This document shows positions 1 through 40,880 of a DNA stretch of 40,880 nucleotides, one piece after another. How positions within the stretch are numbered: position 1 is the first letter of the stretch; every line of letters starts with the position of its first letter. Source of the stretch: a virus. Its lineage: Duplodnaviria > Heunggongvirae > Uroviricota > Caudoviricetes. The position numbers were made by a program, and so were the translations under genes. The stretch lies in the IMG/VR virus record IMGVR_UViG_2563366819_000005; one strand, 5' to 3'. The notes beneath the pieces were generated by a model. That model was not told the origin of the DNA. It searched no databases and saw only the letters and a list, made by a program, of their open reading frames with translations.

Positions 1-1236
1 CTATGATAACCGCGCATTCAACATGGCTATCTGTTCGTCGTTCATGTCATCAATCCACATACCGTAAATTTCATACACCATCTGCGCAGTTTCATGCCCC
101 ATTTGGCTGGCTATAAATGCCGGGTTCGCTCCTGCCGTCAACAGCCAGCAGGCAAAAGTATGCCGCGTATGGTACGGATTACGGCGGCGAATACCAGCAC
201 GTTTTACTGCTGCATTCCACCTTGCCCCCAAACTGCTTACCGAGTAATAAGGTTTTTGTTTTCCGTTACACACCCTGGGCATGAAAACAAAATGCAGTTT
301 TTGCTTTTCGGTTCTGCCGTACTCCCGATGATAAAAGGTGATTTCGCTTTTGCGATGATGCCCGGTCAGTTTGTATTGCTCCTTCAGTGCTTCAAGAGCA
401 GGCTGCAGTAGTGTTACTGTCCGGATCCCGGCATTTGTTTTTGGGGGACCGAACATATCAAGTATCGTCAGGTTTCTTCTGACATTCACTATTCCCTTTT
501 CGAGATCCACATCCTCCCACGCCAGAGCTGCCAGTTCCCCGTGACGAAGTCCTGAGTAAACTGCAAATTTCCACATGTTCTGGCTCTGTCCTTTTTCACT
601 TTCCATTAATGCATTGAATTCTGTTTTAGATAACGGATCAGGCTTTATTCTGTTTCGCTGTAATTTTTTTACTCCTTCAAATGGTTTGGTTGATATAAAT
701 CCCGACTGATACGCAAAACGTAACAGCGAACAGAGCAGGGCGATATAGTTATCAACTGTGCGCACGGTTCTTCCTTTTTTGTTGGATCTTGGATTATCCA
801 GGTAAAGCGTTTCTCCATGCAGCAGTTCATTCCGGTAGTTTAAGATATCGCTATAACGAATATGTGATATCAGGGTACTTTCACAAATTATTATTCTGAG
901 TGTTTTTAATTGTGATTTCGTTTTCTTCATTGTGTTTGTTGTTAACTCTGTCTCTTTAATTTTTGTCCAGATATCACAAAGCTCTCCGAACGTTTTTATG
1001 ACTCTCGTTGTCACCATTTTTGCCCCAGTGCTGGACTGGGGAAAACGTCTTAAATACTCAAATTCACCGGAGTTTATTTCATGAACTATCAGCGCTCTTA
1101 AATTTCCGGCCTTTTTAATATTACTGTTTGTAATCTCCCAGCCTTTTAATGTTTCCCGACATCGTTTTCCTCGAAACATGAACCAGATGCGAATGTATCT
1201 ACCTCTAATCTCGACACCTGTTGGTAATTTAGACAT
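1..1236 (-). CDS. intR: Tyrosine recombinase / prophage integrase (IntR-like, 411 aa)
   Basis: 411-aa ORF with C-terminal catalytic region HTRHTFACWLLTAGANP...MGHETAQMVYEIYGMW (R-H-R-Y type). Sits at the prophage end next to an excisionase-like gene. Stop codon is at positions 1-3, so the gene is complete. Confidence 0.9.
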   Translation of the reverse strand: MSKLPTGVEIRGRYIRIWFMFRGKRCRETLKGWEITNSNIKKAGNLRALIVHEINSGEFEYLRRFPQSSTGAKMVTTRVIKTFGELCDIWTKIKETELTTNTMKKTKSQLKTLRIIICESTLISHIRYSDILNYRNELLHGETLYLDNPRSNKKGRTVRTVDNYIALLCSLLRFAYQSGFISTKPFEGVKKLQRNRIKPDPLSKTEFNALMESEKGQSQNMWKFAVYSGLRHGELAALAWEDVDLEKGIVNVRRNLTILDMFGPPKTNAGIRTVTLLQPALEALKEQYKLTGHHRKSEITFYHREYGRTEKQKLHFVFMPRVCNGKQKPYYSVSSLGARWNAAVKRAGIRRRNPYHTRHTFACWLLTAGANPAFIASQMGHETAQMVYEIYGMWIDDMNDEQIAMLNARLS

Positions 1237-1237
1237 A

Positions 1238-1453
1238 TCATGAGTCTTTGATAAACTGATTTATCTTTGGATAGTTGTACCAGATAATCCCTCGTTTGCT
1301 GTCTGGCTTACCTAAAGGAGATACTCGTTTGAAGTGGAAGCCCTCCACCCAACAGTTCTGGCGGTATGCTTCAATTTGTCTGGCCCCCAGACCAGTGCGA
1401 AGCATCAGGCCGTATTCAACCATCCACTCTTCATTAAAGATTACTTGTGCCAT
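1238..1453 (-). CDS. ydaQ: Excisionase-like protein (YdaQ/XisR-like, 71 aa)
   Basis: Small ORF immediately upstream of int on the same strand. Sequence [35 protein letters not shown]... matches my recollection of Rac YdaQ. The longest ORF has an 8-codon N-terminal extension. Confidence 0.7.
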
Positions 1454-1552
1454 CGCATCACCTCTGGCAGGCGCCAATGTTAGACTGAAATTGACGCCCG
1501 ATGTTGATTATTAATAATCAGCTATGAAGTTTTAATTTGAATACAATGCAAT

Positions 1553-1741
1553 TCACGAGGACTGAAGTTTCTCGCAATTAAAATTTATCAGTTTTACTTT
1601 CTGCTCTCTGGAAACGCCTGCTTCTTTTTTACCTGAGAGCATTTTTTCGCATTCTGATTTCGTTAGTTTAGATTTTGAATATCTTGTCCAGTTAGTAGGA
1701 GTGCCACCTTCCTTTTCAATAGTAGCGGTAATTTTATACAT
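1553..1741 (-). CDS. ydaC: YdaC-like small phage protein (start chosen at MYKITATIEKEGG)
   Basis: ORF in the Rac position between xis and lar. Start is uncertain: the longest ORF begins at 1813 and would overlap lar. Confidence 0.5.
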   Translation of the reverse strand: MYKITATIEKEGGTPTNWTRYSKSKLTKSECEKMLSGKKEAGVSREQKVKLINFNCEKLQSS

Positions 1742-1928
1742 GAACACCTCCGTTATTATTTCCAGTGGTTCGTTTATTCCATCTTTCGAGTGCTTCTCTT
1801 TCACTTCCACCATAACCGGTTCGGGATTCGCATCCGTTACACTTCGCTCGGTAATATCCTGAAATGACTTTCACCGTTACTGATGGACAACCACAAAATG
1901 GACATGGTTTAACATTGTCATATCTCAT
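1734..1928 (-). CDS. ralR: Lar/RalR restriction-alleviation protein (type I toxin RalR in K-12), 64 aa
   Basis: MRYDNVKPCPFCGCPSVTVKVISGYYRAKCNGCESRTGYGGSEREALERWNKR: Cys-rich Lar-family fold, immediately upstream of recT as in Rac. Confidence 0.85.
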   Translation of the reverse strand: MRYDNVKPCPFCGCPSVTVKVISGYYRAKCNGCESRTGYGGSEREALERWNKRTTGNNNGGVHV

Positions 1929-1984
1929 AATTTTTCTCATAAAAAATATTTCAAGTTGGCGGTGCATTACACCGCCAGGCTGAA

Positions 1985-2794
1985 TTATTCCTCTGAATTA
2001 TCGATTACACTGTATTCCCCGGTTAATACAGAGGAATCTGCAGGATCGATTGTCAGTGGTTCCTTTTCATCCATTGATACTGCACGCTGGATCTCAATTG
2101 ATACGGGCAGATATTTGAACAGGCGACGAATAGCCGTTTTCTTTGCCATTTCTTCCCAGTGAGTTACCCACGGCCCGTTATTACCAGCTTTACTCAGGCT
2201 GCGCACCAGCTCAATCTGTTTGCGCGTCATAACTTCAAACTGAGTACCTCCGTCTTTCAGTCTTGCGACAGCATAGACGTGGGTAACCGGGGCATCTTCG
2301 TTTTCTCCCGGGCGGTGTATTAACTTTTCATCAAGGCCAAATTCGAAGCTAAACTCGTCACCTTCACGGACAACACGGGCTGACAGGCTGGCGATTTGAC
2401 CAGAACGGCGAGCCAGATCAATCATGCCGCGATAGCCAATGATTAGCTGAACGTTCTTTTTACCGCTCTTTTCGTTTTTATTACCAAAAGGCAGTAAATA
2501 TGCATGACCGAGGGCGCTACCTGGCTCAAGTCCGAGCTGTGAACACTGTACGATCGCACTGACAAAACTCATAGTGTCACAGTTTCCTAACGCCGGAACT
2601 TTACGAATTTCTGTGGTGGCGATACGAATCATACGTTCAGCCGTCATATGGCGTGGAAGAGCTGCTGCCAGTTGCTCTTTCATTGATGGCTGGTTAATAA
2701 AACTAATCACGTCGCTATTTTTAACTGCTGCTGGTGCACGGTTTCCCTGAGTTTTTTGCAGATCGGCTTTTGCGATTGGTGGTTGCTTAGTCAT
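1985..2794 (-). CDS. recT: RecT single-strand annealing recombinase (269 aa)
   Basis: [50 protein letters not shown]... matches RecT. Overlaps the 3' end of recE by 8 nt. Confidence 0.95.
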
Positions 2795-5387
2795 TTGCAT
2801 ATTCCTTAGCCCAGCGGGGCAGTGATAATGTCTTAATAGCTGGCCATTCATCGGTATTCAGGCAGTCAGACAGGGTTCGCAGATTGCGGTGATATTCCTG
2901 TTGACCTGCCAGTTTTGCTTCTTCGCCCATCATGAAAATTTCAACCGGATAACGTCCGCATTCAATAGTTGTGCTGGCAACCAGAAAAACGAAAGTTGGC
3001 TGCACTCCAAACTGTGCTTCATAACCGTCACTGTAGAATGCATCCTGAACGTGATAGCGGTAGTCGTAATAAGCGGTTTTGAATCGTTGAATATCCGCCG
3101 TAGTTTTCACGTCCATGATCCAGTGAAATTCAGGGATAATTTTGTCCGGACGGCACCGACACAAAATTCCTGTTTCAGGATCTTCCCAGTAAATTGATGA
3201 TTCAGCGTGTCCGGCGCTTTCAACAAGCCATTGCCCCAGCGGCAAAGCCATAACGCTTTGATACATGAGTTCAATTTTCCGGCCTTCTTCCGCAGTGATA
3301 ACCGTTTTTCCTGTGCTTGCGCATTCCATCAGAAACGCTTTCTCTTCTTCTTTTCCGGCGTTTGTACGGCGGTTAAATTCAGGTGCTACGATAAAGCGGT
3401 TACTGAATTCTTCCGGTTCAAGTACCCGGCAGTGGAAAGCGGTTCCTAAATCGAGCGTTTTTGTCTTTGTGGTGTCCACGGGGGCATTTTTACGCCACAA
3501 ATATAGTGCCGGAGTATCAGCAATGTCATCGAGCTGAGACTTACTGACACCGGGACCCGCGTGGTAATTCTCATTCGAAATTCCGTAATAAATACCTGGC
3601 TCTATGTCTTCTACGATTACGGGATCTGCGACTTCGCCAGTTTCATCACTGCAATCGCGATGCGGATCGCTGCCAGCATTCTCATTGTGCGGATGTTCAG
3701 CGCCTTCCATTTCCTCCGGATCATTTTCCTTAGCTTCAACCTGACTCTCTTCATCGAATGTTTCCTGGTATGTTGCGTCGCCCATCACCGCACCACAGTC
3801 AGGGCAGTTATCCCCGCCAGTCTGGCCGCAGGCATTGCAGGCTATTTCCGGTTCCTGTTGCACTACTGGCTCAGGTTGATTCATATCTGGTCTGGTTTTT
3901 TCCGTTTCTGGCTGGTTCTGGTACACACAATCGCGAGTCTGGATCCCCTTTACCCATTTCGGATCGTTCGGGTCGCTAATTCCGTCAACAAATTCACCAC
4001 GTGATGCAGCAAGCAATTTATCGGCATCGACAGGATTTTTTGATGGAATGTTTTTCCGGGCTTCATGGAGTTCTGCCCGCAGTTCCTGATATTTCGCATC
4101 AACAGAATTTACCTGTGACTGAGCATCCAGCGGCTGCGTGTCCTGATGATGTTCAGTTGCGTCCGGTTCCATTGTTTCAGCCTCTCCCTGTTCAACTGCC
4201 GTTGTTCCAGATGGTTGCGGTTTTTCTTCATCATCCTGTTTTCCTTCTTCTGTTACTCGCTGCGGCATCGGGGCAGAGGAGCGACCGCAGGCAATATCCA
4301 CGATTTCCGGATCAGGGTTGGCATGATCGGTTTCAGTCAGTACTTTGTTCAGATATTCAGTGACGTGCGCGGGGATGACCTCGATCCCAATTGGTGCTTC
4401 TTTTACGGACGCAACCACGATGGCGCGGGAATAATCCAGCCCGCCAGGCATGGTGATGAATTTGTCGCGGAAAACAGAAAAGGGCGGTTTATTTTCAGCG
4501 ATAATTTCCTCAATGCGTTTAGCGTGTGCCGGATGAAGGTTATAGATGTCCAGATCCATTGAACGGGCCAGTACGCCAGTGGCTACGTCGCGCGCCAGTG
4601 ACGTCAGATCGTGTACGAAACCTTCGCCGCGATCGGTGAGGTTTCCGCCGCCAGCATTAGCACCGGAAGCCGTGCGAGTGATGTGTGAAACACGATTACC
4701 CTTCATCCACTCTTTTGTCAGCAGTCCTCGATCGGTGTAGTCAGCGTTCAGGTATGCTTCGAAAAAAGCAGTTATCAGTCCCAGGTTTGAATGACCAGGA
4801 TTAGGGAAAACTTTGTCAGTGTCACGAACCAGTTTGTGGAGATCGCGAATTTCCAGCGGGTCGAGCAGGCTGGTTTTGTGGGAAACAGCCAGGGCAGTAA
4901 CAGCCGGTAGTTCTTCAGCCCGAGCAATGTGTAATGCCTGGAGTCCGTCGCGTGAAACGTGCGTTACCGGTTTTTCGCTGCCGTGTTGAGCAAGCCAACG
5001 AATGGGCAGTTCCTGGCCAGAAATTGGGAGTAGCATATTCTCCTCAATCTCAGTCATGTCTTCGCCGTTGACGTTGGTATTGCCTTGATAGTGAGCGTTG
5101 TCTGGTGCTGCTCCCGGTTTTAGTTCCCATGTCATGGAGTCTTTGCTGAGTTGATAGCGTTCACTCCAGGTAAAATCGATCTCACCTTCAGCGGGCAGGT
5201 CATTAACGACAGGAAAATTCGTGGCAACAGCTTTAAAATAGCTGCTCAGTTTTTTACCTGACTTAACGATCAGGTAGTCCAGAGTGGCACAGGTCGATTC
5301 AAAATCGTTGCTTGCCCACAGGACGACGTCAGGTTCACCGGATGATTTTTTCGCTTTCCGTAACAGGAAGAGTGGTTTTGTGCTCAT
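2787..5387 (-). CDS. recE: RecE exonuclease VIII (866 aa)
   Basis: 866-aa ORF beginning [32 protein letters not shown], with a C-terminal nuclease region. Length and synteny with recT match Rac RecE. Confidence 0.95.
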
Positions 5388-5517
5388 TGTTTTTTAACCT
5401 CAACTCAGATTAAAATTCGTTTTGTTCAGTGAATGATCTTGCCGGATACACACTGTTCATAGCCTGCGCCATACGCAGGCTATTTCTTTCAGATTTCACC
5501 TTTTAATTTCATTGCAA

Positions 5518-5763
5518 TTAGAGTTGCCAGAAATTCGGCTTTTTTTCTGCGGGCAGATTCTTTCCGATATGCACCAGGCACATTTTTTTGACACCTTCAT
5601 CAAGTGTTTTTACGTTGCCTGATGGACCATCGATATCAACCACAGTGAATGGGGTTTCTTTATTTTCTGTTTTAATTACGTAGCCAATGCGCTTTCCTTC
5701 CAGATTCACCTCGTGAACAATGTCATCGGTAGTTACAACAGTGGCTTCATAATTGGTAATCAT
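5518..5763 (-). CDS. racC: RacC-like protein
   Basis: MITNYEATVVTTDDIVHEVNLEGKRIGYVIKTENKETPF... A strong SD (AAGGAGA) lies 7 nt upstream of the ATG at 5763. In-frame upstream ATGs at 5802 and 5811 have no SD. Confidence 0.7.
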   Translation of the reverse strand: MITNYEATVVTTDDIVHEVNLEGKRIGYVIKTENKETPFTVVDIDGPSGNVKTLDEGVKKMCLVHIGKNLPAEKKPNFWQL

Positions 5764-5837
5764 GTTTTTCTCCTTAATTAAGGTTGAGCGAATACCTGCC
5801 ATTTCTGGCATAAATTCAGTTTCGAATAGTCAATTAA

Positions 5838-6008
5838 TTAAAGTTCATGTGCCATCTGGTCTTTTTCGGCACAAGCTTCACTGCAATATTTTCTCGGTTC
5901 GTCTTTTGATAAAATCCCGTGCATGAAGTGAAGCATTCTTTCAATAGCTTTGCTTTCTTCAACGTCTTTTTTGCAAAGGTGGTAAGCACATTTTATTTTC
6001 TTAGTCAT
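5838..6008 (-). CDS. ydaE: YdaE-like zinc-binding protein (56 aa; below the ORF-track length cutoff)
   Basis: Hand-translated from the minus strand: [56 protein letters not shown]. Its ATG overlaps the kilR stop (TGATG). Confidence 0.75.
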   Translation of the reverse strand: MTKKIKCAYHLCKKDVEESKAIERMLHFMHGILSKDEPRKYCSEACAEKDQMAHEL

Positions 6009-6229
6009 CACCATGACTCCGCCTTTACAGGTAAACCATCACGACCGAGGAAGACTTTAATCATGCGGTCAGTAATGCATGTTTTTGTGGTCAGGTTACG
6101 AATATATAGTTTTCGCTTTTTAATATTGTTTGCCGAGGCAATATATGTCCGGCCTTCATGAAGAACATAATCGCCAGGAGTCACACACTGACGTGGTATT
6201 TCATCAGTTCCGAAGTGATGTGCAATCAT
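6008..6229 (-). CDS. kilR: KilR cell-division (FtsZ) inhibitor, 73 aa
   Basis: [77 protein letters not shown] lies 8 nt upstream of the ATG. Confidence 0.85.
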
Positions 6230-6670
6230 AATTATCTCCATTTTTACAAATGAACTTTGTTGATGCGGTGCCTGGTGCCTCCAGGTGACTGCAACCAGTT
6301 AACAATTACAGTCGGCTTTCCCACCCAAACCAATAAGGACTAACATGACTTTTAACTGTGCCACGTGCGCTTAGCCGCATTCACCGCATCACAAAATTCA
6401 CTTTAAAAAGGGCGGACATCAGCCGAACTTCAAGAAAAAAACTGATGCCGCCAGGACTACACACAGCAATGTCGTTATTTACAACCGGAGGCGCACTCCC
6501 ACCATTTAAATTTAACAGACAAGACCGACTCTTTATGGATATCGGAAATGCGCCTTCGTGTTGTGCCCGGTTTTATTTCACCACCTCCGGGCTTCGGTGG
6601 TCTCGGCTATACCCCTACAGCGAGAGCTTGTGTTAACATTTCAATACCCTTACAGTTGAGAGTTATTGAT

Positions 6671-7159
6671 ATGTTGGATGTATTTACTCCATTGTTGAAA
6701 CTTTTTGCTAACGAGCCACTCGAAAGACTTATGTATACGATTATCATTTTTGGTCTCACTCTCTGGCTGATACCGAAAGAGTTTACTGCCGCATTCAATG
6801 CTTATACTGAAATACCTTGGCTCTTTCAGATTATCGTTTTTGCCTTTTCTTTCGTGGTCGCCATTTCCTTCTCAAGATTGCGAGCACATATTCAAAAGCA
6901 TTATTCATTACTACCAGAGCAACGAGTATTGCTTCGTTTATCTGAGAAAGAAATCGCTGTATTTAAAGATTTCCTTAAAACAGGAAATCTTATTATCACT
7001 TCTCCTTGCCGTAACCCGGTTATGAAAAAATTAGAACGGAAGGGCATCATTCAACATCAGAGTGATAGCGCAAACTGTTCTTATTATCTCGTCACCGAAA
7101 AATACTCCCATTTTATGAAGTTATTCTGGAACAGCAGGAGTAGACGTTTTAATCGTTAG
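6671..7159 (+). CDS. sieB: SieB superinfection exclusion protein (162 aa, membrane)
   Basis: MLDVFTPLLKLFANEPLERLMYTIIIFGLTLWLIPKEF... with hydrophobic segments. Start chosen at the internal ATG of the longer ORF. Confidence 0.8.
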   Translation: MLDVFTPLLKLFANEPLERLMYTIIIFGLTLWLIPKEFTAAFNAYTEIPWLFQIIVFAFSFVVAISFSRLRAHIQKHYSLLPEQRVLLRLSEKEIAVFKDFLKTGNLIITSPCRNPVMKKLERKGIIQHQSDSANCSYYLVTEKYSHFMKLFWNSRSRRFNR

Positions 7160-7311
7160 CTTACTGTGTGCTTCTCCAACCATCGGCGCGCACCAGTTTC
7201 GGTTTTAAATGTTTTGCTTTTGGTATACGTCATGGCAGTGAACGTTCCATCCTGGTTGGGGAACACGCCGCACACCAGGGATTCGTTGTTGCCGAGGTCG
7301 ATTTTTTGCAT
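7156..7311 (-). CDS. ydaF: YdaF-like small protein (51 aa)
   Basis: Hand-translated: MQKIDLGNNESLVCGVFPNQDGTFTAMTYTKSKTFKTETGARRWLEKHTVS. Convergent with sieB. Confidence 0.55.
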   Translation of the reverse strand: MQKIDLGNNESLVCGVFPNQDGTFTAMTYTKSKTFKTETGARRWLEKHTVS

Positions 7312-7321
7312 TTTGCGAATC

Positions 7322-7456
7322 TCACATCTTGTTGCTACGTATAGCGACTTCTGCCTGCCAGAGATCCCAGTCGTTGCTGCGTAAAGCCTGCACAGCCTGG
7401 TTGTAAGTGATACCGCAACAATCCATCAAATACTGAACTACTTCGTAATGCACCAT
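7322..7456 (-). CDS. ydaG: YdaG-like small protein (44 aa)
   Basis: Hand-translated: MVHYEVVQYLMDCCGITYNQAVQALRSNDWDLWQAEVAIRSNKM. Lies immediately upstream of ydaF on the same strand. Confidence 0.5.
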   Translation of the reverse strand: MVHYEVVQYLMDCCGITYNQAVQALRSNDWDLWQAEVAIRSNKM

Positions 7457-7625
7457 CTTATCTATCCCCTTAACGCCGGGTGGCGGAACTAACTGCTGCA
7501 CTGCAAAATTTGAATCCCGCCGTCATGTTCATACGCCTCGGGCTGGCTACTTAACCCCTGACCACTGCCTGGTAACTCGAAGTATTGCCCGGCGTTCTGT
7601 GGGGCGGGGTGGGTTGGTAGGTATA

Positions 7626-7670
7626 TAATGTACTTTGTGTTCATTATTGTAAAGTACTTTAAGTACATTT
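7626..7670. promoter_or_regulatory. OL-like operator cluster: GTAC-core sites (aatGTACttt, perfect palindrome AAAGTACTTT, aaGTACatt) over a candidate leftward promoter
   Basis: Three related sites within 45 bp at roughly 24-bp spacing. On the minus strand TTTACA and a TATATA/CATTAT -10-like element fall in the same stretch. Located just past the 3' end of the repressor gene, upstream of ydaG. Confidence 0.4.
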
Positions 7671-7743
7671 TATGTATAAAAAAATGAGACGGGATAAAGT
7701 GAAGCACAAACCCGGAGGGGGACGCTACCGGATTTATGCTGGT

Positions 7744-8163
7744 TTAAGAGGCTTTTTGTTTTTTCTTTCGTGCTAACTCTTCGTAAATTGCATTGTACTT
7801 CTGTTTTTTCTCCTCAAGAGTTTTTAAAAGTTCATCTGTCTCACTGTCAGGGAGCTCGTCCAGAAGGTCAATGATGATTTTTTGTCTTGGATTTAACTCC
7901 TGATAGAAACGTATCTGTCCACTTTCTTCTGTATCCTCTCCCAAAAGATAGGTTGGTGTTGTTCCAATGAGTGTTGCTAATTCCCTTAATTTCTCTCGGC
8001 GAGGAATTGTTTCACCATTAAACCATTTGCTAACCGCTTTTGGTGTTAATTTCATTCGACGGGCAATTTCTGCCTGCCTTCCATGTTGTTCATAACCAGC
8101 GTTTTCACAGGCTAGCGCAAGCCTACTGGCGAACTCTTTACGCGCTTTATCTTCATGAACCAT
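7744..8163 (-). CDS. racR: CI-type prophage repressor (XRE-family HTH), RacR-like
   Basis: HTH segment GRQAEIARRMKLTPKAVSKWFNGETIPRREKLRELATLIGTTPTYLLG. Divergent from a Cro-like gene and syntenic with Rac racR. Exact identity to K-12 RacR not verified. Confidence 0.65.
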   Translation of the reverse strand: MVHEDKARKEFASRLALACENAGYEQHGRQAEIARRMKLTPKAVSKWFNGETIPRREKLRELATLIGTTPTYLLGEDTEESGQIRFYQELNPRQKIIIDLLDELPDSETDELLKTLEEKKQKYNAIYEELARKKKQKAS

Positions 8164-8184
8164 AAGTTCAATGATATTCGCTCT

Positions 8185-8220
8185 TGAATGTACTGTCAGT
8201 TCTGTTATAGCATGTACTCA
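8185..8220. promoter_or_regulatory. OR-like operators between divergent repressor and ydaS: two aTGTACt sites 24 bp apart
   Basis: gaATGTACTgt (8186-8196) and gcATGTACTca (8210-8220) share the GTAC core with the sites at 7626-7670, in the 79-bp divergent intergenic region. Confidence 0.4.
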
Positions 8221-8242
8221 AAGTTCACATTGTGAGGGTGAT

Positions 8243-8497
8243 ATGAACCAGAAAACACTTGAAGATGTAATCAAAACTGTTCGCGTTTCTGTTGTGGCCG
8301 ACGTTTGTGGTGTCAGCCAAAGAGCAATCTACAAATGGATGGATAACGGAAAATTGCCTCGCACAGAATATACCGGCGAAACAAATTACGCTGAAAAAAT
8401 CGCTCATGCATCAAACGGATTATTTTCTGCCGATGCAATTTTAACTATTGGCAGAAATAAAACTACTACGAAAAAGCTGATGGGAGTTGATTCATGA
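8243..8497 (+). CDS. ydaS: YdaS-like Cro/CI-family DNA-binding protein (putative toxin or antitoxin)
   Basis: Divergent from the repressor and translationally coupled (ATGA) to ydaT. GAGGGTG SD before the ATG at 8243. The longest ORF starts at 8171. Confidence 0.65.
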   Translation: MNQKTLEDVIKTVRVSVVADVCGVSQRAIYKWMDNGKLPRTEYTGETNYAEKIAHASNGLFSADAILTIGRNKTTTKKLMGVDS

Positions 8498-8916
8498 AAA
8501 TCAAGCATGAGCACATCGAATCAGTGTTGTTAGCCCTGGCAGCCGAAAAAGGGCAGGCGTGGGTCGCTAACGCAATTACTGAAGAATATCTGCGCCAGGG
8601 GGGCGGCGAATTGCCCCTGGTACCAGGCAAGGACTGGAACAATCAGCAGAATATCTATCATCGTTGGTTGAAAGGTGAAACGAATGCGCAAAGGGAAAAA
8701 ATTCAGAAACTGATCCCTGCGGTTCTGGCAATTCTTCCTCGCGAGCTGCGTCACCGACTCTGCATCTTCGATACCCTGGAACGCCGTGCATTACTGGCGG
8801 CACAGGATGCACTGAGTACGGCAATTGATGCGCATGATGATGCAGTCCAGGCCGTTTACCGTAAAGCACATTTCAGCGGCGGCGGTTCTCCTAGCGATTC
8901 TGTCGTAGTGCATTGA
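8494..8916 (+). CDS. ydaT: YdaT-like protein (140 aa)
   Basis: MKIKHEHIESVLLALAAEKGQAWVANAITEEYLRQGGGELPLVPGKDW... 140 aa, as for Rac YdaT. Confidence 0.8.
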   Translation: MKIKHEHIESVLLALAAEKGQAWVANAITEEYLRQGGGELPLVPGKDWNNQQNIYHRWLKGETNAQREKIQKLIPAVLAILPRELRHRLCIFDTLERRALLAAQDALSTAIDAHDDAVQAVYRKAHFSGGGSPSDSVVVH

Positions 8917-8960
8917 TTGAAATTAATCGTACCGAACTGTTTTGTTCGGTATCAGTTAAA

Positions 8961-9380
8961 TGTAACGCTGCGAGCGTTACAAGGTGAAAACAAATGGCTT
9001 CAAACTGGATAAAGCTCGAAGTTATTACGCCGGATAAGCCGGAAATATTCAGGCTTGCTGAGATTCTGAATATTGATCCAGATGCCGCATTAGGGAAAGT
9101 CATTCGCTTCTGGGCATGGGCGGATCAACAAATGATAGACGGTAACGCAGAGTGTAACGCTCGCGGCGTTACAAAAAGTGCAATAGATCGCATCACTTTT
9201 ATGGCTGGTTTTGCTGATGCGTTAATTCAGGTTGGATGGCTGGTCGAAACTAATGGTGTGTTGTCGCTTCCTAACTTTGAGCGCCATAACGGGAAAAGCT
9301 CTAAAAAACGGGCGGTTACAAACGAGAGAGTAACAAAAATACGAGAACTGAAACGAAAAGGTAACGCTGCCAGCGTTACA
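8961..9380. repeat. Three copies of the palindrome GTAACGC-N5-GCGTTAC (8961-8981, 9153-9173, 9360-9380) plus degenerate half-sites; candidate replication-origin iterons
   Basis: Exact 7-bp inverted arms with a 5-bp spacer, three times within 420 bp: one just upstream of ydaU and two inside its coding sequence. Followed by a purine-rich direct repeat (gaggaagagaaa) encoding EEEKEEEKEED. Confidence 0.5.
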
Positions 9381-9794
9381 AAAACGGATCAAAAAGCGTT
9401 ACCAGAGGAAGAGAAAGAGGAAGAGAAAGAGGAAGATATAAATACTTATCTCCCCCTAAATCCCCCTCGCCAAAAACGAGCGTCTAAAAAATTCGAACCG
9501 GAGGCTATCGAGCTGCCTGACTGGTTGCCGGAAACACTCTGGCATGAGTGGGTTCAGTTCAGGCAGGCATTGCGAAAACCGATTCGAACGGAGCAGGGCG
9601 CTAACGGGGCGATACGGGAGCTGGAAAAATTCCGCCAGCAGGGTTTTTCACCTGAGCAGGTGATTCGACACAGCATCGCCAACGAATACCAGGGCTTGTT
9701 CGCGCCGAAAGGTGTTCGACCTGAGACGTTACTCCGACAGGTTAACACCGTCTCGTTACCGGATAGTGCGATCCCGCCAGGCTTCAGGGGGTAA
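8994..9794 (+). CDS. ydaU: YdaU-like replication initiator / replisome organiser
   Basis: Upstream of a DnaC-like gene. N-terminal region followed by an acidic EEEKEEEKEE linker. Contains the iteron-like palindromes, analogous to lambda O. Confidence 0.75.
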   Translation: MASNWIKLEVITPDKPEIFRLAEILNIDPDAALGKVIRFWAWADQQMIDGNAECNARGVTKSAIDRITFMAGFADALIQVGWLVETNGVLSLPNFERHNGKSSKKRAVTNERVTKIRELKRKGNAASVTKTDQKALPEEEKEEEKEEDINTYLPLNPPRQKRASKKFEPEAIELPDWLPETLWHEWVQFRQALRKPIRTEQGANGAIRELEKFRQQGFSPEQVIRHSIANEYQGLFAPKGVRPETLLRQVNTVSLPDSAIPPGFRG

Positions 9795-9800
9795 CTGACC

Positions 9801-10547
9801 ATGAAAAATATTGCGACAGGCGACGTTCTTGAACGTATCCGCAGACTGGCCCCGTCACATGTAACCGCGCCATTCAGGACGGTAGCGGAGTGGCGCGAGT
9901 GGCAACTTTCCGAAGGCCAGAAACGTTGTGAGGAGATCAACCGTCAGAATCGTCAGTTGCGGGTGGAAAAAATTCTGAATCGCTCTGGCATCCAGCCATT
10001 GCACCGCAAATGCTCGTTTTCGAATTACCAGGTGCAGAACGAAGGGCAGCGATACGCGTTGAGTCAGGCGAAATCCATCGCTGATGAACTGATGACCGGG
10101 TGTACAAATTTTGCGTTCAGCGGAAAACCTGGTACCGGGAAGAACCACTTAGCGGCAGCTATCGGGAATCGCCTGCTGAAAGACGGTCAGACAGTGATTG
10201 TGGTTACCGTGGCTGATGTTATGAGTGCCCTGCACGCCAGCTATGACGACGGGCAGTCAGGCGAAAAATTTTTGCGGGAACTGTGCGAAGTGGATCTGCT
10301 GGTTCTTGATGAAATTGGCATTCAGCGCGAGACGAAAAACGAGCAGGTGGTACTGCACCAGATTGTTGATCGCCGGACAGCGTCGATGCGCAGCGTGGGG
10401 ATGCTGACAAACCTGAACTATGAGGCCATGAAAACATTGCTTGGCGAGCGGATTATGGATCGCATGACCATGAACGGCGGGCGATGGGTGAATTTCAACT
10501 GGGAGAGCTGGCGTCCGAATGTCGTCCAGCCAGGAATTGCGAAGTAA
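9801..10547 (+). CDS. ydaV: DnaC-like helicase loader (AAA+ ATPase), YdaV-like, 248 aa
   Basis: Walker [16 protein letters not shown] and Walker B LLVLDEIG. Adjacent to the initiator gene. Confidence 0.9.
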
Positions 10548-10569
10548 TTTTTACCGGGAGAAAAATTTA

Positions 10570-11331
10570 ATGGAGACTGTTTTTGACGTACTGAAAGCAA
10601 TGGGAAAAGCCACATCCATAGAACTTGCTGCGCGACTTGATATCAGTCGTGAAGAAGTGCTGAACGAACTATGGGAACTGAAAAAGGCTGGTTTCGTTGA
10701 TAAAAGCGCGTACACCTGGCGTGTGGCTGATAACAACGTTCAGCAGGAACAGCCAGCGCCGGCAGAACTGCCGGAAGAAACTACCACGGCAACAGTCGCG
10801 AAAATTTCAGAGAGCGATTTAACTGCGACGATTGAACAACGTGGACCACAAACGGCGGATGAGCTGGCTACATTGTTTGGTACCACATCACGCAAAGTGG
10901 CTTCAACGCTGGCAATGGCAATCAGCAAAGGTCGTCTGCTTCGCGTAAATCAGGGCGGTAAATTTCGTTACTGCATACCGGGCGATAATTTACCAGCAGA
11001 GCCGAAAGCAGCATCGGTAGCGGAAACTGCTGGTAAGGCCTTTCCTCAGCCCGCAGGTGTTGCGTTACCAGTACAGGAGGCTGCAACACAGGAAGATATT
11101 AAAACAGAAACTGTGGCGGACATTGTGCAGTCGCTGCCATCGTTTACTGAAACGCGAGCGGATGACCTGGTTTTACCATCACTGCATATGGCAAACCGCG
11201 AACTGCGTCGGGCGAAAAATCATGTCCAGAAGTGGGAGCGTGTCTGCGCCGCGCTGCGGGAGCTGAACAAGCACAGGGATATTGTACGACAGATTACTGA
11301 TTCTTCCCGCCATGTTGCATCGGAAAAGTGA
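10570..11331 (+). CDS. YdaW-like phage protein with winged-helix-like segments (full length here)
   Basis: [45 protein letters not shown]... GGGAG SD upstream of the ATG at 10570. Confidence 0.55.
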
Positions 11332-11346
11332 TTGCCGGAGGCACCT

Positions 11347-11778
11347 ATGGCAAAAGTATTTACACCAGAAGAGCGGGAAAAAATTAAAGGGCAGGTTGTT
11401 GAACTTGTACGTCTGAGCGGTCGCGAGACGTTACGGGCTCTGGAGGCTAAAACCGGTGCATCAAGGTATTACATAAGCACTCTCGCCAGAGAACTGGTCG
11501 CCAGTGGTGATGTTTACAATTCAGGCTACGGATTATTCCCGTCTGAGCAGGCTCGTAAGGACTGGCAAAACGCCCGCAAAAAACTATCCAGGGCAAAGGT
11601 GAAAAAAACGGTTGTGGTTGATCCTGACCTTATCTGGTCATTACCAGACGGAGAAATACGCCGCTACGACAGGCGCCTGAATATAATCTGTCGCGAGTGC
11701 CGGAAAAGCGAAGTTATGCAGCGTGTACTGGCATTTTACCAGAGTAATTTCAGGAGGTTGTCTGGTGAGCACGATTAA
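11347..11778 (+). CDS. Hypothetical phage protein (143 aa)
   Basis: ORF with GGAGG SD 6 nt upstream of the ATG at 11347. No family recognised. Confidence 0.45.
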   Translation: MAKVFTPEEREKIKGQVVELVRLSGRETLRALEAKTGASRYYISTLARELVASGDVYNSGYGLFPSEQARKDWQNARKKLSRAKVKKTVVVDPDLIWSLPDGEIRRYDRRLNIICRECRKSEVMQRVLAFYQSNFRRLSGEHD

Positions 11779-11803
11779 CTACTAGGGGGGATAACAATAA
11801 AAT

Positions 11804-11823
11804 AAAGCCTCCTAGGAGGCTTT
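11804..11823. terminator. 20-bp perfect palindrome AAAGCCTCCTAGGAGGCTTT; candidate bidirectional terminator between convergent genes
   Basis: Perfect inverted repeat flanked by A/T-rich sequence. Contains the stop codon of the methyltransferase gene. Confidence 0.4.
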
Positions 11824-12852
11824 GATTATATTAAGCAAATGTTTTCCAATCGTTTCAGACATCTTCGGAGGGACCGCATTTCCTATTTGACGAGCCCGAG
11901 ATTGCAAAGAACCAATAAATTTATAATCCAAAGGAAATGTTTGTAGACACGCTGCTTCACGAACCGATATTGCTCGATTTTGTGTTGGATGTCCAAAACG
12001 TCCATTTGAATAGCTAATACAACGAGTTGTTAGTCCGCTGGCTGGTTTGTCCCAACTCAAACGTCCATATACGTCTGTATGCCCTTTATGGTTACGATGG
12101 CATTCTAAAATCAATTCATCTGGCCAAAATTCTCGACTTCCACCTTCAGGAGTGCATTTTATTCTACGTAAATTAAGCTCTGATAAGCGTGCAGCTTCAT
12201 GATCAGGAATACTATTATGCTTTTCTCCTGCTTCTATCTTCGGTAAATTAGCGATCCAGTCCTTTACTGTTGAATAGGGAGTATTTCCAACCCCATGTGT
12301 AGGAGAAGGCAATGCGACATAAAAATCCTTGGATGCAATGAGCACTAATCTTTCTCGCGTCTGTGGTACACCGTACCACGCAGCTGGCATTACTTTATAA
12401 TCTACACTATATCCCTTTGATGAAAGCATTTCTAAAAACATCATGAATGTTCCTTCATTTTTGTTAAACTTTTGCATTCCTGGCACGTTTTCAACAAAAA
12501 TAAAATCAGGCATATAATGCTCTACAAAGCGACTGAATTCCTTTAATAGATCTAATCGTGGATCATCATTTTTCTTATTTGAGTTTTGCTTAGAGTACGG
12601 TTGACAAGGCGCACATCCTGAAAAAAGAATGTAATCATTACGATGTTTTTTTACTAACTTGTTTATGGCATTGTTGTCGATTAACCTAATGTCCGAGTTA
12701 ATAAAAGCAGCCTGCGGGAAATTTGCACGAAATGAACTGGCTGCATCAACGTCGAAATCGAGGCCAAAAACAATATCCATTCCAGCTTGATGGAAACCTT
12801 GGCTGGTTCCACCACAACCGGAAAAGAAGTCAAACACTTTGATTTTTTTCAT
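11812..12852 (-). CDS. DNA (cytosine-5)-methyltransferase (346 aa from ATG at 12852)
   Basis: C5-MTase motifs in order: FDFFSGCGG (motif I), GCAPCQPYS (motif IV PCQ, catalytic Cys), FVENVPGM (motif VI ENV), QTRERLVLIA (motif VIII), GNAVPP (motif X). GAGGG SD before the ATG. Confidence 0.85.
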   Translation of the reverse strand: MKKIKVFDFFSGCGGTSQGFHQAGMDIVFGLDFDVDAASSFRANFPQAAFINSDIRLIDNNAINKLVKKHRNDYILFSGCAPCQPYSKQNSNKKNDDPRLDLLKEFSRFVEHYMPDFIFVENVPGMQKFNKNEGTFMMFLEMLSSKGYSVDYKVMPAAWYGVPQTRERLVLIASKDFYVALPSPTHGVGNTPYSTVKDWIANLPKIEAGEKHNSIPDHEAARLSELNLRRIKCTPEGGSREFWPDELILECHRNHKGHTDVYGRLSWDKPASGLTTRCISYSNGRFGHPTQNRAISVREAACLQTFPLDYKFIGSLQSRARQIGNAVPPKMSETIGKHLLNIIKAS

Positions 12853-12875
12853 TTTTCCCTCTGCATCCAGAATCA

Positions 12876-14705
12876 CTACCTAATGATACCACGGTCAAGA
12901 GCCTGAGTAATTATTTTTCTTATTTTTATAAATTCAGGCAATTCATTTTTAAGTCTTGCGGTCATCATTTGTTGGAGGCAAAAAATTTCCTCTGCATTTA
13001 CTTCTTCTTTATCATACAGGTGTTGCGCTAATAATCTTATTTGATTCTTATACAGTTCTGGATCATTAGAACTCCAGGTCTGTGAATCAATTATTTCTTT
13101 TTCACTTGGCGTAATTGCCTTTTCAATGAGTAATTGTTCGGGAGTATCAAATGGTAAATACTGCACTTTATTGAATGCATACTCAAGCACTTGCCTTTTG
13201 AGTCTATTAGATTCTTGTTCATTTTTTTTGCCATTACTACCACTGGCATTGATAATTAACTCGCAACCATAATATTTGCACATTGTATTAACTAAATCAG
13301 CATCAGCAATTTCACTAATTCTTACTGGTTTTATTTTTTTGTTTTTATCACCATCAAGTAAAAACAAAATATCATTGCGTTCTACCACAGCGTAACTGGG
13401 AAGATGCTTGCTTAAAATGGTCTCCGAACCACCTGGTATATAACTTACACTAAATGATAAGCTTAATCTTTCATCATTTTTAATCGCTTTATCTATAATT
13501 GCTTTAGCTAATTTATCTTCTACAATTATTGTTTTCTTGTTAATATCATGCCCTAGCTCTATAAAAGCTTCATCCGGTGCTATATTTTGAACTATTTTAG
13601 CTGTTTCACTCTCTTCATCAAAAACAAATAATTTAATGGCATCTTTGGGAAGAGTGTTCACAATAACAGGAGAATGGGTTGATATTACCACTTGATGTTT
13701 TTTCTGCTCAACAATAGAGTACAGAACATCCATCATCCTTTTTTGTGCACCAGGGTGAAGTGAAACTTCTGGTTCGTCAAGAAGAATTAATGAATTAGGT
13801 TTGGCCGAATAAATATTGAGTATTAGTGAAACTATTGCAAATTCACCACTTCCAGCAAACGCTTCTGTATAGTTCAACTTATCAGTTGAAAGTAAAGCGG
13901 TTCCTCCTCTGGTTCCAAATAACCGATGCTCAAGAAATTTAATGACTTTATATTTTTTCCCTAATATAAATGAGACGTGCTCAACTAGTTCTGGCGCCAA
14001 GGTTATATTTTTAACAATGGTTTCCGCCCCCCAGAGTCTTAAATTACTTAGCTTTTCATCAAAAGCTTTCTTTATATATTTAGATTTGCTTCTGATATAG
14101 TCTTGCTTTGTAATTAATACACCACTCTTCTTCTTTCTTAATTTAAAATCAGAGTGATACATACATCTATCAAATGCACTTATTTCCGATCTGAAATCTA
14201 GGAAAACCAATCCCTTCTTGATTTTTTTCCATCTGGTTGCATTACTATTAGCACCCAGATCATCCGAAATACTCTCCATGTTATCACCAACAGATGGTCG
14301 ACTTGTTTCCCAATAATCGATTGTTTTCTTGGTAGCATTGATACGTGCTTGGAGTATTTCAACTAAACGGCCATCAGCATTTTTATATCCATATATATAT
14401 CTAGGTTTAAGAGAACTGCCATCAGCAAGTTTTAGGTCAGGAAACTCATCTGTTTCAGTTGTGAACCAATAACGAGTTATATTTTTACCATGTGGGCAAC
14501 CAAATAGCGCTTTGATAACAGAACTTTTATTAGTTCCATTTTTTCCTACTAAAGCCGTTATAGGGAACTGAAAATCGATCCTTGCATTCTGCTCTATATT
14601 TTTAAAGTATGGAAAACGGATATGTTGTATGAATGGTTCAAATTCACCGTTTTTTAACGCGCACTGGAGTGTTCGAATTTTGCTCTTGTATGCGGAAGTG
14701 CTCAT
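12876..14705 (-). CDS. OLD-family-like protein: N-terminal ABC-type ATPase plus putative C-terminal TOPRIM nuclease domain (609 aa)
   Basis: P-loop ALVGKNGTNKSS (GxNGxxKS type as in RecF/OLD), Walker B SLILLDEPEVSLHP, H-loop ISTHSP. C-terminal IIVEDKLAKAII followed about 55 aa later by LFLLDGDKN, resembling the TOPRIM Glu and DxD motifs. Visibly AT-rich. Confidence 0.65.
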   Translation of the reverse strand: MSTSAYKSKIRTLQCALKNGEFEPFIQHIRFPYFKNIEQNARIDFQFPITALVGKNGTNKSSVIKALFGCPHGKNITRYWFTTETDEFPDLKLADGSSLKPRYIYGYKNADGRLVEILQARINATKKTIDYWETSRPSVGDNMESISDDLGANSNATRWKKIKKGLVFLDFRSEISAFDRCMYHSDFKLRKKKSGVLITKQDYIRSKSKYIKKAFDEKLSNLRLWGAETIVKNITLAPELVEHVSFILGKKYKVIKFLEHRLFGTRGGTALLSTDKLNYTEAFAGSGEFAIVSLILNIYSAKPNSLILLDEPEVSLHPGAQKRMMDVLYSIVEQKKHQVVISTHSPVIVNTLPKDAIKLFVFDEESETAKIVQNIAPDEAFIELGHDINKKTIIVEDKLAKAIIDKAIKNDERLSLSFSVSYIPGGSETILSKHLPSYAVVERNDILFLLDGDKNKKIKPVRISEIADADLVNTMCKYYGCELIINASGSNGKKNEQESNRLKRQVLEYAFNKVQYLPFDTPEQLLIEKAITPSEKEIIDSQTWSSNDPELYKNQIRLLAQHLYDKEEVNAEEIFCLQQMMTARLKNELPEFIKIRKIITQALDRGIIR

Positions 14706-14853
14706 TGTTTACTAAAGTCCATAATAGGCTATTAACAGGTTGAGGATGACATGATAACGATTTTTAATGCAGATAAAAGAGGTTTGTTGGTTAGCACACA
14801 ACAGAAAAAGTGACCTTACCGCTTGAACGAAAGGTAAGGGTAAGTAGGCTGTG

Positions 14854-15006
14854 ATGCAGCAAAAGACGATGTTAATCGCCCTGATTGTCATCTGTATTAC
14901 CGTCGTTGTGATGGCACTGGTAACAAGGAAAGACTTCTGCGAGGTACAAATCCGAACCGGTCAGACGGAGGTCGCTGTCTTCACAGCTTACGAACCTGAG
15001 GAGTGA
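14854..15006 (+). CDS. Hok/Gef-family type I toxin (HokD/RelF-like, 50 aa)
   Basis: Hand-translated MQQKTMLIALIVICITVVVMALVTRKDFCEVQIRTGQTEVAVFTAYEPEE, closely resembling HokD/RelF as I recall it. Single transmembrane helix plus conserved C-terminus. Confidence 0.75.
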   Translation: MQQKTMLIALIVICITVVVMALVTRKDFCEVQIRTGQTEVAVFTAYEPEE

Positions 15007-15013
15007 GAGACCA

Positions 15014-15035
15014 GGCGAGGGAGAAATCCCTCGCC
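15014..15035 (+). other. Stem-loop GGCGAGGGA-GAAA-TCCCTCGCC just 3' of the hok-like ORF (hok mRNA 3' structure)
   Basis: Perfect 9-bp stem with a GNRA tetraloop 8 nt after the stop codon. No U-tract follows. Confidence 0.4.
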
Positions 15036-15471
15036 ACCTCTGATGAGTCAGGCATCCTCAACGCACCCGCACTTAACCAACTTTGGCGGGTATATTTTAT
15101 CTGTGAATATTTTTATAAAAATAATGCCCACGCACAGCATAAAACAAAAAGTATTATAGATAAAAAAGGAACGTAATGTGCAGATTTGTTGTTTTCCATA
15201 TTTACTCACCTTAATATGATTAACCCTAATAGGGTTGTTATTTCAGCGGTTTTCAAATGAGATATTATGGTGATCTGGCAGATTTGCATAACATTAAAAT
15301 TTAATTTGTTTAACCGCTTTTAATAATAAGCGTTGTTTGTATCCCAGCAATCTGTTGTTTGGTTTTTATTCCATTAAGGTGGGGCTTTACACTGGAGCCA
15401 GTTTATTTATACTTCATACGTCAGCCTGAACAACTGGCATCTGCTGCGCTGCGCCATCGAGAGATTAAGAA

Positions 15472-16071
15472 ATGGCGCATATACAACTGGTCAAACAAAC
15501 CTCTTCCGGATTACTTCTCCCGGCGACGCCGGAGAGTTGTGATTTTCTGCATCAAATCAAAATAGGCGAGTGGATACACGCAGACTTTAAGCGTGTGCGT
15601 AACAACGCATTCCACAAGCGTTTTTTCAAACTCCTGCAACTGGGATTCGATTACTGGACTCCGGTCGGTGGGGCGATCACGCCTCGCGAACGAGAACTGC
15701 TGTCTGGTTTCGTTGATTACCTGTGCGAATCAGTTGGTCGGGAACACACGCCAGCCCTGAGTGATGCCGCAGAGCAATATCTGAATACAGTTGCGACACG
15801 CAGAACCCGGGATACGGCATTGCTAAAGTCGTTTGAGGCTTTTCGCGAGTGGGTAACCATTCAGGCCGGATTTTACACCGAGCATATTTATCCGGACGGT
15901 AGCCGTGGGCGTCGGGCAAAATCCATCGCTTTTGCGAATATGGACGAAGTCGAGTTTCAGCAGGTTTATAAATCTGTACTGAATGTGCTGTGGAACTGGA
16001 TTCTGTTCCGTAAATTCTCCTCTCAGGAGGAAGTTGAAAATGTGGCCGCACAACTACTGGAGTTTGCGTAA
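15472..16071 (+). CDS. Nin-region-like phage protein (DUF1367-like), 199 aa
   Basis: Position and coupling (TAATG overlap with the next gene) typical of lambdoid nin-region genes. Family assignment from memory only. Confidence 0.5.
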   Translation: MAHIQLVKQTSSGLLLPATPESCDFLHQIKIGEWIHADFKRVRNNAFHKRFFKLLQLGFDYWTPVGGAITPRERELLSGFVDYLCESVGREHTPALSDAAEQYLNTVATRRTRDTALLKSFEAFREWVTIQAGFYTEHIYPDGSRGRRAKSIAFANMDEVEFQQVYKSVLNVLWNWILFRKFSSQEEVENVAAQLLEFA

Positions 16072-16361
16072 TGGTGAATTTACGTAAAGCGGCTAAAGGC
16101 CAGATGTGCCAGATCAGAATCCCTGGCTACTGCAATCACAATCCCGAAACCTCTGTGCTGGCGCATTACAGGCTGGCGGGGACGTGCGGAACAGCGACAA
16201 AACCACACGATATGCAGGCGGCGATAGCCTGTAGCTCATGCCACGATCTAATCGACGGGCGGGTAAAAACCAGCGATTACACCAAAGAAGAATTGCGCCT
16301 GATGCATGCTGAAGGGGTTTTTCGCACACAAGAAATCTGGAGAAAGAAAGGTCATTTATGA
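16071..16361 (+). CDS. YbcO-like (DUF1364) putative metal-binding nuclease, 96 aa
   Basis: MVNLRKAAKGQMCQIRIPGYCNHNPETSVLAHYRLAG...ACSSCHD: Cys/His-rich, same length and pattern as DLP12 YbcO. Confidence 0.6.
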   Translation: MVNLRKAAKGQMCQIRIPGYCNHNPETSVLAHYRLAGTCGTATKPHDMQAAIACSSCHDLIDGRVKTSDYTKEELRLMHAEGVFRTQEIWRKKGHL

Positions 16362-16900
16362 TTTACCCAACGAATACAGGAAAAAGCGGAGAACACCTTC
16401 GCCTCACCACGCTGGAAAGTGTCTGGATTCAGGGAAAACTACGTATGTGGGGGCGCTGGTCGTATATTGGCGGTGGCAGGTCAGGGAATATGTTCAATCA
16501 GTTGTTGGCATCCAAAAAACTGACGAAAACAGCCATTAATGAAGCCCTGCGCAGAATGAAAAAAGCGGGAATAGAGAAAGCTGAGCTGGAAGCGTTTTTG
16601 CGAGAGATGATCAACGGCAAGCAAAAGAGCTGGCTGGCGCATTGTACTGATGCAGAGGCGTTATGTATTGATCGAGTCATAAGTGAGGTGCTGGCAGAGC
16701 ATCCAGGATTGATTTGCATTCTCCGGCAACGCTATGAAGGGCGGGGGATGACTAAGCGCAAAATGGCTGAATTGCTAAATGATGCACACCCAGAGTGGTG
16801 TTTTAGCACATGCGAAAAACGGATTGCTAATTGGTTAGCTGTTGCTGAGTATGCCCTATATATTCCCATGCGTGAATCATTTGCTGAGAAAATGGCTTGA
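16358..16900 (+). CDS. Q-like late-gene antiterminator (180 aa)
   Basis: Last gene of the nin-like operon (ATGA-coupled), immediately upstream of a strong terminator and the lysis region. WGRW segment resembles small Q-family proteins. Confidence 0.55.
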   Translation: MIYPTNTGKSGEHLRLTTLESVWIQGKLRMWGRWSYIGGGRSGNMFNQLLASKKLTKTAINEALRRMKKAGIEKAELEAFLREMINGKQKSWLAHCTDAEALCIDRVISEVLAEHPGLICILRQRYEGRGMTKRKMAELLNDAHPEWCFSTCEKRIANWLAVAEYALYIPMRESFAEKMA

Positions 16901-16985
16901 TTTCTTACGTATAAACTGCTTCAATTTTGCTATGCTTCGCAAAGCTGTATCGCGAGGCGGATTGCAGACATGGACATCGTAAAAA

Positions 16986-17007
16986 AACCGCTTAATGCGG
17001 TTTTTTT
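16986..17007 (+). terminator. Intrinsic terminator (tR'-like): AACCGC-TTAAT-GCGGTT followed by T7
   Basis: GC-rich 6-bp stem with a run of 7 T after it (and an A-run before), about 85 nt downstream of the Q-like gene. Confidence 0.6.
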
Positions 17008-17328
17008 ACGTCAGGAAAGCAGGGGAGAATGCTGCTAGTTGGGCAACTGGTCTTTCTGCTCCAAATTATAACAGAGACCAGTTATAGTTTCGGTGCTGTG
17101 TTTTTTTTACAATATTGTGATAACACATTGCTGGCGGGAGTTTTGATATTTCTTGGCAGGGGCTGATGATGCGTTATCCTGATGTCGTCAACTCATATAA
17201 AATGAGATGAGAGATCATTGCAGGGTGGTTTGTAATTCGCTGTTTAGCGGGACAATATGTTGTCTGATACAAGACACCCGACGCCTCAGATTACTATAAT
17301 AAAGACGAAGCATCCTTTGTATTGACCA

Positions 17329-17353
17329 ACCGCCTGTTTAGGCGGTTCTTTTT
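17329..17353 (+). terminator. Intrinsic terminator ACCGCC-TGTTTA-GGCGGT followed by TCTTTTT; may end a short transcript
   Basis: Hairpin plus T-tract. A TATAAT hexamer lies at 17295-17300 upstream. Confidence 0.4.
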
Positions 17354-17944
17354 GGGCTGGTTTATTGTATGCCAAATGATTATTAAAAAGGTTGTGTTAA
17401 TAACAAAATCCGAAATAATATGCCTGCATATTTTTATCTTGCTTATATTCTGCATATTGTGCATAGCAGGCTCATCCCTGCAATCAAAACTGTATGATGA
17501 GTATTTTTTGTTTTCCTTTTTTCCAGTCATCTGATGATGACCTGCTTCTTTTTAATCCGGATCGACATCAGTTTTTTAAGATAATTCCTGCGAGTTATAT
17601 GCATAAATACCACAAACTCCGCATTTTATGTGGTTGGGAGTTGCCGGGCGCGCAGTGAGTTTGCTAAGAAAACTCCTGCATGGTGAATCCCCCTGTGCGG
17701 TGGGGTGATACCATTAACCTTTTCTGTCGCCGACAGGTATCACGAACATTTTGTTCACCGGGAGGCACCCGGCACCATGCACTTCAATAGATTCTCTCCA
17801 CATTATGGATATTCTTTCAGAATATCCCACGCAGACTTTGTGTAAATGTTAACAAATGTGCGTTTTATTTGATCTGATTCGCTGTTTGAGCGTCCAAAAC
17901 AACGGTATATATAATCCTTTACTATATGACATATGTGAGGAAAA

Positions 17945-18373
17945 ATGGGTTTTCGTAGCGCATCAATTCTTACGTTGATTATTAGTGGGATTATTATCGG
18001 GTGCACTGATGCTGTATCGACAAATTATCATGACCGTACATCATATTACTCCGATAAAGCAATAGAGACACAGTATGTGAGTTCATCTGAACGTACTTCT
18101 GATGTTAGGGAGGATATCCGTCTGTATGCCCATCAAATCAAGAGCGCCATCGAAAAACAGTTCGGGGATGCGAGTAAGTATTCAGGAAAAGAGTGTACAC
18201 TGAGAATGCATATGGCCCCGAATGGCCTTCTACTGGAGGTTAAAAGAGAAAGTGGAGACCTCGATTTATGTCGTGAAGCGATGAATGCGATAAAGAATGC
18301 TGATATACCTGCCCCCCCTTCGCCGGAAGTATATAAAGTATTTCAAAATGGGGTGCTGGATTTTAAACCCTGA
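17945..18373 (+). CDS. Putative lipoprotein moron 1 (142 aa)
   Basis: Signal peptide with lipobox (IIIGC). C-terminal domain is paralogous to the next gene. AT-rich. Confidence 0.6.
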   Translation: MGFRSASILTLIISGIIIGCTDAVSTNYHDRTSYYSDKAIETQYVSSSERTSDVREDIRLYAHQIKSAIEKQFGDASKYSGKECTLRMHMAPNGLLLEVKRESGDLDLCREAMNAIKNADIPAPPSPEVYKVFQNGVLDFKP

Positions 18374-18523
18374 TATTTATTGTTTTGTAATAAACGGTTT
18401 CGGCTTAGGTTTGTTCTGACACAGCTACGGCACTGAGCTAAATTTAGCGGATAGTCAGCTCTGAGCCAGTGGCGGACGTAACAACTACTATTGCTGAGAT
18501 TTTAATGGATTGAGGAGCAAGAA

Positions 18524-18919
18524 GTGGGATTAAAGAAAATCGTTATGTTGACTTTTTGGGTCGGTTTTGTTGCGGGATGCACACCTTTACACCCTTCAGA
18601 TTGCCACAAAACTACTGCTACAGGTAGTTGCAGTTCAGGACGCTGGGATGATCAGGATGAATGGGGGGCGCAAGCGCGGGGAATCAGAGCTGCAATTAAT
18701 GCCAAACTTGATGAGCCGCATAACTGGAAAGGGAAAAAATGCAGGTTGCATATGGAATTCTCTCAGGATGGCACGGCGTTAAAAATATCTACCAGTAACG
18801 GTGATAAAGCCTATTGCGAAGCGATAAAGTCCGCAGCTCATAAAGCCAAATTTCCGGCCTTCAACAATCCGGAAGTCTACAGAGATTTTCAGAAATCTGG
18901 CTTTGACATGCGAGGTTAG
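18524..18919 (+). CDS. Putative lipoprotein moron 2 (131 aa), paralogue of 17945-18373
   Basis: Lipobox FVAGC. C-terminus KKCRLHMEFSQDG...NNPEVYRDFQKSGFDM aligns with ECTLRMHMAPNG...PSPEVYKVFQNGVLDF of the upstream gene. Confidence 0.6.
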   Translation: MGLKKIVMLTFWVGFVAGCTPLHPSDCHKTTATGSCSSGRWDDQDEWGAQARGIRAAINAKLDEPHNWKGKKCRLHMEFSQDGTALKISTSNGDKAYCEAIKSAAHKAKFPAFNNPEVYRDFQKSGFDMRG

Positions 18920-19170
18920 CTCTTCAATTACTATATCTCATTCATAGCAAACTGACAGATTTGATGATGTTCTATATACGAAACCTGTGATGTCAAGTCT
19001 GAGCTAATACAAATAAACATAATATCAGAGAAATACATTTTATTAGCTCGCTACGGCGAGCTTTTTATATTGCATCGTCTCCAGCATATATATCAATTAA
19101 GGCTCTGATTGATGTGTCTGAAAGCCTACACATAATAACTATGCCATCCGTTCCGTGCGGAGGTGAGGCT

Positions 19171-19386
19171 ATGAAATCCATGGACAAAATTTCAACAGGC
19201 ATTGCCTACGGCACCTCCGCAGGCAGTGCTGGCTACTGGTTTTTACAGTTGCTCGATAGAGTAACTCCGTCACAGTGGGCTGCAATCGGTGTGCTGGGTA
19301 GTCTGGTATTTGGCCTGCTGACGTACCTGACAAACCTTTATTTCAAGATTAAAGAAGATAAGCGCAAGGCTGCGAGAGGTGAATAA
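19171..19386 (+). CDS. S21-type pinholin (dual-start MKSMDK motif), 71 aa
   Basis: [71 protein letters not shown] resembles phage 21 S / DLP12 EssD as I recall them. Confidence 0.85.
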
Positions 19387-19883
19387 TGCCTCCATCATTA
19401 CGAAAAGTCGTTGCTGCTGCTATTGGTGGCGGAGCAATTGCTATAGCATCAGTGTTAATCACTGGCCCAAGTGGTAACGATGGTCTGGAAGGTGTCAGCT
19501 ACATACCATACAAAGATATTGTTGGTGTATGGACTGTATGTCACGGGCATACAGGAAAAGACATCATGCTCGGTAAAACGTATACCAAAGCAGAATGCAA
19601 AACACTCTTGAATAAAGACCTTGCCACGGTCGCCAGACAAATTAACCCGTACATCAAAGTCGATATACCGGAAACAACGCGCGGCGCTCTTTACTCATTC
19701 GTTTACAACGTGGGTGCTGGCAATTTCAGAACATCGACGCTTCTTCGCAAAATAAACCAGGGCGATATCAAAGGCGCATGTGATCAGCTACGTCGCTGGA
19801 CATATGCTGGCGGTAAGCAATGGAAAGGTCTCATGACTCGTCGTGAGATTGAGCGTGAAATCTGTTTGTGGGGTCAGCAATGA
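19386..19883 (+). CDS. SAR endolysin (R21-like lysozyme), 165 aa
   Basis: N-terminal Gly/Ala-rich signal-anchor-release segment [16 protein letters not shown] followed by a lysozyme domain. TAATG-coupled to the holin. Confidence 0.85.
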
Positions 19884-20344
19884 ACAGAGTAACCGCGATT
19901 ATCTCCGCTCTGGTTATCTGCATCGTCGTCTGCCTGTCATGGGGTGTTAATCATTACCGTGATAACGCCATCGCCTACAAAGAACAGCGCGACAAAAATG
20001 CCAGAGAACTGAAGCTGGCGAACGCGGCAATTACTGACATGCAGATGCGTCAGCGTGATGTTGCTGCGCTCGATGCAAAATACACGAAGGAGTTAGCTGA
20101 TGCGAAAGCTGAAAATGATGTTCTGCGTGATGATGTTGCCGCTGGTCGTCGTCGGTTGCACATCAAAGCAGTCTGTCAGTCAGTGCGTGAAGCCACCACC
20201 GCCTCCGGCGTGGATAATGCAGCCTCCCCCCGACTGGCAGACACCGCTGAACGGGATTATTTCACCCTCCGGGAACGACTGGTAATGATGCAGGCCCAAC
20301 TTGAAGGTGCTCAGCAATACATAACCGAGCAGTGTTTAAAGTAA
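19880..20344 (+). CDS. Rz-like i-spanin
   Basis: N-terminal transmembrane helix and coiled-coil periplasmic domain, immediately after the endolysin. Confidence 0.8.
20100..20285 (+). CDS. Rz1-like o-spanin lipoprotein embedded in the +1 frame of Rz
   Basis: [23 protein letters not shown]... lipobox plus proline-rich mature region, entirely within the Rz gene. Confidence 0.8.
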
Positions 20345-20481
20345 AATCTTAACTACAATATGATTCATTTTGATGATTGTTTCATAAGGAACAGTGAAGT
20401 AAGATCTAAGAGGAGTTAAATTTTATACAGTATAATCATAATATTGCAGCAAGGTGGTTATAATTGAAAGAATATTTAGAT

Positions 20482-21939
20482 ATGAATACATCTCATGTAA
20501 GAGTTGTTACTCATATGTGTGGGTTCCTGGTTTGGCTCTATAGTCTTTCAATGTTGCCACCAATGGTTGTAGCATTGTTTTATAAAGAAAAAAGCCTGTT
20601 CGTTTTCTTTATAACTTTCGTTATATTTTTTTGCATTGGTGGCGGAGCGTGGTATACAACTAAGAAATCTGGCATTCAATTACGTACCCGTGATGGGTTT
20701 ATTATAATTGTAATGTTTTGGATTTTGTTTTCTGTTATTAGTGCATTCCCTTTATGGATTGACTCAGAACTTAATTTAACGTTCATTGATGCTCTGTTTG
20801 AAGGGGTTTCTGGAATAACAACAACAGGAGCAACTGTAATTGATGATGTTAGTTCATTACCTCGGGCATATTTGTACTATCGGTCACAGTTAAATTTTAT
20901 AGGTGGTTTAGGAGTTATTGTTCTGGCGGTTGCTGTATTGCCATTATTGGGTATTGGTGGTGCAAAGCTTTATCAGTCAGAAATGCCGGGGCCATTTAAG
21001 GATGACAAACTCACTCCCCGCCTGGCCGATACGTCACGGACACTGTGGATAACTTATTCTTTATTAGGTATTGCTTGTATTGTCTGTTATAGACTTGCAG
21101 GAATGCCTTTGTTTGATGCTATTTGTCACGGGATTTCCACAGTTTCGCTTGGTGGTTTCTCAACTCATAGCGAGAGTATCGGATATTTTAATAACTATTT
21201 GGTTGAGCTGGTGGCTGGTTCTTTTTCCCTGCTATCGGCTTTCAACTTCACTCTTTGGTATATTGTTATTAGCAGGAAAACGATAAAACCTTTAATCAGA
21301 GATATTGAACTTCGTTTCTTTCTGTTAATAGCCTTAGGGGTGATCATTGTTACCTCTTTCCAGGTCTGGCATATAGGTATGTATGACTTGCATGGAAGTT
21401 TTATTCATTCGTTTTTTCTTGCCAGCTCCATGCTCACTGATAATGGTTTAGCTACGCAGGATTATGCAAGTTGGCCCACGCACACGATAGTGTTTTTGCT
21501 GTTGTCAAGTTTCTTTGGGGGATGTATAGGTTCAACTTGTGGTGGAATTAAGTCACTTCGATTTCTTATACTTTTAAAACAAAGCAAACACGAGATAAAT
21601 CAGCTTTCTCATCCCAGAGCGTTGTTGAGTGTAAATGTAGGAGGGAAGATAGTTACAGATCGTGTAATGAGGTCTGTATGGAGTTTCTTTTTTCTTTATA
21701 CTCTCTTCACGGTGTTTTTTATACTGGTGTTAAATGGTATGGGATATGATTTTCTTACATCATTTGCAACAGTGGCTGCATGTATTAATAATATGGGATT
21801 AGGTTTTGGGGCTACTGCATCGTCATTCGGAGTGCTTAATGACATTGCAAAATGTTTAATGTGCATAGCTATGATTCTTGGTCGCCTTGAAATTTATCCT
21901 GTTATTATATTGTTTTCAGGTTTTTTTTGGCGCTCCTAA
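20482..21939 (+). CDS. trkG: TrkG potassium uptake protein (485 aa), prophage moron
   Basis: Multi-pass membrane protein beginning MNTSHVRVVTHMCGFLVWLYSLSMLPP. AT-rich, and immediately after the lysis genes as in Rac. Confidence 0.9.
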   Translation: MNTSHVRVVTHMCGFLVWLYSLSMLPPMVVALFYKEKSLFVFFITFVIFFCIGGGAWYTTKKSGIQLRTRDGFIIIVMFWILFSVISAFPLWIDSELNLTFIDALFEGVSGITTTGATVIDDVSSLPRAYLYYRSQLNFIGGLGVIVLAVAVLPLLGIGGAKLYQSEMPGPFKDDKLTPRLADTSRTLWITYSLLGIACIVCYRLAGMPLFDAICHGISTVSLGGFSTHSESIGYFNNYLVELVAGSFSLLSAFNFTLWYIVISRKTIKPLIRDIELRFFLLIALGVIIVTSFQVWHIGMYDLHGSFIHSFFLASSMLTDNGLATQDYASWPTHTIVFLLLSSFFGGCIGSTCGGIKSLRFLILLKQSKHEINQLSHPRALLSVNVGGKIVTDRVMRSVWSFFFLYTLFTVFFILVLNGMGYDFLTSFATVAACINNMGLGFGATASSFGVLNDIAKCLMCIAMILGRLEIYPVIILFSGFFWRS

Positions 21940-22025
21940 TATATGGCTGATTTATAATTGTGAGTTTAATATTATGTTGACTCACTCATTGATCCAATAC
22001 CTAACTTTACCAGCAACCCCTCCGT

Positions 22026-22058
22026 CCCCAGTAGCACTGGCTGCTGGGGTGCGTTTTA
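22026..22058 (+). terminator. Candidate intrinsic terminator downstream of trkG (CCCCAGTAGC-ACTG-GCTGCTGGGG, then T-rich)
   Basis: 10-bp stem with one G-U pair, followed by TGCGTTTTATT. Confidence 0.35.
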
Positions 22059-22076
22059 TTCATAAAGCAAGGCTGT

Positions 22077-22868
22077 ATGAGCGAGAAATTAAAGATAGTC
22101 TATCGCCCATTACAAGAATTGTCACCGTATGCGCACAACGCCAGGACGCACAGCCCTGAGCAGGTGGCACAACTGGTAGAAAGTATTAAGCAATTCGGCT
22201 GGACTAATCCGGTGCTGATTGACGAAAAGGGCGAAATTATTGCGGGTCACGGTCGTGTTATGGCGGCTGAAATGCTCAAAATGGATTCTGTTCCGGTCAT
22301 TGTTCTGTCTGGCCTGACGGATGAGCAGAAAAAGGCGTACCGCCTGGCAGATAATCGCCTGCCGATGAATGCTGGCTGGGATGAAGATCTGTTGCGGATG
22401 GAGCTGTCGGACCTAATCAATGCTGATTTTGATGTCTCCCTGACAGGCTTCATCCCGACAGAAATTGATGAACTGTTGACGGATGTTTTGCCCGGTACAG
22501 GAAATGAGGAGGAGCCGTATACGACGAAAATTGATACGCCTGTTTATGAGCCGTCGGGCGGTAAACCGGATATCAGTGAACTGTACGACGATACGAAAAC
22601 TCAGGAGCTGATCAGCCGGATACGTTCGGCGTCCCTTGAGCCTGATATTGAGAAATTCCTCCTGTGTGCGGCAGAACGTCACACGGTGTTTAATTTCAGC
22701 AGAATTGCGGACTATTACGCTCACGCCCCCTCTGAAATTCAGTGTTTTTTCGAGGAGTCGGCGCTGGTGATCATTGATTATCAGCAGGCTATTGAAAATG
22801 GATTTGTCCGGATGACGCAGCGCATGGTGGAGATCATGCATGGTGGTGAGGAGGAGGAATATGCGTGA
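22077..22868 (+). CDS. ParB N-terminal-domain (ParB/Srx-like) nuclease-domain protein, 263 aa
   Basis: Motif VLIDEKGEIIAGHGRVMAA matches the ParB/Srx signature (IAG-[EH]-[RG]-R). Located upstream of the packaging genes. Confidence 0.7.
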   Translation: MSEKLKIVYRPLQELSPYAHNARTHSPEQVAQLVESIKQFGWTNPVLIDEKGEIIAGHGRVMAAEMLKMDSVPVIVLSGLTDEQKKAYRLADNRLPMNAGWDEDLLRMELSDLINADFDVSLTGFIPTEIDELLTDVLPGTGNEEEPYTTKIDTPVYEPSGGKPDISELYDDTKTQELISRIRSASLEPDIEKFLLCAAERHTVFNFSRIADYYAHAPSEIQCFFEESALVIIDYQQAIENGFVRMTQRMVEIMHGGEEEEYA

Positions 22869-23793
22869 TGATTTTTGCGCCTTTATTCTGACTCACGGGC
22901 GACCGGACAAAGTTCTGACTTACCGGACGTTGCGTCGTGCTGGCTATACCGGGAAAATTTTTATCGTTGTTGATGATGAAGATAAGACACGGAATCAGTA
23001 CATGGCTGAATTTGGTGAACAGGTGCTGGTGTTTTCCAAAGCCGATATCGCCAGTCGTTTTGACGAAGCCGATAATTTCTGTGACCGCCGCTCAATTTTT
23101 TACGCCCGTAATGCCTGTTTCGACCTGGCAAAACTGGTCGGGTGTAAATACTTCATTCAGCTCGATGATGATTATCACGAGTTCCAGTTTCGGGTGGATC
23201 GCAACTATGACCAGGCCTATTTTCCGATAAGGAAACTGGATGCGATCCTTTCTGAAATGCTGGCGTACTACGAATCAATACCTGCTCTTTCCATCGCTAT
23301 GTCGCAGGGCGGGGATTTTCTTGGTGACAATGGCGGCCATGCTTCGTGGGTGAAACGCAAGGCAATGAACAGCTTTATCTGTTCGGTTGATCGACCGTTC
23401 TCATTCATGGGGCGCATTAACGAGGATGTGAATACGTACACGAATCTCGGTCGCTGTGGTGAATTGTTTATGACGATCGGTGCTGTCCAGTTAGGGCAGA
23501 AACAGACGCAGAAAAACAGCGGCGGAATGACCGAGCTGTATCTGGATTCCGGAACCTACGTTAAAAGTTTTTACTCCGTCATGTATGCGCCGTCGTGCGT
23601 AAAAATCTCACTGATGGGTGCCAGCCATAAACGCATTCACCATCAGGTCACCTGGAACAACGCTGCAGTAAAAATCCTTCACGAAAAATACAGGAAGAAG
23701 ACACCCTGCATATCAATGGGGGTGACAAATGATTCCGTATTCGAAAGTCGAGTCTCTGGCAGCGTGCCGGATGACTGCACAACAAATCGCTGA
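22861..23793 (+). CDS. Hypothetical protein with a DxD-type motif (FIQLDDDYHEF); possible GT-A-like transferase
   Basis: GGAGGAGG SD before the ATG at 22861. Overlaps the ParB-like gene by 8 nt. Function not recognised. Confidence 0.45.
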   Translation: MRDDFCAFILTHGRPDKVLTYRTLRRAGYTGKIFIVVDDEDKTRNQYMAEFGEQVLVFSKADIASRFDEADNFCDRRSIFYARNACFDLAKLVGCKYFIQLDDDYHEFQFRVDRNYDQAYFPIRKLDAILSEMLAYYESIPALSIAMSQGGDFLGDNGGHASWVKRKAMNSFICSVDRPFSFMGRINEDVNTYTNLGRCGELFMTIGAVQLGQKQTQKNSGGMTELYLDSGTYVKSFYSVMYAPSCVKISLMGASHKRIHHQVTWNNAAVKILHEKYRKKTPCISMGVTNDSVFESRVSGSVPDDCTTNR

Positions 23794-23980
23794 CGTTCTG
23801 GATGTTGATCTGAACCGACTGAAAGAAAATCGGGAAGCAATGACAGATTTTTATGCGGCCATCCGTAAGGGCAGAGCGAAAGGTGAAGCCGAGTTACGAG
23901 CGGCATTGTTTAAGCTTGCCAGAAAAGGGGATGCCTTTGCTCTGCGCGAACTACTCAGGGTGGATAAAAATCAGGACTAA
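23729..23980 (+). CDS. Small HTH-like protein upstream of terminase (83 aa)
   Basis: GGGGTG SD 5 nt before the ATG at 23729. Helix-rich; MTAQQIADVLDVDLNRL resembles an HTH. Confidence 0.4.
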   Translation: MIPYSKVESLAACRMTAQQIADVLDVDLNRLKENREAMTDFYAAIRKGRAKGEAELRAALFKLARKGDAFALRELLRVDKNQD

Positions 23981-23983
23981 CTG

Positions 23984-25078
23984 ATGAGCAGACCGGACTG
24001 GGGGGCGTTGCAGCAGGAGTATATTGCTGAATACACCCGCTCCGGTATATCTCCGGTGGCATGGTGTGAAGCAAGGGGACTGAATTACGCAACAGCCCGT
24101 CGTTACATCAAAAAAACTCCGAAAAATGCGCAGACAGAAATGTGCAAAACTGCGCAAAAAAGTGCGCAGAAAAAATCTGCGCAGACTGCACAAAAGCGGA
24201 ACGAAAAATCTCAGGAAAAAAAGCCAGTATTCGATGCGGGCCTGAATGAGGGCGACGCGGAGGAATTTTCGTTCTGTCCCGATGAATTCGGCATTTCTGA
24301 CCAGCAGGCTAAGTTTGCGATGCTTGTTGCTCAGGGTAAAAAGCCGACAGAGGCGTACCGACTAGCCGGTTATGAGGGGCAAGGTGCGACAGCTAACAGC
24401 AACGCCAGTCGTATGCTTAGAAATGCCAGGGTTTTTCGCGCTATCAGCTACTTCCGCAATCAGTACCAGAAACGCTATACCGCAGACCTGGATTTACTAG
24501 TGAGTCAGTTGATGGCTATTGTCCTGGCCGACCCCAATCAGCTTGCACAATTTCGCCGTGTTAACTGCCGTTATTGCTGGGGCGAGAATCATCTCTACCA
24601 GTGGCGCGATATAGCAGAATTCGACAAGGCAGCGGCGCAGGCTTCCAGAGATGGCAAACCCGAACCGGAATATGGAGGCCTCGGCTTTGTTGATAACGCC
24701 ATACCCAATCCGGACTGCCCGAAGTGCTGCGGTGAGGGAACGGGACAGCTTTATATGGCTGATACCACTCTGCTTGATGGGGATGCGCGGCAATTATATG
24801 CAGGGGCAAAATTCGGAAAATTCGGCGTTGAGATCCTGCTGGAGGATAAGGCTGCCGCCCGGCGTGAATTGTTGCGTTTGTTTTCTGCTGGCGGGGCTTT
24901 ATGTGCAGATAAACGGCTACAGGAACTGGAAATTGAACGGCGCAGAATGGAAAACCAGAAGCTGCGCAAAGAGATCGAAACGGTGGAAGATAATGAACAT
25001 CCCCAGCCTGTGGCGATCAATATTAATGTGGTTGATGCCAGAGTAAGGAGTGATGAAGATGATCTCTCCGACGCTTAA
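23984..25078 (+). CDS. Terminase small subunit (364 aa)
   Basis: Central segment AKFAMLVAQGKKPTEAYRLAGY...NASRMLRNARV is typical of TerS proteins. Cys-rich C-terminal region. Immediately upstream of TerL. Confidence 0.7.
   Translation: MSRPDWGALQQEYIAEYTRSGISPVAWCEARGLNYATARRYIKKTPKNAQTEMCKTAQKSAQKKSAQTAQKRNEKSQEKKPVFDAGLNEGDAEEFSFCPDEFGISDQQAKFAMLVAQGKKPTEAYRLAGYEGQGATANSNASRMLRNARVFRAISYFRNQYQKRYTADLDLLVSQLMAIVLADPNQLAQFRRVNCRYCWGENHLYQWRDIAEFDKAAAQASRDGKPEPEYGGLGFVDNAIPNPDCPKCCGEGTGQLYMADTTLLDGDARQLYAGAKFGKFGVEILLEDKAAARRELLRLFSAGGALCADKRLQELEIERRRMENQKLRKEIETVEDNEHPQPVAININVVDARVRSDEDDLSDA
24124..24197 (+). repeat. Six TG(C/T)GCA-centred direct repeats at 9-15 bp spacing inside terS; candidate pac/TerS recognition site
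   Basis: aaaTGCGCAgac, aaaTGTGCAaaac, aacTGCGCAaaaa, aagTGCGCAgaaa, atcTGCGCAgact, gacTGCACAaaag. Encodes the repetitive peptide AQKSAQKKSAQTAQK. Confidence 0.35.
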
Positions 25079-26360
25079 TGTGCCTCAGGCGCGATTTCTT
25101 TCAATGCCCCATAAATTTAAAGCCTATATTGCTGGTTTTGGCTCGGGCAAAACATGGGTTGGGTGTGGCGGCATATGCAAGGGGATTTGGGAGCATCCAG
25201 GTATAAATCAGGGATATTTTGCGCCAACGTATCCCCAAATTCGCGATATTTTTTACCCTACAGTGGAAGAAGTTGCTGCTGACTGGGGATTGAACGTAAA
25301 AATTAATGAGGGAAATAAAGAGGTTCACTTTTATTACGGACGCCAGTATCGGGGAACCACTATCTGCAGATCGATGGAGAAGCCACAAACGATCGTCGGT
25401 TTCAAAATTGGTAATGCGTTGGTGGATGAACTGGACATTTTGCCGAAGGAAAAAGCCAGAACGGCGTGGCGCAAGATAATTGCACGTATGCGTTATAAGA
25501 TTGATGGACTTCGCAACGGTATTGACGTTACAACCACGCCGGAAGGATTCAAATTTGTCTACGAGCAGTTTGTTAAAGCCGTGCGTGAAAAAACAGAGCT
25601 GGCCTCACTGTATGGTCTGGTGCAGGCATCTACTTTCGATAATGAAAAGAACCTGCCAGCAGATTACATTCCTTCGCTTCTTGAATCATACCCTCCAGAG
25701 CTGATTAAAGCCTATCTTCGAGGACAGTTTACTAACCTGACAAGTGGTACTGTTTACCATCAGTTTGACCGGAAACTGAATAATTGCGAAGAAGTGGAGC
25801 AGCCAGGGGAGCCGATTTATATTGGGATGGATTTTAACGTTGGAAAGATGGCGGGAATCGTCCATGTGCTGCGTTTGGGGCTTCCATGTGCGGTAACTGA
25901 AATCATCAATGCCTACGATACGCCGGATATGATCCGCATCATTAAAGAACGCTTCTGGCTGTATGATGGGAATGATTACCGGAAAGTGAGGGAAATTTAT
26001 ATTTATCCAGATGCTTCCGGGGATTCCAGAAAATCAAGTAACGCAAGTACGACGGATATAGCCCAGCTTAAGCAGGCTGGATTTAACGTTGTGGTGAACA
26101 GCTCGAACCCGCCAGTAAAAGATCGCGTTAACTCAATGAATGCAATGTTCTGCAATGCCAATGGTGAGCGTCGCTATAAAGTTAATGTGAAGCGTTGCCC
26201 GTTATATGCCGAATCTCTGGAGCAACAGGTCTGGGATGAGAAGGGGGAGCCTGATAAAAAATCTGGCAATGATCACCCGAATGATGCCGGAGGTTATTTC
26301 ATCGTTAAGCAATTCCCTATTGTCAAACCGACCGGAAGAGTCACATCACTTCGGATTTAA
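25053..26360 (+). CDS. Terminase large subunit (ATPase plus nuclease)
   Basis: Walker A YIAGFGSGKT near the N-terminus. AAGGAG SD upstream. Size and position follow TerS. Confidence 0.85.
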   Translation: MKMISPTLNVPQARFLSMPHKFKAYIAGFGSGKTWVGCGGICKGIWEHPGINQGYFAPTYPQIRDIFYPTVEEVAADWGLNVKINEGNKEVHFYYGRQYRGTTICRSMEKPQTIVGFKIGNALVDELDILPKEKARTAWRKIIARMRYKIDGLRNGIDVTTTPEGFKFVYEQFVKAVREKTELASLYGLVQASTFDNEKNLPADYIPSLLESYPPELIKAYLRGQFTNLTSGTVYHQFDRKLNNCEEVEQPGEPIYIGMDFNVGKMAGIVHVLRLGLPCAVTEIINAYDTPDMIRIIKERFWLYDGNDYRKVREIYIYPDASGDSRKSSNASTTDIAQLKQAGFNVVVNSSNPPVKDRVNSMNAMFCNANGERRYKVNVKRCPLYAESLEQQVWDEKGEPDKKSGNDHPNDAGGYFIVKQFPIVKPTGRVTSLRI

Positions 26361-26362
26361 TT

Positions 26363-27769
26363 ATGGCTGATATATCAACACCCAACCTCGACTATAACGA
26401 TATGCTGGAGGCGTGGGATATTAACGACGCACTGATGGGCGGTACGCTTGAAATGCGCAGGCAGGGGGAAAATTATCTCCCAAAATGGCCTAACGAAGAT
26501 GAAGACGCTTATAAAAAACGCCTGTCTGTGGCTACGCTACTTCCTGTGTATGAAGAAAGCATCAAGCAAAATATTGGGCGCATATTTGCAGAGCCGACAG
26601 TATTGAGTGAGGAAACGCCGGCAAAAATCAGGGAATATGCAGAAAATATCGACATGGAGGGGAGCCGACTGGATGTGTGGGCGCAGCAATTTTTCAGCCT
26701 CGCATTTCAGTATGGTGTGGCACATGCGCTGGTGGACTATCCACGAACGGATATGAAAGAGATTCGGACAAAAGCCGATGAAAACGCGACCGGTGGTCGT
26801 CCGTACGTTACGATGCTGAATCCACGCCAGGTTATTGGATGGAAATCGAAAGTTGAAAAAGGGAAAGTTGTTCTCACTGATTTGCGTATAAAAGAGGTCA
26901 TCATTATTGATGGTGATGATTTCGGGCAGAAGAAGGTGGAGCAGATCCGCCATATTATGCCCCGTCGAGTTGAAATTTATCGACGTAGCGAAGGCACTAA
27001 TGGCGAATCTGTCTGGACGCTTCATGAGTCATGGAATACCAGCCGTGATGATATTCCTCTGGTAACACTGTACACGAAGAAAACAGGATTTATGCGTGGT
27101 ACACCGCCATTGCTTAATCTTGGCTTGCTGAATATCAAGCACTGGCAAAGCCAGAGCGAGCAGGACAATATTCTTCATGTTGCCCGCGTTCCATTGCTGG
27201 TGGCCTACGGGCTGGACAGGAATGAAGAACTGACGGTTGGTGCATCCACCGCTACGATTTTTGAGGACAGAACAAAAAATGGCCTCGAATATGTTGAACA
27301 TAGTGGCGCAGCGATAGAATCTGGCGAAACATCACTTGAGAAGCTGGAAAATCAGATGCGTCATGCCGGCGCTAAACTTCTGCGTGCTGAAAATACATCC
27401 ACCAAATCTGTTGATCAGACTAATGAAGAGCGAATGCAGGAAAACTCGCCGCTTTATACAATGGCGAACTCCCTCGAAGATGCCCTCGATAATATTCTAC
27501 AGATAATGGCGGAATGGATCGGAGAGAGTTGCGGTGGCAATGTGGATGTGCGCACTGAACTGGATGTATCTGCCCAGGTGTTTGACTCATCCTCCGCGCT
27601 GGCTGTTCAGTCATTGCGTCAGGGCGGTGATATACGTCAGATTGATGCGGTTCGGGTGTTGCAGGCGTTGAAATTTATCGATCAGGATTCCCGTCCAGAG
27701 GAAGTGATCGATGAATTAAAAAATCAGAGTGTAATGCTGATGGAAATCAATGATGCAAACCGTGAATGA
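26363..27769 (+). CDS. Portal protein (468 aa)
   Basis: Position immediately after TerL and size. Assignment by synteny. Confidence 0.6.
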   Translation: MADISTPNLDYNDMLEAWDINDALMGGTLEMRRQGENYLPKWPNEDEDAYKKRLSVATLLPVYEESIKQNIGRIFAEPTVLSEETPAKIREYAENIDMEGSRLDVWAQQFFSLAFQYGVAHALVDYPRTDMKEIRTKADENATGGRPYVTMLNPRQVIGWKSKVEKGKVVLTDLRIKEVIIIDGDDFGQKKVEQIRHIMPRRVEIYRRSEGTNGESVWTLHESWNTSRDDIPLVTLYTKKTGFMRGTPPLLNLGLLNIKHWQSQSEQDNILHVARVPLLVAYGLDRNEELTVGASTATIFEDRTKNGLEYVEHSGAAIESGETSLEKLENQMRHAGAKLLRAENTSTKSVDQTNEERMQENSPLYTMANSLEDALDNILQIMAEWIGESCGGNVDVRTELDVSAQVFDSSSALAVQSLRQGGDIRQIDAVRVLQALKFIDQDSRPEEVIDELKNQSVMLMEINDANRE

Positions 27770-28865
27770 ACGGCTGCGTGATGAATCAATTGCTCATGCA
27801 GTCTGGATATCCCGCTATAGCACTGGCGTGGCTGCCAGAATGGTGAAAATACTGAATGACAGCGATGCGGAACTTACTGCTCGCCTGCTGATAGCACTGG
27901 ACAGCCTCGATCCAGGTAGTTTTACCGTTAAGCGCCTGGAGTCACTTCTGGCGAGCGTCAGAGAGGTTAACCGCACTGCTATTAACAGCATGTTTACCAG
28001 TCTCTCCAGAGAGCTGAACGAGCTGGCAATTTATGAGGCTGGTTATCAGTTAAGTCTGTTTGATTCTATGCTACCTGATTTTGTTGCTGATGTTCACCCT
28101 CTGGTTGGTATCTCTCCTGATGCACTTTATGCCGCTGCAATGGCGCGACCATTCCAGGGACGACTGCTCAGTGAGTGGGCCTCAGATCTTGAGGCGGATC
28201 GGCTCAGACGCATAACAAATACAGTGCGTCAGGGTTTTTTGCTGGGGGATACCAATGAGCAGATCGCAAGAAAAATTCGGGGACATGTCAGTAAGGGATT
28301 TCAGGATGGTGCATTGCAGATGAGCCGGGCTAATGCGGCCAGCATTGCAAAAACAGCGGTTGGACATCTTGCTGCTACTGCCCGTGAGAGTTTTGCCAGC
28401 GCGAATAATGATTTGATTAAGGGTAAGCAATGGTTATCAACGCTTGATAATCGTACTACGCCACAATGTCGAATCAGGGATCGCCTCAAATATACGCTGA
28501 ATAATAAACCTGTAGGTCACAGCGTGCCTTATTTGCAGGGGCCGGGAAAAATTCATTTCTGCTGCCGCTCAACGGAAACGTTCATTCTGAAATCAGCGAA
28601 GGAACTGGGTATTGATGTTCGCGATATTTCCCCGGCTGAGCGGGCCAGCATGGATGGAGTGGTGGCCGGAGATACAACCTACAGGGAATGGTTTTTGCGT
28701 CAGCCTTACACCAGACAAAAACAGATTGTGGGGGAAACCCGAGCAAAGCTGATTCGGGATGGTGGTATGTCGCCAGATGAATTTTACACCGATAAAGGCG
28801 AATGGCTGACGCTGAAGCAGCTCCGTGAGCGTGATGCACAGGTATTCAGAAAAGCAGGGATTTAA
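27750..28865 (+). CDS. Head morphogenesis protein (SPP1 gp7 / Mu F-like)
   Basis: Follows the portal gene; 371 aa. Family resemblance recalled from memory. Confidence 0.65.
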   Translation: MMQTVNERLRDESIAHAVWISRYSTGVAARMVKILNDSDAELTARLLIALDSLDPGSFTVKRLESLLASVREVNRTAINSMFTSLSRELNELAIYEAGYQLSLFDSMLPDFVADVHPLVGISPDALYAAAMARPFQGRLLSEWASDLEADRLRRITNTVRQGFLLGDTNEQIARKIRGHVSKGFQDGALQMSRANAASIAKTAVGHLAATARESFASANNDLIKGKQWLSTLDNRTTPQCRIRDRLKYTLNNKPVGHSVPYLQGPGKIHFCCRSTETFILKSAKELGIDVRDISPAERASMDGVVAGDTTYREWFLRQPYTRQKQIVGETRAKLIRDGGMSPDEFYTDKGEWLTLKQLRERDAQVFRKAGI

Positions 28866-28884
28866 ATAAATCATTTATTACAAC

Positions 28885-28909
28885 AGGCTACCTTCGGGTG
28901 GCCTTTTTT
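28885..28909 (+). terminator. Candidate intrinsic terminator (AGGCTACC-TTCG-GGTGGCCT followed by T6)
   Basis: Hairpin with a UUCG-type loop and a T-tract, between the head morphogenesis and scaffold genes. Confidence 0.4.
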
Positions 28910-28969
28910 ATTGCTGCGATCCGGATGGTGAGCAGCGTAACTGTCGGAAGAATTAAACCAGGTACTAAT

Positions 28970-29734
28970 ATGAAACTGAAAACGGTCGAGATTAACGGAA
29001 AACAATACGCAGAAATTGATACTGCTGGCCTGCCAGTTTATGTGCACGACGATGGTAAAGAAATTGGCTTCGATGCACCGCTGGCGACAAAAAAAATTAC
29101 AGAGCTTAATGGCGAGGCAAAAAATCATCGCCTGGCTAAAGAAGCTGCAGAGGAAAAACTGGCTAAGTTTGCCGCTATCGAAGACCCGAAGAAGGCGATC
29201 GAGGCACTGGAAATGCTGTCAAAAATCGACCAGAAAAAGCTGCTCGATGCGGGACAGGTTGACCAGGTTAAGGCAGAAATTACGAAAAATTTTCAGCAGC
29301 AATTAGATGAAGAAAAGCAACGCTCTCAGATGCTGGAGAAGCAGCTTTACGATTCTATGATTGGCGGTAGTTTTGCGGGTTCAAAATATATTGCCGATAA
29401 AATTGCGATCCCGGCAGATTTATTACAAGCCCGCTTCGGGCAGGCATTCAAAGTGGAAGAAGGGAGGATCGTTGCTTATGACGCTTCCGGCAACAAAATT
29501 TATTCCCGCGCGAAGCCTGGCGAACTGGCGCAGTTTGATGAGGCGCTGGAGTTCCTTGTCGAAAATTACCCTCAGAAAGACTACATCCTGAAAGCCAGTG
29601 GCAACAATGGCGGCGGCTCCCGTCCGACACAGCATGATATTGGTCAGAAAACGATGAAACGCTCTGCTTTTGATGCACTGGATGTTGCAGGTAAGCAAAA
29701 CGCATTGAAAGACGGTATCACAATCGTTGATTAA
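28970..29734 (+). CDS. Scaffolding protein (254 aa)
   Basis: Acidic, helix-rich protein immediately upstream of the major capsid gene. Confidence 0.55.
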   Translation: MKLKTVEINGKQYAEIDTAGLPVYVHDDGKEIGFDAPLATKKITELNGEAKNHRLAKEAAEEKLAKFAAIEDPKKAIEALEMLSKIDQKKLLDAGQVDQVKAEITKNFQQQLDEEKQRSQMLEKQLYDSMIGGSFAGSKYIADKIAIPADLLQARFGQAFKVEEGRIVAYDASGNKIYSRAKPGELAQFDEALEFLVENYPQKDYILKASGNNGGGSRPTQHDIGQKTMKRSAFDALDVAGKQNALKDGITIVD

Positions 29735-29832
29735 CACATTTGTCAGCTTCCGGATGGGAGCTGGTGTCAGGGCTGGATAGCTCATTACTCCATCTATTCA
29801 CAATTACGCAAATTTTTAAGGAATATTTAATT

Positions 29833-30972
29833 ATGGCTGGAAATACCCTGACCGGGTTGATCCCGACTATTTATACCGCCCTGGATGTTGTATCCCGTGA
29901 GCAGGTAGGTTTTATCCCTGCGGTAGCAAAAAACGCAAAAGCTGACGCCGCAGCAAAAGATCAGACGGTAACCGCGCCAGTTGCGCCTGAGGCGAAAACC
30001 GAAGATATCGTACCGGGGCCGTCAGCTCCGAATACCGGTGATCAAAATATTGGCACTGTTGATGTAAAAATTACTAAATCCAAAATGGCACCGGTTAAAT
30101 GGAATGGTGAAGAACAACTGGCTCTTGGCCCTTCAGGGACTTACAACACCATTCTGGCTGATCAGTTCAAGCAGGCTTTTCGCGCCCTTGCAAACGAGGT
30201 TGAGGCTGATCTTGGTGCGTTGTATTTCGGTGCTTCCCGCGCCGTGGGAACCGCAGGGACAACGCCGTTTGGTGTTAAAGATGATCTTTCTGATGCTGCT
30301 CTGGCTTGTCAGGTTCTGGAGGATAACGGCGCACCGACAACCGATCTGCAGATGGTGCTTGGCTCCACTGCCATTGCTAATTTGCGCGGAAAACAGTCTG
30401 TATTGTTTAAAGTGAATGAATCCGGCACTGAACAGCTACTGCGTGAGGGCGTGTTGGGGCGTCTGGAGGGATTCAATATTCACAGTTCGGCAGGTGTGAA
30501 ACGAGCGCCAAAGGTTGCTGCAACTGGTTATCTCGTGAATGGAGAGAAAAAAGAAGGCGATGTTCTTATTTCCATTGATACTGGTTCGGGGAGTATTTCT
30601 GCAGGTCAGATTGTTACGTTCGCTGGTGATCCGAATCAGTATGTTGTGGCAGCAGCGACCAGCAATCTGATTACTCTTGCAGCGCCCGGACTGCGTCAGG
30701 ATCTGGCCGATGATACTGCCATCACAGTTGTTGGGGCCTTTACTGCAAATATGGCGTTTGATCGCAACGCGTTTCTGCTGGCATCCCGTACTCCGGCAAT
30801 GCCGGAAGGTGGCGATAATGCTGATGATGTAATGAATGTTACGGACCCGATTTCAGGGATTACGTTCCAGATTGCACTGTATCGTCAGTATCGCCAGGTG
30901 CGCTATGAAGTTGGACTGGCATGGGGTGTTTCATCAGTGAAGCCGGCACATGGTTGTCTGATTCTTGGTTAA
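29833..30972 (+). CDS. Major capsid protein (379 aa)
   Basis: Follows the scaffold gene and is followed by a hairpin terminator, the typical arrangement. Confidence 0.7.
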   Translation: MAGNTLTGLIPTIYTALDVVSREQVGFIPAVAKNAKADAAAKDQTVTAPVAPEAKTEDIVPGPSAPNTGDQNIGTVDVKITKSKMAPVKWNGEEQLALGPSGTYNTILADQFKQAFRALANEVEADLGALYFGASRAVGTAGTTPFGVKDDLSDAALACQVLEDNGAPTTDLQMVLGSTAIANLRGKQSVLFKVNESGTEQLLREGVLGRLEGFNIHSSAGVKRAPKVAATGYLVNGEKKEGDVLISIDTGSGSISAGQIVTFAGDPNQYVVAAATSNLITLAAPGLRQDLADDTAITVVGAFTANMAFDRNAFLLASRTPAMPEGGDNADDVMNVTDPISGITFQIALYRQYRQVRYEVGLAWGVSSVKPAHGCLILG

Positions 30973-30982
30973 ACATTCAAAC

Positions 30983-31002
30983 GGGGCTTCGGCCCCATTT
31001 TT
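30983..31002 (+). terminator. Intrinsic terminator after the capsid gene (GGGGC-TTCG-GCCCC then ATTTTT)
   Basis: Perfect GC stem with a TTCG loop and a T-tract. Confidence 0.5.
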
Positions 31003-31014
31003 AATGGGGGGCAT

Positions 31015-31191
31015 ATGGCCGGATTAACTAAAGAGCAAAGAGCACAGCGTGAAGCCGCACAAAAAACGCAAATTGAGTTAGTGGTTATGGTGACCGATTA
31101 TCAGATGTTTCCCGGCGCACCAACTATCGCTAATGTTCATCCTGATGAAGTTGACAACTGGAAGGCTATGGGCTGGAAAACTCAGGAGTAA
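31015..31191 (+). CDS. Small hypothetical head-region protein (58 aa; below the ORF-track cutoff)
   Basis: Hand-translated MAGLTKEQRAQREAAQKTQIELVVMVTDYQMFPGAPTIANVHPDEVDNWKAMGWKTQE. Fills the gap between the capsid and connector genes. Confidence 0.4.
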   Translation: MAGLTKEQRAQREAAQKTQIELVVMVTDYQMFPGAPTIANVHPDEVDNWKAMGWKTQE

Positions 31192-31194
31192 CAC

Positions 31195-31590
31195 ATGATC
31201 ACTTACGTGACCTGTGATGACGTTGATAATGCGTTTGGGAACGCCTGGACGAGTGAGAACGCTAAAAATAAAGCTGTTTTAATGGCTAATGCCTGGCTTA
31301 ATGGCTTCAACCTGAAAATTAACCCATCCCGTATTCCGGAAGAGGTAAAACTTGCGGGAGCATATGCAGCCAGAATTGCCTCATTCGGTAAGTTGTTTCA
31401 GCAGAAAAATGATTCTGGCGTTGTTATCAGTAAAGCCGTGTCGGCTGACGGGGTCAGTGTATCGAAATCATTTTCTGAGTTGCCAGCAAACAGTACTGCA
31501 TTGCTTGAACCCGATTTACAGCTTGCGATAGCACTGCTGAAACCGTACGGACTTAGTCGCTCACAAGTCAGGGTTGTGAGGGGGGGATAA
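31195..31590 (+). CDS. Head-tail connector / head completion protein (131 aa)
   Basis: Synteny in a tightly packed head-tail joining block. Confidence 0.45.
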   Translation: MITYVTCDDVDNAFGNAWTSENAKNKAVLMANAWLNGFNLKINPSRIPEEVKLAGAYAARIASFGKLFQQKNDSGVVISKAVSADGVSVSKSFSELPANSTALLEPDLQLAIALLKPYGLSRSQVRVVRGG

Positions 31591-31973
31591 TGGGGCTTCG
31601 TGAAGAGATTCAGTCAGAGGTTGCCGCTGCTTTTGATGAGGATTTAGCAGACGCCGTGAGTGATTTTTCTGGTTCTTACGTTACGCACCGGCACTGGGAT
31701 CCTGTGACGGAAACTGGCGGCGAATCCACCGCAATCTATACCGGGCGAGGCGTGTTGACACGTTATAAGCTGGGCAGAATTGATGGGATTAATATTTTGC
31801 ATGGTGACCTTAAATTAACCGCTCTGGTATGCGAGGTTACGGATAAACCAGCTGTCGACCATATTATTGAGATTTATGATCCTGTATCAAGGCAGTTACA
31901 ACGATACGAGGTAATTACAGCAAGTGTAGATCCTTCCGCATCAGTTTACTCTATCCAGTTAAGGAGAGCGTAA
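31590..31973 (+). CDS. Head-tail adaptor / head closure protein (127 aa)
   Basis: Synteny; start overlaps the previous gene's stop. Confidence 0.45.
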   Translation: MGLREEIQSEVAAAFDEDLADAVSDFSGSYVTHRHWDPVTETGGESTAIYTGRGVLTRYKLGRIDGINILHGDLKLTALVCEVTDKPAVDHIIEIYDPVSRQLQRYEVITASVDPSASVYSIQLRRA

Positions 31974-32354
31974 ATGGCAAAGGCATGGGATATAGAACCG
32001 TCAATATTTGCCGGGATGATTGAGGAAGATGTGGGGCTGAAAATTCGCTACATCGCTATGCAGATTCTTACTGCTATTGATATTGCTGCTCCGGTTGATA
32101 CCGGACGTTTCAGAAATAACAACCTGGTGTCGTTACAGCATCCCGATTTTGGTATATCTGATAACGTGGATCCGAACGGTACGATTGCGGTTCAGCGTGG
32201 GATCGGGGTTATTTCGAAAGCTGCAAATTACGGAGTTATTTATATCCAGAATAACCTTCCTTATGCAGAGGCTCTTGAAAACGGTCATTCACAACAAGCG
32301 CCAACTGGCGTGTATGCCAACGCTTTTCATGGTGTTTTACAGGCTTACAAATGA
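31974..32354 (+). CDS. HK97 gp10-like tail component (126 aa)
   Basis: Synteny and size. Confidence 0.45.
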   Translation: MAKAWDIEPSIFAGMIEEDVGLKIRYIAMQILTAIDIAAPVDTGRFRNNNLVSLQHPDFGISDNVDPNGTIAVQRGIGVISKAANYGVIYIQNNLPYAEALENGHSQQAPTGVYANAFHGVLQAYK

Positions 32355-32743
32355 CGTTTACTGAAATCAGAAATACGGTTATTTCCAGAATGACGGCACA
32401 GACGATTATTGATGGAAAAGACGTATTGTATCCGAACGCGCCAACGTTCGATCCTTCCGGTAAGTTAATCTGGGCGCGGTTAAGTAATATTCCCGGGCAG
32501 GCTGGAGTTAATGAAATTGGCGCGGGGCCGATTGTTTATCGCACGGGGATAATCATTATTCAGTTATTTGTCCCCGCAGGTTCTGGTTCAAAACTCATTA
32601 CTGAGACAGCCGATAAATTGCGGGAACTGTTTGAGTTTCAGGATGACGATCGTCTCAGTTACCAGGCTGTTTCCTCAATAGCCGTTGGCGAAAAGAATGG
32701 CTGGTTCCAGCTTAATCTTCAAATTCCATATCGCGCGCTCTAG
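32351..32743 (+). CDS. Tail completion / tail terminator protein (130 aa)
   Basis: Synteny; ATGA-coupled to the previous gene. Confidence 0.45.
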   Translation: MTFTEIRNTVISRMTAQTIIDGKDVLYPNAPTFDPSGKLIWARLSNIPGQAGVNEIGAGPIVYRTGIIIIQLFVPAGSGSKLITETADKLRELFEFQDDDRLSYQAVSSIAVGEKNGWFQLNLQIPYRAL

Positions 32744-32769
32744 CGCAATTAATGACATAGGAGGCTCCT

Positions 32770-33732
32770 GTGAGTTCAGGTGCAAAGGTTATCTCGGCAT
32801 TTATCCGGGAGACGGTTGCAGGCACTACGCCAGCAAGTGGTGACTGGAGTTTATTAAAACGCACAAGCTGGGGAGTAAAACCCACCCAGAATAAAGGCGA
32901 AAATAATGAGATTGGTGGCTCCCGGATGGCTCAGGGGGCGACGCCTGGCACTGTGGATGTCGGCGGTGATGTTGGTACCAAATTTCGCTGGGGTCAACAT
33001 GATGATTTTCTTGCATCCTGTTTCGGCGCGGAATGGTCAGGCGATTCTCTGACAATGGGGAATGAGCGAATAACATTTTCTCTAGCGACCTATGCGTCCG
33101 ATGTCGGAATTGCCTCTGTCGTCAGAGGAGCGCAGGTTGGCTCATGGAAAATGCAGATCCCTAACGACGGCGATATTACAGCGACCGTAACCTTTGCCGG
33201 ACTGGACTGGGAATCAAAGGCCGATGATACGAATTTTATCAAAGGCGAACCTGTGGATAGTGCAGGAAAGCTACGTTATTCGTTTAAGGAGGTTTCAGCA
33301 GTAAGCCTGAATGGTGTTGCCGGAGGTAACGGTTTTTGTATCGACAGTTTTGATATTCAGTTCGATAACAAACTCCAGACACAGCGTTGTATCGGGACTG
33401 GCTCGCCTTATGCAGGAGCAAATATTCCGACTACTTTTACACCGTCCGGTACGGTGACGCTTTCATGGTCTAAAGCCGCGTGGGAAATCTGGAGTAAAAC
33501 ACTGACTGGAGAAACAGTTCCGTTCAGCTTTACGCTTTCGAATGGAGAGGGGGCATACACTTTCAGTTTCCCGAAGGTTCAGGTGTCAGGTGAATGGCCT
33601 GATGGGGGTAATAGCGACATTATCCAGGTTCAATTGAGCATTACCGCAGCAGATGAAGCACCTACGATAACCAGAAAAAAAAATTCCCCGGCTGCCGTGA
33701 TCGCAAAAGCCAGTGCTGAGGCGATTAGTTGA
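32770..33732 (+). CDS. Major tail (tube) protein (320 aa; GTG start)
   Basis: AGGAGG SD 5 nt before the GTG. Position immediately before the G/GT chaperone genes. Confidence 0.65.
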   Translation: MSSGAKVISAFIRETVAGTTPASGDWSLLKRTSWGVKPTQNKGENNEIGGSRMAQGATPGTVDVGGDVGTKFRWGQHDDFLASCFGAEWSGDSLTMGNERITFSLATYASDVGIASVVRGAQVGSWKMQIPNDGDITATVTFAGLDWESKADDTNFIKGEPVDSAGKLRYSFKEVSAVSLNGVAGGNGFCIDSFDIQFDNKLQTQRCIGTGSPYAGANIPTTFTPSGTVTLSWSKAAWEIWSKTLTGETVPFSFTLSNGEGAYTFSFPKVQVSGEWPDGGNSDIIQVQLSITAADEAPTITRKKNSPAAVIAKASAEAIS

Positions 33733-33780
33733 TTTTCCGTTATTCCTCCTGTGGTACTGCCCTACAGGGGGACGCATTGA

Positions 33781-34242
33781 ATGAGGTTATGGATGTTTAT
33801 TCTTAATCAGAAAATTATCATTGGTGGAGAACGCTGGTTTACGCCAATGAAGGACTTAAAACCTGTAGACGGGTTAAAACTGTTGGTGGCAAGCAGCGAT
33901 AACGATCAGTATCGCTCCCGTAATGCATTAATCCGTCGCCACATTGAGAAAATGGATGCCAGTTTGCACGTCGGAACGAAGGAGTTTGATATTTCAAAGG
34001 TTTCCGAGGTGGATTCTGTTGATGATTTACTCATTGATAATGCCGCTCGTTATCTGCTGAAAGACTGGAAAGGGGTTGGTGAACTGGTTAATGGTGTTGA
34101 GGTTGCACTGGAATATACGACAGAACGAGGGATCGCGCTGCTTAAGCAGAATCCAGAGTTGTACTGGCAGATCCTTGCAGAAGCAGCCAGCATCGCCCAG
34201 GGTAAAGAGCAGCAGAAGCAGGATACGATAAAAAAGCCATAG
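33781..34242 (+). CDS. Tail assembly chaperone (lambda gpG-like)
   Basis: Immediately upstream of the tape measure gene. Ends 2 codons after an A_AAA_AAG slippery heptamer. Confidence 0.6.
   Translation: MRLWMFILNQKIIIGGERWFTPMKDLKPVDGLKLLVASSDNDQYRSRNALIRRHIEKMDASLHVGTKEFDISKVSEVDSVDDLLIDNAARYLLKDWKGVGELVNGVEVALEYTTERGIALLKQNPELYWQILAEAASIAQGKEQQKQDTIKKP
34230..34236 (+). other. Slippery heptamer A_AAA_AAG for programmed -1 ribosomal frameshift (G to GT fusion)
   Basis: Heptamer lies in the G reading frame 2 codons before its stop. The -1 frame continues open to 34550. Confidence 0.55.
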
Positions 34243-34550
34243 CTGCCCAGCGGTGGTTATCGGAGTTCGGGGGAGAAAGGGGGGAAAAGGCAAGATGGAA
34301 GCGAGAAAAACTCAGGTTGCCACCGATACCGGAACCAGAAATAGACCCGGTGCTTAAGGAGTTGTTGTACGCCTATTCGGTAATATCCCGTGCCCGACGT
34401 TATGCTGGAATGGCTGGGGTGCCTTTGCCTTTATCTCTGACAGAGATAAATGAATATTTAGCCACTCATCCGGTATTGATTGAGCGCGATGAATTTGAAG
34501 CAGTGATCTTTGCACTGGATGACCAGTATTTTCAGGAGCAGTGTGTGTAG
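34230..34550 (+). CDS. C-terminal extension of the frameshifted tail assembly chaperone (gpGT-like)
   Basis: The -1 frame is open from the slip site through ...PPIPEPEIDPVLKELLYAYS... to a stop at 34550. Confidence 0.5.
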   Translation, partial: KKAIAAQRWLSEFGGERGEKARWKREKLRLPPIPEPEIDPVLKELLYAYSVISRARRYAGMAGVPLPLSLTEINEYLATHPVLIERDEFEAVIFALDDQYFQEQCV

Positions 34551-34715
34551 TTGTTAATTACGTACACTCTGTTACAGAGATGTGATGGTGTCTTTAATTA
34601 AATCGATGATGCTCCTGGAGAAAAGCATTGCGTGGCCTCGTAATCGCTATATCTACTATTATGTCGCCTGAAACCCACTTCGCGGTGGGTTTTTTGTTGT
34701 CAGGAGTTTTAATAA

Positions 34716-37700
34716 ATGGCAGAGCAAACCTCGCGTCTCGCAATAATTATTGATAGCACTGGAGCGAAAAATAATGCTGACAATCTGACCTCCTCATTAG
34801 TCAAAATGACGCAGGCTGGGGAAACTGCTGCAAATAGCGCAGGGAAAGTGACTAAGGCAACAGAAGATGAGAAGAACGCGCTCGCAAAATTAAAAGCAGC
34901 TATTGATCCAGTTGGTGCCGCAATTGATACTGTCGGTCGACGCTATTCTGAATTAAAGAAATTTTTCGATAAAGGGCTTATTGATAAAGAAGAATATGAA
35001 TTTCTTGTCCGTAAACTTAATGAAACCACAGAGGAATTGAGCGGGGTTGCGCAAGCGCAGAGAGAAGCCGAGAAGGCCGGAAAACTTGCTGCCGCCCAGC
35101 AGGAAGCGCAGGCTCAGGCCTTTCAAAGAATGCTGGACAAGATCGACCCTCTGGCTGCGGCGCTAAGAAATCTTGAACAACAGCATGATGAACTTAATGC
35201 TGCGTTTGCATCCGGGAAAATAAATGGTTCTCAGTTTGAGAATTATAGCCGAAAAATACAGGAAACACGGCGAGAGCTTATCGGAGAGGCTCAGGCAGAG
35301 CGAGAAGCAGCAAAAGCGCATGATGAACAGGTTGTTGCTTTGCAACGTCTGATTGCTCAACTTGATCCTGTCGGAACTGCTTTTAATCGTCTGGTAGAAC
35401 AACAGAAACAGCTCAATGAAGCAAAAGCTAAGGGGATGCTTTCTCCTGAAATGTATGAGGAGCTTTCTGGAAAACTTCGTGCTATGCGGAGTGAGCTTGA
35501 GGTTACTCAATCACAATTAAGCAAAACCGGAATGTCGGCAAAACAAACGGCTTTTGCTATGCGCATGTTGCCTGCACAAATGACGGATATTGTTGTTGGG
35601 TTGTCCACTGGTCAGTCGCCATTTATGGTGTTAATGCAGCAGGGCGGCCAGCTAAAAGATATGTTCGGTGGGATTGGCCCGGCGATCAAAGGTGTAGGTT
35701 CTTATGTGCTGGGATTAGTTAATCCTTTTACCCTGGCCGCAGCAGCCGTTGGGGTCTTAGGACTGGCTTACTATAAAGGCTCTCAGGAGCAGGACGAATT
35801 TAATAAATCTCTTATTCTTACCGGAAATCAGTTGGGGACAACCAGCGGGCAATTGGGCGATATAGCTCAACGTGCCGGGAATGCGGCTGATTCGACAACT
35901 GGTGCTGCGGCGGCAGTATTAAATCAGCTTGTGCGTTCGGGAAAGGTAGCGAGCAGTTCGCTGGAGCAAGTGACGACAGCGATAGTAAAAACGAGCGAAG
36001 TAACAGGAATATCAACCGAACAACTGGTTAATGACTTCAATGAAATTGCAAAGGATCCTGTCAGTGCCATATCAAAACTTAATGATCAGTACCATTTTCT
36101 GACACTTGCGACTTATAACCAGATTAAGGCGCTACAGGATGAAGGGAACCAGCAGGAGGCCGCCCGCATTGCGACAGAAGAATACTCATCCTCAATGATC
36201 CAGCGCACCAACCAGATTAAAGAAAATCTTGGTTATCTTGAGACTGCATGGAAAGCTGTCGCAGACTCCGCAAAATGGGCATGGGATTCCATGCTGGATA
36301 TTGGCCGTGAGACCTCCCTTGATCAAAAAATCTCAGATGTTCTCCGTCAAATTGATGAAATAGAAAAAAATACCCGACCCGGAGTTTTCGGGTTAGGTGG
36401 CATTGGAGATGGCGGAGCTCAAAATAAAAGGCTGGCACGATTAAAGCAGCAATTGGGCGTACTTCAAGCAGAAAAAATTGCTCAGGACGTACTAAATTCA
36501 TCAATAAACGATTACAACAAGCGACAACAGGAAGGAATTGAACTCAGACAGAGAGCAGATGCCTTTTCAAAACAATATCAGACCCGGGAGCAGCAGAGAG
36601 CTAGTGAACTTGCAAAACTGGAAAAGCTAAAGAATCAGTATTCAAAGGAAGAATATAATAATCTTATCGCTCAAATAAATGAGCGTTATAAAGATCCAAA
36701 GCAACCAAAGGCGAAAGGTTATTCTGATGATGCAGCCCAACGAATGATTGATCATCTGAATCAACAGAATGCGTTACTAAGTTCACAAGCTGAGTTGACC
36801 GTTAAATTAAGTTCCTCTGAACAGGAACTGGTTAAGTGGCGTCAGCGGATTGCCGACCTAGAGTCACGACCATCAACGAAATTAACCCAGGATCAGAAAT
36901 CGCTTCTCTTACACCGGGAAGAAATAACCGCGTTGATGGAGAAAAATGTTGCGATTGAAAAAAATAACAGGCTAATCAAGGAATCCGCCGAAATAACAGC
37001 ATGGCGTGATTCATTGCAGGCTTCGATTGATAATCGTCAGCAGGGGTATGATATTCAGATTGCTGGTTATGGGGTTGGCGATAAAAATCAGCAACGCCAG
37101 CAGGAATTACTGCGGATTGAACATGGATATAACAATCAGCGTCTGCAACTTGAACGTGACTATGCAGATAAATCCCGTGGAATGTCAGATCATGTTTTTC
37201 AAGAGAAAATGCAGGCTCTGAATGATGCTCTGGAACGGGAAAAAGAAATTGTCAGACAGAAAAACGAGCAGCTCGATATTCAGGCAGGAGACTGGGTTAG
37301 TGGTGCCTCCCAGGGATTCAATAACTGGCTGGATGACACTAAGGATATCAGTGAGCAGATAAAATCAACCACGACTCAGATGTTTGATGGGATGACCGAT
37401 GCGCTGGGTGATTTTGTCACGACAGGCAAGGCAAATTTTCGTTCTTTCGCTACTTCCGTGATTTCGGATCTTAGTCGAATAGCATTAAAGGCTTCAATTA
37501 CTGGGATTTTCGACAGCATTAGTAACAGTTCTTCTGGGGGGATTTTAGGAACTATCGGGAGTGCTATTAGTAAATTTATTCCGAATGCAAAGGGCGGTGT
37601 TTATGAGTCTCCGTCATTGAGCACGTATTCGAACGGTATTTATGATTCCCCGCAATTTTTTGCTTTTGCAAAAGGGGCTGGTGTTTTTGGTGAGGCTGGA

Positions 37701-37949
37701 CCGGAAGCTATTATGCCATTAACACGAACTTCCGATGGTTCTCTTGGTGTCAGAGCTATTAATAGTAAAAGTGGTAATGGAGGCGGAGATATTACCTATG
37801 CCCCTGTATACCAAATCACTATTCAAAATGACGGCCAGAATGGAGAGATTGGCCCTCAGGCAATAAAAGCACTTATGGGGATGGTTGATCAGCGGGTGCA
37901 GGGCAATCTGTTAAATATGCGACGTGATGGGGGAATGTTAAGTGGCTAA
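34716..37949 (+). CDS. Tail tape measure protein (1077 aa)
   Basis: Very long helix-rich ORF between the G/GT and M genes. Confidence 0.9.
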
Positions 37950-38280
37950 TACGGAAGAATTTCACTGGTTACCAGAGGATGGAATGAAAACAGAAAATAA
38001 ACCATCGATAAAAACTGTAAGATTTGGTGATGGTTATGAGCAACGAAGTCCAAATGGACTTAATCATTCTCTGCGCGTTTTCACCTGTGATTTCAAAGTT
38101 GAGGCGAATGAACGTGATTCATTTGAAAAATTTTTAGCCCGGCATGAAGGCTATAAATCTTTTTTTTGGCGCCCGCCGGGTATTAACAGAAAAATCAGAG
38201 TGGTGTGTCGAACGTGGTCAGCGACAGAACATATCACCTATACCGATTTTTCGTGTCAGTTTGACGAAGTGGTGATCTGA
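37942..38280 (+). CDS. Minor tail protein M (lambda gpM-like)
   Basis: [18 protein letters not shown]...[19 protein letters not shown]...[10 protein letters not shown] resembles lambda M. Confidence 0.85.
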
Positions 38281-38978
38281 TGCAGGACATACGACAGGAA
38301 ACACTGAATGAATGCATCTGTGTGGAGCAGACGGCCAGCGTGGTGCTCTGGGAAATTGATCTGACAGAGGTCGGTGGGGAGCGTTACTTTTTCTGCAATG
38401 AGCAGAATGAAAAAGGTGAACCGGTTACCTGGCAGGGGCGAAAGTATCAGGCGTACCCCATTCAGGGAAGCGGCTTTGAGATGAACGGTAAGGGCAGCAG
38501 CGCACGTCCCACACTTAAGGTATCTAACCTGTATGGCATGGTCACCGGGATGGCCGAAGACCTGCAGAGTCTGGTCGGCGGAACGGTGGTCAGGCGTAAG
38601 GTTTATGCCCGTTTTCTGGATGCGGTGAACTTCATCAACGGAAACAGCGAAGCCGATCTGGAGCAGGAGGTGATCAGCCGCTGGCGCATCGAGCAGTGCA
38701 GCGAACTGAGCGCGGTCAGTGCCTCTTTTGTACTGTCCACACCGACTGAAACGGATGGTGCCGTTTTTCCGGGGCGCATCATGCTGGCTAATACCTGCAC
38801 CTGGACCTATCGCGGTGATGAGTGCGGTTATAACGGTCCGGTTGTTGCGGATGAATATGACCAGCCGACGTCCGATATCATGAAGGATAAATGCAGCAAA
38901 TGCCTGAGCGGTTGTAAGTTTCGCAATAATGTCGGCAACTTTGGCGGCTTCCTTTCCATTAACAAACTTTCGCAGTAA
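38280..38978 (+). CDS. Minor tail protein L (lambda gpL-like, 232 aa)
   Basis: Same length as lambda L; C-terminal Cys cluster CSKCLSGCKF. Confidence 0.85.
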   Translation: MQDIRQETLNECICVEQTASVVLWEIDLTEVGGERYFFCNEQNEKGEPVTWQGRKYQAYPIQGSGFEMNGKGSSARPTLKVSNLYGMVTGMAEDLQSLVGGTVVRRKVYARFLDAVNFINGNSEADLEQEVISRWRIEQCSELSAVSASFVLSTPTETDGAVFPGRIMLANTCTWTYRGDECGYNGPVVADEYDQPTSDIMKDKCSKCLSGCKFRNNVGNFGGFLSINKLSQ

Positions 38979-38983
38979 ATCCC

Positions 38984-39727
38984 ATGACACAGACAGAATC
39001 AGCGATTCTGGCGCACGCCCGGCGATGTGCGCCAGCGGAGTCGTGCGGCTTCGTGGTGAGAGCGCCGGAGGGGGAAAGATATTTTCCCTGCGTGAATATT
39101 TCCGGTGAGCCGGAGGATTATTTCCGGATGGCTCCAGAGGACTGGCTGCAGGCAGAAATGCAGGGTGAGATTGTGGCGCTGGTCCACAGCCACCCCGGTG
39201 GTCTGCCCTGGCTGAGTGAGGCCGACCGGCGGCTGCAGGTGCAGAGTGATTTGCCGTGGTGGCTGGTCTGCCGGGGGACGATTCATAAGTTCCGCTGTGT
39301 GCCGCATCTCACCGGGCGGCGCTTTGAGCACGGGGTGACGGACTGTTACACGCTGTTCCGGGATGCTTATCATCTGGCGGGGATTGAGATGCCGGATTTT
39401 CATCGCGAGGATGACTGGTGGCGTCACGGTCAGAATCTCTATCTGGATAATCTGGAGGCCACAGGGCTGTATCAGGTGCCGTTGTCATCAGCACAACCGG
39501 GCGATGTGCTGCTGTGCTGTTTTGGTTCATCGGTGCCGAATCATGCCGCCATTTACTGTGGTGATGGCGAGCTGCTGCACCATATTCCTGAACAACTGAG
39601 CAAACGAGAGAGGTATACCGACAAATGGCAGCGACGCACACACTCCCTCTGGCGTCACCGGGCATGGCGCGCATCTGCCTTTACGGGGATTTGCAACGAT
39701 TTGGCCGCCGCATCGACCTTCGTGTGA
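38984..39727 (+). CDS. Tail assembly protein K (lambda gpK-like; JAB/MPN plus NlpC/P60)
   Basis: MTQTESAILAHARRCAPAESCGFVV... with HSHPGG (JAB) and a Cys/His peptidase region. The 3' end is uncertain because it overlaps I. Confidence 0.8.
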   Translation: MTQTESAILAHARRCAPAESCGFVVRAPEGERYFPCVNISGEPEDYFRMAPEDWLQAEMQGEIVALVHSHPGGLPWLSEADRRLQVQSDLPWWLVCRGTIHKFRCVPHLTGRRFEHGVTDCYTLFRDAYHLAGIEMPDFHREDDWWRHGQNLYLDNLEATGLYQVPLSSAQPGDVLLCCFGSSVPNHAAIYCGDGELLHHIPEQLSKRERYTDKWQRRTHSLWRHRAWRASAFTGICNDLAAASTFV

Positions 39728-40272
39728 AAACGGGGGCCGAAGCCATCCGGGCGCTGGCCACACAGCTCCCGGCGTTTCGTCAGAAACTGAATGAGGGCTG
39801 GTATCAGGTGCGCATTGTCGGGCGTGATGCAGGAGAAAATGAATTATCTGCCCGTCTTAATGAGCCGCTGGCAAATGGTGCCGTGATCCACATTGTGCCG
39901 CGTCTGGCGGGAGCTAAAAGTGGCGGTGTTTTTCAGGCAGTGCTGGGTGCGGCGCTGATTGCGGTGGCATGGTGGAACCCTGTGGGCTGGCTGGGTGCCG
40001 CGGCTGTATCGGGCATGTATGCGGCAGGGGCCAGTATGATCCTGGGCGGTGTGGCGCAGATGCTGGCACCGAAAGCCAGAACTCCCCGCACACAGACAAC
40101 GGATAACGGTAAGCAGAACACCTATTTCTCCTCACTGGATAACATGGTTGCCCAGGGCAATGTTCTGCCGGTTCTGTACGGTGAAATGCGCGTGGGGTCA
40201 CGGGTGATTTCTCAGGAGATCAGCACGGCAGATGAAGGAGATGGTGGTCAGGTTGTGGTGATTGGTCGCTGA
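39625..40272 (+). CDS. Tail assembly protein I (lambda gpI-like)
   Basis: MAATHTLPLASPGMARICLYGDLQRFGRRIDLRVKTGAEAIRALATQLPAFRQKL... and C-terminus ...SQEISTADEGDGGQVVVIGR. Confidence 0.85.
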   Translation: MAATHTLPLASPGMARICLYGDLQRFGRRIDLRVKTGAEAIRALATQLPAFRQKLNEGWYQVRIVGRDAGENELSARLNEPLANGAVIHIVPRLAGAKSGGVFQAVLGAALIAVAWWNPVGWLGAAAVSGMYAAGASMILGGVAQMLAPKARTPRTQTTDNGKQNTYFSSLDNMVAQGNVLPVLYGEMRVGSRVISQEISTADEGDGGQVVVIGR

Positions 40273-40291
40273 TGCAGAATGTTTTGTGTGA

Positions 40292-40313
40292 AACCGCCTG
40301 CGGGCGGTTTTGT
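40292..40313 (+). terminator. Hairpin AACCGCC-TGCG-GGCGGTT followed by T-rich sequence, between I and the J remnant
   Basis: Perfect 7-bp GC-rich stem followed by TTGTCGTTTAT. Confidence 0.35.
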
Positions 40314-40332
40314 CGTTTATGGAGCGTGAGGA

Positions 40333-40377
40333 ATGGGTAAAGGCAGCAGTAAGGGAGATTTAGGGTGTCACCAGTAG
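40333..40377 (+). pseudogene. 5' remnant of tail tip/fibre gene J (MGKGSSKG...), truncated after about 8 codons
   Basis: ATGGGTAAAGGCAGCAGTAAGGG encodes MGKGSSKG, as at the start of lambda J. The frame then diverges and stops after 14 codons. No J-sized ORF follows. Confidence 0.7.
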
Positions 40378-40439
40378 GGGCTTTCAACGGTACAATGCGG
40401 GTTTGAGCGGCATAAATTACCACTGAAAGCCCTTAAACG

Positions 40440-40880
40440 TTACTCTACTGTGGACACTGTGTGGACACTCTCGGCCTCAGTACCACCTCTTAGCGGATTA
40501 AGAGAAATGGCGTCCTGAAGGTACTCTGGCGCAAAATGAGCGTAAACCATAGTTTGCTCAATCCGCGTGTGACCTAGTATCCGTTGTAGCGTGATAATAC
40601 TTCCTCCATTAATCATGAAATGAGTGGCAAAGCTGTGCCTTAGTGCATGTGTGGCTTGCCCCATTGGCAAATCCGGTTTTATTGCTTTCATTGTTCGTCT
40701 GAAGCGAGGGTAATCAGCATCAGGGAATAAAAAACCTCGTTTGTTATCCGCGATCATTTTGGCAACAGCCTCTGAGATCGGGACGGTGCGTGGTTTGTTT
40801 GTTTTCGTTTTAACAAACGTGACGCGGTTATGGATGATATTTTCTGCTTTCAAACGAGCTGCTTCTCCCCAACGTGCTCC
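40440..40880 (-). CDS. P2-type tyrosine integrase, 3' portion (N-terminus lies beyond the window edge)
   Basis: C-terminal catalytic region HALRHSFATHFMINGGSIITLQRILGHTRIEQTMVYAHFAPEYLQDAISLNPL resembles P2 Int. The reading frame is open to position 40880. Confidence 0.85.
   Translation of the reverse strand, partial: GARWGEAARLKAENIIHNRVTFVKTKTNKPRTVPISEAVAKMIADNKRGFLFPDADYPRFRRTMKAIKPDLPMGQATHALRHSFATHFMINGGSIITLQRILGHTRIEQTMVYAHFAPEYLQDAISLNPLRGGTEAESVHTVSTVE

Follow-up and report, generated by a model that had tools for sequence, protein, structure and literature searches.

The immunity region of phage HK022 (GenBank X16093; Oberto 1989 and Carlson & Little 1993, as cited in PMC8053113) is the closest described counterpart of the locus examined here, and we compare against it through GenBank feature tables and PMC8053113. 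In the account given there, which cites Carlson & Little 1993, HK022 CI binds adjacent operators at OR and at OL cooperatively and loops OL to OR. Short CI-like repressors that lack an S24 domain also run OR/OL switches, for example PaaR2 of CP-933P (an octamer with a leaderless mRNA; PMC8630535) and RacR of K-12 Rac (an octamer; PMC11014345). Leaderless repressor mRNAs have been shown for lambda cI, PaaR2, and RacR (PMC8630535, PMC9638921). When RacR is lost or perturbed in K-12, the genes ydaG, ydaF, kilR, ydaE, racC, recE/T, and ralR are derepressed (PMC11014345; bioRxiv 10.64898/2026.09.06.749655).

We find that a 40,880-nucleotide stretch of viral DNA (hereafter, the window) has the layout of a lambda-like CI/Cro switch, with divergent promoters PRM and PR sharing operators and a second operator set at the leftward promoter PL. 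The repeat unit is a 15-bp dyad, TGWAC-N5-GTWCA, present in five copies, two to the left and three to the right of the repressor gene. The 40.9-kb window contains just five matches to the pattern WGWACN5GTWCH, all of them around this gene (10 strand-hits versus 1.13 expected; the count was attained in 0 of 100 dinucleotide-preserving shuffles). It is highly probable, judging from sequence, that the five dyads are the repressor binding sites of an ordinary lambda-style lysogeny switch homologous to that of HK022.

All five operators were located by pattern match and placed on the HK022 locus (L001). On the left, OL1 (TGTACTTTGTGTTCA, 7629..7643) aligns to the HK022 oL site at L001:606-620 and OL2 (AGTACTTTAAGTACA, 7653..7667) to that at L001:630-644. 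On the right, OR3 (TGAACCATAAGTTCA, 8156..8170) is a perfect dyad, identical to the annotated HK022 oR site at L001:1405-1419, while OR2 (TGTACTGTCAGTTCT, 8189..8203) and OR1 (TGTACTCAAAGTTCA, 8213..8227) align to the oR sites at L001:1438-1452 and L001:1462-1476. The partner half-sites of OL1, OR2, and OR1 read GTTCA or GTTCT. OL1 and OL2 are 24 bp apart, OR3 and OR2 33 bp, and OR2 and OR1 24 bp. The OL cluster is located 77-115 bp beyond the repressor stop codon (7744-7746), and about 560 bp (~0.56 kb) separate OL from OR.

The correspondence with HK022 covers operator sequence, spacing, and promoter overlap. Both loci use the 15-bp dyad TGWAC-N5-GTWCA, the window OR3 is identical to HK022 OR3/OR1, and the spacings are equal (606/630 and 1405/1438/1462 in HK022; 7629/7653 and 8156/8189/8213 in the window). 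Each window site aligns with an annotated oL or oR site and with the pL and pR hexamers of X16093 and of HK75. The initial annotation had likened the region to the OR/OL layout of lambda; the comparison bears this out, because the clusters align base for base with the two oL sites, the three oR sites, and the pL/pR hexamers of X16093. The overlaps of operators with the PL -10/-35, the PR -35/-10, and the PRM -35/start are likewise shared. DNA identity to HK022 is 82% in the OL block and 70% in the block spanning the repressor N-terminal domain, OR, and cro. HK022 differs in having an OL3 element, an OFR downstream of cro (L001:1729; L002:1674 in HK75), a Nun gene, and put sites, all absent from the window. 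A pattern scan of the window found neither an OFR-type dyad after cro nor a further dyad left of OL2, and the OL3-type GTTCA...TGAAC element of long-form loci is absent from the window's cassette. The window's flanks are also of Rac type, unlike those of HK022, with ydaG/ydaF on the left and ydaT replacing cII on the right.

The initial annotation had anticipated a leftward promoter beyond the repressor 3' end, and we find a sigma-70-like candidate there by consensus scan. This putative early promoter, PL (7625..7653, minus strand), has a -35 hexamer TTTACA (7653-7648), a 17-bp spacer, and a -10 hexamer CATTAT (7630-7625). It is overlapped by both left operators: OL1 lies across the -10 hexamer and spacer, and OL2 adjoins the -35 hexamer. 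The position of PL relative to these operators matches that of the annotated HK022 pL hexamers, and its predicted start, near 7618, is oriented toward ydaG-ydaF-kilR-racC-recET. At the same place, K-12 Rac has an equivalent promoter that is strong, leftward, and flanked by RacR-type boxes. By analogy with K-12 Rac, to which the left arm is 99.6% identical up to 7619, PL would drive ydaG-ydaF and beyond. A sieB gene lies antisense between PL and recET. Searches for a put-like or other RNA in the PL leader gave no Rfam match in the region, and the fold of the leader was not significant (z = -1.8).

The divergent promoters lie among the right operators. The consensus scan places a putative repressor maintenance promoter, PRM, at 8171..8199 on the minus strand (10 of 12 matches), with -35 CTGACA (8199-8194, in OR2), a 17-bp spacer, and -10 TATCAT (8176-8171); the -10 of PM is labelled at the same place for HK022 cI (loopometer supplement). 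Only 7 nt separate the end of this -10 from the repressor ATG (8163-8161), which lies under OR3 together with the predicted PRM start. Thus, PRM would yield a leaderless or near-leaderless repressor mRNA. The rightward early promoter PR (8184..8213, plus strand) was identified by eye and by comparing its placement with that of the annotated HK022 pR hexamers. Its -35 is TTGAAT (8184-8189). For the -10 there are two candidates, TATAGC (8206-8211, with TG in front of it at 8203-8204) and TAGCAT (8208-8213), and the exact choice is uncertain. The -10 is poor, and PR falls below the threshold of the consensus scan. OR2 falls within the PR spacer and overlies the -35 hexamer of PRM, and OR1 covers the edge of the PR -10 and the start-site region. 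From this arrangement, PR would drive cro-ydaT and the replication genes.

Immediately after the repressor stop codon, RNA folding detects a stable hairpin (7703..7740, minus strand) followed by a moderately U-rich tail. Its folding energy (-20.5 kcal/mol, z = -4.8) was equalled by 0 of 200 shuffles, and a simple terminator scan did not call it. The hairpin probably terminates transcripts from PRM before they reach OL.

Lambda shares with the window a divergent PRM/PR pair with three operators, PL operators beyond the repressor gene, and a 24-bp spacing of the promoter-proximal pair. In both, OR2 overlies the -35 of PRM, and the repressor mRNA is leaderless (predicted in the window). The operators themselves are unrelated: 15-bp dyads with a 5-bp spacer in the window, 17-bp sites in lambda. 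The window has two OL sites where lambda has three, its OR2-OR3 step is 33 bp (23 bp in lambda), and its OL-OR distance is ~0.56 kb (2.3 kb in lambda). The S24 domain of the lambda repressor is also missing from the window repressor.

The repressor gene (7744..8163, minus strand) encodes 139 amino acids with a Pfam HTH_3 match (1.8e-9). Alignment and an AF2 model indicate an HK022-CI-like helix-turn-helix N-terminal domain followed by a short two-helix C-terminal domain. BLASTP finds 46% identity to HK022 CI (E = 9e-32), confined to residues 4-102. HK022 CI, at 235 amino acids, has an S24 (LexA-like) domain; the window repressor has instead the two-helix tail, of ~50 amino acids. Pfam detects only helix-turn-helix domains in it, and the S24 peptidase region is missing in the alignment. 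A sequence search of the PDB returned only P22 C2 and 434-type helix-turn-helix matches. Foldseek against the PDB returned only generic XRE-type matches (among them SinR, DdrO, and an arbitrium-phage repressor), none with E <= 1e-3. These searches assigned no family to the C-terminal domain. The protein was also considered as a RacR orthologue and rejected, since RacR is similar over the helix-turn-helix stretch only.

The recognition helix, TPKA[V/I]SKWFNGE (T40-E51), is invariant in short and long forms of the repressor except for V or I at position 44, which places the window one conservative residue from HK022. This helix is kept in eight homologues whose overall identity falls to 39-46%. 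These features suggest that the 139-amino acid repressor binds the five dyads. Without an S24 domain, its cooperativity, any OL-OR looping, and its induction must therefore differ from those of HK022 and lambda CI, and the cooperative pairwise binding and looping of those proteins cannot be assumed for a short-tailed repressor. No LexA box (CTGT-N8-ACAG) occurs anywhere in the window, and a non-exhaustive look identified no antirepressor.

Rightward of OR lies a cro-like gene for 84 amino acids, an HK022 Cro homologue (8243..8497, plus strand; 62% identity to HK022 Cro, E = 1e-34). The initial annotation had called it ydaS, a loose label: it is not a ydaS orthologue, and its similarity to K-12 YdaS is limited to the helix-turn-helix stretch (6 of 18 residues match, E = 0.028). 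Together, OL/PL, the repressor gene, OR, and cro form a swapped immunity cassette of 868 bp (7620..8487), as delimited by blastn against K-12 Rac: the DNA is 99.6% identical up to 7619 and 92.5% identical from 8488 on, with no match between. At the right edge is a YdaT box, TTGATT-N6-AATCAA (8487-8504), and the encoded YdaT is 94% identical to that of K-12. The cassette is found at >=80% coverage in 1047 of 5426 complete Escherichia coli genomes (19%), and at >=95% identity in about 1030 genomes. Near-identical cassettes also occur in records deposited as complete phages (vB_EcoS-666R9, -673R7, and -613R10, 99.9%; Tritos, 97%). By these alignments, the window is a very common Rac-like E. coli prophage, with K-12-type Rac DNA around an exchanged immunity cassette.

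K-12 Rac thus shares with the window its prophage backbone, and also the position and architecture of the switch (PMC9638921, PMC11014345). Its operators are (T/A)TAGGC-n3-GCCTA(T/A), in contrast to the TGWAC-N5-GTWCA of the window. The immunity type is not that of K-12 Rac: the K-12-type boxes lie in locus L008, and the cassette has no DNA similarity to K-12. The two prophages should be heteroimmune. The literature on K-12 RacR does not transfer to the window, because the operators there are TAGGC-n3-GCCTA and the two proteins are not orthologous.

A lack of conservation in homologous immunity regions had been named in advance as grounds for refuting the proposed sites, and this test does not refute them. 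The sites recur in 11 related loci drawn from six genera; half-sites are retained there, and spacers and flanks have diverged. All five sites, arranged as OL1-24-OL2 and OR3-33-OR2-24-OR1, are present in HK022, HK75, Tritos, a Citrobacter phage, a Klebsiella phage, two Salmonella prophages, a metagenomic contig, and a Raoultella prophage. Two more phages, from Klebsiella and Providencia, have the OR triplet only; no OL was found in the flanks examined of loci L006 and L007. The 24-bp OR2-OR1 and 33-bp OR2-OR3 steps are identical in 12 of 12 loci, as is the presence of OR3 and of OR1. Both half-sites of OL1 are unchanged across eight diverged loci, and the AGTAC-N5-GTACA of OL2 shows no variation in any locus with an OL found. 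Invariant columns fall mostly in half-sites, at OL (20/20, versus 1/10 in spacers and 9/90 elsewhere) and at OR (25/30, versus 8/15 and 5/42), statistics that are partly circular because the sites in relatives were first located with the pattern.

The same conservation bears on what the unit of recognition is. The initial annotation described five sites of some 8-10 bp, roughly a-a/t-GTAC-t-t, in two clusters with a spacing of about 24 bp. The clusters are real, one in the divergent repressor/cro intergenic region and the other past the repressor 3' end, and the spacing recurs from 7629 to 7653 and from 8189 to 8213. The GTAC cores are also present, at 7630, 7654, 7663, 8190, and 8214, but they belong to a 15-bp dyad. 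The cores at 7654 and 7663 had been counted separately but together make up OL2, so that the five cores belong to four operators; OR3, which has no GTAC, was overlooked. It could still be held that each short site is bound alone, with AAAGTACTTT as the archetype. WGTACW and WWGTACWW are strongly enriched in the region (6 of the 20 WGTACW matches in the window lie within 7600-8242, with 0.31 expected; binomial P = 5e-7), and AATGTACT is present three times. However, such sites would ignore the conserved GTWCA-type partner exactly 5 bp from each core and would miss an operator identical to an annotated HK022 one. Orthologous half-sites alternate between TGTAC and TGAAC, changing the core from GTAC to GAAC; OR1, for example, has TGAAC in HK022 and TGTAC in the window. 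On this alignment, GTAC itself is not the conserved core. The A/T flanks are not conserved either, and the 10-bp palindrome, although present at 7651-7660, is incidental, reading AAAGTACCAA or AAAGTACCTA in relatives whose 15-bp dyad is intact. A sixth GTAC at 7795 (TGTACT, 7794), within the repressor coding sequence, has no partner half-site and is not a site. We thus regard independent short sites as very improbable. Reading AATGTACT as a direct repeat was likewise rejected, because relatives conserve the inverted partner half-sites. Chance or composition could also be invoked, since these are AT-rich intergenic regions in which short palindromes are common and GTAC might occur with no dedicated binding protein. 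The outcome of the shuffles, and the retention of site sequence, spacing, and promoter overlap across six genera whose flanks are unalignable, reduce this to a negligible likelihood.

Two further readings accept the dyads and differ on their use. The operators could be of genuine HK022 type but a non-functional relic, with control limited to silencing in a cryptic prophage. K-12 Rac is defective, and the window has no LexA box or S24 domain, hence no obvious induction route. Yet all five dyads are intact, as are the repressor and cro; about 1030 genomes have the cassette at >=95% identity, and near-identical copies sit in records deposited as complete phages. In K-12 Rac, defective though it is, the corresponding switch keeps toxic genes actively repressed (PMC5700373, PMC11014345). 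A relic is, in our estimation, improbable. Binding mainly by another regulator, such as the CII-like YdaT or a host factor, in place of the adjacent repressor and Cro, would be in keeping with the report that K-12 YdaT also binds within the racR-ydaS intergenic region (PMC11879457). Against this, the YdaT box at the right edge of the cassette is separate from the dyads and unlike them in sequence (PMC9986795), and the dyads go together with the HK022-type repressor N-terminal domain and Cro: HK022 has cII, no ydaT, and the same sites. This possibility appears extremely unlikely. With little doubt, we read the region from its sequence as the operator/promoter set of an HK022-specificity lambdoid immunity switch, carried on an 868-bp cassette in an otherwise K-12-Rac-like prophage.

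The mechanism that we propose for this switch draws on homology and geometry, with the protein architecture as its demonstrated part. Dimers of the 139-amino acid helix-turn-helix repressor would recognize the 15-bp dyads. Occupation of OR1 and OR2, 24 bp apart center to center, would block PR and keep cro, ydaT, and the replication genes off; OR2, overlapping the -35 of the divergent PRM, may also stimulate that promoter. Excess repressor, or Cro, at OR3 would shut off repressor synthesis. On the left, OL1 and OL2 would lie over the -10 and next to the -35 of PL, which would read into ydaG-ydaF and probably onward through kilR-racC-recET-ralR-xis-int. The HK022-like Cro is expected to act on the same sites in the lytic direction. 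The short two-helix tail may serve as the repressor's oligomerization and induction domain, replacing the S24 autocleavage domain.

No new kind of regulatory element is revealed here. The non-routine feature is the repressor alone, a 139-amino acid protein in which a short helical tail replaces the self-cleaving S24 domain of HK022 CI. More tentatively, and with less than even confidence, we suggest that this is a widespread short-tailed repressor of HK022 specificity (~19% of complete E. coli genomes) that has lost a RecA-cleavable S24 domain, acquired a two-helix tail in its place, and retained the operator geometry of HK022 exactly. In that case, cooperativity and OL-OR looping have been rebuilt on an unrelated oligomerization module, and induction proceeds without RecA autocleavage, via an antirepressor, proteolysis, or Cro/YdaT dynamics. 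Resident prophages would then give cross-immunity to phages of the HK022 immunity type, which in turn could regulate them in trans. HK022-type cross-immunity, repressor control of the kilR/recET arm, and cooperativity and induction without S24 are now testable predictions.

Our results provide base-level operator and promoter coordinates for a cassette that is carried by about one-fifth of complete E. coli genomes and whose RefSeq label is only "helix-turn-helix protein". They also indicate that Rac-type prophages swap whole OL-repressor-OR-cro modules, whose sharp edges coincide with the PL start (left) and the YdaT box (right). By description, CP-933P of E. coli O157:H7 is a further Rac-like lambdoid prophage with a ~15-kDa CI-like HTH repressor (PaaR2) without S24 (PMC8630535). 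It shares with the window a leaderless repressor gene (predicted in the window), OR and OL sets, YdaT as CII equivalent, and the same YdaT box; its operators differ, being 18-bp palindromes with half-site GTTTAGTAA. In Salmonella relatives of the window repressor, as in CP-933P, a toxin-antitoxin cassette separates the repressor gene from OL. Where a higBA cassette or an ATPase gene has been inserted at this point, OL still lies next to PL.

The operator unit in the immunity region is a 15-bp dyad, TGWAC-N5-GTWCA, which is the form of the annotated HK022 and HK75 sites. We find five predicted operators: OL1 (7629-7643, TGTACTTTGTGTTCA), OL2 (7653-7667, AGTACTTTAAGTACA), OR3 (8156-8170, TGAACCATAAGTTCA), OR2 (8189-8203, TGTACTGTCAGTTCT), and OR1 (8213-8227, TGTACTCAAAGTTCA). 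A search of the whole 40.9 kb with WGWACN5GTWCH returns only these five places (10 strand-hits vs. 1.13 expected), and its count of 10 was equaled by 0 of 100 shuffles.

The initial annotation had described five GTAC-core sites in two clusters. GTAC is present at 7630, 7654, 7663, 7795, 8190, and 8214, and 6 of the 20 copies of WGTACW in the window lie within the 643 bp of 7600-8242 (0.31 expected; binomial P = 5e-7); the clustering is therefore real. The 24-bp steps it reported also exist (7629 to 7653 and 8189 to 8213), as does the 10-bp palindrome AAAGTACTTT (7651-7660). The unit, however, was misparsed. Because the true unit is the 15-bp dyad, each of the five reported GTAC cores is one half-site, and they represent four operators in all, two of the cores being the two halves of OL2; OR3, which carries GAAC cores, was missed. 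The palindrome arises by accident from the OL2 left half together with its spacer. Nor is GTAC the conserved core, as orthologous half-sites alternate between TGTAC and TGAAC.

The gene context is as first described. The repressor gene (7744-8163, minus strand) encodes a 139-aa helix-turn-helix protein, and a divergent plus-strand gene (8243-8497) encodes an 84-aa Cro homologue and is followed by ydaT. To the left lie ydaG, ydaF, sieB, and kilR.

Two parts of this region, the OL block and a block containing the repressor N-terminal domain, OR, and cro, share 70 to 82% DNA identity with the HK022 immunity region (distant blastn against phage records). GenBank X16093 (HK022) lists annotated repressor binding sites (two oL, three oR) together with pL and pR hexamers, and the HK75 record carries matching annotations. 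The five dyads occur at unchanged spacing (OL1-24-OL2; OR3-33-OR2-24-OR1) in HK022, HK75, and phage Tritos, which is 97% identical to the window over the immunity region. The full layout is also found in Citrobacter phage Omnitron, Klebsiella phage 2 LV-2017, two Salmonella prophages (short repressor, 62 to 65% identical to that of the window), a metagenomic contig (repressor 89% identical), and a Raoultella prophage with a long, S24-bearing repressor. Within the fetched flanks, Klebsiella RCIP0114 and Providencia PSTNGR2lys have the OR triplet only. In MAFFT alignments of diverged loci, invariant columns comprise 20 of 20 half-site, 1 of 10 spacer, and 9 of 90 other positions at OL, and 25 of 30, 8 of 15, and 5 of 42, respectively, at OR, figures that are partly circular because the relatives' sites were first located by the dyad pattern. 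The flanks of these relatives are unalignable, and the PL/OL block is nearly identical.

A promoter scan predicts PL as TTTACA-17-CATTAT (7653-7625, minus strand). Its placement relative to OL1 and OL2 equals that of the annotated HK022 pL; OL1 overlies the -10 and spacer, and OL2 adjoins the -35. The scan also predicts PRM as CTGACA-17-TATCAT (8199-8171, minus strand; 10 of 12 matches), with the -35 within OR2, and the HK022 PM -10 is labelled at the matching place in the loopometer supplement (PMC8053113). OR3 overlies the predicted PRM start and the repressor ATG. The PRM -10 ends 7 nt ahead of this ATG, and thus the predicted repressor mRNA would be leaderless or nearly so, as are those of lambda cI, PaaR2, and RacR (PMC8630535, PMC9638921). 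PR received no call from the promoter scan and was placed by homology with HK022 pR (-35 TTGAAT, 8184-8189, plus strand); its -10 is weak, being either TATAGC (8206-8211), with TG ahead of it, or TAGCAT (8208-8213). A stable hairpin directly 3' of the repressor stop codon, ahead of OL2 (7703-7740, minus strand; -20.5 kcal/mol, z = -4.8), was not called by a simple terminator scan; it probably terminates PRM transcription short of OL.

The lambda-like OR/OL reading of the initial annotation is thus supported, and dyad sequence, site number, spacing, promoter overlap, and homology of the repressor N-terminal domain and Cro support assignment of the region to the HK022 operator-specificity family. 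Unlike HK022, the window has no S24 C-terminal domain in its repressor and lacks both the OFR site and an OL3 element. The region would work like a lambda-type CI/Cro switch. HK022 CI is described as binding adjacent OR and OL sites cooperatively, with OL-OR looping (PMC8053113). By homology, the window repressor would repress PR from OR1 and OR2, repress PL from OL1 and OL2, and autoregulate via OR3, while Cro would act on the same five operators. The reading that departs most from known switches involves the short tail of the repressor and may include cross-immunity with phages of the HK022 type.

The repressor is a domain chimera, with an HK022-CI-like helix-turn-helix N-terminal domain and a two-helix tail; neither Pfam nor alignments detected an S24 peptidase domain. 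In the AlphaFold2 model (pLDDT 82.7, shallow alignment), residues 2-74 form a helix-turn-helix domain of five helices and residues 92-138 the two-helix tail; the linker between them (77-86) is of low confidence, and a short helix is modelled at 82-88. Foldseek searches with this model gave generic XRE-type matches only. Homologues in the protein database form two classes that share the N-terminal domain, one short (138-151 aa; E. coli and Salmonella) and one long and S24-bearing (235-240 aa; Raoultella, Klebsiella, and others). The recognition helix, TPKA(V/I)SKWFNGE, is invariant over short and long forms that are otherwise 39-46% identical, which fits the unchanged half-sites. Because the S24 domain is absent, dimerisation, cooperativity, looping, and induction must differ from those of HK022 and lambda CI; the window has no LexA box. 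PaaR2 and RacR, which are reported to be octameric (PMC8630535, PMC11014345), run OR/OL switches, and thus short CI-like repressors can do so.

OL keeps its position beside PL despite insertions between OL and the repressor gene. The Salmonella prophages carry a higB-higA toxin-antitoxin pair there (L010, 3553-4220; L011, 3588-4255), which parallels paaA2-parE2 behind paaR2 in CP-933P, and the Raoultella relative has a 480-aa AAA ATPase gene in the same slot. An extra inverted pair, AGTTCA...N(~17-20)...TGAACTT, lies ~25-60 bp beyond OL2 on the repressor-gene side in HK022, L004, L005, and the Raoultella relative. It is common to long (S24) repressor loci, was not found in the window or other short-repressor loci, and may correspond to the "OL3" element that PMC8053113 mentions for HK022.

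The window is a Rac-like lambdoid E. coli prophage, 100% identical to several sequenced strains, and its immunity region is 99.9% identical to that of vB_EcoS-666R9 and two siblings, whose records were deposited as phage genomes. Against K-12 MG1655 Rac, blastn identity is 99.6% as far as 7619 and resumes at 92.5% from 8488; the stretch 7620-8487 shows no similarity. Since the flanks match and the interior does not, 7620-8487 is a swapped immunity cassette; of 5426 complete E. coli genomes, 1047 carry it. The left junction coincides with the predicted PL start and the right with a YdaT box. This box (TTGATT-CATGAA-AATCAA, 8487-8504) is perfect, straddles the ydaT ATG (8494), and is the same as the published CP-933P site and one base off the K-12 box (PMC9986795, PMC11879457). 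YdaT and its K-12 counterpart are 94% identical. The cassette repressor and Cro are not orthologues of RacR and YdaS and resemble them only at the helix-turn-helix level; the window falls outside the K-12 RacR/YdaS immunity type.

How far PL would reach leftward is suggested by K-12 data, where depletion or perturbation of RacR induces ydaG, ydaF, kilR, ydaE, racC, recE/T, ralR, and xis/int (PMC11014345; bioRxiv 10.64898/2026.09.06.749655). No convincing minus-strand terminator was found between 7620 and recE in the window. K-12 Rac has a near-consensus leftward promoter, TTGACA-17-TATAGT, ~100 bp downstream of racR (L008, 3127-3170), flanked and overlapped by RacR-type boxes (TAGGCTATGCCTA, 3156-3168; TAGGTAATGCCTA, 3131-3143). 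It occupies the spot equivalent to the window PL, exactly at the mosaic junction, and is a candidate PL/OL of K-12 Rac; the RacR papers examined describe operators only within or next to the racR-ydaS intergenic region, one of which spans the racR start.

Elsewhere in the window, two adjacent minus-strand ORFs (11812-14705) resemble an inserted extra cassette (moron), possibly a defence system. They encode a 354-aa C-5 cytosine DNA methyltransferase (Pfam PF00145, E = 5e-61) and a 609-aa ABC/OLD-type AAA ATPase (best PADLOC matches HEC-04, ATPase-Toprim, AriA, and PtuA); the near-identical phage vB_EcoS-666R9 has other, smaller genes in their place. Rfam matches are RalA, the antitoxin sRNA of the RalR toxin (1557-1735, plus strand; 220 bits), and STnc100 (17648-17834, plus strand; 87 bits). 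STnc100 contains a one-mismatch dyad, CGAACATTTTGTTCA (17743-17757), which is probably due to chance.

Follow-up and report, generated by a model that had tools for sequence, protein, structure and literature searches.

Does the replication initiator gene of a Rac-like prophage also hold the origin of the element? Rac has been reported to have an active origin, oriJ (PMC3945230), and no nucleotide-level definition of oriJ was found in the accessible literature. The searched literature also gave no description of the palindrome/purine-tract element presented here, nor any experiments on binding, DNA unwinding or origin activity in this initiator family, and a paper on the Stx-phage replication region did not mention iterons or origins. 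We have analyzed a stretch of viral DNA of 40,880 bases (the window, at its full length), in which a preliminary description had proposed a candidate origin with palindromic sites in and upstream of the initiator gene.

Palindromes, initiator gene and helicase loader in the window

The three exact copies of a 19-bp palindrome that had been described, two of them in coding sequence, were recovered as exact matches to GTAACGC-N5-GCGTTAC starting at 8962, 9154 and 9361. No additional copy appeared in the window when up to two mismatches were allowed, and 0 of 100 dinucleotide-preserving shuffles contained three matches (shuffle mean of 0.08). The exact 7-mer half-sites were concentrated as well: 8 of the 13 found in the window fell within 8950-9410 (461 bp), where 0.15 would be expected from an even spread. 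The features of the region are as follows:

8915-9420, no strand: exchangeable cassette delimited by blastn (intergenic spacer, N-domain coding region and all copies of the putative binding site)
8962-8980, no strand: palindrome 1, GTAACGC-TGCGA-GCGTTAC, exact match, non-coding
8994-9794, plus strand: replication initiator gene (266 aa), with predicted winged-helix N-domain, disordered linker and DnaT-like C-domain
9142-9148, plus strand: extra direct half-site GTAACGC, exact 7-mer, 12 nt upstream of palindrome 2
9154-9172, no strand: palindrome 2 (family site A), GTAACGC-TCGCG-GCGTTAC, exact match
9313-9335, no strand: degenerate half-sites GGTTAC and GTAACA (GTTAC at 9315, GTAAC at 9330), weak and not exact 7-mers
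9361-9379, no strand: palindrome 3 (family site B), GTAACGC-TGCCA-GCGTTAC, exact match
9396-9402, minus strand: terminal half-site GCGTTAC(C), exact 7-mer directly abutting the purine tract
9404-9436, plus strand: all-purine tract, about 2.5 copies of GAGGAAGAGAAA, an uninterrupted 33-nt purine run
9434-9451, no strand: short AT-rich stretch AGATATAAATACTTATCT, read from the sequence, 3' of the purine tract
9801-10547, plus strand: gene of the DnaC-like helicase loader YdaV (PF01695 IstB_IS21, 9.5e-20)

Palindrome 1 starts about 32-33 nt and ends 14 nt upstream of the ATG at 8994, adjoining the AGGTGA ribosome-binding site, and is a candidate auxiliary or autoregulatory initiator site. Palindromes 2 and 3 lie in the same codon phase of the open reading frame 8994-9794 and both encode xNAxxVTK. 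The first of these two codes for a low-confidence loop of the predicted winged-helix domain (residues ~49-60, pLDDT ~58), and the second coincides with codons of a disordered basic/acidic linker. Neither spacing between the palindromes (192 and 207 bp) corresponds to an integral number of helical turns. Direct repetition is present at the half-site level only, with a 12-nt period and two to three adjacent half-sites. The extra half-site that had been placed at 9142-9148 is an exact GTAACGC, and comparison with the homologs (protein alignment and codon display) traced it to a 12-nt insertion of four codons (ECNA). Those placed at 9305-9325, between palindromes 2 and 3, proved to be degenerate only (GGTTAC near 9314-9319 and GTAACA at 9330-9335). 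An exact GCGTTAC at 9396-9402 had not been listed. The purine-rich direct repeat further downstream, until now mentioned only in passing, corresponds to the 33-nt run at 9404-9436.

Over its full length (residues 1-266, profile positions 1-277), the initiator matched PHROG 2509, replication initiation protein, with an E-value of 6e-90. No Pfam family was matched at E ≤ 0.01, including PF04492 and DUF1376. The "O-like" phrog_678 covered residues 76-240 only and not the N-domain, and the match to phrog_4880, "replisome organizer", was marginal (E 8e-5). Structural modeling predicts the N-domain to be a winged-helix. Its profile returned nothing significant among the sequences of solved structures, and a fold search yielded generic winged-helix matches only, so that no specific structural family could be assigned to it. 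In the C-terminal part, residues 174-266 matched the DnaT C-terminal domain in phmmer (2ru8_A, E 1.7e-4; 9zbt_D, E 5.8e-4), a homology that includes the terminal PDSxIPPGFRG tail. The corresponding Pfam family, PF17948, was found in homologs, the window protein itself scoring above E 0.01 against this model.

The product of the next gene, YdaV, was assigned by NCBIfam to PRK12377 (6e-153) and to DnaC NF005931 (4e-92), and is the presumed partner delivering host DnaB. In the window, as in the majority of homologs, the gene directly downstream of the initiator gene is DnaC-like, DnaB-like or P-like. Among phage records that had been deposited as complete genomes, vB_EcoS-673R7 and others showed an N-domain with 100% identity; hence, the module occurs in elements recorded as phages and not only in integrated prophages.

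Conservation of the sites and selection at the DNA level

We have examined 79 homologous genome loci, calling a site when it deviated by at most two mismatches over the 14 arm positions. Both in-gene palindromes were present at matching positions in 69 of them, spanning several phyla, and one of the two was missing under this criterion in the remaining 10. The same criterion applied to flanking DNA gave two matches in 183.6 kb. Site A was located at +148 to +160 from the ATG and site B at +337 to +393, each in 72 of the 79 loci, the hosts including Enterobacterales, Pseudomonas, Planctomycetes, Verrucomicrobia (Akkermansia) and Ignavibacteriae. The purine tract, in the form (GAGAA)n, accompanied the sites in most loci. 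The upstream copy (-33 to -45) was also found in prophages of Serratia, Erwinia, Mixta, Pantoea, Yersinia and Winslowiella; it was absent from more distant homologs, being limited to the enterobacterial clade.

Conservation of the palindromes at synonymous positions, which the preliminary description had put forward as a test, was assessed in 43 homologs sharing less than 85% amino acid identity, and the arm codons turned out to be nearly fixed. Glycine in the arms of site A was encoded by GGT in 37/43 cases, against 33/163 at other invariant glycines (p 2e-15). The GTT codon was used in 38/41 arm positions vs. 6/37 control codons (p 2e-12), and AAC in 38/38 vs. 34/43. Unlike the control codons, the third positions in the arms remained fixed even in hosts with a GC3 of 0.62-0.76. 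Among 64 distinct close relatives, the arms were invariant and the N5 spacers polymorphic, including that of palindrome 1. The underlying IMG/VR scan, with at least 544 matches, retrieved nearly exclusively near-identical E. coli relatives and thus served this polymorphism comparison, not the estimate of diversity.

Could the repeats be a by-product of the peptide motif GNAxxVTK and codon usage, with no function as DNA? The shared codon phase and peptide of palindromes 2 and 3 in the window would agree with this. Nevertheless, palindrome 1 is non-coding, and site B is read in a frame different from that of site A in the group of TL-2011b, Klebsiella ST11 phage, BUCT554 and Samsonia, where it encodes VTPTAL instead of GNAxxVT. 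The purine tract, likewise, is translated in two reading frames. On these grounds, and on that of the codon controls, this explanation is ruled out for practical purposes. The non-coding copy, the frame change, the fixed synonymous positions and the invariant arms next to polymorphic spacers together indicate that the sites are selected as DNA, independently of the encoded peptide.

Alternatively, the palindromes might function in the mRNA, as hairpins acting in stability, attenuation or translational coupling and possibly bound by an RNA-binding winged-helix protein. However, all phyla keep the stem sequence itself, and not just its pairing; within each genome the two or three sites share this sequence, and where it changes, all copies change alike, to one new sequence. 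The extra half-sites are direct repeats in 12-nt phase, unable to pair, and the adjacent conserved purine tract would be left unexplained. No Rfam family was matched, the sole result being a spurious miRNA (E 0.29). We consider RNA hairpins extremely improbable.

Exchange of the N-domain together with its sites

The presence of the sites alongside the initiator is automatic, since they lie within its gene; what ties them to the N-domain is the comparison with K-12 Rac and the variant site classes described below. The window and K-12 Rac share their gene order (repressor, cro-like gene, ydaT, initiator, DnaC-like ydaV, ydaW) and represent the same chromosomal module as the oriJ/YdaU-YdaV region, with flanks 92-96% identical. 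In blastn, 8488-8914 aligned at 92.5% and 9421-11019 at 95.8%, whereas no alignment was obtained for the 506 bp at 8915-9420, the K-12 counterpart of which is 3428-3925 of its locus (L001). The naming of the initiator gene as ydaU applies only to its 3' part: residues 143-266 (124 aa) were 81% identical to residues 162-285 of K-12 YdaU. The alignment starts at residue 143, the N-terminal ~140 aa (142 aa) being unrelated and without the DUF1376 (PF07120) N-domain that K-12 YdaU carries (2.7e-26).

The palindromes are absent from K-12 ydaU, the kind of observation that the preliminary description had named as refuting its proposal. This absence does not refute the proposal, because K-12 has a different N-domain with its own repeats, ATGTTCAAACA, at the equivalent place in the gene (L001:3794-3900). 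Given the dissimilar 506-bp block and the differing N-domain and repeats, the window cassette is not oriJ itself; it represents another allele of the proposed specificity module of origin and initiator.

The site sequence also shifted together with the N-domain subfamily among the phages. A second subfamily (epsilon15, RPZH6, phiPSA1 and BUCT711) has GTCCGC-N7-GCGGAC at both palindromes, and its terminal half-site, in the equivalent place, reads GCGGACC, in concert with the palindromes. Residues K35 and R38 of the N-domain, invariant in the GTAACGC class, are G and H in the GTCCGC class. Raharianne carries three copies of GTAGACG-N6-CGTCTAC, and a Vibrio phage two copies of GTCAC-N9-GTGAC; the site span of 19-20 bp is kept in all these variant-specificity phages. 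The same purine tract occurs in the epsilon15 class and in Raharianne, the Vibrio phage being devoid of it. In the loci read base by base the layout was constant, consisting of palindrome, N4-5 spacer, half-site, C(T) and (GAGAA)n tract. The window departs from it in having 16 nt instead of 5 nt between palindrome 3 and the terminal half-site. From the start of site B to the tract, the distance was 31 nt in the four phages of the epsilon15 class and 31-32 nt in those loci of the GTAACGC class that were checked. Such concerted changes, along with the cassette swap, support a joint evolution and exchange of N-domain and sites, as a single specificity module.

This covariation with the N-domain subfamily also bears on whether the sites could serve another transaction of the phage DNA (packaging, partition or site-specific recombination) or the binding of a host factor. 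Repeated dyads inside genes are indeed known for pac sites and centromere-like sites. The element, however, accompanies the replication module in phages that differ widely in morphotype and host and whose neighboring genes vary, among them epsilon15 (a podovirus), phages with siphovirus names (vB_EcoS-) and Planctomycetes prophages, and one conserved host factor of the same specificity in all these phyla is hardly to be expected. We judge a role of this kind to be very unlikely.

Purine tract and proposed origin

The tract at 9404-9436 is the local form of a family-wide (GAGAA)4-6 tract. Its junction with the terminal half-site, GCGTTACC(T)-AGAG..., is conserved throughout the family, with the last GTTAC located 6-7 nt upstream of the tract start in almost all homologs. 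The sequence AGAGAAGAGAAGAGAAGAGAAGA was nucleotide-identical in the loci of Xanthomonas, Pseudomonas, Ralstonia, Salmonella epsilon15, Stieleria and Akkermansia, and the tract is translated in its two frames as LPREEKRRE and LPEKRREEK. Within the element, the half-site abutting the purine tract is the most conserved part. A local GC minimum of 0.38 and an AT skew of 0.5-0.7 were found around the tract, and the 60-nt segment with the lowest GC of this region (9400-9459) takes in the stretch 9434-9451. By analogy with other origins, we propose the tract as a DNA-unwinding/helicase-loading element, an analogy on which the unwinding role depends because the tract is only moderately AT-rich (GC ~0.38-0.43). 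A Fisher test on its arginine codons was dropped as circular, given that a purine run can hold AGR codons only. A C-tract motif downstream of the proposed origin was rejected as a core part, being present in only 11 of 49 loci.

The junction is also relevant to a reading of the palindromes as operators for the autoregulation of the replication genes (in transcription or translation), or as sites of another regulator, with the origin elsewhere. It is not apparent what an operator would gain from a fixed junction to a purine tract conserved at the nucleotide level. Moreover, no other palindrome copy was present near any other window gene, the interval from ydaT to the initiator gene lacked a sigma-70-like promoter, and the upstream copy is enterobacterial only, whereas the cross-phylum core is composed of the in-gene sites and the tract. 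Terminator-like matches were on the minus strand and coincided with the palindromes themselves. On the other hand, 19-bp dyad-symmetric sites are typical of repressor operators, the end of palindrome 1 adjoins the ribosome-binding site, and plasmid initiators (those of the iteron plasmids pSC101 and pPS10, for instance) commonly autorepress through inverted repeats. As an account of all the sites this reading is unlikely, and it is compatible with a dual role of palindrome 1.

The proposal of a candidate origin with cis-acting sites tied to its initiator came through all comparative tests run here, and we consider that 8915-9466 is probably the replication origin of this Rac-like prophage, situated in and just upstream of its own initiator gene. 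The computation established the existence and enrichment of the sites, their selection as DNA, their positional conservation and concerted change, the cassette swap and the domain identities. From these we infer initiator binding, tract unwinding, helicase loading and origin firing. Dimers of the initiator N-terminal winged-helix region would bind the 19-bp dyads GTAACGC-N5-GCGTTAC, with further subunits occupying the extra half-sites in 12-nt phase. The origin core would consist of palindrome 3 and the terminal half-site (9361-9402), abutting the purine tract and the AT-rich stretch (9404-9451), and assembly of the initiator would destabilize the latter strand-asymmetric DNA. The DnaT-like C-domain would then recruit the DnaC-like loader YdaV carrying host DnaB. 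Palindromes 1 and 2, ~400 and ~200 bp upstream, would be auxiliary, acting by cooperative binding or looping, and palindrome 1, beside the ribosome-binding site, may also serve autoregulation. The N-domain/site module would be exchanged as in the lambdoid O/ori system.

Most likely, the palindromes and the tract form an origin built on the lambda principle in a different protein family. The lambda ori lies inside gene O and comprises 19-bp dyad-symmetric iterons and a flanking strand-asymmetric element of lower GC; the N-domain of O sets site specificity and its C-domain recruits the helicase-loading partner. In the lambdoid ori/O modules (434, phi80, P22 gene 18), N-domain and sites are swapped jointly and the flanking element is conserved. 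The window shares the 19-bp dyads in the frame of the initiator itself, the flanking strand-asymmetric lower-GC element, the two-domain initiator, and the joint exchange of N-domain and sites next to a conserved flanking element. Unlike lambda O, its initiator lacks PF04492 or any Pfam match on the N-domain and is not an O homolog, its C-domain is DnaT-like, and its partner is DnaC-like instead of lambda P. What flanks its sites is a purine repeat with a pentanucleotide unit, (GAGAA)n. The lambda ori architecture earlier ascribed to the locus thus holds for the embedding of the sites in the initiator gene and not for a tandem iteron block: the lambda origin has four adjacent iterons in a block of ~100 bp, whereas the window dyads are ~200 bp apart (-33, +159 and +367), with half-sites phased at 12 nt.

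Origins within the gene of the origin-binding protein are also known from SPP1, whose oriL lies in gene 38 (G38P), and from lactococcal and streptococcal phages, where they lie inside "replisome organizer" genes. The arrangement is the same in the window, with a winged-helix-type N-domain and a partner-recruiting C-domain, but protein family, repeats and hosts are unrelated to those of the Bacillus phage SPP1 and the replisome organizer systems. Iteron plasmids (pSC101, R6K, RK2, pPS10) combine several initiator-bound sequences with an adjacent unwinding element, as proposed for the window, where an inverted repeat close to the start of the initiator gene could likewise serve autoregulation. 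Plasmid iterons, however, are repeated directly and in tandem, measure 17-22 bp and are occupied by monomers, in contrast to the dyad-symmetric, dispersed units within coding sequence of the window. Finally, as in the DnaA-trio/unwinding element of oriC, a short-period repeat on one strand abuts the last double-stranded putative initiator site. We take this likeness as a lead only, the window having no DnaA homology, a period of 5 nt instead of 3, and a hypothetical single-strand binding.

Following this lead, we tentatively suggest that the (GAGAA)n tract could be a sequence-specific single-strand loading element and not merely an easily melted stretch. It could be read by the DnaT-like C-domain of the initiator, or by the loader-helicase complex, once the winged-helix domains have bound the dyads. 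If so, the tract would be functionally analogous to the DnaA-trios of oriC, and the DnaT C-terminal tail of the initiators would be explained as a hijack of the host restart primosome interface. The tract would then also be the universal origin core of a large, so far uncharacterized class of phage replicons, an idea that stems from the conservation of its nucleotides in Enterobacterales, Planctomycetes and Akkermansia alike, whichever of the two frames is used and in two site-specificity classes.

The region described here provides a nucleotide-level candidate origin for a module found in about one-eighth of complete E. coli genomes (678 of 5,426 carry at least 80% of the 2.2-kb region) and in prophages of many phyla. 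Since the loop and linker sequences of the initiator are dictated by the DNA sites, conserved "motifs" in these proteins should be interpreted with caution. The simple signature of two positioned 19-bp dyads and a half-site joined to (GAGAA)n may be used for automatic origin annotation. The natural variants GTAACGC, GTCCGC, GTAGACG and GTCAC, together with the K-12 Rac swap, offer ready material on initiator-origin recognition, and are equally suited to studying how a DnaC-type loader is recruited by a winged-helix/DnaT-like initiator.

Repeats and half-sites of the initiator gene

A pattern search of the whole 40,880-base window returned three exact copies of GTAACGC-N5-GCGTTAC, two of them in coding sequence as the preliminary description had reported, and no fourth copy even with up to two mismatches tolerated. 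Three matches were reached by 0/100 dinucleotide-preserving shuffles (mean 0.08). Exact GTAACGC/GCGTTAC 7-mers were concentrated in 8950-9410, which held 8 of the 13 present in the window (0.15 expected). The elements are as follows.

8962-8980: palindrome 1, non-coding, in the 77-nt spacer between a ydaT-like ORF (8494..8916) and the initiator ATG (8994)
9142-9148: extra half-site, oriented as the left arm of palindrome 2, 12 nt upstream of it
9154-9172: palindrome 2, exact match, inside the initiator ORF (8994..9794)
9361-9379: palindrome 3, exact match, inside the same ORF
9396-9402: terminal half-site, right-arm orientation, directly 5' of the purine run
9404-9436: unbroken 33-nt purine run (GAGGAAGAGAAA repeated ~2.5 times), followed by an AT-rich 18-mer

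The 3' end of palindrome 1 adjoins the AGGTGA ribosome-binding site of the initiator. Among the half-sites described earlier, that at 9142-9148 was exact, whereas 9305-9325 contained degenerate half-sites only; the exact copy at 9396-9402 is additional. The downstream purine-rich direct repeat was also recovered, so the initial observation holds and, if anything, fell short of what is present. The purine/AT-rich element (9404-9451) is a local GC minimum (0.38) with an AT skew of 0.5-0.7. Compared with the family consensus, the window has a longer gap before the terminal half-site (16 vs. 5 nt) and a longer purine repeat unit (12 vs. 5 nt).

Two other repeats were noted in this region. The direct repeat CGGATCAA(C/A)AA, carrying a Dam site (GATC), occurs at 9121-9131, ~20 nt upstream of the palindrome 2 cluster, and at 9385-9395, between palindrome 3 and the terminal half-site, in the ~11-nt stretch that is surplus to the family N5 spacing. 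Downstream of the ydaT stop and ahead of palindrome 1 is a perfect 8-bp hairpin (TACCGAAC-TGTTTT-GTTCGGTA, 8930-8951, RNA dG -12.9 kcal/mol), in a region prone to indels among close relatives; no T-run follows it, and it is possibly an attenuator or processing site.

The initiator ORF was matched along its entire length by PHROG 2509 ("replication initiation protein", E 6e-90); a Pfam search gave no match. The name ydaU held for the C-terminal 124 residues, which are 81% identical to K-12 YdaU, but not for the N-terminal ~140, which do not align; the DUF1376 N-domain of K-12 YdaU is absent. For residues 174-266, homology is to the C-terminal domain of DnaT, a primosomal protein of the host (2ru8_A, E 1.7e-4), and extends to the terminal PDSxIPPGFRG; PF17948 was found in homologs, and the following gene (9801..10547) encodes a DnaC-type helicase loader, YdaV. 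Given the PHROG match, the DnaT-like C-domain and the adjacent loader, the protein looks like a two-domain phage initiator. Its last ~20 residues (NTVSLPDSAIPPGFRG, 9732-9794) are nearly identical to the E. coli DnaT tail, which suggests that the phage protein uses, or competes for, the host interface of the restart primosome protein. In the structural model, the codons of palindrome 2 encode a low-confidence loop (residues 49-60) and those of palindrome 3 a disordered basic/acidic linker, and the DNA elements are thus placed where the protein tolerates them; the predicted winged-helix assignment of the N-domain is generic.

A C-5 cytosine DNA methyltransferase gene (11812-12876, - strand; PF00145, E 5e-61) lies 2 kb downstream of the candidate origin. 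A C-5 methylase gene is also found in epsilon15 and in a Vibrio phage, where it is located directly upstream of the initiator gene and overlaps it (L012:342-1511 and L011:504-1508 in the compared loci). The half-sites GTAACGC and GTCCGC both contain CG.

Selection on DNA and conservation across hosts

Palindromes 2 and 3 share the same codon phase and both encode xNAxxVTK, so an origin as a peptide repeat had to be excluded. Four results ruled it out and make a peptide by-product barely credible. First, palindrome 1 is non-coding. Second, TL-2011b, Klebsiella phage ST11-OXA245phi3.2 and Enterobacter phage BUCT554 (64% amino acid identity) retain an intact second in-gene palindrome that is read in another frame (GTA ACG CCA ACA GCG TTA C, VTPTAL), while the first encodes GNAGSVT. 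Third, arm codons were nearly fixed and control codons variable in 43 homologs with an amino acid identity below 85%, bearing out the synonymous-position conservation that the preliminary description had put forward as a check. Compared with other equally conserved residues, Gly50 was GGT in 37/43 (four other invariant Gly, 33/163; p 2e-15), Val59 was GTT in 38/41 (Val32, 6/37; p 2e-12) and Asn55 was AAC in 38/38 (Asn99, 34/43; p 0.003), and the near-fixation extended to hosts with a gene GC3 of 0.62-0.76. Fourth, a set of 64 distinct close relatives showed (nearly) invariant arms at all three palindromes and polymorphic 5-nt spacers, a hallmark of sites bound by a dimeric protein.

The palindromes could also act as RNA hairpins, with a dG of -10 to -11 kcal/mol. 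We consider this highly improbable, since the stem does not change in sequence between copies or phyla, some half-sites, being direct repeats, are unable to pair, and no Rfam family matched.

Homologs were collected by tblastn of the N-domain against phage genomes and by a pattern scan in which each species was represented by a single genome. They were found in Enterobacterales, Pseudomonas, Xanthomonas, Ralstonia and Vibrio, as well as in Planctomycetes (Stieleria, Novipirellula, Pirellulaceae), Verrucomicrobia including Akkermansia, Ignavibacteriae and others. Allowing up to 2 mismatches over the 14 arm positions, both in-gene palindromes were present in 69/79 genome loci, at +147 to +169 and +336 to +393 from the ATG, and one of the two was missing in the other 10; the flanking DNA gave 2 matches in 183.6 kb. 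Near the site corresponding to palindrome 3, half-sites form short arrays with a 12-nt phase (-> -> <- <-), the last of which, GCGTTACC, directly abuts the purine tract. In most loci this tract is AGAGAAGAGAAGAGAAGAGAAGA, i.e., (GAGAA)4, nucleotide-identical in the Xanthomonas CP2, Pseudomonas, Ralstonia, Stieleria and Akkermansia loci. It is translated in two frames (LPREEKRRE and LPEKRREEK); the reading frame cannot dictate its 5-nt repeat. The upstream non-coding copy occurs only in enterobacterial prophages, at -33 to -45. If the palindromes were operators only, with the origin elsewhere, neither the conserved tract junction nor the absence of the upstream copy from most of the family would be explained, and we regard this reading as unlikely. 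Another DNA transaction or a host factor is very unlikely, as the element accompanies the replication module in phages of unrelated types and in unrelated hosts.

The Stieleria magnilauensis chromosome carries two copies of the homologous initiator gene 44 kb apart (L111 and L112), and planctomycete and Akkermansia genes (L118, L120 and L121 in the latter) have nucleotide-identical site and tract motifs. A C-run motif lies ~15-40 nt 3' of the purine tract (CCCCC-TAAAT-CCCCC at 9452-9466; C6-N3-C6-N2-G5 in relatives, able to form a CCCCC/GGGGG hairpin). It was present in 11/49 loci, covering both N-domain classes and K-12 YdaU (L001 +513; examples in other loci at L005 +431, L008 +432, L010 +451 and L179 +422), was rare in flanks, and encodes PPxPP with CCC/CCN codons throughout. 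It could be a further DNA-level element of the C-terminal module or a mere proline-rich hinge.

Concerted site change and the candidate origin

Salmonella phage epsilon15, Ralstonia RPZH6, Pseudomonas phiPSA1 and Klebsiella BUCT711 form a second subfamily, in which no GTAACGC sites occur. They carry instead two copies of GTCCGC-N7-GCGGAC, one early in the gene and one 31 nt before the (GAGAA)n tract, and an extra GCGGACC half-site abuts the tract at the position of GCGTTACC. Ralstonia phage Raharianne has three copies of GTAGACG-N6-CGTCTAC, and a Vibrio phage two of GTCAC-N9-GTGAC, whose half-site departs from the usual one by a single base; every variant spans 19-20 bp. As all copies in a genome changed alike within a fixed architecture, the cause to be expected is a shared trans-acting binder co-evolving with the sites; neither independent RNA hairpins nor constraints on coding would give such a change. 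K35 and R38 are invariant in the 43 GTAACGC-class proteins and replaced by G and H in the GTCCGC class, which is a lead rather than a demonstration.

We consider it probable, from these sequence comparisons, that the initiator gene contains its own origin, of lambda type in the functional sense. The proposed likeness to lambda ori held for the site copies inside the initiator gene, but the sites are dyad and dispersed and the initiator falls outside the lambda O family, with which it has no homology. Plasmid iteron origins differ in having tandem direct repeats. Dimers of the initiator would bind the 19-bp dyads through their N-terminal region, with more subunits on the phased half-sites. Assembly on the core (9361-9402 plus the purine/AT-rich element, 9404-9451) would open the strand-asymmetric DNA, and the DnaT-like C-domain would bring in YdaV-DnaB. 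Palindromes 1 and 2 may help through cooperativity or looping, and palindrome 1 may also throttle initiator expression. A doubtful, though tenable, proposal, and the most novel one, is that the DnaT-like domain uses the (GAGAA)n tract as its specific element for single-strand loading. No promoter-like site was found between ydaT and the initiator gene, and transcription through the candidate origin would therefore come from the early promoter, as it does for lambda ori. Relative to all non-Rac homologs, the initiator has a 4-codon insertion (ECNA, 9139-9150) that in DNA is a 12-nt duplication adding one in-phase half-site, and is an example of the origin shaping protein sequence.

Exchange of the replication module

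The window aligned with K-12 Rac (blastn) at 8488-8914 (92.5%) and 9421-11019 (95.8%), with no alignment between 8914 and 9421. The swapped 506-bp block comprises the intergenic spacer, the N-domain codons and all eight half-sites, and homology restarts within the purine tract. The swap parallels the O/ori modules of lambdoid phages, for which comparable exchange has long been known. The immunity region (7744-8916) is also unlike that of K-12 Rac, with a 139-aa repressor (HTH_3) vs. the 158-aa RacR and a different cro-like ORF; as homology starts only at 8488, in ydaT, the element is a mosaic relative of Rac and not Rac itself. The initiator N-domain (residues 1-143) is 100% identical in phage vB_EcoS-673R7, whose record is of a complete genome (37.8 kb) and in which the adjacent genes follow the same order.

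Rac has been described as possessing an active origin, oriJ (PMC3945230). The window element, which shows no similarity to K-12 Rac across the cassette, is not oriJ. The K-12 block encodes the DUF1376 N-domain, and the linker-coding part of ydaU, an equivalent gene position, is occupied by four to five direct copies of ATGTTCAAACA (K-12 locus L001:3794-3900; 33-, 33- and 12-nt spacing) plus inverted copies, which are candidate binding sites of oriJ. The accessible literature yielded no account of oriJ, or of the element described here, at nucleotide level, and the exact site and tract sequences returned only unrelated Drosophila satellite work in the searchable literature. The planctomycete and Akkermansia homologs, as judged from their sequences, imply a very wide horizontal spread of this replication module.

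Follow-up and report, generated by a model that had tools for sequence, protein, structure and literature searches.

An AT-rich block of DNA that interrupts a prophage backbone raises two questions: where exactly does the foreign DNA begin and end, and what does it do for its carrier? The window analyzed here, a stretch of 40,880 nucleotides, is a full-length Rac-type prophage in which such a block separates a replication module (YdaU-like, YdaV, DUF1627, DUF977) from a nin-like module (DUF1367, YbcO/DUF1364, and the Q-like DUF1133, in that order). We propose, with a probability of roughly 70%, that positions 11804 to 14789 are a moron-type, restriction-modification-like defense cassette that entered once, in inverted orientation, at a site where Rac/Qin-type prophages replace one cargo with another. 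The features are collected in Table 1.

Composition and comparison with related prophages place the boundaries. GC content is 0.31 to 0.42 across 11800-14800, against 0.49 to 0.55 leftward and approximately 0.50 rightward, in agreement with the earlier note, which had described an AT-rich insertion. By segment, it is 0.359 for the cassette, 0.505 for the left backbone, and 0.491 for the right backbone, so the cassette has the composition unlike its neighbors that is expected of a moron. Backbone similarity breaks off at 11781-11787 (L090 and L007) and restarts at 14825-14842. On the left, the DUF977 gene is the final replication-side backbone gene and anchors the variable slot; the match to other Rac/Qin-type prophages spans this gene and ends at 11743-11787. 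The 16 nucleotides that form the left joint have no counterpart in related backbones or in the Citrobacter copy of the cassette. That copy (L094 and L095) has 82.1% nucleotide identity to the window over exactly 11804-14789, palindrome included. The true right edge is therefore 14789/14790, which lies 84 nucleotides upstream of the ATPase start and within the former hok/sok leader.

This edge is not the one first suggested. The earlier note had included the hok-like gene in the counter-transcribed block and had taken about 450 bp of AT-rich DNA beyond it as the right bound; neither idea survives. The hok gene runs in the same direction as the phage operons and belongs to the backbone side; hokD loci of Qin/Rac-type prophages match it at approximately 90% nucleotide identity across 14828-15091, the last position being the end of the conserved hok module. 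Likewise, the AT-rich spacer that follows is conserved backbone, not an insertion boundary: it is 96.6 to 97.8% identical in five relatives (L008, L089, L090, L091, and L092), all of which carry other cargo. Together, hok and the spacer of about 460 bp form a contiguous stretch of backbone that is about 97% conserved in these Rac relatives. Because the spacer is kept where the cargo differs, its low GC content is no evidence of foreign origin. It is indeed noncoding, as had been claimed, since RefSeq annotates no CDS in 15007-15471; a scan of the spacer predicted three terminator-like hairpins on the + strand and one promoter-like site. In relatives, it is also a second, minor insertion point, occupied by IS421 in L091 and by a DUF1971 gene in L007.

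TABLE 1 Features of the variable slot and its flanks, with positions in the window
Feature	Position	Strand	Remarks
DUF977 gene (YdaW/LygF-like)	11332-11778	+	Pfam DUF977, E 5e-27
Left joint, 16 nt, GGGATAACAATAAAAT	11788-11803		Backbone similarity ends before it; Citrobacter similarity ends at 11804
Mobile cassette (2,986 bp)	11804-14789	-	Terminator, C5 methylase, ATPase-TOPRIM nuclease, 5' region
20-bp perfect palindrome, AAAGCCTCCTAGGAGGCTTT	11804-11823	-	Intrinsic terminator of the cassette operon
C5 cytosine DNA methyltransferase, 346 aa	11812-12852	-	RefSeq WP_000721512
OLD-like protein of 609 aa, ABC ATPase-TOPRIM nuclease fusion	12876-14705	-	Pfam AAA_21/AAA_15/SMC_N
Cassette 5' region, 84 nt	14706-14789	-	Shared with the Citrobacter copy; presumed promoter and ribosome-binding site
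Right joint, 61-nt hok-leader remnant	14790-14850	+	Similarity to other hok loci begins at 14825-14842
hok (HokD-type) toxin ORF, 51 aa	14851-15006	+	Pfam HOK_GEF, 1e-21; RefSeq WP_032158962
hok 3' untranslated region with terminal hairpin	15007-15091	+	Alignment with hokD loci ends at 15091
AT-rich noncoding spacer	15092-15471		GC 0.334; upstream of the nin-like operon
DUF1367 gene	15472-16071	+	Pfam DUF1367, 4.8e-97; opens the nin-like/Q module (right backbone)

The perfect palindrome can be read directly from the sequence and, as had been proposed, it forms the left end of the foreign DNA, the point at which Citrobacter similarity starts. Its length alone is only weakly significant: of 300 block shuffles of the window, 18 contained a perfect palindrome whose arms were 10 bp or longer. 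What marks it as real is its position at the methylase stop codon, where its inner half supplies the final codons (K-A-S-stop), along with the U-tract that follows it on the - strand and its exact conservation in the Citrobacter copy despite 82% identity elsewhere. Although it scored as a terminator-like hairpin on both strands, the - strand RNA folds into a hairpin of 8 bp with UUUAUUUUAUU after it (-13.8 kcal/mol, z -3.5); this hairpin and U-tract on the coding strand give the cassette a terminator of its own, as is typical of morons, and one that accompanied it into the Citrobacter context. At the opposite end, the region 14706-14789 presumably holds the promoter from which the ATPase and methylase genes are transcribed, along with a ribosome-binding site. 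A simple consensus scan found no promoter above threshold within it, and so the promoter is one that we infer. With its own terminator and its own 5' region, the cassette could be expressed from a repressed prophage.

The outer edge of the palindrome coincides exactly with the end of the foreign DNA, and relatives have IS insertions nearby; one might therefore suppose that a dedicated mobile element (an IS or transposon, an integron-like cassette, or a site-specific integration system) inserted the block and that the palindrome is its recombination site. We consider this very improbable. The block encodes no transposase or integrase and has no terminal repeats or target duplication, and a search of its surroundings found no flanking direct or inverted repeats. 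The palindrome itself has no second copy at the other end of the cassette, it resembles a terminator that overlaps the methylase stop codon, and a different hairpin takes its place in the Salmonella copy (L096). Moreover, the junctions of other cargo at this slot are ragged (11285-11787 on the left and 14825-15075 on the right), with DUF977 or hok sometimes deleted. Illegitimate recombination into an ancestral Rac-type prophage would account for the cassette's arrival, with a 16-nucleotide filler left behind on one side and the mok/sok leader lost from hok on the other. The cassette may later have spread among E. coli when its conserved flanks recombined homologously, or through transfer by phages.

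The distribution of the cassette speaks to how often, and from where, it arrived. The earlier note had reasoned that an insertion would be untenable if all related prophages carried the same genes at this position with backbone-like composition; instead, the cassette is found in 32 of 5,426 complete E. coli genomes (0.6%), at 99.3% identity or more, and relatives carry other cargo. The joints are of a single origin: each of the 32 carriers has both, at 95% identity or more, and no other genome does. The cassette is also mobile, as the two-gene unit is intact in E. coli, Citrobacter, and Salmonella, at unrelated positions in the latter two; in Citrobacter, it lies at a prophage end, adjoining an integrase.

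An opposite polarity, in which the cassette is ancestral Rac backbone lost by most lineages and its low GC content is simply typical of phages, has two observations in its favor. The spacer at 15092-15471 shows that conserved backbone can be low in GC, and an empty DUF977/hok-leader junction occurs in 0 of the 5,426 genomes, so that no vacant site is available to indicate the polarity. Nevertheless, ancestral status is highly unlikely for a unit that is restricted to 0.6% of genomes, with shared joints and near-identity across carriers whose surrounding backbones are 95.5 to 99.9% identical, and that sits at unrelated positions in Citrobacter and Salmonella. Its arrival also cut short the hok leader, which seven related loci retain in full.

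The consequences of that entry for hok are evident at the right joint, where the distance from the cassette to the hok start is only 61 nucleotides. The canonical leader of about 190 nucleotides, with the mok start and sok, is present in those seven loci (L002, L003, L004, L006, L007, L090, and L091). It has no match in L001, a 100%-identical copy of the window, and Rfam gave no match. The remnant folds at -18.8 kcal/mol (z -2.1), and its hairpin, CCTTACC/GGTAAGG, covers Shine-Dalgarno-like purines; the leaderless hok is probably silent. Compared with canonical hok loci, the Hok ORF and the 3' region are conserved, as is the position between the replication and Q modules of a lambdoid prophage, whereas the cassette stands in place of the upstream leader.

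The slot, with the DUF977 gene that closes the replication module on one side and the hok locus plus the nin-like module on the other, is safely described as a prophage accessory hotspot. Its flanks (DUF1627/DUF977 on one side and hok/spacer/DUF1367/DUF1364/DUF1133 on the other) are 90 to 98.6% identical in relatives, while its content is exchanged. Backbones that are 96 to 98.6% identical carry IetAS, two hypotheticals, an Sll1717-type ATPase, KilA-N, or relBE, and another backbone in this range carries a Q-like gene with a hypothetical and a nucleoid-associated protein. Qin-type relatives carry QueH, SIR2, a PDC-S06-like ATPase, or SMEK with a methylase. Sampling of a few dozen records thus revealed at least 10 distinct cargo sets, and the same slot occurs in isolated phages. 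PADLOC recognized IetA (9e-143), IetS (9e-302), PDC-S06 (7e-72), and a BstA-like KilA-N protein (3e-21), while its SIR2 matches were weak and it gave no match for QueH and five hypothetical cargo proteins. The suggestion of a defense or accessory hotspot therefore holds fully in its accessory part; the cargo includes known and candidate antiviral genes (e.g., IetAS and the PDC-S06 candidate), but QueH and the unmatched hypotheticals mean that a defense hotspot is only partly shown.

In kind, the slot is a known one, a prophage defense hotspot or moron. As in the hotspots of P2-like phages and P4-like satellites (Rousset et al. 2022, PMC9122126) and in lambdoid morons generally, content is swapped at a fixed position in near-identical elements, and the cargo is AT rich, would have its own transcription signals, would be expressed from the lysogen, and includes known defense systems (IetAS in this case). 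The present slot differs from those hotspots in that it lies in Rac/Qin-type lambdoid prophages, with DUF977 to its left and hok or DUF1367 to its right, has ragged junctions that sometimes extend into the flanking genes, has a type I toxin locus as a flank, and holds some cargo (QueH and hypotheticals) that is not recognizably defensive. A literature search found no description of a DUF977-hok/DUF1367 slot.

What, then, does the cassette encode? Its two genes, separated by a 23-nucleotide gap, lie on the - strand, opposite to the + strand phage operons, as the earlier note had observed. The first product to consider is a C5 methylase, matched over its full length by Pfam DNA_methylase (E 5e-61), by TIGR00675 dcm (166 bits against a cutoff of 100.65), and by PADLOC MTase_II (1.4e-96); its ORF can be extended to a GTG at 12876. 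The second has no curated name beyond "ATP-dependent nuclease." PADLOC matched it to HEC-04 (1.7e-34) and ATPase-Toprim_I-B (2.8e-26), the former match being partial (residues 232 to 459, corresponding to profile positions 160 to 383 of 494). Pfam called no TOPRIM domain in it at an E value of 0.01 or better, and its score against NCBIfam restrict_AAA_1 was 35.7 bits, below the cutoff of 300. The AlphaFold model (pLDDT 81) has GajA and Thermus OLD 6P74 as its top PDB fold matches, full length and at E values of about 1e-12. In 22 homologues, the invariant residues are G54 and N56 to S62 of Walker A (column 55 varies), D310/E311, and H344, together with E396/D397 and D451-G-D453 in the TOPRIM domain. 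The protein thus has the N-terminal ABC ATPase (Walker A/B and H-loop) and the C-terminal TOPRIM domain with Glu and DxD metal ligands that define the OLD family, an architecture shared with P2 Old, Thermus OLD, GajA of Gabija, and HEC-04.

The partner gene sets it apart. In 80 species-representative genomes, retrieved by ATPase-only patterns, a C5 methylase gene is adjacent on the same strand in 60, across phyla. Of 77 informative genome loci, 75 have a C5 methylase gene within 6 kb of the nuclease gene, as do 61 of 61 informative loci in IMG/VR. The identities of the nuclease and the methylase to the window copies are correlated (rho 0.39, p 7e-4), with medians of 37% and 55%, respectively. 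The two genes are co-inherited across bacteria and (pro)phages. A C5 methylase with a full-length profile match, beside a nuclease gene with which it is inherited in a mobile unit, is what a restriction-modification locus would contain, and the linkage suggests a restriction-modification-like system.

Could the two genes instead be functionally independent cargo? The methylase would then be an orphan or anti-restriction enzyme that shields the phage genome from host restriction enzymes, and the ATPase a stand-alone abortive-infection or exclusion protein of the OLD/HEC-04 type. Phage-encoded orphan C5 methylases are common, P2 Old and HEC-04 function as single genes, and the ATPase matched no recognized restriction-enzyme family among its best 25 of 140 PADLOC families. 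We nevertheless judge independence unlikely. The same-strand adjacency across phyla, the proximity in nearly all informative genome loci and in every informative viral one, and the short intergenic gap in a unit that has moved whole among E. coli, Citrobacter, and Salmonella settings amount to a linkage that is far too tight for independent functions.

Judging from gene content and linkage, the methylase and nuclease most likely act as a restriction-modification-like defense. Host and prophage would have their DNA marked by the methylase, and incoming DNA without the mark would be the target of the ATP-dependent TOPRIM nuclease. As in type II restriction-modification systems with a C5 methylase, the genes are adjacent, predicted to be cotranscribed, and move as one unit, and conservation is higher in the methylase than in the nuclease. 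Unlike in those systems, the nuclease is a 609-aa TOPRIM protein that binds ATP and not a PD-(D/E)XK, HNH, GIY-YIG, PLD, or half-pipe enzyme, and to our knowledge TOPRIM is no established restriction-enzyme fold. Known OLD/HEC-04-type proteins are sensors or abortive-infection effectors, not methylation-sensitive nucleases, and so the methylase could have another role. A defensive role for the architecture itself has a precedent in HEC-04, an ATPase-TOPRIM fusion whose anti-phage activity requires both active sites (preprint 10.1101/2024.01.29.577857).

Among OLD proteins, Class 1 has no partner, Class 2 (Gabija) has a UvrD-like helicase, and Class 3 has a retron; PARIS differs too, its partner being a separate AriB. 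A class linked to a methylase is absent from a 2023 review of the OLD classes. With a C5 methylase neighbor here and in nearly all informative genomes, the nuclease falls outside all described OLD classes. We tentatively raise the possibility, on balance doubtful, that an OLD-like ATPase/TOPRIM protein with a C5 methylase constitutes an undescribed, widespread, and often phage-carried class of restriction-modification system and that the DUF977/hokD slot is a general discovery site. If so, the TOPRIM nuclease would be an ATP-dependent restriction component with a fold so far unused by known restriction enzymes, the OLD family would gain a methylase-linked class, and the Rac/Qin slot would be a general source of new E. 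coli defense genes.

The relBE-hokD locus (relBEF) of the K-12 Qin prophage provides a familiar example of the identical slot with another filling. There, relBE adjoins hokD at the equivalent of window position 14842, and hokD also is without the canonical mok/sok leader; the left anchor was undetected by blastn. The K-12 cargo, a type II toxin-antitoxin pair, is co-oriented with hokD, whereas the cargo in the window is an inverted methylase-nuclease pair.

Interval 10500-16900 of the window is matched at 100% identity in E. coli PapM-32-1, and the annotated record describes a full-length Rac-type lambdoid prophage adjoining ttcA. Annotation and Pfam searches gave the left gene order as intR, xisR, ralR, recET, kilR, sieB, repressor/cro-like genes, ydaT, a YdaU-like initiator gene, ydaV, and genes coding for DUF1627 and DUF977 proteins, while DUF1367, DUF1364 (YbcO), and a DUF1133 Q-like protein, then lysis and structural genes, follow on the right. 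Because this order is of the Rac type, an earlier note was correct in placing an AT-rich block in a Rac-like prophage, with the replication module on one side and the nin-like module on the other. A gene for a TolA C-terminal domain and a partial tolA-like pseudogene separate the Q-like gene from the lysis cassette (window about 18100-18900; 25614-26420 in L001, a 100%-identical copy of the window).

GC content is 0.31 to 0.42 across 11800-14800, versus about 0.50 on either side (by segment, 0.359 for the cassette, 0.505 for the left backbone, and 0.491 for the right backbone). The cassette consists of genes for a C5 cytosine methylase and an OLD-like ABC-ATPase/TOPRIM nuclease, and its low GC content, with both genes on the minus strand, agrees with the description of an AT-rich block transcribed against the phage operons. 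By blastn, the left-hand similarity to related prophages extends to 11781-11787 in L090 and L007, the closest backbones, and to 11743-11778 in others, ending at or just past the DUF977 stop codon (11776-11778). On the right, it begins again at 14825-14830, except in loci bearing relBE, where it does so at 14842. In Citrobacter, both cassette genes lie at a prophage end with an integrase alongside, and 82% nucleotide identity to the window extends exactly from 14789 to 11804, a unit that includes the exact palindrome at the left edge and 84 nt 5' of the ATPase start. This shared span defines the foreign unit as 11804-14789 (2,986 bp), and the comparison puts hok and the AT-rich spacer beyond it outside the insertion. 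Of the bounds proposed earlier, the palindrome does stand at the left edge, but AT-rich noncoding DNA is not the right bound, since it is conserved backbone and the right edge lies at 14789. No convincing direct or inverted repeats indicating transposition were found in the cassette flanks, and the cassette encodes no recombinase. In one Citrobacter genome (L093 8944-11727), the neighbors of the cassette are an IS1 fragment, an HD-domain gene, and dcm-vsr, a chromosomal pair, and the palindrome of this copy is cut after the first arm.

Coordinates of the cassette genes, the two joints, and hok in the window
Feature	Coordinates	Strand	Remark
Left joint	11788-11803		16-nt filler
Methylase	11812-12852	-	ORF and RefSeq annotation
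ATPase	12876-14705	-	ORF and RefSeq annotation
Right joint	14790-14850		hok-leader remnant, 61 nt
hok	14851-15006	+	

The earlier note had also counted hok as part of the inserted block and as transcribed against the phage operons, and neither claim is borne out. hok is on the plus strand and so is not counter-transcribed, and hok and the AT-rich DNA are contiguous backbone in relatives with other cargo. The sequence from 14830 or 14842 to 16900 is contiguous at 96.6 to 97.2% identity in L090 and L008, and the AT-rich spacer is 97 to 98% identical in L089, L091, and L092, each of which has other cargo; by these alignments, hok and the spacer are backbone. The hok-DUF1367 interval comprises 465 bp without an annotated gene, with a GC content of 0.334 at 15092-15471. 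This spacer is a minor insertion point in relatives, with IS421 in L091 (7799-8911) and a DUF1971 gene in L007 (5060-5401). It contains three plus-strand terminator-like hairpins (15221-15237, 15315-15332, and 15383-15399) and a 16-bp AT palindrome (15108-15123). An unannotated 53-aa hydrophobic ORF (15048-15209, minus strand) is convergent with hok just beyond the hok 3' end; it may have arisen by chance in this AT-rich DNA, and a Qin-type relative has an annotated small minus-strand ORF at the equivalent place (L002 5157-5336).

The insertion cut into the hok locus, as evidenced by a conserved leader of ~190 nt, traced by blastn, that lies 5' of hok in seven related loci and has no match in L001. 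As is established for hok/sok, this leader contains the sok gene and the start of mok. The K-12 Qin prophage also lacks it 5' of hokD, and an Rfam scan of 11000-16500 gave neither sok/hok nor any other RNA family, the only match being a chance CRISPR repeat (E of 0.41). The 61-nt remnant is predicted to be able to fold a hairpin over the ribosome-binding purines, and we infer that hok is silent here. K-12 hokD is reportedly, after Pedersen and Gerdes in 1999, generally held to be silent. Repeated cargo replacement would explain why hokD-type genes frequently lack mok and sok. In strain EA13, an orphan canonical hok leader (L008 1269-1459; 95% identical) lies beside IS elements, about 4.5 kb from that strain's own leaderless relBE-hokD.

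The sequence at 11804-11823, AAAGCCTCCTAGGAGGCTTT, is a perfect 20-bp palindrome, as claimed. Equally long palindromes occurred in 18 of 300 block shuffles, and its significance therefore rests on context and conservation, not on length. The methylase gene ends within its inner half (codons K-A-S-stop), and the minus-strand RNA folds into a hairpin of 8 bp with UUUAUUUUAUU after it (-13.8 kcal/mol; z of -3.5); the palindrome is an intrinsic terminator belonging to the cassette itself. In a Salmonella relative, another hairpin takes the equivalent place, which points to a conserved function rather than a recombination site. In the predicted plus-strand fold of 11784-11823, a G-run (11784-11790) can pair with the CCUCC arm in place of the terminator hairpin. 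Because one arm can be occupied in this way, the palindrome may block rightward phage transcription less strongly, and the pairing could let phage early transcription read through the cassette terminator.

The position between the DUF977 gene and hok is a slot with diverse occupants, and its flanks have homologues in about 4,800 of the 5,426 complete E. coli genomes. Among Rac backbones 96 to 98.6% identical, the slot is filled by IetA-IetS, hok being deleted; by a pair of hypothetical genes; by a Q-like gene together with a hypothetical and a nucleoid-associated protein; by an Sll1717-type P-loop ATPase, where DUF977 is deleted and hok is 5'-truncated; by KilA-N with a hypothetical; or by relBE-ydfV-flxA. 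In Qin-type relatives, the occupants are QueH, SIR2, a 763-aa ATPase, or SMEK with a methylase. relBE lies immediately 5' of hokD in K-12 Qin, and the K-12 relBE-hokD arrangement appears as only one filling of the slot. Isolated phages also have it, namely, vB_EcoS-683R6 (with the system that PADLOC names IetAS) and mEp460. PADLOC recognizes IetA/IetS, PDC-S06, and a BstA-like domain among the cargo and has no match for QueH or several of the hypotheticals.

A synthetic query joining DUF977 to the hok leader, representing an empty site, found no match in the 5,426 genomes, and the smallest filling observed was about 0.5 kb of small ORFs. Since DUF977 is never joined directly to the hok leader, the contents of the slot are replaced rather than gained and lost. 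The junction positions are ragged, which argues that illegitimate recombination would create each new joint. A divergent methylase/ATPase pair near hok and DUF977 in other E. coli prophages (L125 and L128 5992-12044; ATPase 39% and methylase 60% identical) was rejected as an occupant, as the L128 pair lies beyond hok, with about 2 kb of small ORFs in between; the slot that it occupies is therefore a different one, in a related phage region.

The cassette itself is in 32 of the 5,426 genomes, ATCC 8739 included, always at an identity of at least 99.3%. This count, with near-identical backbones bearing different cargo, upholds the reading of an accessory or defense hotspot, a kind of feature already known from prophage morons and defense hotspots. 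Both joints are present in all 32 carriers and in no other genome, which indicates a single acquisition. The carriers' flanking backbone is 95.5 to 99.9% identical, a range consistent with subsequent spread, either through recombination within the flanks or through phage transfer. Among GenBank phage records, the cassette query matched only hok and spacer parts, with no ATPase or methylase. The slot, precise and easily searchable, belongs to a prophage family that is among the commonest in E. coli, and the slot's hypothetical genes are candidates for new antiviral functions, as with the P2/P4 hotspots. The slot directly abuts hokD; however, much of its cargo, being unrecognized or only candidate defense, would escape the test of a preprint (10.1101/2025.08.07.668861).

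Database names of both cassette proteins are generic only. Profile searches identified the 346-aa protein as a full-length C5 cytosine methylase. Compared by sequence with solved structures, it best matches eukaryotic DNMT1 catalytic domains (E of about 1e-38), with bacterial M.HaeIII (1e-20) and M.HhaI (1e-14) far behind. An ATPase head of the ABC type is present in the 609-aa protein, which PADLOC matches best to HEC-04 and ATPase-Toprim. HEC-04 is an ATPase-TOPRIM fusion for which phage protection requires both active sites (10.1101/2024.01.29.577857). Walker A G54 and N56-S62, D310/E311, H344, E396/D397, and D451-G-D453 are invariant in 22 homologues down to 38% identity, and an AlphaFold model (pLDDT of 81) is matched best over its full length in the PDB by GajA and the Thermus OLD nuclease.

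The two genes are linked well beyond E. coli. Among 80 loci retrieved with ATPase-only peptide patterns, one genome per species, a C5 methylase gene is adjacent on the same strand in 60, lies within 6 kb in 15 more, and is missing from 5, of which 3 stop at a contig edge. In IMG/VR, a methylase gene accompanies the ATPase in 61/61 informative loci (about 13 being copies of the same cassette). Identities of the two proteins to the window copies correlate, and the methylase is better conserved (median of 55%, versus 37% for the ATPase). The pattern is like that of a restriction-modification module, and we regard the pair as a candidate system.

Databases and literature yielded no curated name, paper, or published experiment for the pair, and the literature search returned no methylase-linked OLD class, no TOPRIM restriction enzyme, and no account of the DUF977-hok slot. 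Two apparent precedents were rejected: the OLD gene of the PluTI paper belongs to a Gabija-like helicase pair, and the MORC paper concerns a different ATPase. Both the slot and the methylase-linked OLD-like nuclease within it thus appear to be undescribed in the literature searched. Conserved across phyla, the pair is a candidate new system, restriction with an unusual nuclease, that is directly testable in laboratory carrier strains such as ATCC 8739.

Some Bacteroidota and other lineages have a GHKL-type ATPase gene between the methylase and ATPase-TOPRIM genes, which suggests that three- or four-gene versions exist. The intervening protein has 540 to 680 aa and a GHKL/MORC-like N terminus with the motif ...LAELIANSYDA... 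in several Bacteroidota, Patescibacteria, and others (L066, L077, L078, L080, L083, and L031), and two larger genes occupy this position in L085 and L086.

Follow-up and report, generated by a model that had tools for sequence, protein, structure and literature searches.

The window analysed here, the whole 40,880-nucleotide stretch of viral DNA in IMG/VR record IMGVR_UViG_2563366819_000005, carries two closely spaced genes on its minus strand. The first (12876..14705) is an open reading frame of 609 amino acids that is predicted to encode an OLD-family nuclease with an ABC ATPase and a TOPRIM domain, and is recorded by PGAP as an 'ATP-dependent nuclease' (WP_000107696.1); its TAG stop codon lies at 12876–12878. 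The second (11812..12852, with its stop codon at 11812–11814) encodes a putative C5 cytosine DNA methyltransferase (MTase) recognized by PF00145, TIGR00675, PADLOC and PGAP (WP_000721512.1). The full minus-strand MTase reading frame, 11812..12876, gives 354 amino acids from a GTG and 346 from the ATG at 12852, the latter being the PGAP start. The junction, read directly from the sequence, consists of the nuclease TAG, a 23 nt spacer tgattctggatgcagagggaaaa (12853..12875, minus strand) and the MTase ATG, and the initial annotation of 609- and 346-residue products encoded 23 nt apart on the minus strand is therefore exact. A Shine-Dalgarno sequence within the spacer, GAGGG, precedes the MTase ATG by 5 nt.

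A terminator scan finds the hairpin AAAGCCTCCTAGGAGGCTTT at 11803..11824 on both strands, overlapping the MTase stop codon and with T/A runs on both sides; as a pattern match only, it is predicted to be bidirectional, closing the cassette and also ending the converging DUF977 transcript. Sites found in a promoter scan are no commoner than in shuffled sequence and we claim no promoter, and an Rfam search of 11500–15600 (sok or other RNAs) gave no match.

The pair had been described as AT-rich cargo between the replication and nin-like modules, and each part of this description holds. GC content is 0.34–0.38 across approximately 12000–15000 as against about 0.50 on either side, and the prophage gene annotation places ydaU/ydaV, DUF1627 and DUF977 on the replication side of the cassette and the DUF1367/DUF1364/DUF1133 genes on the nin-like side. 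The host element is a Rac-type E. coli prophage at ttcA. Among 5426 complete E. coli genomes the cassette is present in 32, whereas the adjacent DUF1627–DUF977 module occurs at 9242 places in 4265 complete genomes, which argues that the cassette is cargo and not core; the site is a hotspot, with other cargo in related prophages. An identical cassette occurs in E. coli ATCC 8739, a strain in common laboratory use. Both genes are antisense to the prophage lytic operons, with the nuclease gene preceding the MTase gene and no controller protein.

The nuclease and the methyltransferase

The ABC-ATPase portion of the 609-residue protein comprises approximately residues 1–375 (13581..14705, minus strand), with columns that are invariant in 61 homologues. 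Its Walker A motif lies at G54–K60 (GKNGTNKS) and includes K60, the ABC signature is at A284–E288 (AGSGE), Walker B at D310/E311 (LILLDEPE) and the H-loop at H344 (THSP). The TOPRIM domain and its helical extension (residues 386–609; 12879..13550, minus strand) contain the TOPRIM glutamate at E396/D397 (IIVEDK) and the DxD motif at D451-G452-D453 (LLDGD), with E523 and K553 also conserved in the C-terminal helical part. All of the nuclease motifs quoted in the initial annotation are thus found; they are invariant or nearly so in the 61 homologues, and across 96 non-redundant members their conservation is no lower than 95%. The conservation of the catalytic residues is independent of the type of partner MTase.

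Profile and structural comparisons are consistent with these motifs. Pfam AAA_21, AAA_15 and SMC_N match residues 26–364, and the best PADLOC match is HEC-04 (1.7e-34), with the retron I-B ATPase-Toprim model also matching (2.8e-26). An AF2 model of the whole protein (pLDDT 86.7) has OLD (6p74) and GajA as its top Foldseek matches, with PtuA and SMC heads also matched, and the closest solved sequence relatives of the ATPase part are OLD 6p74, AriA and PtuA. The TOPRIM domain modelled alone (pLDDT 95.6) best matches the TOPRIMs of BpOLD, AriB, TsOLD and retron Eco2, helical extension included, so that the resemblance to a TOPRIM fold first noticed in the C-terminal motifs is borne out by the model. 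The two parts that characterize the OLD family, an N-terminal ABC-type ATPase (Walker A, signature, Walker B, H-loop) and a C-terminal TOPRIM (Glu, DxD, helical extension), are therefore both present, and we assign the protein from its motifs and predicted fold to the OLD family at the superfamily level; in sequence it is about 13% identical to solved OLDs. There is no recognizable DNA-reading domain in the nuclease family.

The MTase matches the PF00145 profile over its whole length (E 4.9e-61), scores 166 bits against TIGR00675 dcm (cut-off 100.65) and matches PADLOC MTase_II at 1.3e-96. The canonical C5 motifs reported for it, the landmarks of the ten-motif set, are all visible in the translation: I FSGCGG, IV PCQ, VI ENV, VIII QTRER, IX REAACLQTFP and X GNAVPP. 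It is thus predicted to be a complete, site-specific C5-MTase such as a Type II restriction-modification (R-M) system requires. A 63%-identical MTase is named 'M.HgiDII' in one source, which is a weak lead to GTCGAC as a possible target.

Linkage and distribution of the pair

The two genes are linked nearly obligately, across phyla, as a self-contained unit. In a survey of 80 genome loci chosen by ATPase similarity alone, with homologues of 33–63% identity in many phyla, a C5-MTase lies within 6 kb of the nuclease homologue at 74 loci and directly adjacent on the same strand at 59; four of the six loci lacking one are contigs cut at the gene. Among IMG/VR viral contigs, a C5-MTase is present wherever the locus is not truncated by a contig end. 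The same 32 complete E. coli genomes hold both genes, a second E. coli allele (about 39% identical) is concordant in 8 of 8, giving 40/40 for the two alleles together, and a third is again paired with an MTase. When E. coli genomes are compared for MTase-only against nuclease-only carriage, the concordance is perfect (32/32 and 8/8) and gives no directionality. In the 62 non-identical loci that share this gene order, the median intergenic spacer is 10 nt, with overlaps (-4/-1) in 18 and spacers of 0–30 nt in 37. The initial annotation had called for such a co-occurrence survey and had offered the alternative that the MTase is an orphan anti-restriction enzyme and its neighbour an unrelated abortive-infection (Abi) factor; that alternative is now very unlikely because homologues of the nuclease co-occur with a C5-MTase almost always.

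At 50% identity the nuclease family falls into about 550 clusters. It is found in Proteobacteria, Actinobacteria, Bacteroidota and Firmicutes, and its members pair with at least eight MTase lineages. Only four nuclease residues are specific to MTase lineage among the 96 non-redundant members, and a nuclease segment co-varying with MTase lineage was accordingly rejected. Both proteins appear from their sequences to be under purifying selection. Within the architecture class of the window the MTases are 50–71% identical and the nucleases only 33–41%, a greater conservation of the MTase that would fit what we term an R-M-like evolutionary pattern; against the reading of the pair as R-M-like, the divergence of the two proteins is only moderately correlated (Spearman 0.41). 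MTase–nuclease fusions, considered as evidence for interaction, were discarded, there being none among the best 150 family representatives (longest 699 aa).

The outer flanks vary widely: their 102 ORFs contain 108 Pfam families, not one of which recurs in more than five loci. The two genes spread together by horizontal transfer, entering the moron slots of prophages and defence-type neighbourhoods that include Type I HsdR, GmrSD and integrases. There are three divergent alleles of the cassette in E. coli prophages, and many loci of the family are chromosomal and non-prophage. Prophages and UViGs are the only known carriers of the cassette of the window; neither its DNA nor its proteins matched any of 50,697 INPHARED records of sequenced phages, and tblastn against 72,556 plasmids gave one distant full-length match, in Clostridium, with no enterobacterial (IbfA-type) plasmid among the matches listed.

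Another restriction-type gene (HpaII-type or SmaI-type restriction endonucleases (REases), or GHKL-type putative REases) is present in 21 of 150 loci (14%) and none in about 86%, and the TOPRIM protein is therefore the sole nuclease candidate beside the MTase in most loci. Not every locus need have it as 'the' cognate restriction enzyme: at L067/L069 and L011/L038/L020 the MTase already has a classical cognate REase as its neighbour (HpaII-type or SmaI-type), which leaves the TOPRIM protein as a second effector at most. In 23 loci the pair is joined by the mismatch endonuclease Vsr, which argues that the MTase acts on DNA. The nuclease ORF is disrupted while the MTase ORF is apparently whole in four cases (EC11, L009, L131 and L148), the reverse decay being seen once, in a MAG (L030); this asymmetry in favour of MTase retention is anecdotal.

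Relationship to known systems

Research on phage defence currently centres in part on OLD-family nucleases, whose classes are set by partner genes. Published classes 1–5 are defined by no partner (P2 Old/Thermus OLD), a UvrD-like helicase (Gabija GajA), a reverse transcriptase (RT) with an ncRNA (retron I-B effectors), a split DUF4435 partner (PARIS AriA/AriB) and a membrane protein (archaeal Cran1), respectively. The cassette shares their ABC ATPase plus TOPRIM architecture, with whole-chain fold matches to 6p74 and GajA, but its conserved partner is a C5-MTase, which is no published context, and it fits none of the five. The near-constant partner (74/80 genome loci and all uncut viral loci) separates it from Class 1. 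In place of the Gabija helicase an MTase lies downstream, no helicase family recurs in the flanks, and GajA HMMs match the nuclease at the Walker B region only. There is no RT ORF in the window flanks and no Rfam match in 11500–15600, so the retron I-B match in PADLOC reflects shared architecture only. AriA HMMs match only residues 198–350, and AriA in the PDB matches at 1e-05 across about 65 residues. NCBIfam PtuA and MAD3 score 53 bits (cut-off 500) and 37 (cut-off 420), and PtuB HNH, mad1-8, the Hma helicase, DrmA/B/C and DruE/F/G are all absent from the window, which separates the cassette from Septu, MADS, Hma, DISARM and Druantia II; matches to DrmMII and DruM reflect generic C5-MTase similarity. 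The initial judgement that this is not Gabija, PARIS, Septu or DISARM is thus upheld, partner genes being absent and profile scores partial or under cut-off.

Among the nearest known relatives are HEC-04 and plasmid IbfA, which likewise are single polypeptides with an ABC ATPase at the N terminus and, at the C terminus, an OLD-like TOPRIM with E...DxD. HEC-04 (Hma-embedded candidate 04, found inside a methylase-containing Hma system) protects against T4 and T5 and needs its Walker A lysine and TOPRIM E/D/D residues (bioRxiv 10.1101/2024.01.29.577857). Both, however, act alone, defending without an MTase by an abortive or toxic route, and are defined by a single gene (a model of 494 positions for HEC-04, a gene of 1557 bp for IbfA), whereas the family described here is of about 600 aa and nearly always paired with a C5-MTase, which contradicts that definition. 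The HEC-04 profile match is also partial (117 bits, residues 232–459 of 609 against model positions 160–383 of 494) and, with no enterobacterial plasmid among the matches listed, full membership is doubtful. The earlier statement that the pair is not a recognized named system stands for the pairing, to which nothing matched in the resources searched, but not entirely for the nuclease, with its PGAP name and its partial HEC-04 match.

Several methylation-based systems offer further parallels. In place of the known-fold cognate REase of Type II R-M, the partner here is an ABC-ATPase/TOPRIM protein. In Type III and Type I systems Res and HsdR are built from an SF2 helicase motor and a PD-(D/E)xK nuclease, and the MTases are N6-adenine specific. 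The proposed likeness is that of a two-gene operon in which an MTase marks self and finds the target for an NTP-dependent nuclease without specificity of its own, but the cassette has an ABC ATPase motor, a TOPRIM nuclease and a C5-cytosine MTase. GHKL-type proteins (R.HgiDII, which is unusually large, and the REBASE putative R.NmeAIP and R.EcoUTORF4938P) are likewise large ATP-binding partners of C5-MTases without a classical REase fold, and HATPase_c_3+Hypoth_Ymh or GHKL+His-kinase ORFs lie between the MTase and ATPase-TOPRIM genes in 10 to 16 surveyed loci; they differ in being GHKL and not ABC, in lacking a TOPRIM, and in being absent from the window and most loci. R.HgiDII itself was rejected as a family member, as it consists of a GHKL and an unknown domain (Orlowski & Bujnicki 2008, PMC2441816). 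OLD-ABC/TOPRIM modules that lie within BREX and related systems, and PARIS, also attach this architecture to methylation-based immunity; the embedded modules have been interpreted as back-up effectors (PMC12839542). The systems that they accompany are multi-gene and have N6-adenine MTases, and the modules are taken to sense anti-restriction proteins, whereas the cassette is a nuclease and a C5-MTase alone. WonAB of Vibrio cholerae WASA-1 was rejected as a different system: its PD-(D/E)xK nuclease is separate from its OLD-ABC ATPase, and it lacks an MTase.

A possible ATP-dependent restriction-modification cassette

It is quite possible, and close to an even chance in our estimation, that the two genes are one mobile defence cassette built on R-M logic with an unusual effector; HEC-04 is a precedent for its defensive role, and the proposal that the pair behaves like an R-M system is one that we infer. 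More tentatively, the C5-MTase may supply both the self-mark and target recognition to the nuclease, which would make this a new kind of ATP-dependent R-M. The MTase would methylate a short DNA target in the lysogen chromosome and prophage, and this mark would protect them, while the 609-residue protein, most likely as an ABC-ATPase dimer, would be the effector in which ATP binding and hydrolysis license a TOPRIM two-metal nuclease site against unmarked DNA. Site recognition would come through interaction with the MTase and not be read by the nuclease, as Mod does for Res in Type III and PglX in BREX; this is suggested by the absence from the nuclease of both a lineage-varying segment and a recognizable DNA-reading domain. 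Because the cassette runs antisense to the lytic operons and ends at the predicted terminator, we expect it to be expressed in the lysogen, where it would protect against superinfecting phages. Several points weigh against the R-M-like reading. At one locus (L065) the ATPase lies beside a 5mC-dependent AspBHI-type enzyme without an MTase, and another (L043) has no MTase within 6 kb. A nuclease-first order without a controller is awkward for a true R-M system when a temperate phage enters an unmethylated host. We know of no characterized OLD-family nuclease that discriminates by methylation. Finally, P2 Old and PARIS AriB cut tRNA, not DNA (PMC12445682, PMC11464382).

A rival reading is an autonomous abortive-infection effector, comparable to HEC-04, IbfA, P2 Old and PARIS, whose ABC ATPase senses a phage protein or replication intermediate and whose TOPRIM cuts host tRNA or DNA so that growth stops; the MTase would be an accessory, not a self-mark but an antitoxin-like stabilizer or silencer, or a shield of the phage from host restriction. 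We consider this somewhat unlikely, as it leaves unexplained why the partner is a C5-MTase only, in more than 90% of loci across phyla and with translational coupling, and why that MTase is apparently catalytically complete and often has Vsr nearby, while a purely phage-serving anti-restriction MTase would not persist in many non-prophage chromosomal loci. Alternatively, the OLD-type protein could be a guard or back-up layer for m5C-based R-M. It would monitor the C5-MTase or the methylation state and, once the first line had been subverted, act suicidally as a second one, much as PARIS answers the anti-restriction protein Ocr; SAM lyases of phages, inhibitors of the MTase or phage DNA with modified cytosines might be the triggers. 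The 21 of 150 loci in which the gene neighbours a restriction unit, whether complete or putative (M+R.HpaII-type, SmaI-type or GHKL-type 'R.NmeAIP'/'R.EcoUTORF4938P') would fit such a role, as would the embedding of HEC-04 in Hma and the back-up interpretation of the BREX modules (PMC12839542), but about 86% of loci lack any first-line restriction enzyme that could be backed up, the gene keeps company with a single MTase chemistry (C5) and not with restriction systems generally, and no trigger can be named, all of which makes this improbable.

A further reading is that the protein is a Vsr-like damage-control accessory of C5-MTases and not a defence gene, acting on trapped covalent MTase–DNA complexes or on mismatches arising from cytosine-5 methylation. 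The specificity of the link for C5-MTases of many lineages and the recurrence of Vsr as a neighbour point this way, and an ABC-ATPase plus a TOPRIM is also the RecF/RecR repair pairing. Yet most genomic C5-MTases manage without such a protein, the family is patchy, horizontally mobile and found in prophage moron slots and defence neighbourhoods, and its closest profile relatives are defence effectors, so that we regard this as very unlikely. That two unrelated cargo genes travel together by chance is effectively refuted: both do lie in a hotspot with other cargo in related prophages, but 74 of 80 independent genome loci are linked, the three divergent E. coli alleles are all paired, reading frames overlap or nearly abut, concordance in complete E. 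coli genomes is 40/40, and a C5-MTase would occur by chance in a 12-kb window at roughly 1% or less (a rough estimate, not a computed one).

There is no MTase-linked OLD class in the literature searched, and no paper in a full-text search joins TOPRIM with REBASE, m5C and restriction endonucleases; the main uncertainty as to novelty is the ABC-ATPase classification of Krishnan et al. 2020, outside that search, in which ABC-TOPRIM genes next to methylases may already be mentioned. If the more tentative reading as a new kind of ATP-dependent R-M is true, this would be the first TOPRIM-fold restriction nuclease, as far as we have found, and would add to the OLD proteins a sixth context class, one linked to an MTase, spread over many phyla and present in E. 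coli lambdoid prophages. The survey delimits a compact two-gene unit of about 3 kb that annotation pipelines would split into a 'HEC-04-like / ATP-dependent nuclease' and an 'orphan or Type II MTase', missing the unit. Should the MTase gate the nuclease, restriction enzymology would gain a sixth nuclease fold and a tractable model for coupling an ABC-ATPase 'sensor' to an epigenetic self-mark; should it instead be the silencing or bait partner of an abortive tRNase, it would represent a new regulatory logic for OLD proteins. Carriage of the exact cassette by ATCC 8739 makes it directly testable under either reading.

Organization of the cassette and its prophage

The window represents a lambdoid prophage of the Rac type, inserted at ttcA, in which the genes run in the order intR, xisR, recET, kilR, sieB, racR, ydaS/T/U/V, DUF1627, DUF977, the nuclease–methyltransferase cassette, hok and a nin-like part (DUF1367/1364/1133), beyond which lie lysis and structural genes. 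The left arm (1–11800, from the annotation of surveyed locus L001) carries the usual Rac accessory genes, namely the ralR toxin, rcbA, recET, racC, kilR, sieB and toxin-like ydaS/ydaT. Unlike K-12 Rac, the window also contains a lysis cassette and a complete structural module, large ORFs among its genes, and the prophage may therefore be intact; the largest ORF named (1077 aa; 34716–37949) probably encodes the tape measure.

Both genes of the cassette are on the minus strand. The nuclease ORF occupies 12876–14705 and encodes 609 aa; the methyltransferase ORF extends over 11812–12876, and the PGAP start, an ATG at 12852, gives a 346-aa product. Read directly, the junction consists of a TAG stop, 23 nt including the sequence GAGGG, and ATG, so that the 23-nt gap reported in the initial annotation is exact. 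The AT-rich block described there is equally real, with a GC content of 0.34–0.38 over about 12000–15000 and about 0.50 in both flanks. A terminator-like hairpin at 11803–11824, which reads on both strands, overlaps the end of the methyltransferase gene, whose stop codon lies within the overlap.

Directly upstream of the nuclease gene, divergent from it and within the same AT-rich block, is hok, a Hok/Gef type I toxin gene (14851–15006, plus strand, leader at about 14706–14850; PF01848, 1e-21). An antisense Sok-type RNA would run towards the nuclease start, and transcription of the cassette could be entangled with hok/sok; Rfam gives no match in the region of hok and the nuclease start. A 59-aa ORF (14712–14891, minus strand) that is antisense to hok and immediately precedes the nuclease gene has no PGAP annotation in identical genomes and is probably spurious.

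All three E. coli alleles of the pair occupy moron slots of lambdoid prophages, antisense to the neighboring phage genes, either after DUF977, as in the window, or between the Q antiterminator and holin. The slot after DUF977 carries other cargo in related prophages: queH and hokD in strain BAA-2469 and, in a closely related Rac-type prophage of strain HN68 (L153, NZ_CP141844.1, locus 6099–9172), genes for a TetR regulator, an adenosine deaminase, a non-canonical purine NTP pyrophosphatase and a SIR2-family protein, which together look like a defence-type cargo cluster. The exact cassette proteins are each present on at least 1000 contigs, with no match among 50,697 deposited phage genomes and essentially none among plasmids.

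The two proteins and their relatives

Pfam models of ABC-type ATPases (AAA_21, AAA_15 and SMC_N) match residues 26–364 of the 609-aa protein, and no Pfam TOPRIM model matches it. The C-terminal TOPRIM resemblance noted initially is nonetheless upheld: the TOPRIM residues E396, D397, D451 and D453 are invariant across an alignment of 61 homologues, as are Walker A K60, Walker B D310/E311, H-loop H344, and E523 and K553 in the C-terminal helical part, and the best solved matches of the full-length AlphaFold model (pLDDT 86.7) are full-length Thermus OLD (6p74) and Gabija GajA. By domain identity in sequence and model it is an OLD-family/HEC-04-like protein with predicted nuclease activity. At E ≤ 1e-30 and 50% identity the family forms about 552 clusters; almost all of its members have lengths near 600 aa, and no fusion with a methyltransferase occurs among the best 150. 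Residues that are conserved and specific to the family include W80, F81, T83, D86, E133, R158, D179, Y252 and H260.

The 346-aa protein covers the whole PF00145 profile (4.9e-61), scores above the TIGR00675 cut-off and visibly contains every canonical motif, as first read, and is on these grounds a complete C5-cytosine methyltransferase. Its best solved sequence relatives (for 11815–12852, minus strand) are eukaryotic DNMT1 catalytic domains (E about 1e-38), well ahead of M.HaeIII and M.HhaI (1e-20 to 1e-14) and DNMT2 (5e-11), and several members of its clade bear the JGI name 'DNA (cytosine-5)-methyltransferase 1'. The sole lead to a target, and a weak one, is GTCGAC, suggested by a 63%-identical relative that has been labelled 'M.HgiDII' by similarity.

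Among PADLOC models the best match to the 609-aa protein is HEC-04 (Hma-embedded candidate 04; 1.7e-34, residues 232–459 only), followed by the retron I-B ATPase-Toprim model and then, over the Walker B region, by AriA, PtuA, Old and GajA; NCBIfam equivalog scores all stay far below the cut-offs. HEC-04, which has a plasmid homologue, IbfA, has been validated as a defence against T4 and T5; this single-gene ABC-ATPase-TOPRIM system requires its Walker A and TOPRIM residues and works without a methyltransferase, whereas the cassette nuclease has a conserved C5-methyltransferase partner. Context is what defines the published OLD classes (stand-alone; GajB helicase; retron; split PARIS; a membrane protein, for archaeal Cran1), and a methyltransferase belongs to none of them. 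WonAB was considered and rejected as a different system. Full-text literature searches found no paper that names the two NCBI accessions, joins 'ATP-dependent nuclease' and 'DNA cytosine methyltransferase' in this sense, or combines TOPRIM, REBASE, m5C and restriction endonucleases, and the Aravind-lab ABC-ATPase classification (Krishnan et al.) may already record the neighborhood at the comparative-genomics level. An OLD-family/HEC-04-like nuclease with a conserved C5-methyltransferase partner falls outside the current class schemes and defence-system catalogues consulted.

Pairing and variation among loci

A pattern-plus-tblastn survey that sampled a single genome from each species and relied solely on the ATPase alignment yielded 80 loci with nucleases 33–63% identical to the window protein, from Gamma-, Beta- and Alphaproteobacteria, Actinobacteria, Bacteroidota, Firmicutes, Acidobacteria, Myxococcota and others. 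When their six-frame ORFs were searched with the window methyltransferase, a C5-methyltransferase was found in 74, so that the co-occurrence check proposed in the initial annotation has a positive outcome. It lies directly downstream on the same strand, as in the window, at 43 loci, directly upstream on the same strand at 16, upstream with one or two genes between at 14, downstream of a broken nuclease ORF at one and on the opposite strand at one; four of the six loci where none was found are contigs ending at or near the nuclease gene. Among 64 viral contigs in IMG/VR, a methyltransferase adjoins the nuclease gene at every locus not cut there. Across 5426 complete E. coli genomes, 32 carry the ATPase gene and the same 32 carry the methyltransferase gene; a second allele, about 39% identical, has both genes in eight of eight cases, and a third is paired too. 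At 62 non-identical loci where the gene order is that of the window, the median distance from stop to start is 10 nt, and the genes overlap at 18. Beyond the pair the gene content varies: the 102 flanking ORFs contain 108 Pfam families, none of them at more than five loci, which makes the pair alone the conserved unit.

Within the window's architecture class the methyltransferases are 50–71% identical to that of the window and the nucleases only 33–41%, an asymmetry that resembles that of classical restriction-modification (R-M) pairs. The nuclease family partners at least eight C5-methyltransferase lineages, mutually less than 45% identical. Across all of these partners its ATPase and TOPRIM catalytic residues are at least 95% conserved, with only four lineage-specific residues, so the nuclease does not seem to contain a specificity module that switches with the methyltransferase.

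Of 150 loci, 21 contain a further restriction-type gene, encoding an HpaII-family enzyme (L067, L069), a SmaI-family enzyme (L011, L038, L020), a GHKL+Hypoth_Ymh protein (10 loci) or a GHKL+His-kinase protein with a receiver-domain protein (four loci). The latter two architectures are those of the REBASE putative enzymes R.NmeAIP and R.EcoUTORF4938P (PMC2441816). One or other form occurs at L070 (4306–5955), L078 (1358–5958), L024, L059–L061, L066, L071, L073, L076, L079, L081, L134 and L065: at some, the GHKL-Hypoth_Ymh fusion lies between or beside the two genes of the pair, and at others the GHKL+histidine-kinase form does so with its receiver-domain protein; these positions and the REBASE listings suggest that three- or four-gene variants of the system exist. 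In L065, from an uncultured Actinomycetota MAG and one of only two uncut loci without a methyltransferase, the ATPase-TOPRIM gene adjoins a 5-methylcytosine-dependent AspBHI-type enzyme (4295–5484; RE_AspBHI_N + Mrr_cat), which is of opposite polarity with respect to methylation. At L043, where no methyltransferase lies within 6 kb, an HNH protein and Vsr are encoded; the presence of this mismatch endonuclease in 23 loci argues that the partner methyltransferases methylate DNA in vivo.

A disrupted nuclease ORF beside an apparently whole methyltransferase ORF is seen in E. coli strain EC11 and at L009, L131 and L148, and the reverse in one MAG, a pattern that anecdotally favors an R-M-like reading. 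In EC11 (NZ_CP027255.1, 4653520–4656414; H83, H117) the alignment of the nuclease gene with its 1827-nt query spans 1828 nt and the annotation splits the gene into two products, suggesting a 1-nt indel; the adjacent methyltransferase gene is still one product, and the strain may carry a natural nuclease-null allele.

Possible roles of the pair

The initial annotation suggested that the cassette could be an R-M-like system of an OLD-type nuclease and a cognate methyltransferase. What it observed is confirmed throughout, and its interpretation is supported in part. The domain identities and the co-occurrence stand; the methylation-gated restriction is what we infer, and we favor it tentatively, at somewhat less than even probability. 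The methyltransferase would label DNA as self and would also provide site recognition, much as Mod does in Type III systems or PglX in BREX, with the OLD-type protein acting as an ATP-dependent effector. This reading draws on a pairing that is near-obligate, operonic and horizontally co-transferred, the fact that about 86% of loci have no other nuclease, the R-M-like asymmetry in conservation, the co-occurrence of Vsr, a nuclease without a specificity-switching segment and the defence precedent of HEC-04. That the two genes are coincidental neighbors is scarcely credible and effectively refuted by the survey: because a C5-methyltransferase is a rare gene, we estimate, rather than compute, the chance of one in a 12-kb window at about 1% or less.

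Several observations weigh against the R-M-like reading. Sensitivity to methylation is not known for any OLD nuclease, P2 Old and AriB cleave tRNA, and HEC-04 works without a methyltransferase. The nuclease could instead be an autonomous abortive effector with the methyltransferase as a silencing or accessory partner, which we regard as rather unlikely. Some loci already possess a cognate restriction enzyme, which also counts against the R-M-like reading, and a guard or back-up layer for m5C R-M is a still less probable role. A Vsr-like damage-control function is very improbable. Nuclease-first gene order without a controller protein would also be awkward for a temperate phage if the R-M-like reading is correct. 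The pair forms a well-defined and widespread unit, and one open to experiment, since E. coli ATCC 8739 carries the exact cassette (NZ_CP043852.1, 1004746–1007639); it could represent a TOPRIM-based type of R-M system.

Follow-up and report, generated by a model that had tools for sequence, protein, structure and literature searches.

The hok gene of the window (the whole analysed stretch of DNA, 40,880 nt) probably represents a type I toxin locus of the hokD/hokW type that was truncated at its 5' end and is carried as a silent passenger. Compared with a normal hok transcript unit, the locus lacks the first ~150 nt, comprising the hok promoter, tac, the entire Sok gene, and the start of mok. 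On the analysis presented here, the orphan hok is probably translationally silent.

Prophage context and the hok gene

The window is a Rac-like lambdoid prophage of Escherichia coli, identical or near-identical in strain ATCC 8739 and other strains. The genes are arranged in the order ydaT, ydaV, DUF1627, DUF977, methyltransferase and ATPase (both on the opposite strand), hok, DUF1367, DUF1364, a Q-like gene, and lysis genes. The toxin gene and the adjoining cassette are located as follows.

11812-14705, minus strand: low-GC two-gene cassette with a C5 DNA methyltransferase and a 609-aa AAA_21/AAA_15 ATPase
GTG 14851 or ATG 14854 to TGA 15004-15006, plus strand: hok ORF of the HokD/HokW type, 51 or 50 aa

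GTG 14851 stands at the canonical start position, and ATG 14854 lies one codon further 3'. The Hok translation reads LIALIVICITVVVMALV ... KDFCEV ... TAYEPEE, and the full peptide is (M)MQQKTMLIALIVICITVVVMALVTRKDFCEVQIRTGQTEVAVFTAYEPEE. It matches the Pfam family HOK_GEF (PF01848) over residues 6-46 with 76.8 bits (E 9.4e-22; cut-off 22) and has 44 of 51 residues (86%) identical to HokD of K-12, which confirms the 50-aa HokD/RelF-like ORF of the original prediction. The same ORF is labelled 'Hok/Gef family protein' in RefSeq. The hallmarks of Hok/Gef peptides are present, with an N-terminal hydrophobic helix, a Cys after the helix, and TAC-Tyr at the second Cys position near the C-terminus. 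Compared with K-12 HokD, Cys30, the TM segment, and the Tyr codon TAC are all kept. The TAC codon is followed by G, the same as in K-12 hokD, and an editing claim has been published for the TAC-Tyr codon of hokD-type genes (bioRxiv 10.1101/2025.08.07.668861). Over 4500 E. coli genomes have hokD/hokW loci with 90-94% DNA identity to the ORF and 3' untranslated region (UTR), which places the hok locus far above chance.

No signs of decay were seen in the ORF, and hok is intact in every copy found. Its pN/pS of 0.5-0.7 equals that among canonical loci and is uninformative as a test of decay. The window hok allele was found only adjoining the cassette. The exact Hok protein is present in 973 blocks of a public assembly collection, and this wide occurrence of an intact ORF speaks against silence.

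The following elements were recognized in the 3' UTR.

15014-15022 / 15027-15035, plus strand: conserved hok mRNA 3' stem-loop of 9 bp (fold)
15050-15069, plus strand: fbi (fold-back inhibition) element, identical in 933W, Rac442, and K-12
15065-15100, plus strand: weakened terminator-like hairpin (6-bp stem, 15-nt loop) with U-rich tail (fold)

The strong stem-loop that had been predicted downstream of the ORF was confirmed, as the 3' UTR at 15005-15100 has a fold z of -3.46 and 0/200 shuffles fold as well. One pair of the stem covaries, being A-U in the window, G-C in Rac442, and G.U in K-12. In the R1 system, the 3' stem-loop marks and protects the processed 3' end (PMC9841398). The fbi element is conserved in the window, but its canonical partner tac is gone. 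Similarity of the window to other hokD loci stops at ~15091.

Canonical hok/mok/sok loci of phages

In the record of phage 933W, SokW RNA is annotated at L001:1405-1475, and mokW begins 57 nt before hokW in the same frame. The Rac prophage of strain 442/2 carries both mok and hok. A common leader of ~190 nt, ~90% conserved whatever lies upstream, was found in 933W, Rac442, TOE3, and isolate 362. On these four loci the Rfam model RF01794 ('sok'), which has 157 positions and extends from tac to the hok start, scored 99-116 bits (113 for 933W). The canonical tac-fbi pairing has an energy of -32.4 kcal/mol, reached by 0-1 of 500 shuffles.

Seventy-nine hokD-type loci on phage contigs were usable for comparison. 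The canonical leader is present in 71 of them, the window-type leader in three, and the relE junction of K-12 in two; two of the remaining three have other disruptions, and one is too near a contig end to classify. Locus L046 has a transposase gene within mok, L038 is rearranged, and in a further genome, KY202, the ATG of mok is changed to ATA. About 10% of phage-borne hokD loci are thus in some way without a canonical leader. Judged by sequence comparison, a complete hok/mok/sok locus of the kind found in 933W, Rac442, TOE3, and isolate 362 is ancestral.

Leader region

The ATPase gene (12876-14705, minus strand; annotated as 'ATP-dependent nuclease') has its start codon at 14705-14703 and is divergent from hok. 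The distance of 148 bp that had been given for the two start codons is exact, with 148 nt (14706-14853) up to the hok ATG. The following parts were distinguished in this interval.

14706-14814, no strand assigned: AT-rich DNA non-homologous to hok leaders (alignment, Rfam, GC)
14815-14850, plus strand: decayed remnant of the canonical leader, with the mok 3' end, Sok promoter region, and hok Shine-Dalgarno (alignments, shuffles)
14814-14820 / 14833-14839, plus strand: hairpin within the remnant (fold)
TGA 14824-14826 and TAG 14845-14847, plus strand: two stops in the canonical mok frame (sequence; mokW frame of 933W)

The hok promoter, tac, the Sok gene, and the start of mok would be expected in the place of the AT-rich DNA at 14706-14814. 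Homology to 933W, Rac442, TOE3, isolate 362, and K-12 begins at ~14815-14842, with none left of ~14815, and BLAST matches, found in 103 phage records and in over 4500 E. coli genomes, all begin at 14825-14842 and end at ~15091. In local alignment to the canonical leader, only 14810-14853 is significant (0/1000 shuffles), and 14706-14809 is at the chance level (628/1000 shuffles). Global colinear alignments of the window with canonical leaders are at or below the shuffle mean (z -0.8 to 0). The sok model RF01794 has no match in 14500-15400 at E<=10, in accordance with the lack of a recognisable sok context noted originally. When the whole window was searched with Rfam at the gathering score, sok was absent and only RalA and STnc100 were found. 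According to folding, 14706-14814 is unstructured on both strands, and no Sok-like hairpin or terminator was found on the minus strand of the leader (z +0.13). The best partner of fbi has -20.9 kcal/mol in RNAduplex, matched by 140/2000 shuffles, compared with -32.4 kcal/mol for the canonical pairing.

In a consensus promoter scan of both strands no site passed; since the same scan misses the genuine promoters of 933W, it is weak evidence by itself and leaves the absence of a promoter unproven. A PWM scan of both strands yielded candidates that are ordinary for the window. On the minus strand of the leader, no site stands out as a Sok-like antisense promoter, the hexamer equivalents TTACCT and TCACTT being degenerate. 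The gene had been proposed to be silent, a relic, or driven by a new promoter; a silent relic is best supported, and no convincing new promoter was seen on either strand.

The remnant of ~36 nt has ~65% identity to the canonical leader versus 90-94% for the ORF and 3' UTR. Its Sok promoter hexamers read TTACCT-18-TCACTT with a 1-nt deletion, where Rac442 has TTGACC-18-TAATCT; in 933W, 7 nt separate the Sok -10 hexamer from the 5' end annotated for SokW. The mok frame was defined by the 933W annotation, with mokW in frame with hokW, and by alignment. In this frame of the window, no start codon was found between or after the two stops, and in other frames no ORF starts upstream and overlaps hok, so the absence of an overlapping mok-like frame stands as described. 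The description of the toxin gene as having no mok/sok context holds in that no functional mok or sok is recognisable, but a decayed remnant of mok and the sok promoter persists at 14815-14850. Closer alignment did not reveal a canonical mok ORF or sok promoter, the leader left of ~14815 remaining at chance.

Start region of hok

Five substitutions (14840 A>G, 14841 G>T, 14845 C>T, 14851 A>G, and 14855 A>T) set the 21-nt start region of the window apart from the canonical sequence, which otherwise hardly varies. The canonical Shine-Dalgarno AAGGAG is changed to AAGGGT (GGAG to GGGT), and the canonical ATG to GTG, a new ATG following in the next codon. The substitution at 14855, the fifth, occurs also in an unrelated lineage. 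The start region can pair with the end of the coding sequence.

14839-14854, plus strand: 5' arm of a helix over the hok ribosome-binding region and start codon (inverted repeat)
14981-14996, plus strand: 3' arm of the helix at the end of the hok coding sequence, including the TAC Tyr codon (inverted repeat)

Four of the five substitutions (14840, 14841, 14845, and 14851) create new Watson-Crick pairs with 14981-14996. The helix has 11 contiguous pairs, from -10 to +1 relative to ATG 14854, and three more further out. Its duplex energy is -23.3 kcal/mol in the window versus -12.9 kcal/mol in the canonical sequence, a value reached by 0.08% of random sets of five substitutions with the partner fixed and by 13/4000 with any downstream partner. 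Both arms are almost invariant among canonical loci. The helix is part of the predicted MFE fold of 14800-15036 with P = 0.99, and in a longer hypothetical transcript its predicted P is 0.21. Predicted accessibility of the start region was rejected as a discriminator, as its value is no lower than in canonical transcripts.

Cassette and origin of the junction

The G+C content is 0.28-0.43 from ~11800 to ~14820, 0.49-0.55 over hok, and low again from ~15090 to ~15400. With 0.37 in 14706-14814 and a composition break at ~14820, the leader matches the methyltransferase and ATPase cassette in composition. Of 5426 complete E. coli genomes, 32 carry the window leader, each time adjacent to the ATPase of the cassette. 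This ATPase at >=99% identity and the altered hok start region were likewise each found in 32 genomes. At all 10 listed places of the exact Hok protein, the order is DUF977, methyltransferase, ATPase, and hok, and the downstream lysis modules differ. In several natural recombinants, crossovers at 14866, 14876, and 14885 join the window-type leader and start region to hok bodies and 3' UTRs of the canonical type. The co-occurrence of leader, ATPase, and start region indicates a single historical event, and the junction, as read from these sequences, is one event spread by recombining prophages.

Homologues of the cassette with 63-74% identity are present at other phage hot spots without hok, namely, the Q/holin interval in E. 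coli C4, beside terminase genes, beside an integrase, and in Pantoea. A search of genome contigs for the ATPase gave one distant locus only, in Pantoea. The regions upstream of the cassette homologues with 63-74% identity (L015, L016, L024, and L035) have no similarity to the leader. The link between the leader and the cassette is one of base composition and strict co-occurrence only.

As to the claim that the partner genes upstream had been replaced by the cassette, an imported cassette does adjoin hok, but relB and relE are not the ancestral partners. The K-12 order relB-relE-hokD was confirmed as relB-relE-hokD-rem.

Proposed course of truncation

The canonical leader is lost, with AT-rich DNA contiguous with the imported methyltransferase and ATPase cassette in its place. 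The remaining ~36 nt of leader have decayed in the Sok promoter, mok frame, Shine-Dalgarno, and start codon, and four of the five substitutions in the start region add pairs to the predicted helix with the 3' end of the hok coding sequence. With mok absent, the ribosome-binding site weakened, and the start occluded, Hok is probably not made, as the precedent of R1 suggests, and a toxin gene without antitoxin would therefore be tolerated. In R1, Hok synthesis requires translation of Mok up to the hok Shine-Dalgarno, and AUG-to-GUG at the hok start leaves toxicity (PMC9841398). K-12 hokD is tolerated without changes in the start region, so such 'locking' is not needed for tolerance. The locus, linked to the cassette, may persist as a passenger, and recombination with other prophage copies of hok presumably exchanges its coding part repeatedly.

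Leader ORFs, complementarity, and alternative explanations

ATG 14751 to TGA 14813 and GTG 14810 to TGA 14854, plus strand: short leader ORFs in a speculative stop/start relay (ORF scan)

The first of these ORFs has 20 codons and the Shine-Dalgarno GAGGA, and its stop overlaps the GTG of a 14-codon ORF. The latter begins at GTG 14810 without a Shine-Dalgarno, and its stop overlaps the hok start. A relay led by a Shine-Dalgarno and ATG appeared in 19/5000 shuffles under a criterion set after the data had been seen, and it is possibly a product of chance. Three perfect complements of 10, 9, and 8 nt join the foreign leader to the 3' UTR; shuffling the leader gave at least three such runs in 1/3000 cases, and 0.1-0.3% of the natural 145-nt windows in this sequence have as many. 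The complement of 10 nt pairs 14739-48 with 15053-62 in fbi, contains the Shine-Dalgarno of the first leader ORF, and closes the MFE fold if the 5' end is set there. It crosses the other two and is the only one retained in the natural recombinants, which have lost two of the three. The 3' arm of one complement is present also in loci with canonical leaders. As a new tac, 14739-48 was not accepted as established, with p ~0.07 against shuffles in RNAduplex (<=0.2% for canonical loci) and a non-significant ensemble test (123/200 and 28/200). An inverted duplication flanking hok was considered as the source of the complementarity and found unsupported. The complementarity and the ORF relay could represent residual or new regulation.

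That hok is still used without an antitoxin appears rather unlikely. In such a case, there would be no promoter active in the lysogen, the transcript would arise on induction or by read-through, and the leader ORFs would replace mok, with the 20-codon ORF followed by GUGA (14810-13) and UGAUG (14852-56) handing ribosomes on to hok. Hok would then aid lysis, as HokW does in Sp5, or serve as an abortive-infection effector beside the defence cassette. The relay and the enriched complementarity, with a Shine-Dalgarno inside the fbi complement, favour such use, as do the path of rightward early transcription, which includes hok, and the widespread toxin ORF, intact in all copies. HokW is made on induction and raises phage release about two-fold (PMC8621323), which points in the same direction. 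However, all criteria behind the relay and complementarity were defined post hoc, the second ORF has no Shine-Dalgarno of its own, the energy-based fold-back tests are non-significant, and most of the complementarity is lost in recombinants. A bidirectional terminator at 11803-11824 and the ~2.9 kb antisense cassette separate the early genes from hok, the substitutions of the start region weaken its ribosome-binding site, and hok was found unenriched near defence systems in a survey (bioRxiv 10.1101/2025.08.07.668861). A fully rewired, antitoxin-free switch, in which the leader folds onto the 3' UTR, the ORF relay replaces mok, and antisense from the defence operon might exert control, is quite improbable. 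In it, trimming of the 3' tail or read-through on induction would free the leader ORFs to relay ribosomes into hok. If relay and fold-back were functional, the locus would represent antitoxin-free gating of a type I toxin.

It is highly improbable that a transcript of the divergent ATPase operon, or another intergenic transcript, acts as a new antisense antitoxin and ties the release of Hok to shut-off of the defence operon. The divergent arrangement at 148 bp would allow it, and the best promoter-like sites of the minus strand are TTTATC-15-TATCAT (start ~14744) and TTGTGT-17-TTTTAT (start ~14766), whose transcripts could overlap a hok transcript from ~14739. Yet these sites have scores ordinary for the window (ranks 380 and 2078 of ~408,000 candidates), the overlap is hypothetical as a hok promoter is not evident, and no structure was predicted for the antisense strand of the leader. 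L032 and EC11 have broken cassette genes but an unchanged hok, which argues against dependence of hok on intact cassette proteins and leaves dependence on a cassette transcript unaffected. A complete hok/sok locus with mok and sok too diverged for recognition is barely conceivable. GTTGAGG (tac-like), GCAGATA, and GAGG followed by TTG can be picked out by eye in the canonical order, but such hidden homology was rejected, as both local and global alignments are at chance against shuffles. Against it stand also the missing Rfam match, with controls at 99-116 bits, the minus strand without terminator or hairpin, and the lack of an upstream ORF overlapping hok. Outside the leader, the locus shares 90-94% identity with canonical loci, and an unrecognisable leader cannot be a product of simple descent.

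Comparison with known systems

Ordinary truncation can explain a prophage 'toxin without antitoxin', and such truncations recur. The closest known system is hokD (relF) of the Qin prophage in K-12, which belongs to the same Hok subfamily and has ~91% nt identity in the ORF and 3' UTR. Like the window locus, it keeps the 3' stem-loop and fbi, has no canonical leader, mok, or sok, and precedes the nin/Q region of a lambdoid prophage. K-12 hokD was reportedly described by Pedersen and Gerdes in 1999 as having no upstream regulatory elements. The breakpoint is ~17 nt upstream of the start in K-12 hokD and ~36-40 nt upstream in the window, and the upstream DNA is relBE in the same orientation in the former and the divergent ATPase and methyltransferase cassette in the latter. 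K-12 hokD keeps the AGGAG Shine-Dalgarno and ATG, whereas both are altered in the window and the start region is more strongly paired. Judged by their different breakpoints and upstream DNA, the two truncations are independent, both from a complete hok/sok locus; the window hok is, by this comparison, of the same kind as K-12 hokD and arose independently. It may serve as a calibration point, of a kind for which K-12 hokD is the textbook case, and ordinary for a specialist.

Experiments have established hokW-sokW, the locus of 933W and Sakai prophage 5, as a type I toxin-antitoxin pair (PMC8621323). It is prophage-borne like the window locus, with homologous toxin, 3' UTR, and fbi at ~87% nt identity, but it has the full leader with tac, SokW RNA, and mokW, all of which the window lacks. 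L046, L038, and KY202 resemble the window as natural losses of mok/sok function with an intact hok ORF; their lesions differ from those of the window, and in L046 and KY202 the leader sequence is recognisable.

The hok/mok/sok (parB) system of R1 shares with the window the Hok/Gef peptide and, 3' of the ORF, a stem-loop and a fold-back element (PMC9841398). R1 has Sok, mok, and the tac/ucb switch, which the window does not have. When Sok is absent, a lone chromosomal copy of R1 hok kills the cell (Le Rhun et al., PMC9841398). The suppressors recovered comprised mok start-codon mutations, stop codons in mok before the hok start, changes close to the hok Shine-Dalgarno, changes in the tac stem, and mutations stabilising closed structures (PMC9841398). 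The window resembles these suppressors in the lost mok start, the mok stops, the Shine-Dalgarno changes, and the stabilised closed structures. The natural changes at the hok start thus mirror classes of laboratory suppressors of R1 hok without Sok, and the locus would offer a natural test case for switched-off translation of Hok.

Methyltransferase and ATPase Cassette

A low-GC cassette of two genes, bounded on the left by a terminator, is coded on the prophage genome.

11803-11824, bidirectional terminator at the left cassette edge
11812-14705, minus strand, C5 DNA methyltransferase and 609-aa AAA_21/AAA_15 ATPase

Its top PADLOC matches were HEC-04 (E 1.7e-34) and ATPase-Toprim_I-B. The cassette lies 3' of the replication genes in the window and in the Q-holin interval in E. 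coli C4, and it occupies other positions in two further loci (L015 and L016); it is a candidate restriction-modification-like or OLD-like defence module, mobile among lambdoid hot spots. The ATPase gene is fragmented in two assemblies, GL871807.1 and E. coli EC11, and in the former the methyltransferase gene is likewise split. The hok ORF adjoining the broken cassette is unchanged in GL871807.1, and that of EC11 has a single residue difference. The broken genes could represent genuine decay or else assembly error.

Other RNA Elements and the Downstream Spacer

Two RNA families were identified by Rfam on the prophage, and one promoter-like site was predicted in the spacer downstream of hok.

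1557-1735, plus strand, RalA sRNA antitoxin (RF02694), full-length match, 220.6 bits
17648-17834, plus strand, STnc100, 86.6 bits, 3' of the Q-like gene
15153-15182, minus strand, sigma-70-like site TGCACA-18-TATAAT, the best in the region, 10/12 matches

In Rac, RalA is the antitoxin sRNA that forms a type I toxin-antitoxin pair with RalR; given the full-length match, the prophage carries, besides hok, a second type I system that is apparently complete. STnc100 was also matched by Rfam at the TOE3 locus (L022:6321-6507). For isrK, a weak sub-threshold Rfam match (33.2 bits against a gathering score of 50, E 7e-4) was found in the 3' UTR/terminator of the Rac442 hok (L002:1687-1767), directly upstream of the rem antirepressor gene; no isrK match was found by Rfam in the window, where an AT-rich spacer (15091-15400) stands in place of rem. 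The promoter-like site is located in this spacer and is aimed back at the 3' end of hok. The total count of sigma-70-like sites equals the shuffle prediction, and the spacer that holds the site is common to loci with normal sok.

Disrupted Loci in Other Genomes

In the phage contig L046, a gene for a 362-aa transposase-like protein (L046:41-1129, minus strand) sits inside the mok region of the hokD locus.

L046:43-222, plus strand, Mok-like N-terminus, MLDICRLASYAPKGKE..., stranded about 1.1 kb upstream of hok

Another locus, L038, has yet another, rearranged upstream junction. The hokW-type locus of E. coli JNEC-KY202 (L116:1440-1550) has a still recognisable leader and a hok starting with ATGATG, as in the window; its mok start is changed from ATG to ATA and followed by TAG, and this locus is therefore a natural mok-null variant.

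Possible Leader and Start-Region Pairing

Three perfect complements of 8-10 nt join the foreign leader (14739-14793) and the hok 3' UTR (15053-15103), a number above the chance expectation (about 0.03-0.3%); pairing of leader and 3' UTR was supported neither by energy-based tests nor by natural recombinants. In hokD-type mRNAs, the A of the TAC (Tyr) codon is reportedly a target of A-to-I editing by TadA (bioRxiv 10.1101/2025.08.07.668861). This A corresponds to window position 14990 and is opposite C14845 in the canonical loci, with which inosine would pair. In the window, by contrast, A14990 is opposite a new U14845 and is paired without need of editing.

Follow-up and report, generated by a model that had tools for sequence, protein, structure and literature searches.

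TolA domain III lipoproteins encoded among the late genes of a Rac-like lambdoid prophage, possible decoys for Tol-dependent colicins and filamentous phages

What are the two small lipoprotein genes that a Rac-like lambdoid prophage carries between its Q-like gene and its holin, lysozyme and Rz genes, and what could their products do for the cell that harbours them? The window analysed here is the whole 40,880-nucleotide stretch of viral DNA of IMG/VR record IMGVR_UViG_2563366819_000005. A sequence-only reading of it had described two genes at 17945-18919 as AT-rich, tandem paralogous lipoprotein morons in the Q-to-lysis cargo slot, and had guessed at a role in superinfection exclusion or envelope modification. 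Both open reading frames are found at these positions, with the lipoboxes IIG/C20 and VAG/C19, and are called genes A and B below. The features of the region are as follows.

16358..16900, + strand: Q-like late antiterminator gene, left side of the slot (Pfam DUF1133 2.5e-107, Phage_antitermQ 8.6e-06)
17271-17300, + strand: pR'-like promoter AAGACA-18-TATAAT from a consensus scan, candidate Q-dependent late promoter
17328-17347, + strand: terminator-like hairpin with T-run tail (to 17357), candidate Q-dependent late terminator
17648..17834, + strand: STnc100/PasD-family prophage sRNA element (Rfam RF02076, 86.6 bits against a 47-bit gathering score)
17886..17915, + strand: promoter-like site of the cassette, TTGAGC-18-TATAAT (10/12 consensus match), 30 nt upstream of the gene A start
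17945..18373, + strand: gene A, 142-aa lipoprotein precursor, ATG start (PF06519, PDB match, predicted model)
18374..18523, + strand: A-B spacer, 150 bp, invariant within the mobile block, with a weak promoter-like site at 18416-18444 (9/12 match)
18524..18919, + strand: gene B, 131-aa lipoprotein precursor, GTG start (PF06519, predicted model, phrog_5772)
19045..19068, + strand: terminator-like hairpin AGCTCGCTACGGCGAGCT (19045-19062) with T-run, closing the cassette inside the invariant block
19114..20344, + strand: lysis cassette, right side of the slot (Pfam Phage_holin_2_1, Phage_lysozyme, Phage_lysis)
19114/19171-19386, + strand: P21-type holin (Pfam Phage_holin_2_1)
19386-19883, + strand: lysozyme (Pfam Phage_lysozyme)
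19868-20344, + strand: Rz (Pfam Phage_lysis), with Rz1 embedded at 20100-20285 (ORF list)

The placement of both genes in a late cargo slot is borne out by these neighbours, a Q-like gene on one side and lysis genes (labelled essD/rrrD by PGAP) on the other, and it lies outside the tolQRA-tolB-pal operon. The site at 17271..17357, about 370 bp past the Q-like gene, fits the lambdoid layout and may serve as the late promoter and Q-dependent terminator, downstream of which both genes lie, as had been claimed. Additionally, a lone gene A variant in an STEC prophage directly follows its tRNA-Ile/tRNA-Arg pair, the position that stx occupies in Stx phages. The known lambdoid late cargo (stx, nanS-p and the STnc100/PasD/AgvB/AsxR sRNAs) shares with the A/B cassette the slot between Q/tRNAs and lysis genes, the STnc100 flanks and the mosaic distribution, whereas that cargo consists of a toxin, an esterase or an sRNA and, as set out below, the A/B cassette encodes mimics of a host domain.

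The cassette moves as a unit. A 1.36-kb block, 17754-19113, containing part of the STnc100 sRNA element, the promoter-like site, A, B and the terminator-like hairpin, is invariant in 80 viral loci, whose left flanks are of two unrelated kinds and whose lysis genes vary. Phage mEp460_ev081 carries it as well, alongside another Q and another lysin, and the block is thereby shown to be portable cargo, here among the late genes of a Rac-like lambdoid prophage. Its left end is the 3′ part of STnc100 (from about 17754), so that the homology breakpoint falls inside the sRNA element, and STnc100-family copies flank A-type genes in other phages; the STnc100/PasD family is described in bioRxiv 10.64898/2026.05.13.724894. 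Among 50,697 phage records, just one carries the cassette.

The promoter-like site at 17886-17915 is 100% conserved in mEp460_ev081 and in all 80 viral loci; the region holds 11 such sites against 6.6±3.1 in shuffled sequences, and a single site is not probative. The spacing of about 150 bp between the genes proved to be exactly 150 bp. As to the suggestion that each gene may have its own promoter, A has the 10/12 site as a candidate, and the case for B is weak, with a 9/12 site and no terminator between the two genes. A scan of the spacer for hairpins and inverted repeats returned neither a terminator nor an inverted repeat, and an operator or attenuator there was ruled out on the latter ground. 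With its promoter-like site, its terminator-like hairpin and its movement between unrelated late regions, the cassette looks like a moron as judged from its sequence; the description as AT-rich applies only mildly, with 42.7% GC in gene A and 46.0% in gene B against 45.8% for the window.

The identity of the two products is given by their C-terminal domains. Against a Pfam PF06519 gathering threshold of 25 bits, protein A scores 82.2 bits (3.1e-23) and protein B 54.6 bits (1.3e-14), and the two align with each other at 28% identity (E = 1e-18), confirming the similarity noticed earlier; since both scores are far above the cut-off and the pairwise E-value is so low, this similarity is not due to chance. 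Protein A matches the PDB sequence of E. coli TolA-III at 7.7e-28 and is about 60% identical to it, and its AlphaFold2 model, with pLDDT above 90 in the domain, superposes on 2x9a_B in Foldseek with a TM score of 0.96 and an rmsd of 0.6 Å at 59% identity. Protein B, about 30% identical to both protein A and TolA-III, is likewise modelled with pLDDT above 90 and matches 3qdp with a TM score of 0.92 and an rmsd of 1.1 Å at 31% identity. Both models reproduce the α-β-β-α-α-β fold of solved TolA-III structures (PDB 1TOL, 2X9A, 3QDP/3QDR, 1S62), and the Foldseek matches include the g3p and colicin A complexes. The Cys pair corresponding to the E. coli C363-C388 disulfide is present without exception in 8 sequences of family A and 19 of family B, the bond itself being predicted. 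These results show that the entire mature globular part of A and of B is TolA domain III, which the earlier guess at a function had missed and which renders that guess far more specific.

Within the Tol-Pal system, TolA-III serves as the docking domain in the periplasm, and it is bound by β-strand addition by TolB, by group A colicins (A, N and, via TolB, others) and by g3p of the filamentous phages Ff and If1. Full-length TolA consists of an N-terminal transmembrane anchor in domain I, which couples to TolQR, a helical domain II and domain III, and is encoded in the tol-pal operon; A and B are prophage genes whose products instead start with a lipoprotein signal peptide, followed by a short tether. 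In protein A, the signal peptide covers residues 1-19 (MGFRSASILTLIISGIIIG/C from the translation), the residue at +2 of the lipobox is Thr, and a low-confidence linker (about 21-49) leads to the TolA-III domain (about 50-142, nt 18092-18370). Protein B, likewise with Thr at +2 (MGLKKIVMLTFWVGFVAG/C from the translation), has a conserved Cys-containing segment at 20-43 (C27, C36) before its diverged TolA-III-like domain (about 44-131, nt 18653-18916). Shine-Dalgarno sequences precede both genes, GAGGA at 17937-17941 and GAGGAG at 18512-18517. Lacking the membrane anchor and the long helical domain II of TolA, A and B therefore cannot transmit TolQR force. The lipobox is preserved throughout both families, and Thr or Ala at +2 in every member predicts, by the Lol rule, sorting to the outer membrane.

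The description as tandem paralogues is right in that the domains are homologous and the genes adjacent, and wrong as to a local duplication: over TolA residues 335-421, protein A shares 52 of 87 positions with TolA and only 25 of 87 with protein B. A recent tandem duplication was therefore ruled out as their origin, the similarity of A to host TolA being double that to B and the two families differing in distribution.

In public annotation, gene A appears in PGAP as "TolA" or "cell envelope integrity protein TolA", and in some genomes as a tolA pseudogene ('incomplete; missing N-terminus'). Protein A passes TIGR02794 (75.1 against a cut-off of 59.45), which probably explains the label, and stays below PRK09510 (106.8 against 213), while protein B fails both cut-offs; the matches are confined to profile positions 265-362 of 362 and 294-386 of 387, and the full PGAP name is an over-annotation. 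PHROG places both proteins in phrog_5772 (protein B at 6.7e-65), where no function is named. That gene A is a defunct remnant of a captured tolA, as the pseudogene flag and the coverage of only the last 90 or so TolA residues could suggest, is scarcely credible: the gene has a start codon, a Shine-Dalgarno sequence, a signal peptide and a lipobox of its own, all foreign to tolA, its ORF is intact in 883 genomes, and variants at 65-90% identity are still in frame and retain the lipobox and the disulfide Cys. The pseudogene reading was rejected on these intact ORFs, the frame-keeping variants and a dN/dS of 0.34, below 1. With intact ORFs in about 880 genomes and dN/dS of 0.34 for A and 0.08-0.12 for B, both genes are therefore functional and not debris.

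The surfaces that TolA-III offers to its ligands are kept to a different degree in the two families. In family A, L417-D418-F419-K420 (TolA numbering) is invariant and the β3 docking strand LDFKP of protein A is exact; this region is the β3 site of g3p, ColN and TolB (PMC4339652, PMC7391070). L375, L376, K379 and K396 are also invariant, with Val throughout at I378, despite only about 65% overall identity among family members, and these positions belong to the colicin A site (PMC3365938), most of whose β2 portion A thus has in common with TolA. In protein B, nearly all colicin A contact residues are lost (K368E, K379S, P380T, L392K, K396H/Q), and the helix-1 face differs too. Tyr353 (Y352 in the old numbering), linked to TolB binding in TolA (PMC2707214), is replaced by G, K or R in family A and by D or E in family B. 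Judged by these residues, A closely imitates E. coli TolA-III and largely retains its two known ligand surfaces, and B presents a different surface and probably has a different ligand range.

Based on these findings, we propose, at a probability of roughly 45% and hence at slightly less than even odds, that A and B act as TolA-III decoys tethered to the outer membrane and thereby confer tolerance to Tol-dependent colicins and filamentous phages. First, both proteins would be lipidated and sorted to the outer membrane, where a tether of 25-35 residues would keep a free TolA-III domain just beneath the membrane, at the point of first entry of colicin translocation domains and g3p. In this position, the tethered domains could compete with energised TolA for these ligands and draw them into dead-end complexes, and the lysogen would tolerate Tol-dependent colicins and resist filamentous phages that depend on TolA. 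Expression in the lysogen would come from the cassette's own promoter, and during lytic growth Q-antiterminated late transcription would unavoidably be added. A laboratory precedent is reportedly given by Levengood-Freyermuth, Click and Webster (1993, J Bacteriol 175:222), in whose work wild-type cells that exported TolA-III into the periplasm are said to have shown colicin tolerance together with periplasmic leakage. Those constructs act as a free periplasmic domain by the same mechanism as proposed here, and differ from A and B in being artificial, soluble and overexpressed, whereas A and B are natural, predicted to be lipid-anchored, present in two diverged versions and carried on mobile elements. 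The affinity for TolA is 1 µM for ColN and 40 µM for TolB (PMC4339652); such a preference for the parasite ligand, with the TolB-linked Tyr missing, suggests that a modest level of decoy could block invaders while sparing host Tol-Pal. Counting against the decoy proposal are the loss of the colicin A contact residues and the altered helix-1 face in B, and the constraint on the B tether (ω 0.01-0.10), which is tighter than on its domain and is not predicted for a passive linker.

The resemblance to known exclusion proteins admits another reading, namely that A and B bind an outer-membrane receptor or an incoming protein of tailed phages, as Llp and Cor do on FhuA, and that TolA-III is a mere scaffold. 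Small, predicted outer-membrane lipoproteins in a prophage cargo slot would suit this, the known exclusion examples being lipoproteins, such as Llp (bioRxiv 10.64898/2026.03.26.714494). However, a Pfam scan at E<=1 gives only TolA, TonB_2 and a weak But2, families of the Llp/Cor type are unrelated to A and B in sequence, and a scaffold role leaves the exact retention of the TolA ligand strands in A unexplained. We know of no tailed coliphage that needs TolA, and consider exclusion of this kind quite improbable. T5 Llp, phi80/N15 Cor and F-plasmid TraT, like A and B, are small lipoproteins of mobile elements and protect the carrier cell at the envelope, as is proposed for A and B; the target of the former is an outer-membrane receptor (FhuA, OmpA), which they bind or mask, whereas A and B copy a periplasmic co-receptor.

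The distribution of the genes differs between the two families. Genome and viral-contig searches found gene A only in prophages or viral contigs of Escherichia/Shigella, and in 883 of 5,426 complete E. coli genomes (about 16%); a scan of genome contigs returned one A-type locus and no tolA gene, and an indexed search with A did not return full-length TolA, word-index limits probably being responsible. This restriction of A to prophages of the host whose TolA it copies fits defence cargo. B-type genes in E. coli are found only on mobile elements (prophages, IncK2/Z conjugative plasmids and pO157). On the IncK2/Z plasmids, which have MPF_I (I-type) transfer systems, the gene lies 68 nt downstream of the relaxase gene and is accessory, as the classical IncI1 pESBL runs nikB directly into trbC; transposon studies of I-complex plasmids do not mention it. 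If1 is a filamentous phage of the I pilus, and since it uses TolA-III, bound by its g3p in PDB 2x9a, B-type genes on MPF_I plasmids fit defence cargo as well.

Outside E. coli, Enterobacter, Serratia and Citrobacter carry homologues 79-88% identical to B as single, stand-alone chromosomal genes, away from any phage genes and in fixed neighbourhoods (syntenic in at least four genomes in Enterobacter). The sequence-only reading had named core-genome lipoproteins without phage association as a finding that would speak against it; for B this is half the case, and for A it is not. Thus B at least may be an ordinary envelope lipoprotein, for example an accessory partner of TolB, Pal or CpoB or a stress factor, acquired by phages and plasmids as a general fitness gene, and a housekeeping role in the envelope could account for the chromosomal conservation just as well. 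The B family is old and under strong purifying selection, its Cys-loop segment included, and a deep search gave about 130 clusters of lipobox-TolA-III proteins, mostly of 120-150 aa, which agrees with such a role. Nevertheless, we regard this as decidedly unlikely, because B-type genes in E. coli are confined to mobile elements and accessory on plasmids, the Serratia gene adjoins the defence-type genes GmrSD and HEPN, and a conserved chromosomal anti-bacteriocin decoy would look identical.

The position in the late operon raises a further reading, that A and B are dominant-negative modulators of Tol-Pal, which capture the TolB N-terminus at the outer membrane, uncouple TolB-Pal from energised TolA and so cause a local 'tol' phenotype of weak outer membrane, hypervesiculation and periplasmic leakage; this could aid the spanin step, progeny release or vesicle shedding late in infection and, on plasmids, loosen the envelope for mating. 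The cassette lies within the Q-dependent late transcript directly upstream of holin, lysozyme and Rz, which implies strong expression at lysis, and such very high expression, superfluous for pure lysogen protection, tells against the decoy proposal. A retains the TolB-binding β3 strand, the plasmid gene comes after the relaxase gene in a transfer operon, mutations blocking TolA-TolB strand addition give a full tol phenotype (PMC4339652), and tol-pal defects lead to hypervesiculation (PMC7391070). However, the binding of TolB by TolA-III is weak at the 40 µM given above, the TolB-linked Tyr is missing in both families, and the cassette's own promoter-like site and terminator point to expression in the lysogen. 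Moreover, most lambdoid phages lyse well without the cassette, given its single occurrence among the phage records, and a strongly conserved chromosomal B family in Enterobacter and Serratia fits poorly with an envelope-damaging protein, so that we consider a modulator unlikely.

Returning to the decoy proposal, a natural parallel to it is of reverse polarity. In Ff-infected cells, g3p immunity blocks the TolA-g3p axis in the periplasm and brings phage resistance and colicin tolerance; there a phage ligand saturates TolA, while here a copy of TolA would saturate the ligand. A third lipobox-TolA-III family occurs on Klebsiella plasmids, paired with a thioredoxin-fold gene. More tentatively than for A and B themselves, it may be that mobile elements of Enterobacteriaceae have repeatedly used outer-membrane-tethered copies of the host TolA hub as decoys against Tol-Pal hijackers (group A colicins or bacteriocins and pilus-specific filamentous phages), in at least three independent lineages, with the two proteins of the cassette covering different ligand sets and the loss of the Tyr sparing host Tol-Pal. 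The lineages would be the E. coli-specific prophage A, the pan-enterobacterial B (prophages, I-complex plasmids and chromosomes) and the Klebsiella plasmid family. The BFVD viral structures gave no match at E<=1e-3, so that the TolA-III fold is essentially absent from catalogued phage proteins; no PADLOC model covers A or B, and defence by receptor-domain mimicry, if real, would be missing from current defence catalogues. Full-text literature searches found no published work on a phage or plasmid TolA-III lipoprotein, on a TolA decoy or on IncI/nikB together with TolA; PMC2948877, PMC10326431 and PMC11684603 concern chromosomal tolA or match in their reference lists alone.

In conclusion, the existing 'TolA' and 'tolA pseudogene' annotations need correcting, and should the decoy proposal fail, these natural TolA-III domains of soluble type, whose TolB-site residues are altered, are still at hand as probes of Tol-Pal function. 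If it is true, about 16% of complete E. coli genomes would hold a prophage factor that alters sensitivity to Tol-dependent colicins and filamentous phages, and many I-complex plasmids and pO157 would bear the same kind of factor, with a bearing on strain competition in the gut, on colicin and phage therapeutics, and on phage display and M13 tools in wild strains. It would also account for the gene beside the relaxase on conjugative plasmids, whose pilus is the receptor for such phages, and would represent a new principle of envelope defence, in which a periplasmic co-receptor is copied and not a surface receptor masked.

The two genes A and B of the late region encode lipobox proteins in which TolA domain III (TolA-III, PF06519), the periplasmic docking domain of Tol-Pal, is the only folded part, and they travel on a portable prophage cassette. 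The sequence-only reading had described AT-rich, tandem paralogous lipoprotein genes about 150 bp apart between Q and lysis. The two lipobox reading frames with alignable C-terminal domains were confirmed (28% protein identity, E = 1e-18; both PF06519), as was the spacing, 150 bp on the same strand; the AT-richness holds only mildly, the GC content being 42.7% in A and 46.0% in B where the window as a whole has 45.8%. Each N-terminus runs from a short basic stretch through a hydrophobic one to the lipobox, translated as …IIIG↓C20-T-D in A and …FVAG↓C19-T-P in B. The features of the locus are:

Upstream of A and B: DUF1367 and YbcO genes
16358-16900: DUF1133/antiterminator-Q-like gene, upstream of A and B
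17271-17357: pR'-like promoter and terminator-like hairpin
17648-17834 (+): STnc100 sRNA element, just upstream of A (Rfam 86.6 bits, threshold 47 bits)
17886-17915: promoter-like site TTGAGC-18-TATAAT, 30 nt before gene A
17937-17941: Shine-Dalgarno sequence of A, GAGGA
17945-18373 (+): gene A, ATG start, 142 aa
18512-18517: Shine-Dalgarno sequence of B, GAGGAG
18524-18919 (+): gene B, GTG start, 131 aa
19045-19062: terminator-like hairpin after gene B
Downstream of B: P21-type holin, lysozyme, Rz/Rz1, then trkG

A and B are both TolA-III. Against a cut-off of 25 bits, PF06519 scored 82.2 bits for A and 54.6 bits for B; AF2 drew a confident domain (pLDDT >90) at residues 50-142 of A and 44-131 of B, the N-terminal 45-50 residues, signal peptide plus tether, being of low confidence in both models; and the best PDB matches by Foldseek were 2x9a_B for A (TM 0.96, rmsd 0.6 Å, 59% identity) and 3qdp for B (TM 0.92, rmsd 1.1 Å, 31% identity). 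Among solved structures, A hit E. coli TolA-III chains at 7.7e-28, and an ungapped alignment pairs its residues 56-142 with TolA 335-421. Neither protein is an orthologue of TolA: the membrane anchor and helical domain II are absent from both, and of the NCBIfam TolA equivalogs only the last ~90 positions are covered by the matches. Over TolA 335-421, A shares 52/87 residues with TolA and B shares 27/87, while A and B share 25/87 with each other; thus the pair represents two separately acquired TolA-III modules. Local duplication is thereby ruled out, and the genes are not the tandem paralogues they had been taken for.

Both A and B are functional genes. By the Nei-Gojobori method, dN/dS of B against plasmid or chromosomal homologues was 0.08-0.12 for the whole gene, 0.06-0.08 for the domain alone and 0.01-0.10 for the Cys-bearing segment that joins the lipid anchor to the domain, and that of A against its variant from a Shiga-toxigenic E. 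coli (STEC) prophage was 0.34; A evolves faster than B, the pattern expected of a mimic tracking its partners. The segment of B (residues 20-43, 18581-18652) has the motif C-x-P-L-H-P-S-x-C-H-K-T-x-A-x-G-S-C-S-S-G-R-W-D-D-Q-D-E-W with two extra invariant Cys and is drawn by AF2 as a low-confidence β-hairpin. Purifying selection acts on it more strongly than on the domain; this tether is more than a spacer, and none of the proposed roles explains it. The TolA-III family is already known and the genes stand in databases under misleading names. PGAP calls A either 'cell envelope integrity protein TolA' or 'tolA, incomplete, missing N-terminus', depending on the genome, and often starts B at an internal Met (124 aa). 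In the identical RefSeq locus NZ_CP021726.1 (3714-3974 and 4146-4520 of the extracted locus), A is marked as a truncated tolA pseudogene, and B starts at the internal Met, thereby losing the basic N-terminus of its signal peptide. That we are dealing with a dead tolA fragment, as such labels imply, is highly improbable beside these dN/dS values.

When 18 window segments were compared with 80 viral loci (the best 80 of 149 contigs), the block 17754-19113, comprising both genes with the spacer between them, the promoter-like site, the terminator and the 3' part of STnc100, was invariant, and B followed A wherever the contig was long enough. Left of 17754 stand two unrelated contexts, each in about half of the 80 loci; to the right, the holin is identical or 80-95% identical, and lysozyme, Rz and trkG vary. 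The left breakpoint falls inside STnc100, a repeated prophage sRNA family, PasD-related and typical of this slot (bioRxiv 10.64898/2026.05.13.724894). An STEC prophage locus (L016) holds five STnc100 copies (4468-4680, 6440-7419), four of these in tandem, and another copy lies at 3891-4081 of locus L001. Recombination between STnc100 repeats could plausibly move or exchange late-region cargo.

Flanked by the Q-like gene and pR'-like site on one side and the lysis genes on the other, A and B lie in the Q-to-lysis slot, downstream of a candidate Q-dependent terminator, as the sequence-only reading had it. This placement of trkG marks a Rac-like lambdoid prophage. In the lytic cycle, A and B would be transcribed by Q-modified polymerase, and in the lysogen the predicted promoter at 17886-17915 possibly drives them; a scan of the A-B spacer found neither terminator nor inverted repeat. 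Several neighbouring features were also observed. Between the tR'-like terminator and STnc100, an AT-rich stretch of ~290 bp (17361-17647, GC about 0.37), confined to loci that share the window's left-flank type, bears overlapping 70-78-aa ORFs on both strands, one very hydrophobic (17322-17534, +). Sub-threshold isrK matches on both strands just after the Q-like gene (16934-17062, ~20-22 bits, gathering score 50 bits) are probably due to chance. Directly after Rz, the trkG-like K+ transporter gene (20464-21939, +; GC 0.377, GC3 0.32) is another cargo gene of foreign composition, missing from some of the related viral loci. On the opposite strand, a low-GC pair (11812-14705; GC 0.34-0.37 around 14000-14800) encodes a 609-aa AAA ATPase (Pfam AAA_21/AAA_15; best PADLOC matches HEC-04, ATPase-Toprim, AriA and PtuA-like) and a 354-aa C5 cytosine methyltransferase, and looks like a second, defence-type cargo island of the same prophage.

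Of 5,426 complete E. coli genomes, 888 carry gene A, nearly always on the chromosome; it is also present in a single one of 185,579 species-representative genomes (Shigella flexneri) and in one deposited phage genome, mEp460_ev081. Relatives of the A/B alignment are encoded on 149 viral contigs of IMG/VR, and the best 80 of these all carry A at ~99% identity. The 65%-identical STEC variant stands alone after a tRNA-Ile/tRNA-Arg pair, at the site of stx in Stx phages, and is followed by an STnc100 copy. Gene B has the same prophage distribution, and copies ~88% identical occupy ~525 plasmid sites in E. coli and ~600 PLSDB plasmids. On conjugative IncK2/Z (I-complex, MPF_I) plasmids, 68 nt separate the relaxase gene from the B homologue that follows it (L003, L019-L021), and on pO157 (L002 6964-7395) the homologue lies beside a relaxase remnant near toxB; these homologues are probably co-transcribed with transfer genes. 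Classical IncI1 pESBL lacks one. The filamentous phage If1 uses the I pilus. In Enterobacter, Serratia and Citrobacter, 79-88%-identical B homologues occur singly on the chromosome, in stable surroundings without phage genes, which would suit a physiological envelope role of the B family; set beside its prophage and plasmid carriage, we consider this role unlikely. The Serratia marcescens gene (L009-L012) adjoins GmrSD-like and HEPN-domain genes, typical defence-island neighbours, and also lies between nrdDG and the phn operon.

Among 1.84 billion representatives, a search without a profile gave ~130 clusters, most of 120-150 aa with a lipobox. A third family, of 144 aa with the lipobox LITAC, shares 46% identity with E. 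coli TolA-III and has L-D-F-R as its β3. It lies on Klebsiella IncR/IncF plasmids and is paired on ~275 Klebsiella plasmids with a periplasmic thioredoxin-fold gene next to it (L004 2768-3797, an IncR plasmid), which hints at the importance of disulfide formation in these proteins. PHROGs places A and B in phrog_5772, of unknown function; PADLOC has no model for either, BFVD gave no structural match, and our literature search turned up no account of the function of any TolA-III lipoprotein from a phage or plasmid. Exclusion of tailed phages in the manner of Llp or Cor, close to the superinfection exclusion suggested earlier, would suit lipobox proteins of a lambdoid late region; their folded part is TolA-III, and we hold it improbable.

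The ligand surfaces were compared by mapping published contact sites onto 8 A-family and 19 B-family sequences. Colicin A binds E. coli TolA-III at β2 (L375-P380) with K368, K379, K396 and L392 (PMC3365938), and g3p-N1, colicin N and TolB use β3 (A415-K420) and helix 334-341, with β3 backbone hydrogen bonds at D418 and K420 (PMC4339652, PMC7391070); genetic and SPR work tied Tyr353 (Y352 in older numbering) to the binding of TolB (PMC2707214). In family A, with only ~65% identity across members, L417-D418-F419-K420 is nevertheless invariant, as are L375, L376, K379 and K396; the I378 position is Val throughout, and within the colicin A site only K368 varies (H/Y/N). In family B almost all of the colicin A positions are changed (K368E, K379S, P380T, L392K, K396H/Q), and β3 reads F-D-M-R. 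The C363/C388 disulfide pair is invariant in both families; at the Tyr353 position family A has G, K or R and family B has D or E. Dominant-negative interference with TolB-Pal, weakening the outer membrane at lysis or mating, would agree with the kept β3 of family A and with the neighbouring lysis and transfer genes; with the TolB-linked Tyr lost in both families, we rate it as a lesser candidate, rather unlikely.

We propose instead, with a probability of roughly 0.45, that A and B most likely act as decoys or competitors. Under the Lol rule the +2 residue sets lipoprotein sorting, and from Thr at this position A and B are predicted to be lipidated and sorted to the outer membrane. The free TolA-III domains would then be held beneath it, where they could capture colicin translocation domains and filamentous-phage g3p ahead of energised TolA. 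Levengood-Freyermuth reportedly found in 1993 that periplasmic TolA-III leads to colicin tolerance. The decoy role is favoured because the docking strands of A are kept to the letter, because A is confined to the host whose TolA it copies, because the TolB-linked Tyr is lost in both families, because TolA is bound ~40-fold more tightly by parasite ligands (1 µM) than by TolB (40 µM; PMC4339652), and because MPF_I (I-type) conjugative plasmids carry related genes and the g3p of the I-pilus phage If1 binds TolA-III (PDB 2x9a).

As judged from sequence and predicted structure, A and B may be envelope-protection lipoproteins of mobile elements that copy a periplasmic co-receptor, and their cassette is common, mechanistically specific and relevant to colicin and phage ecology.
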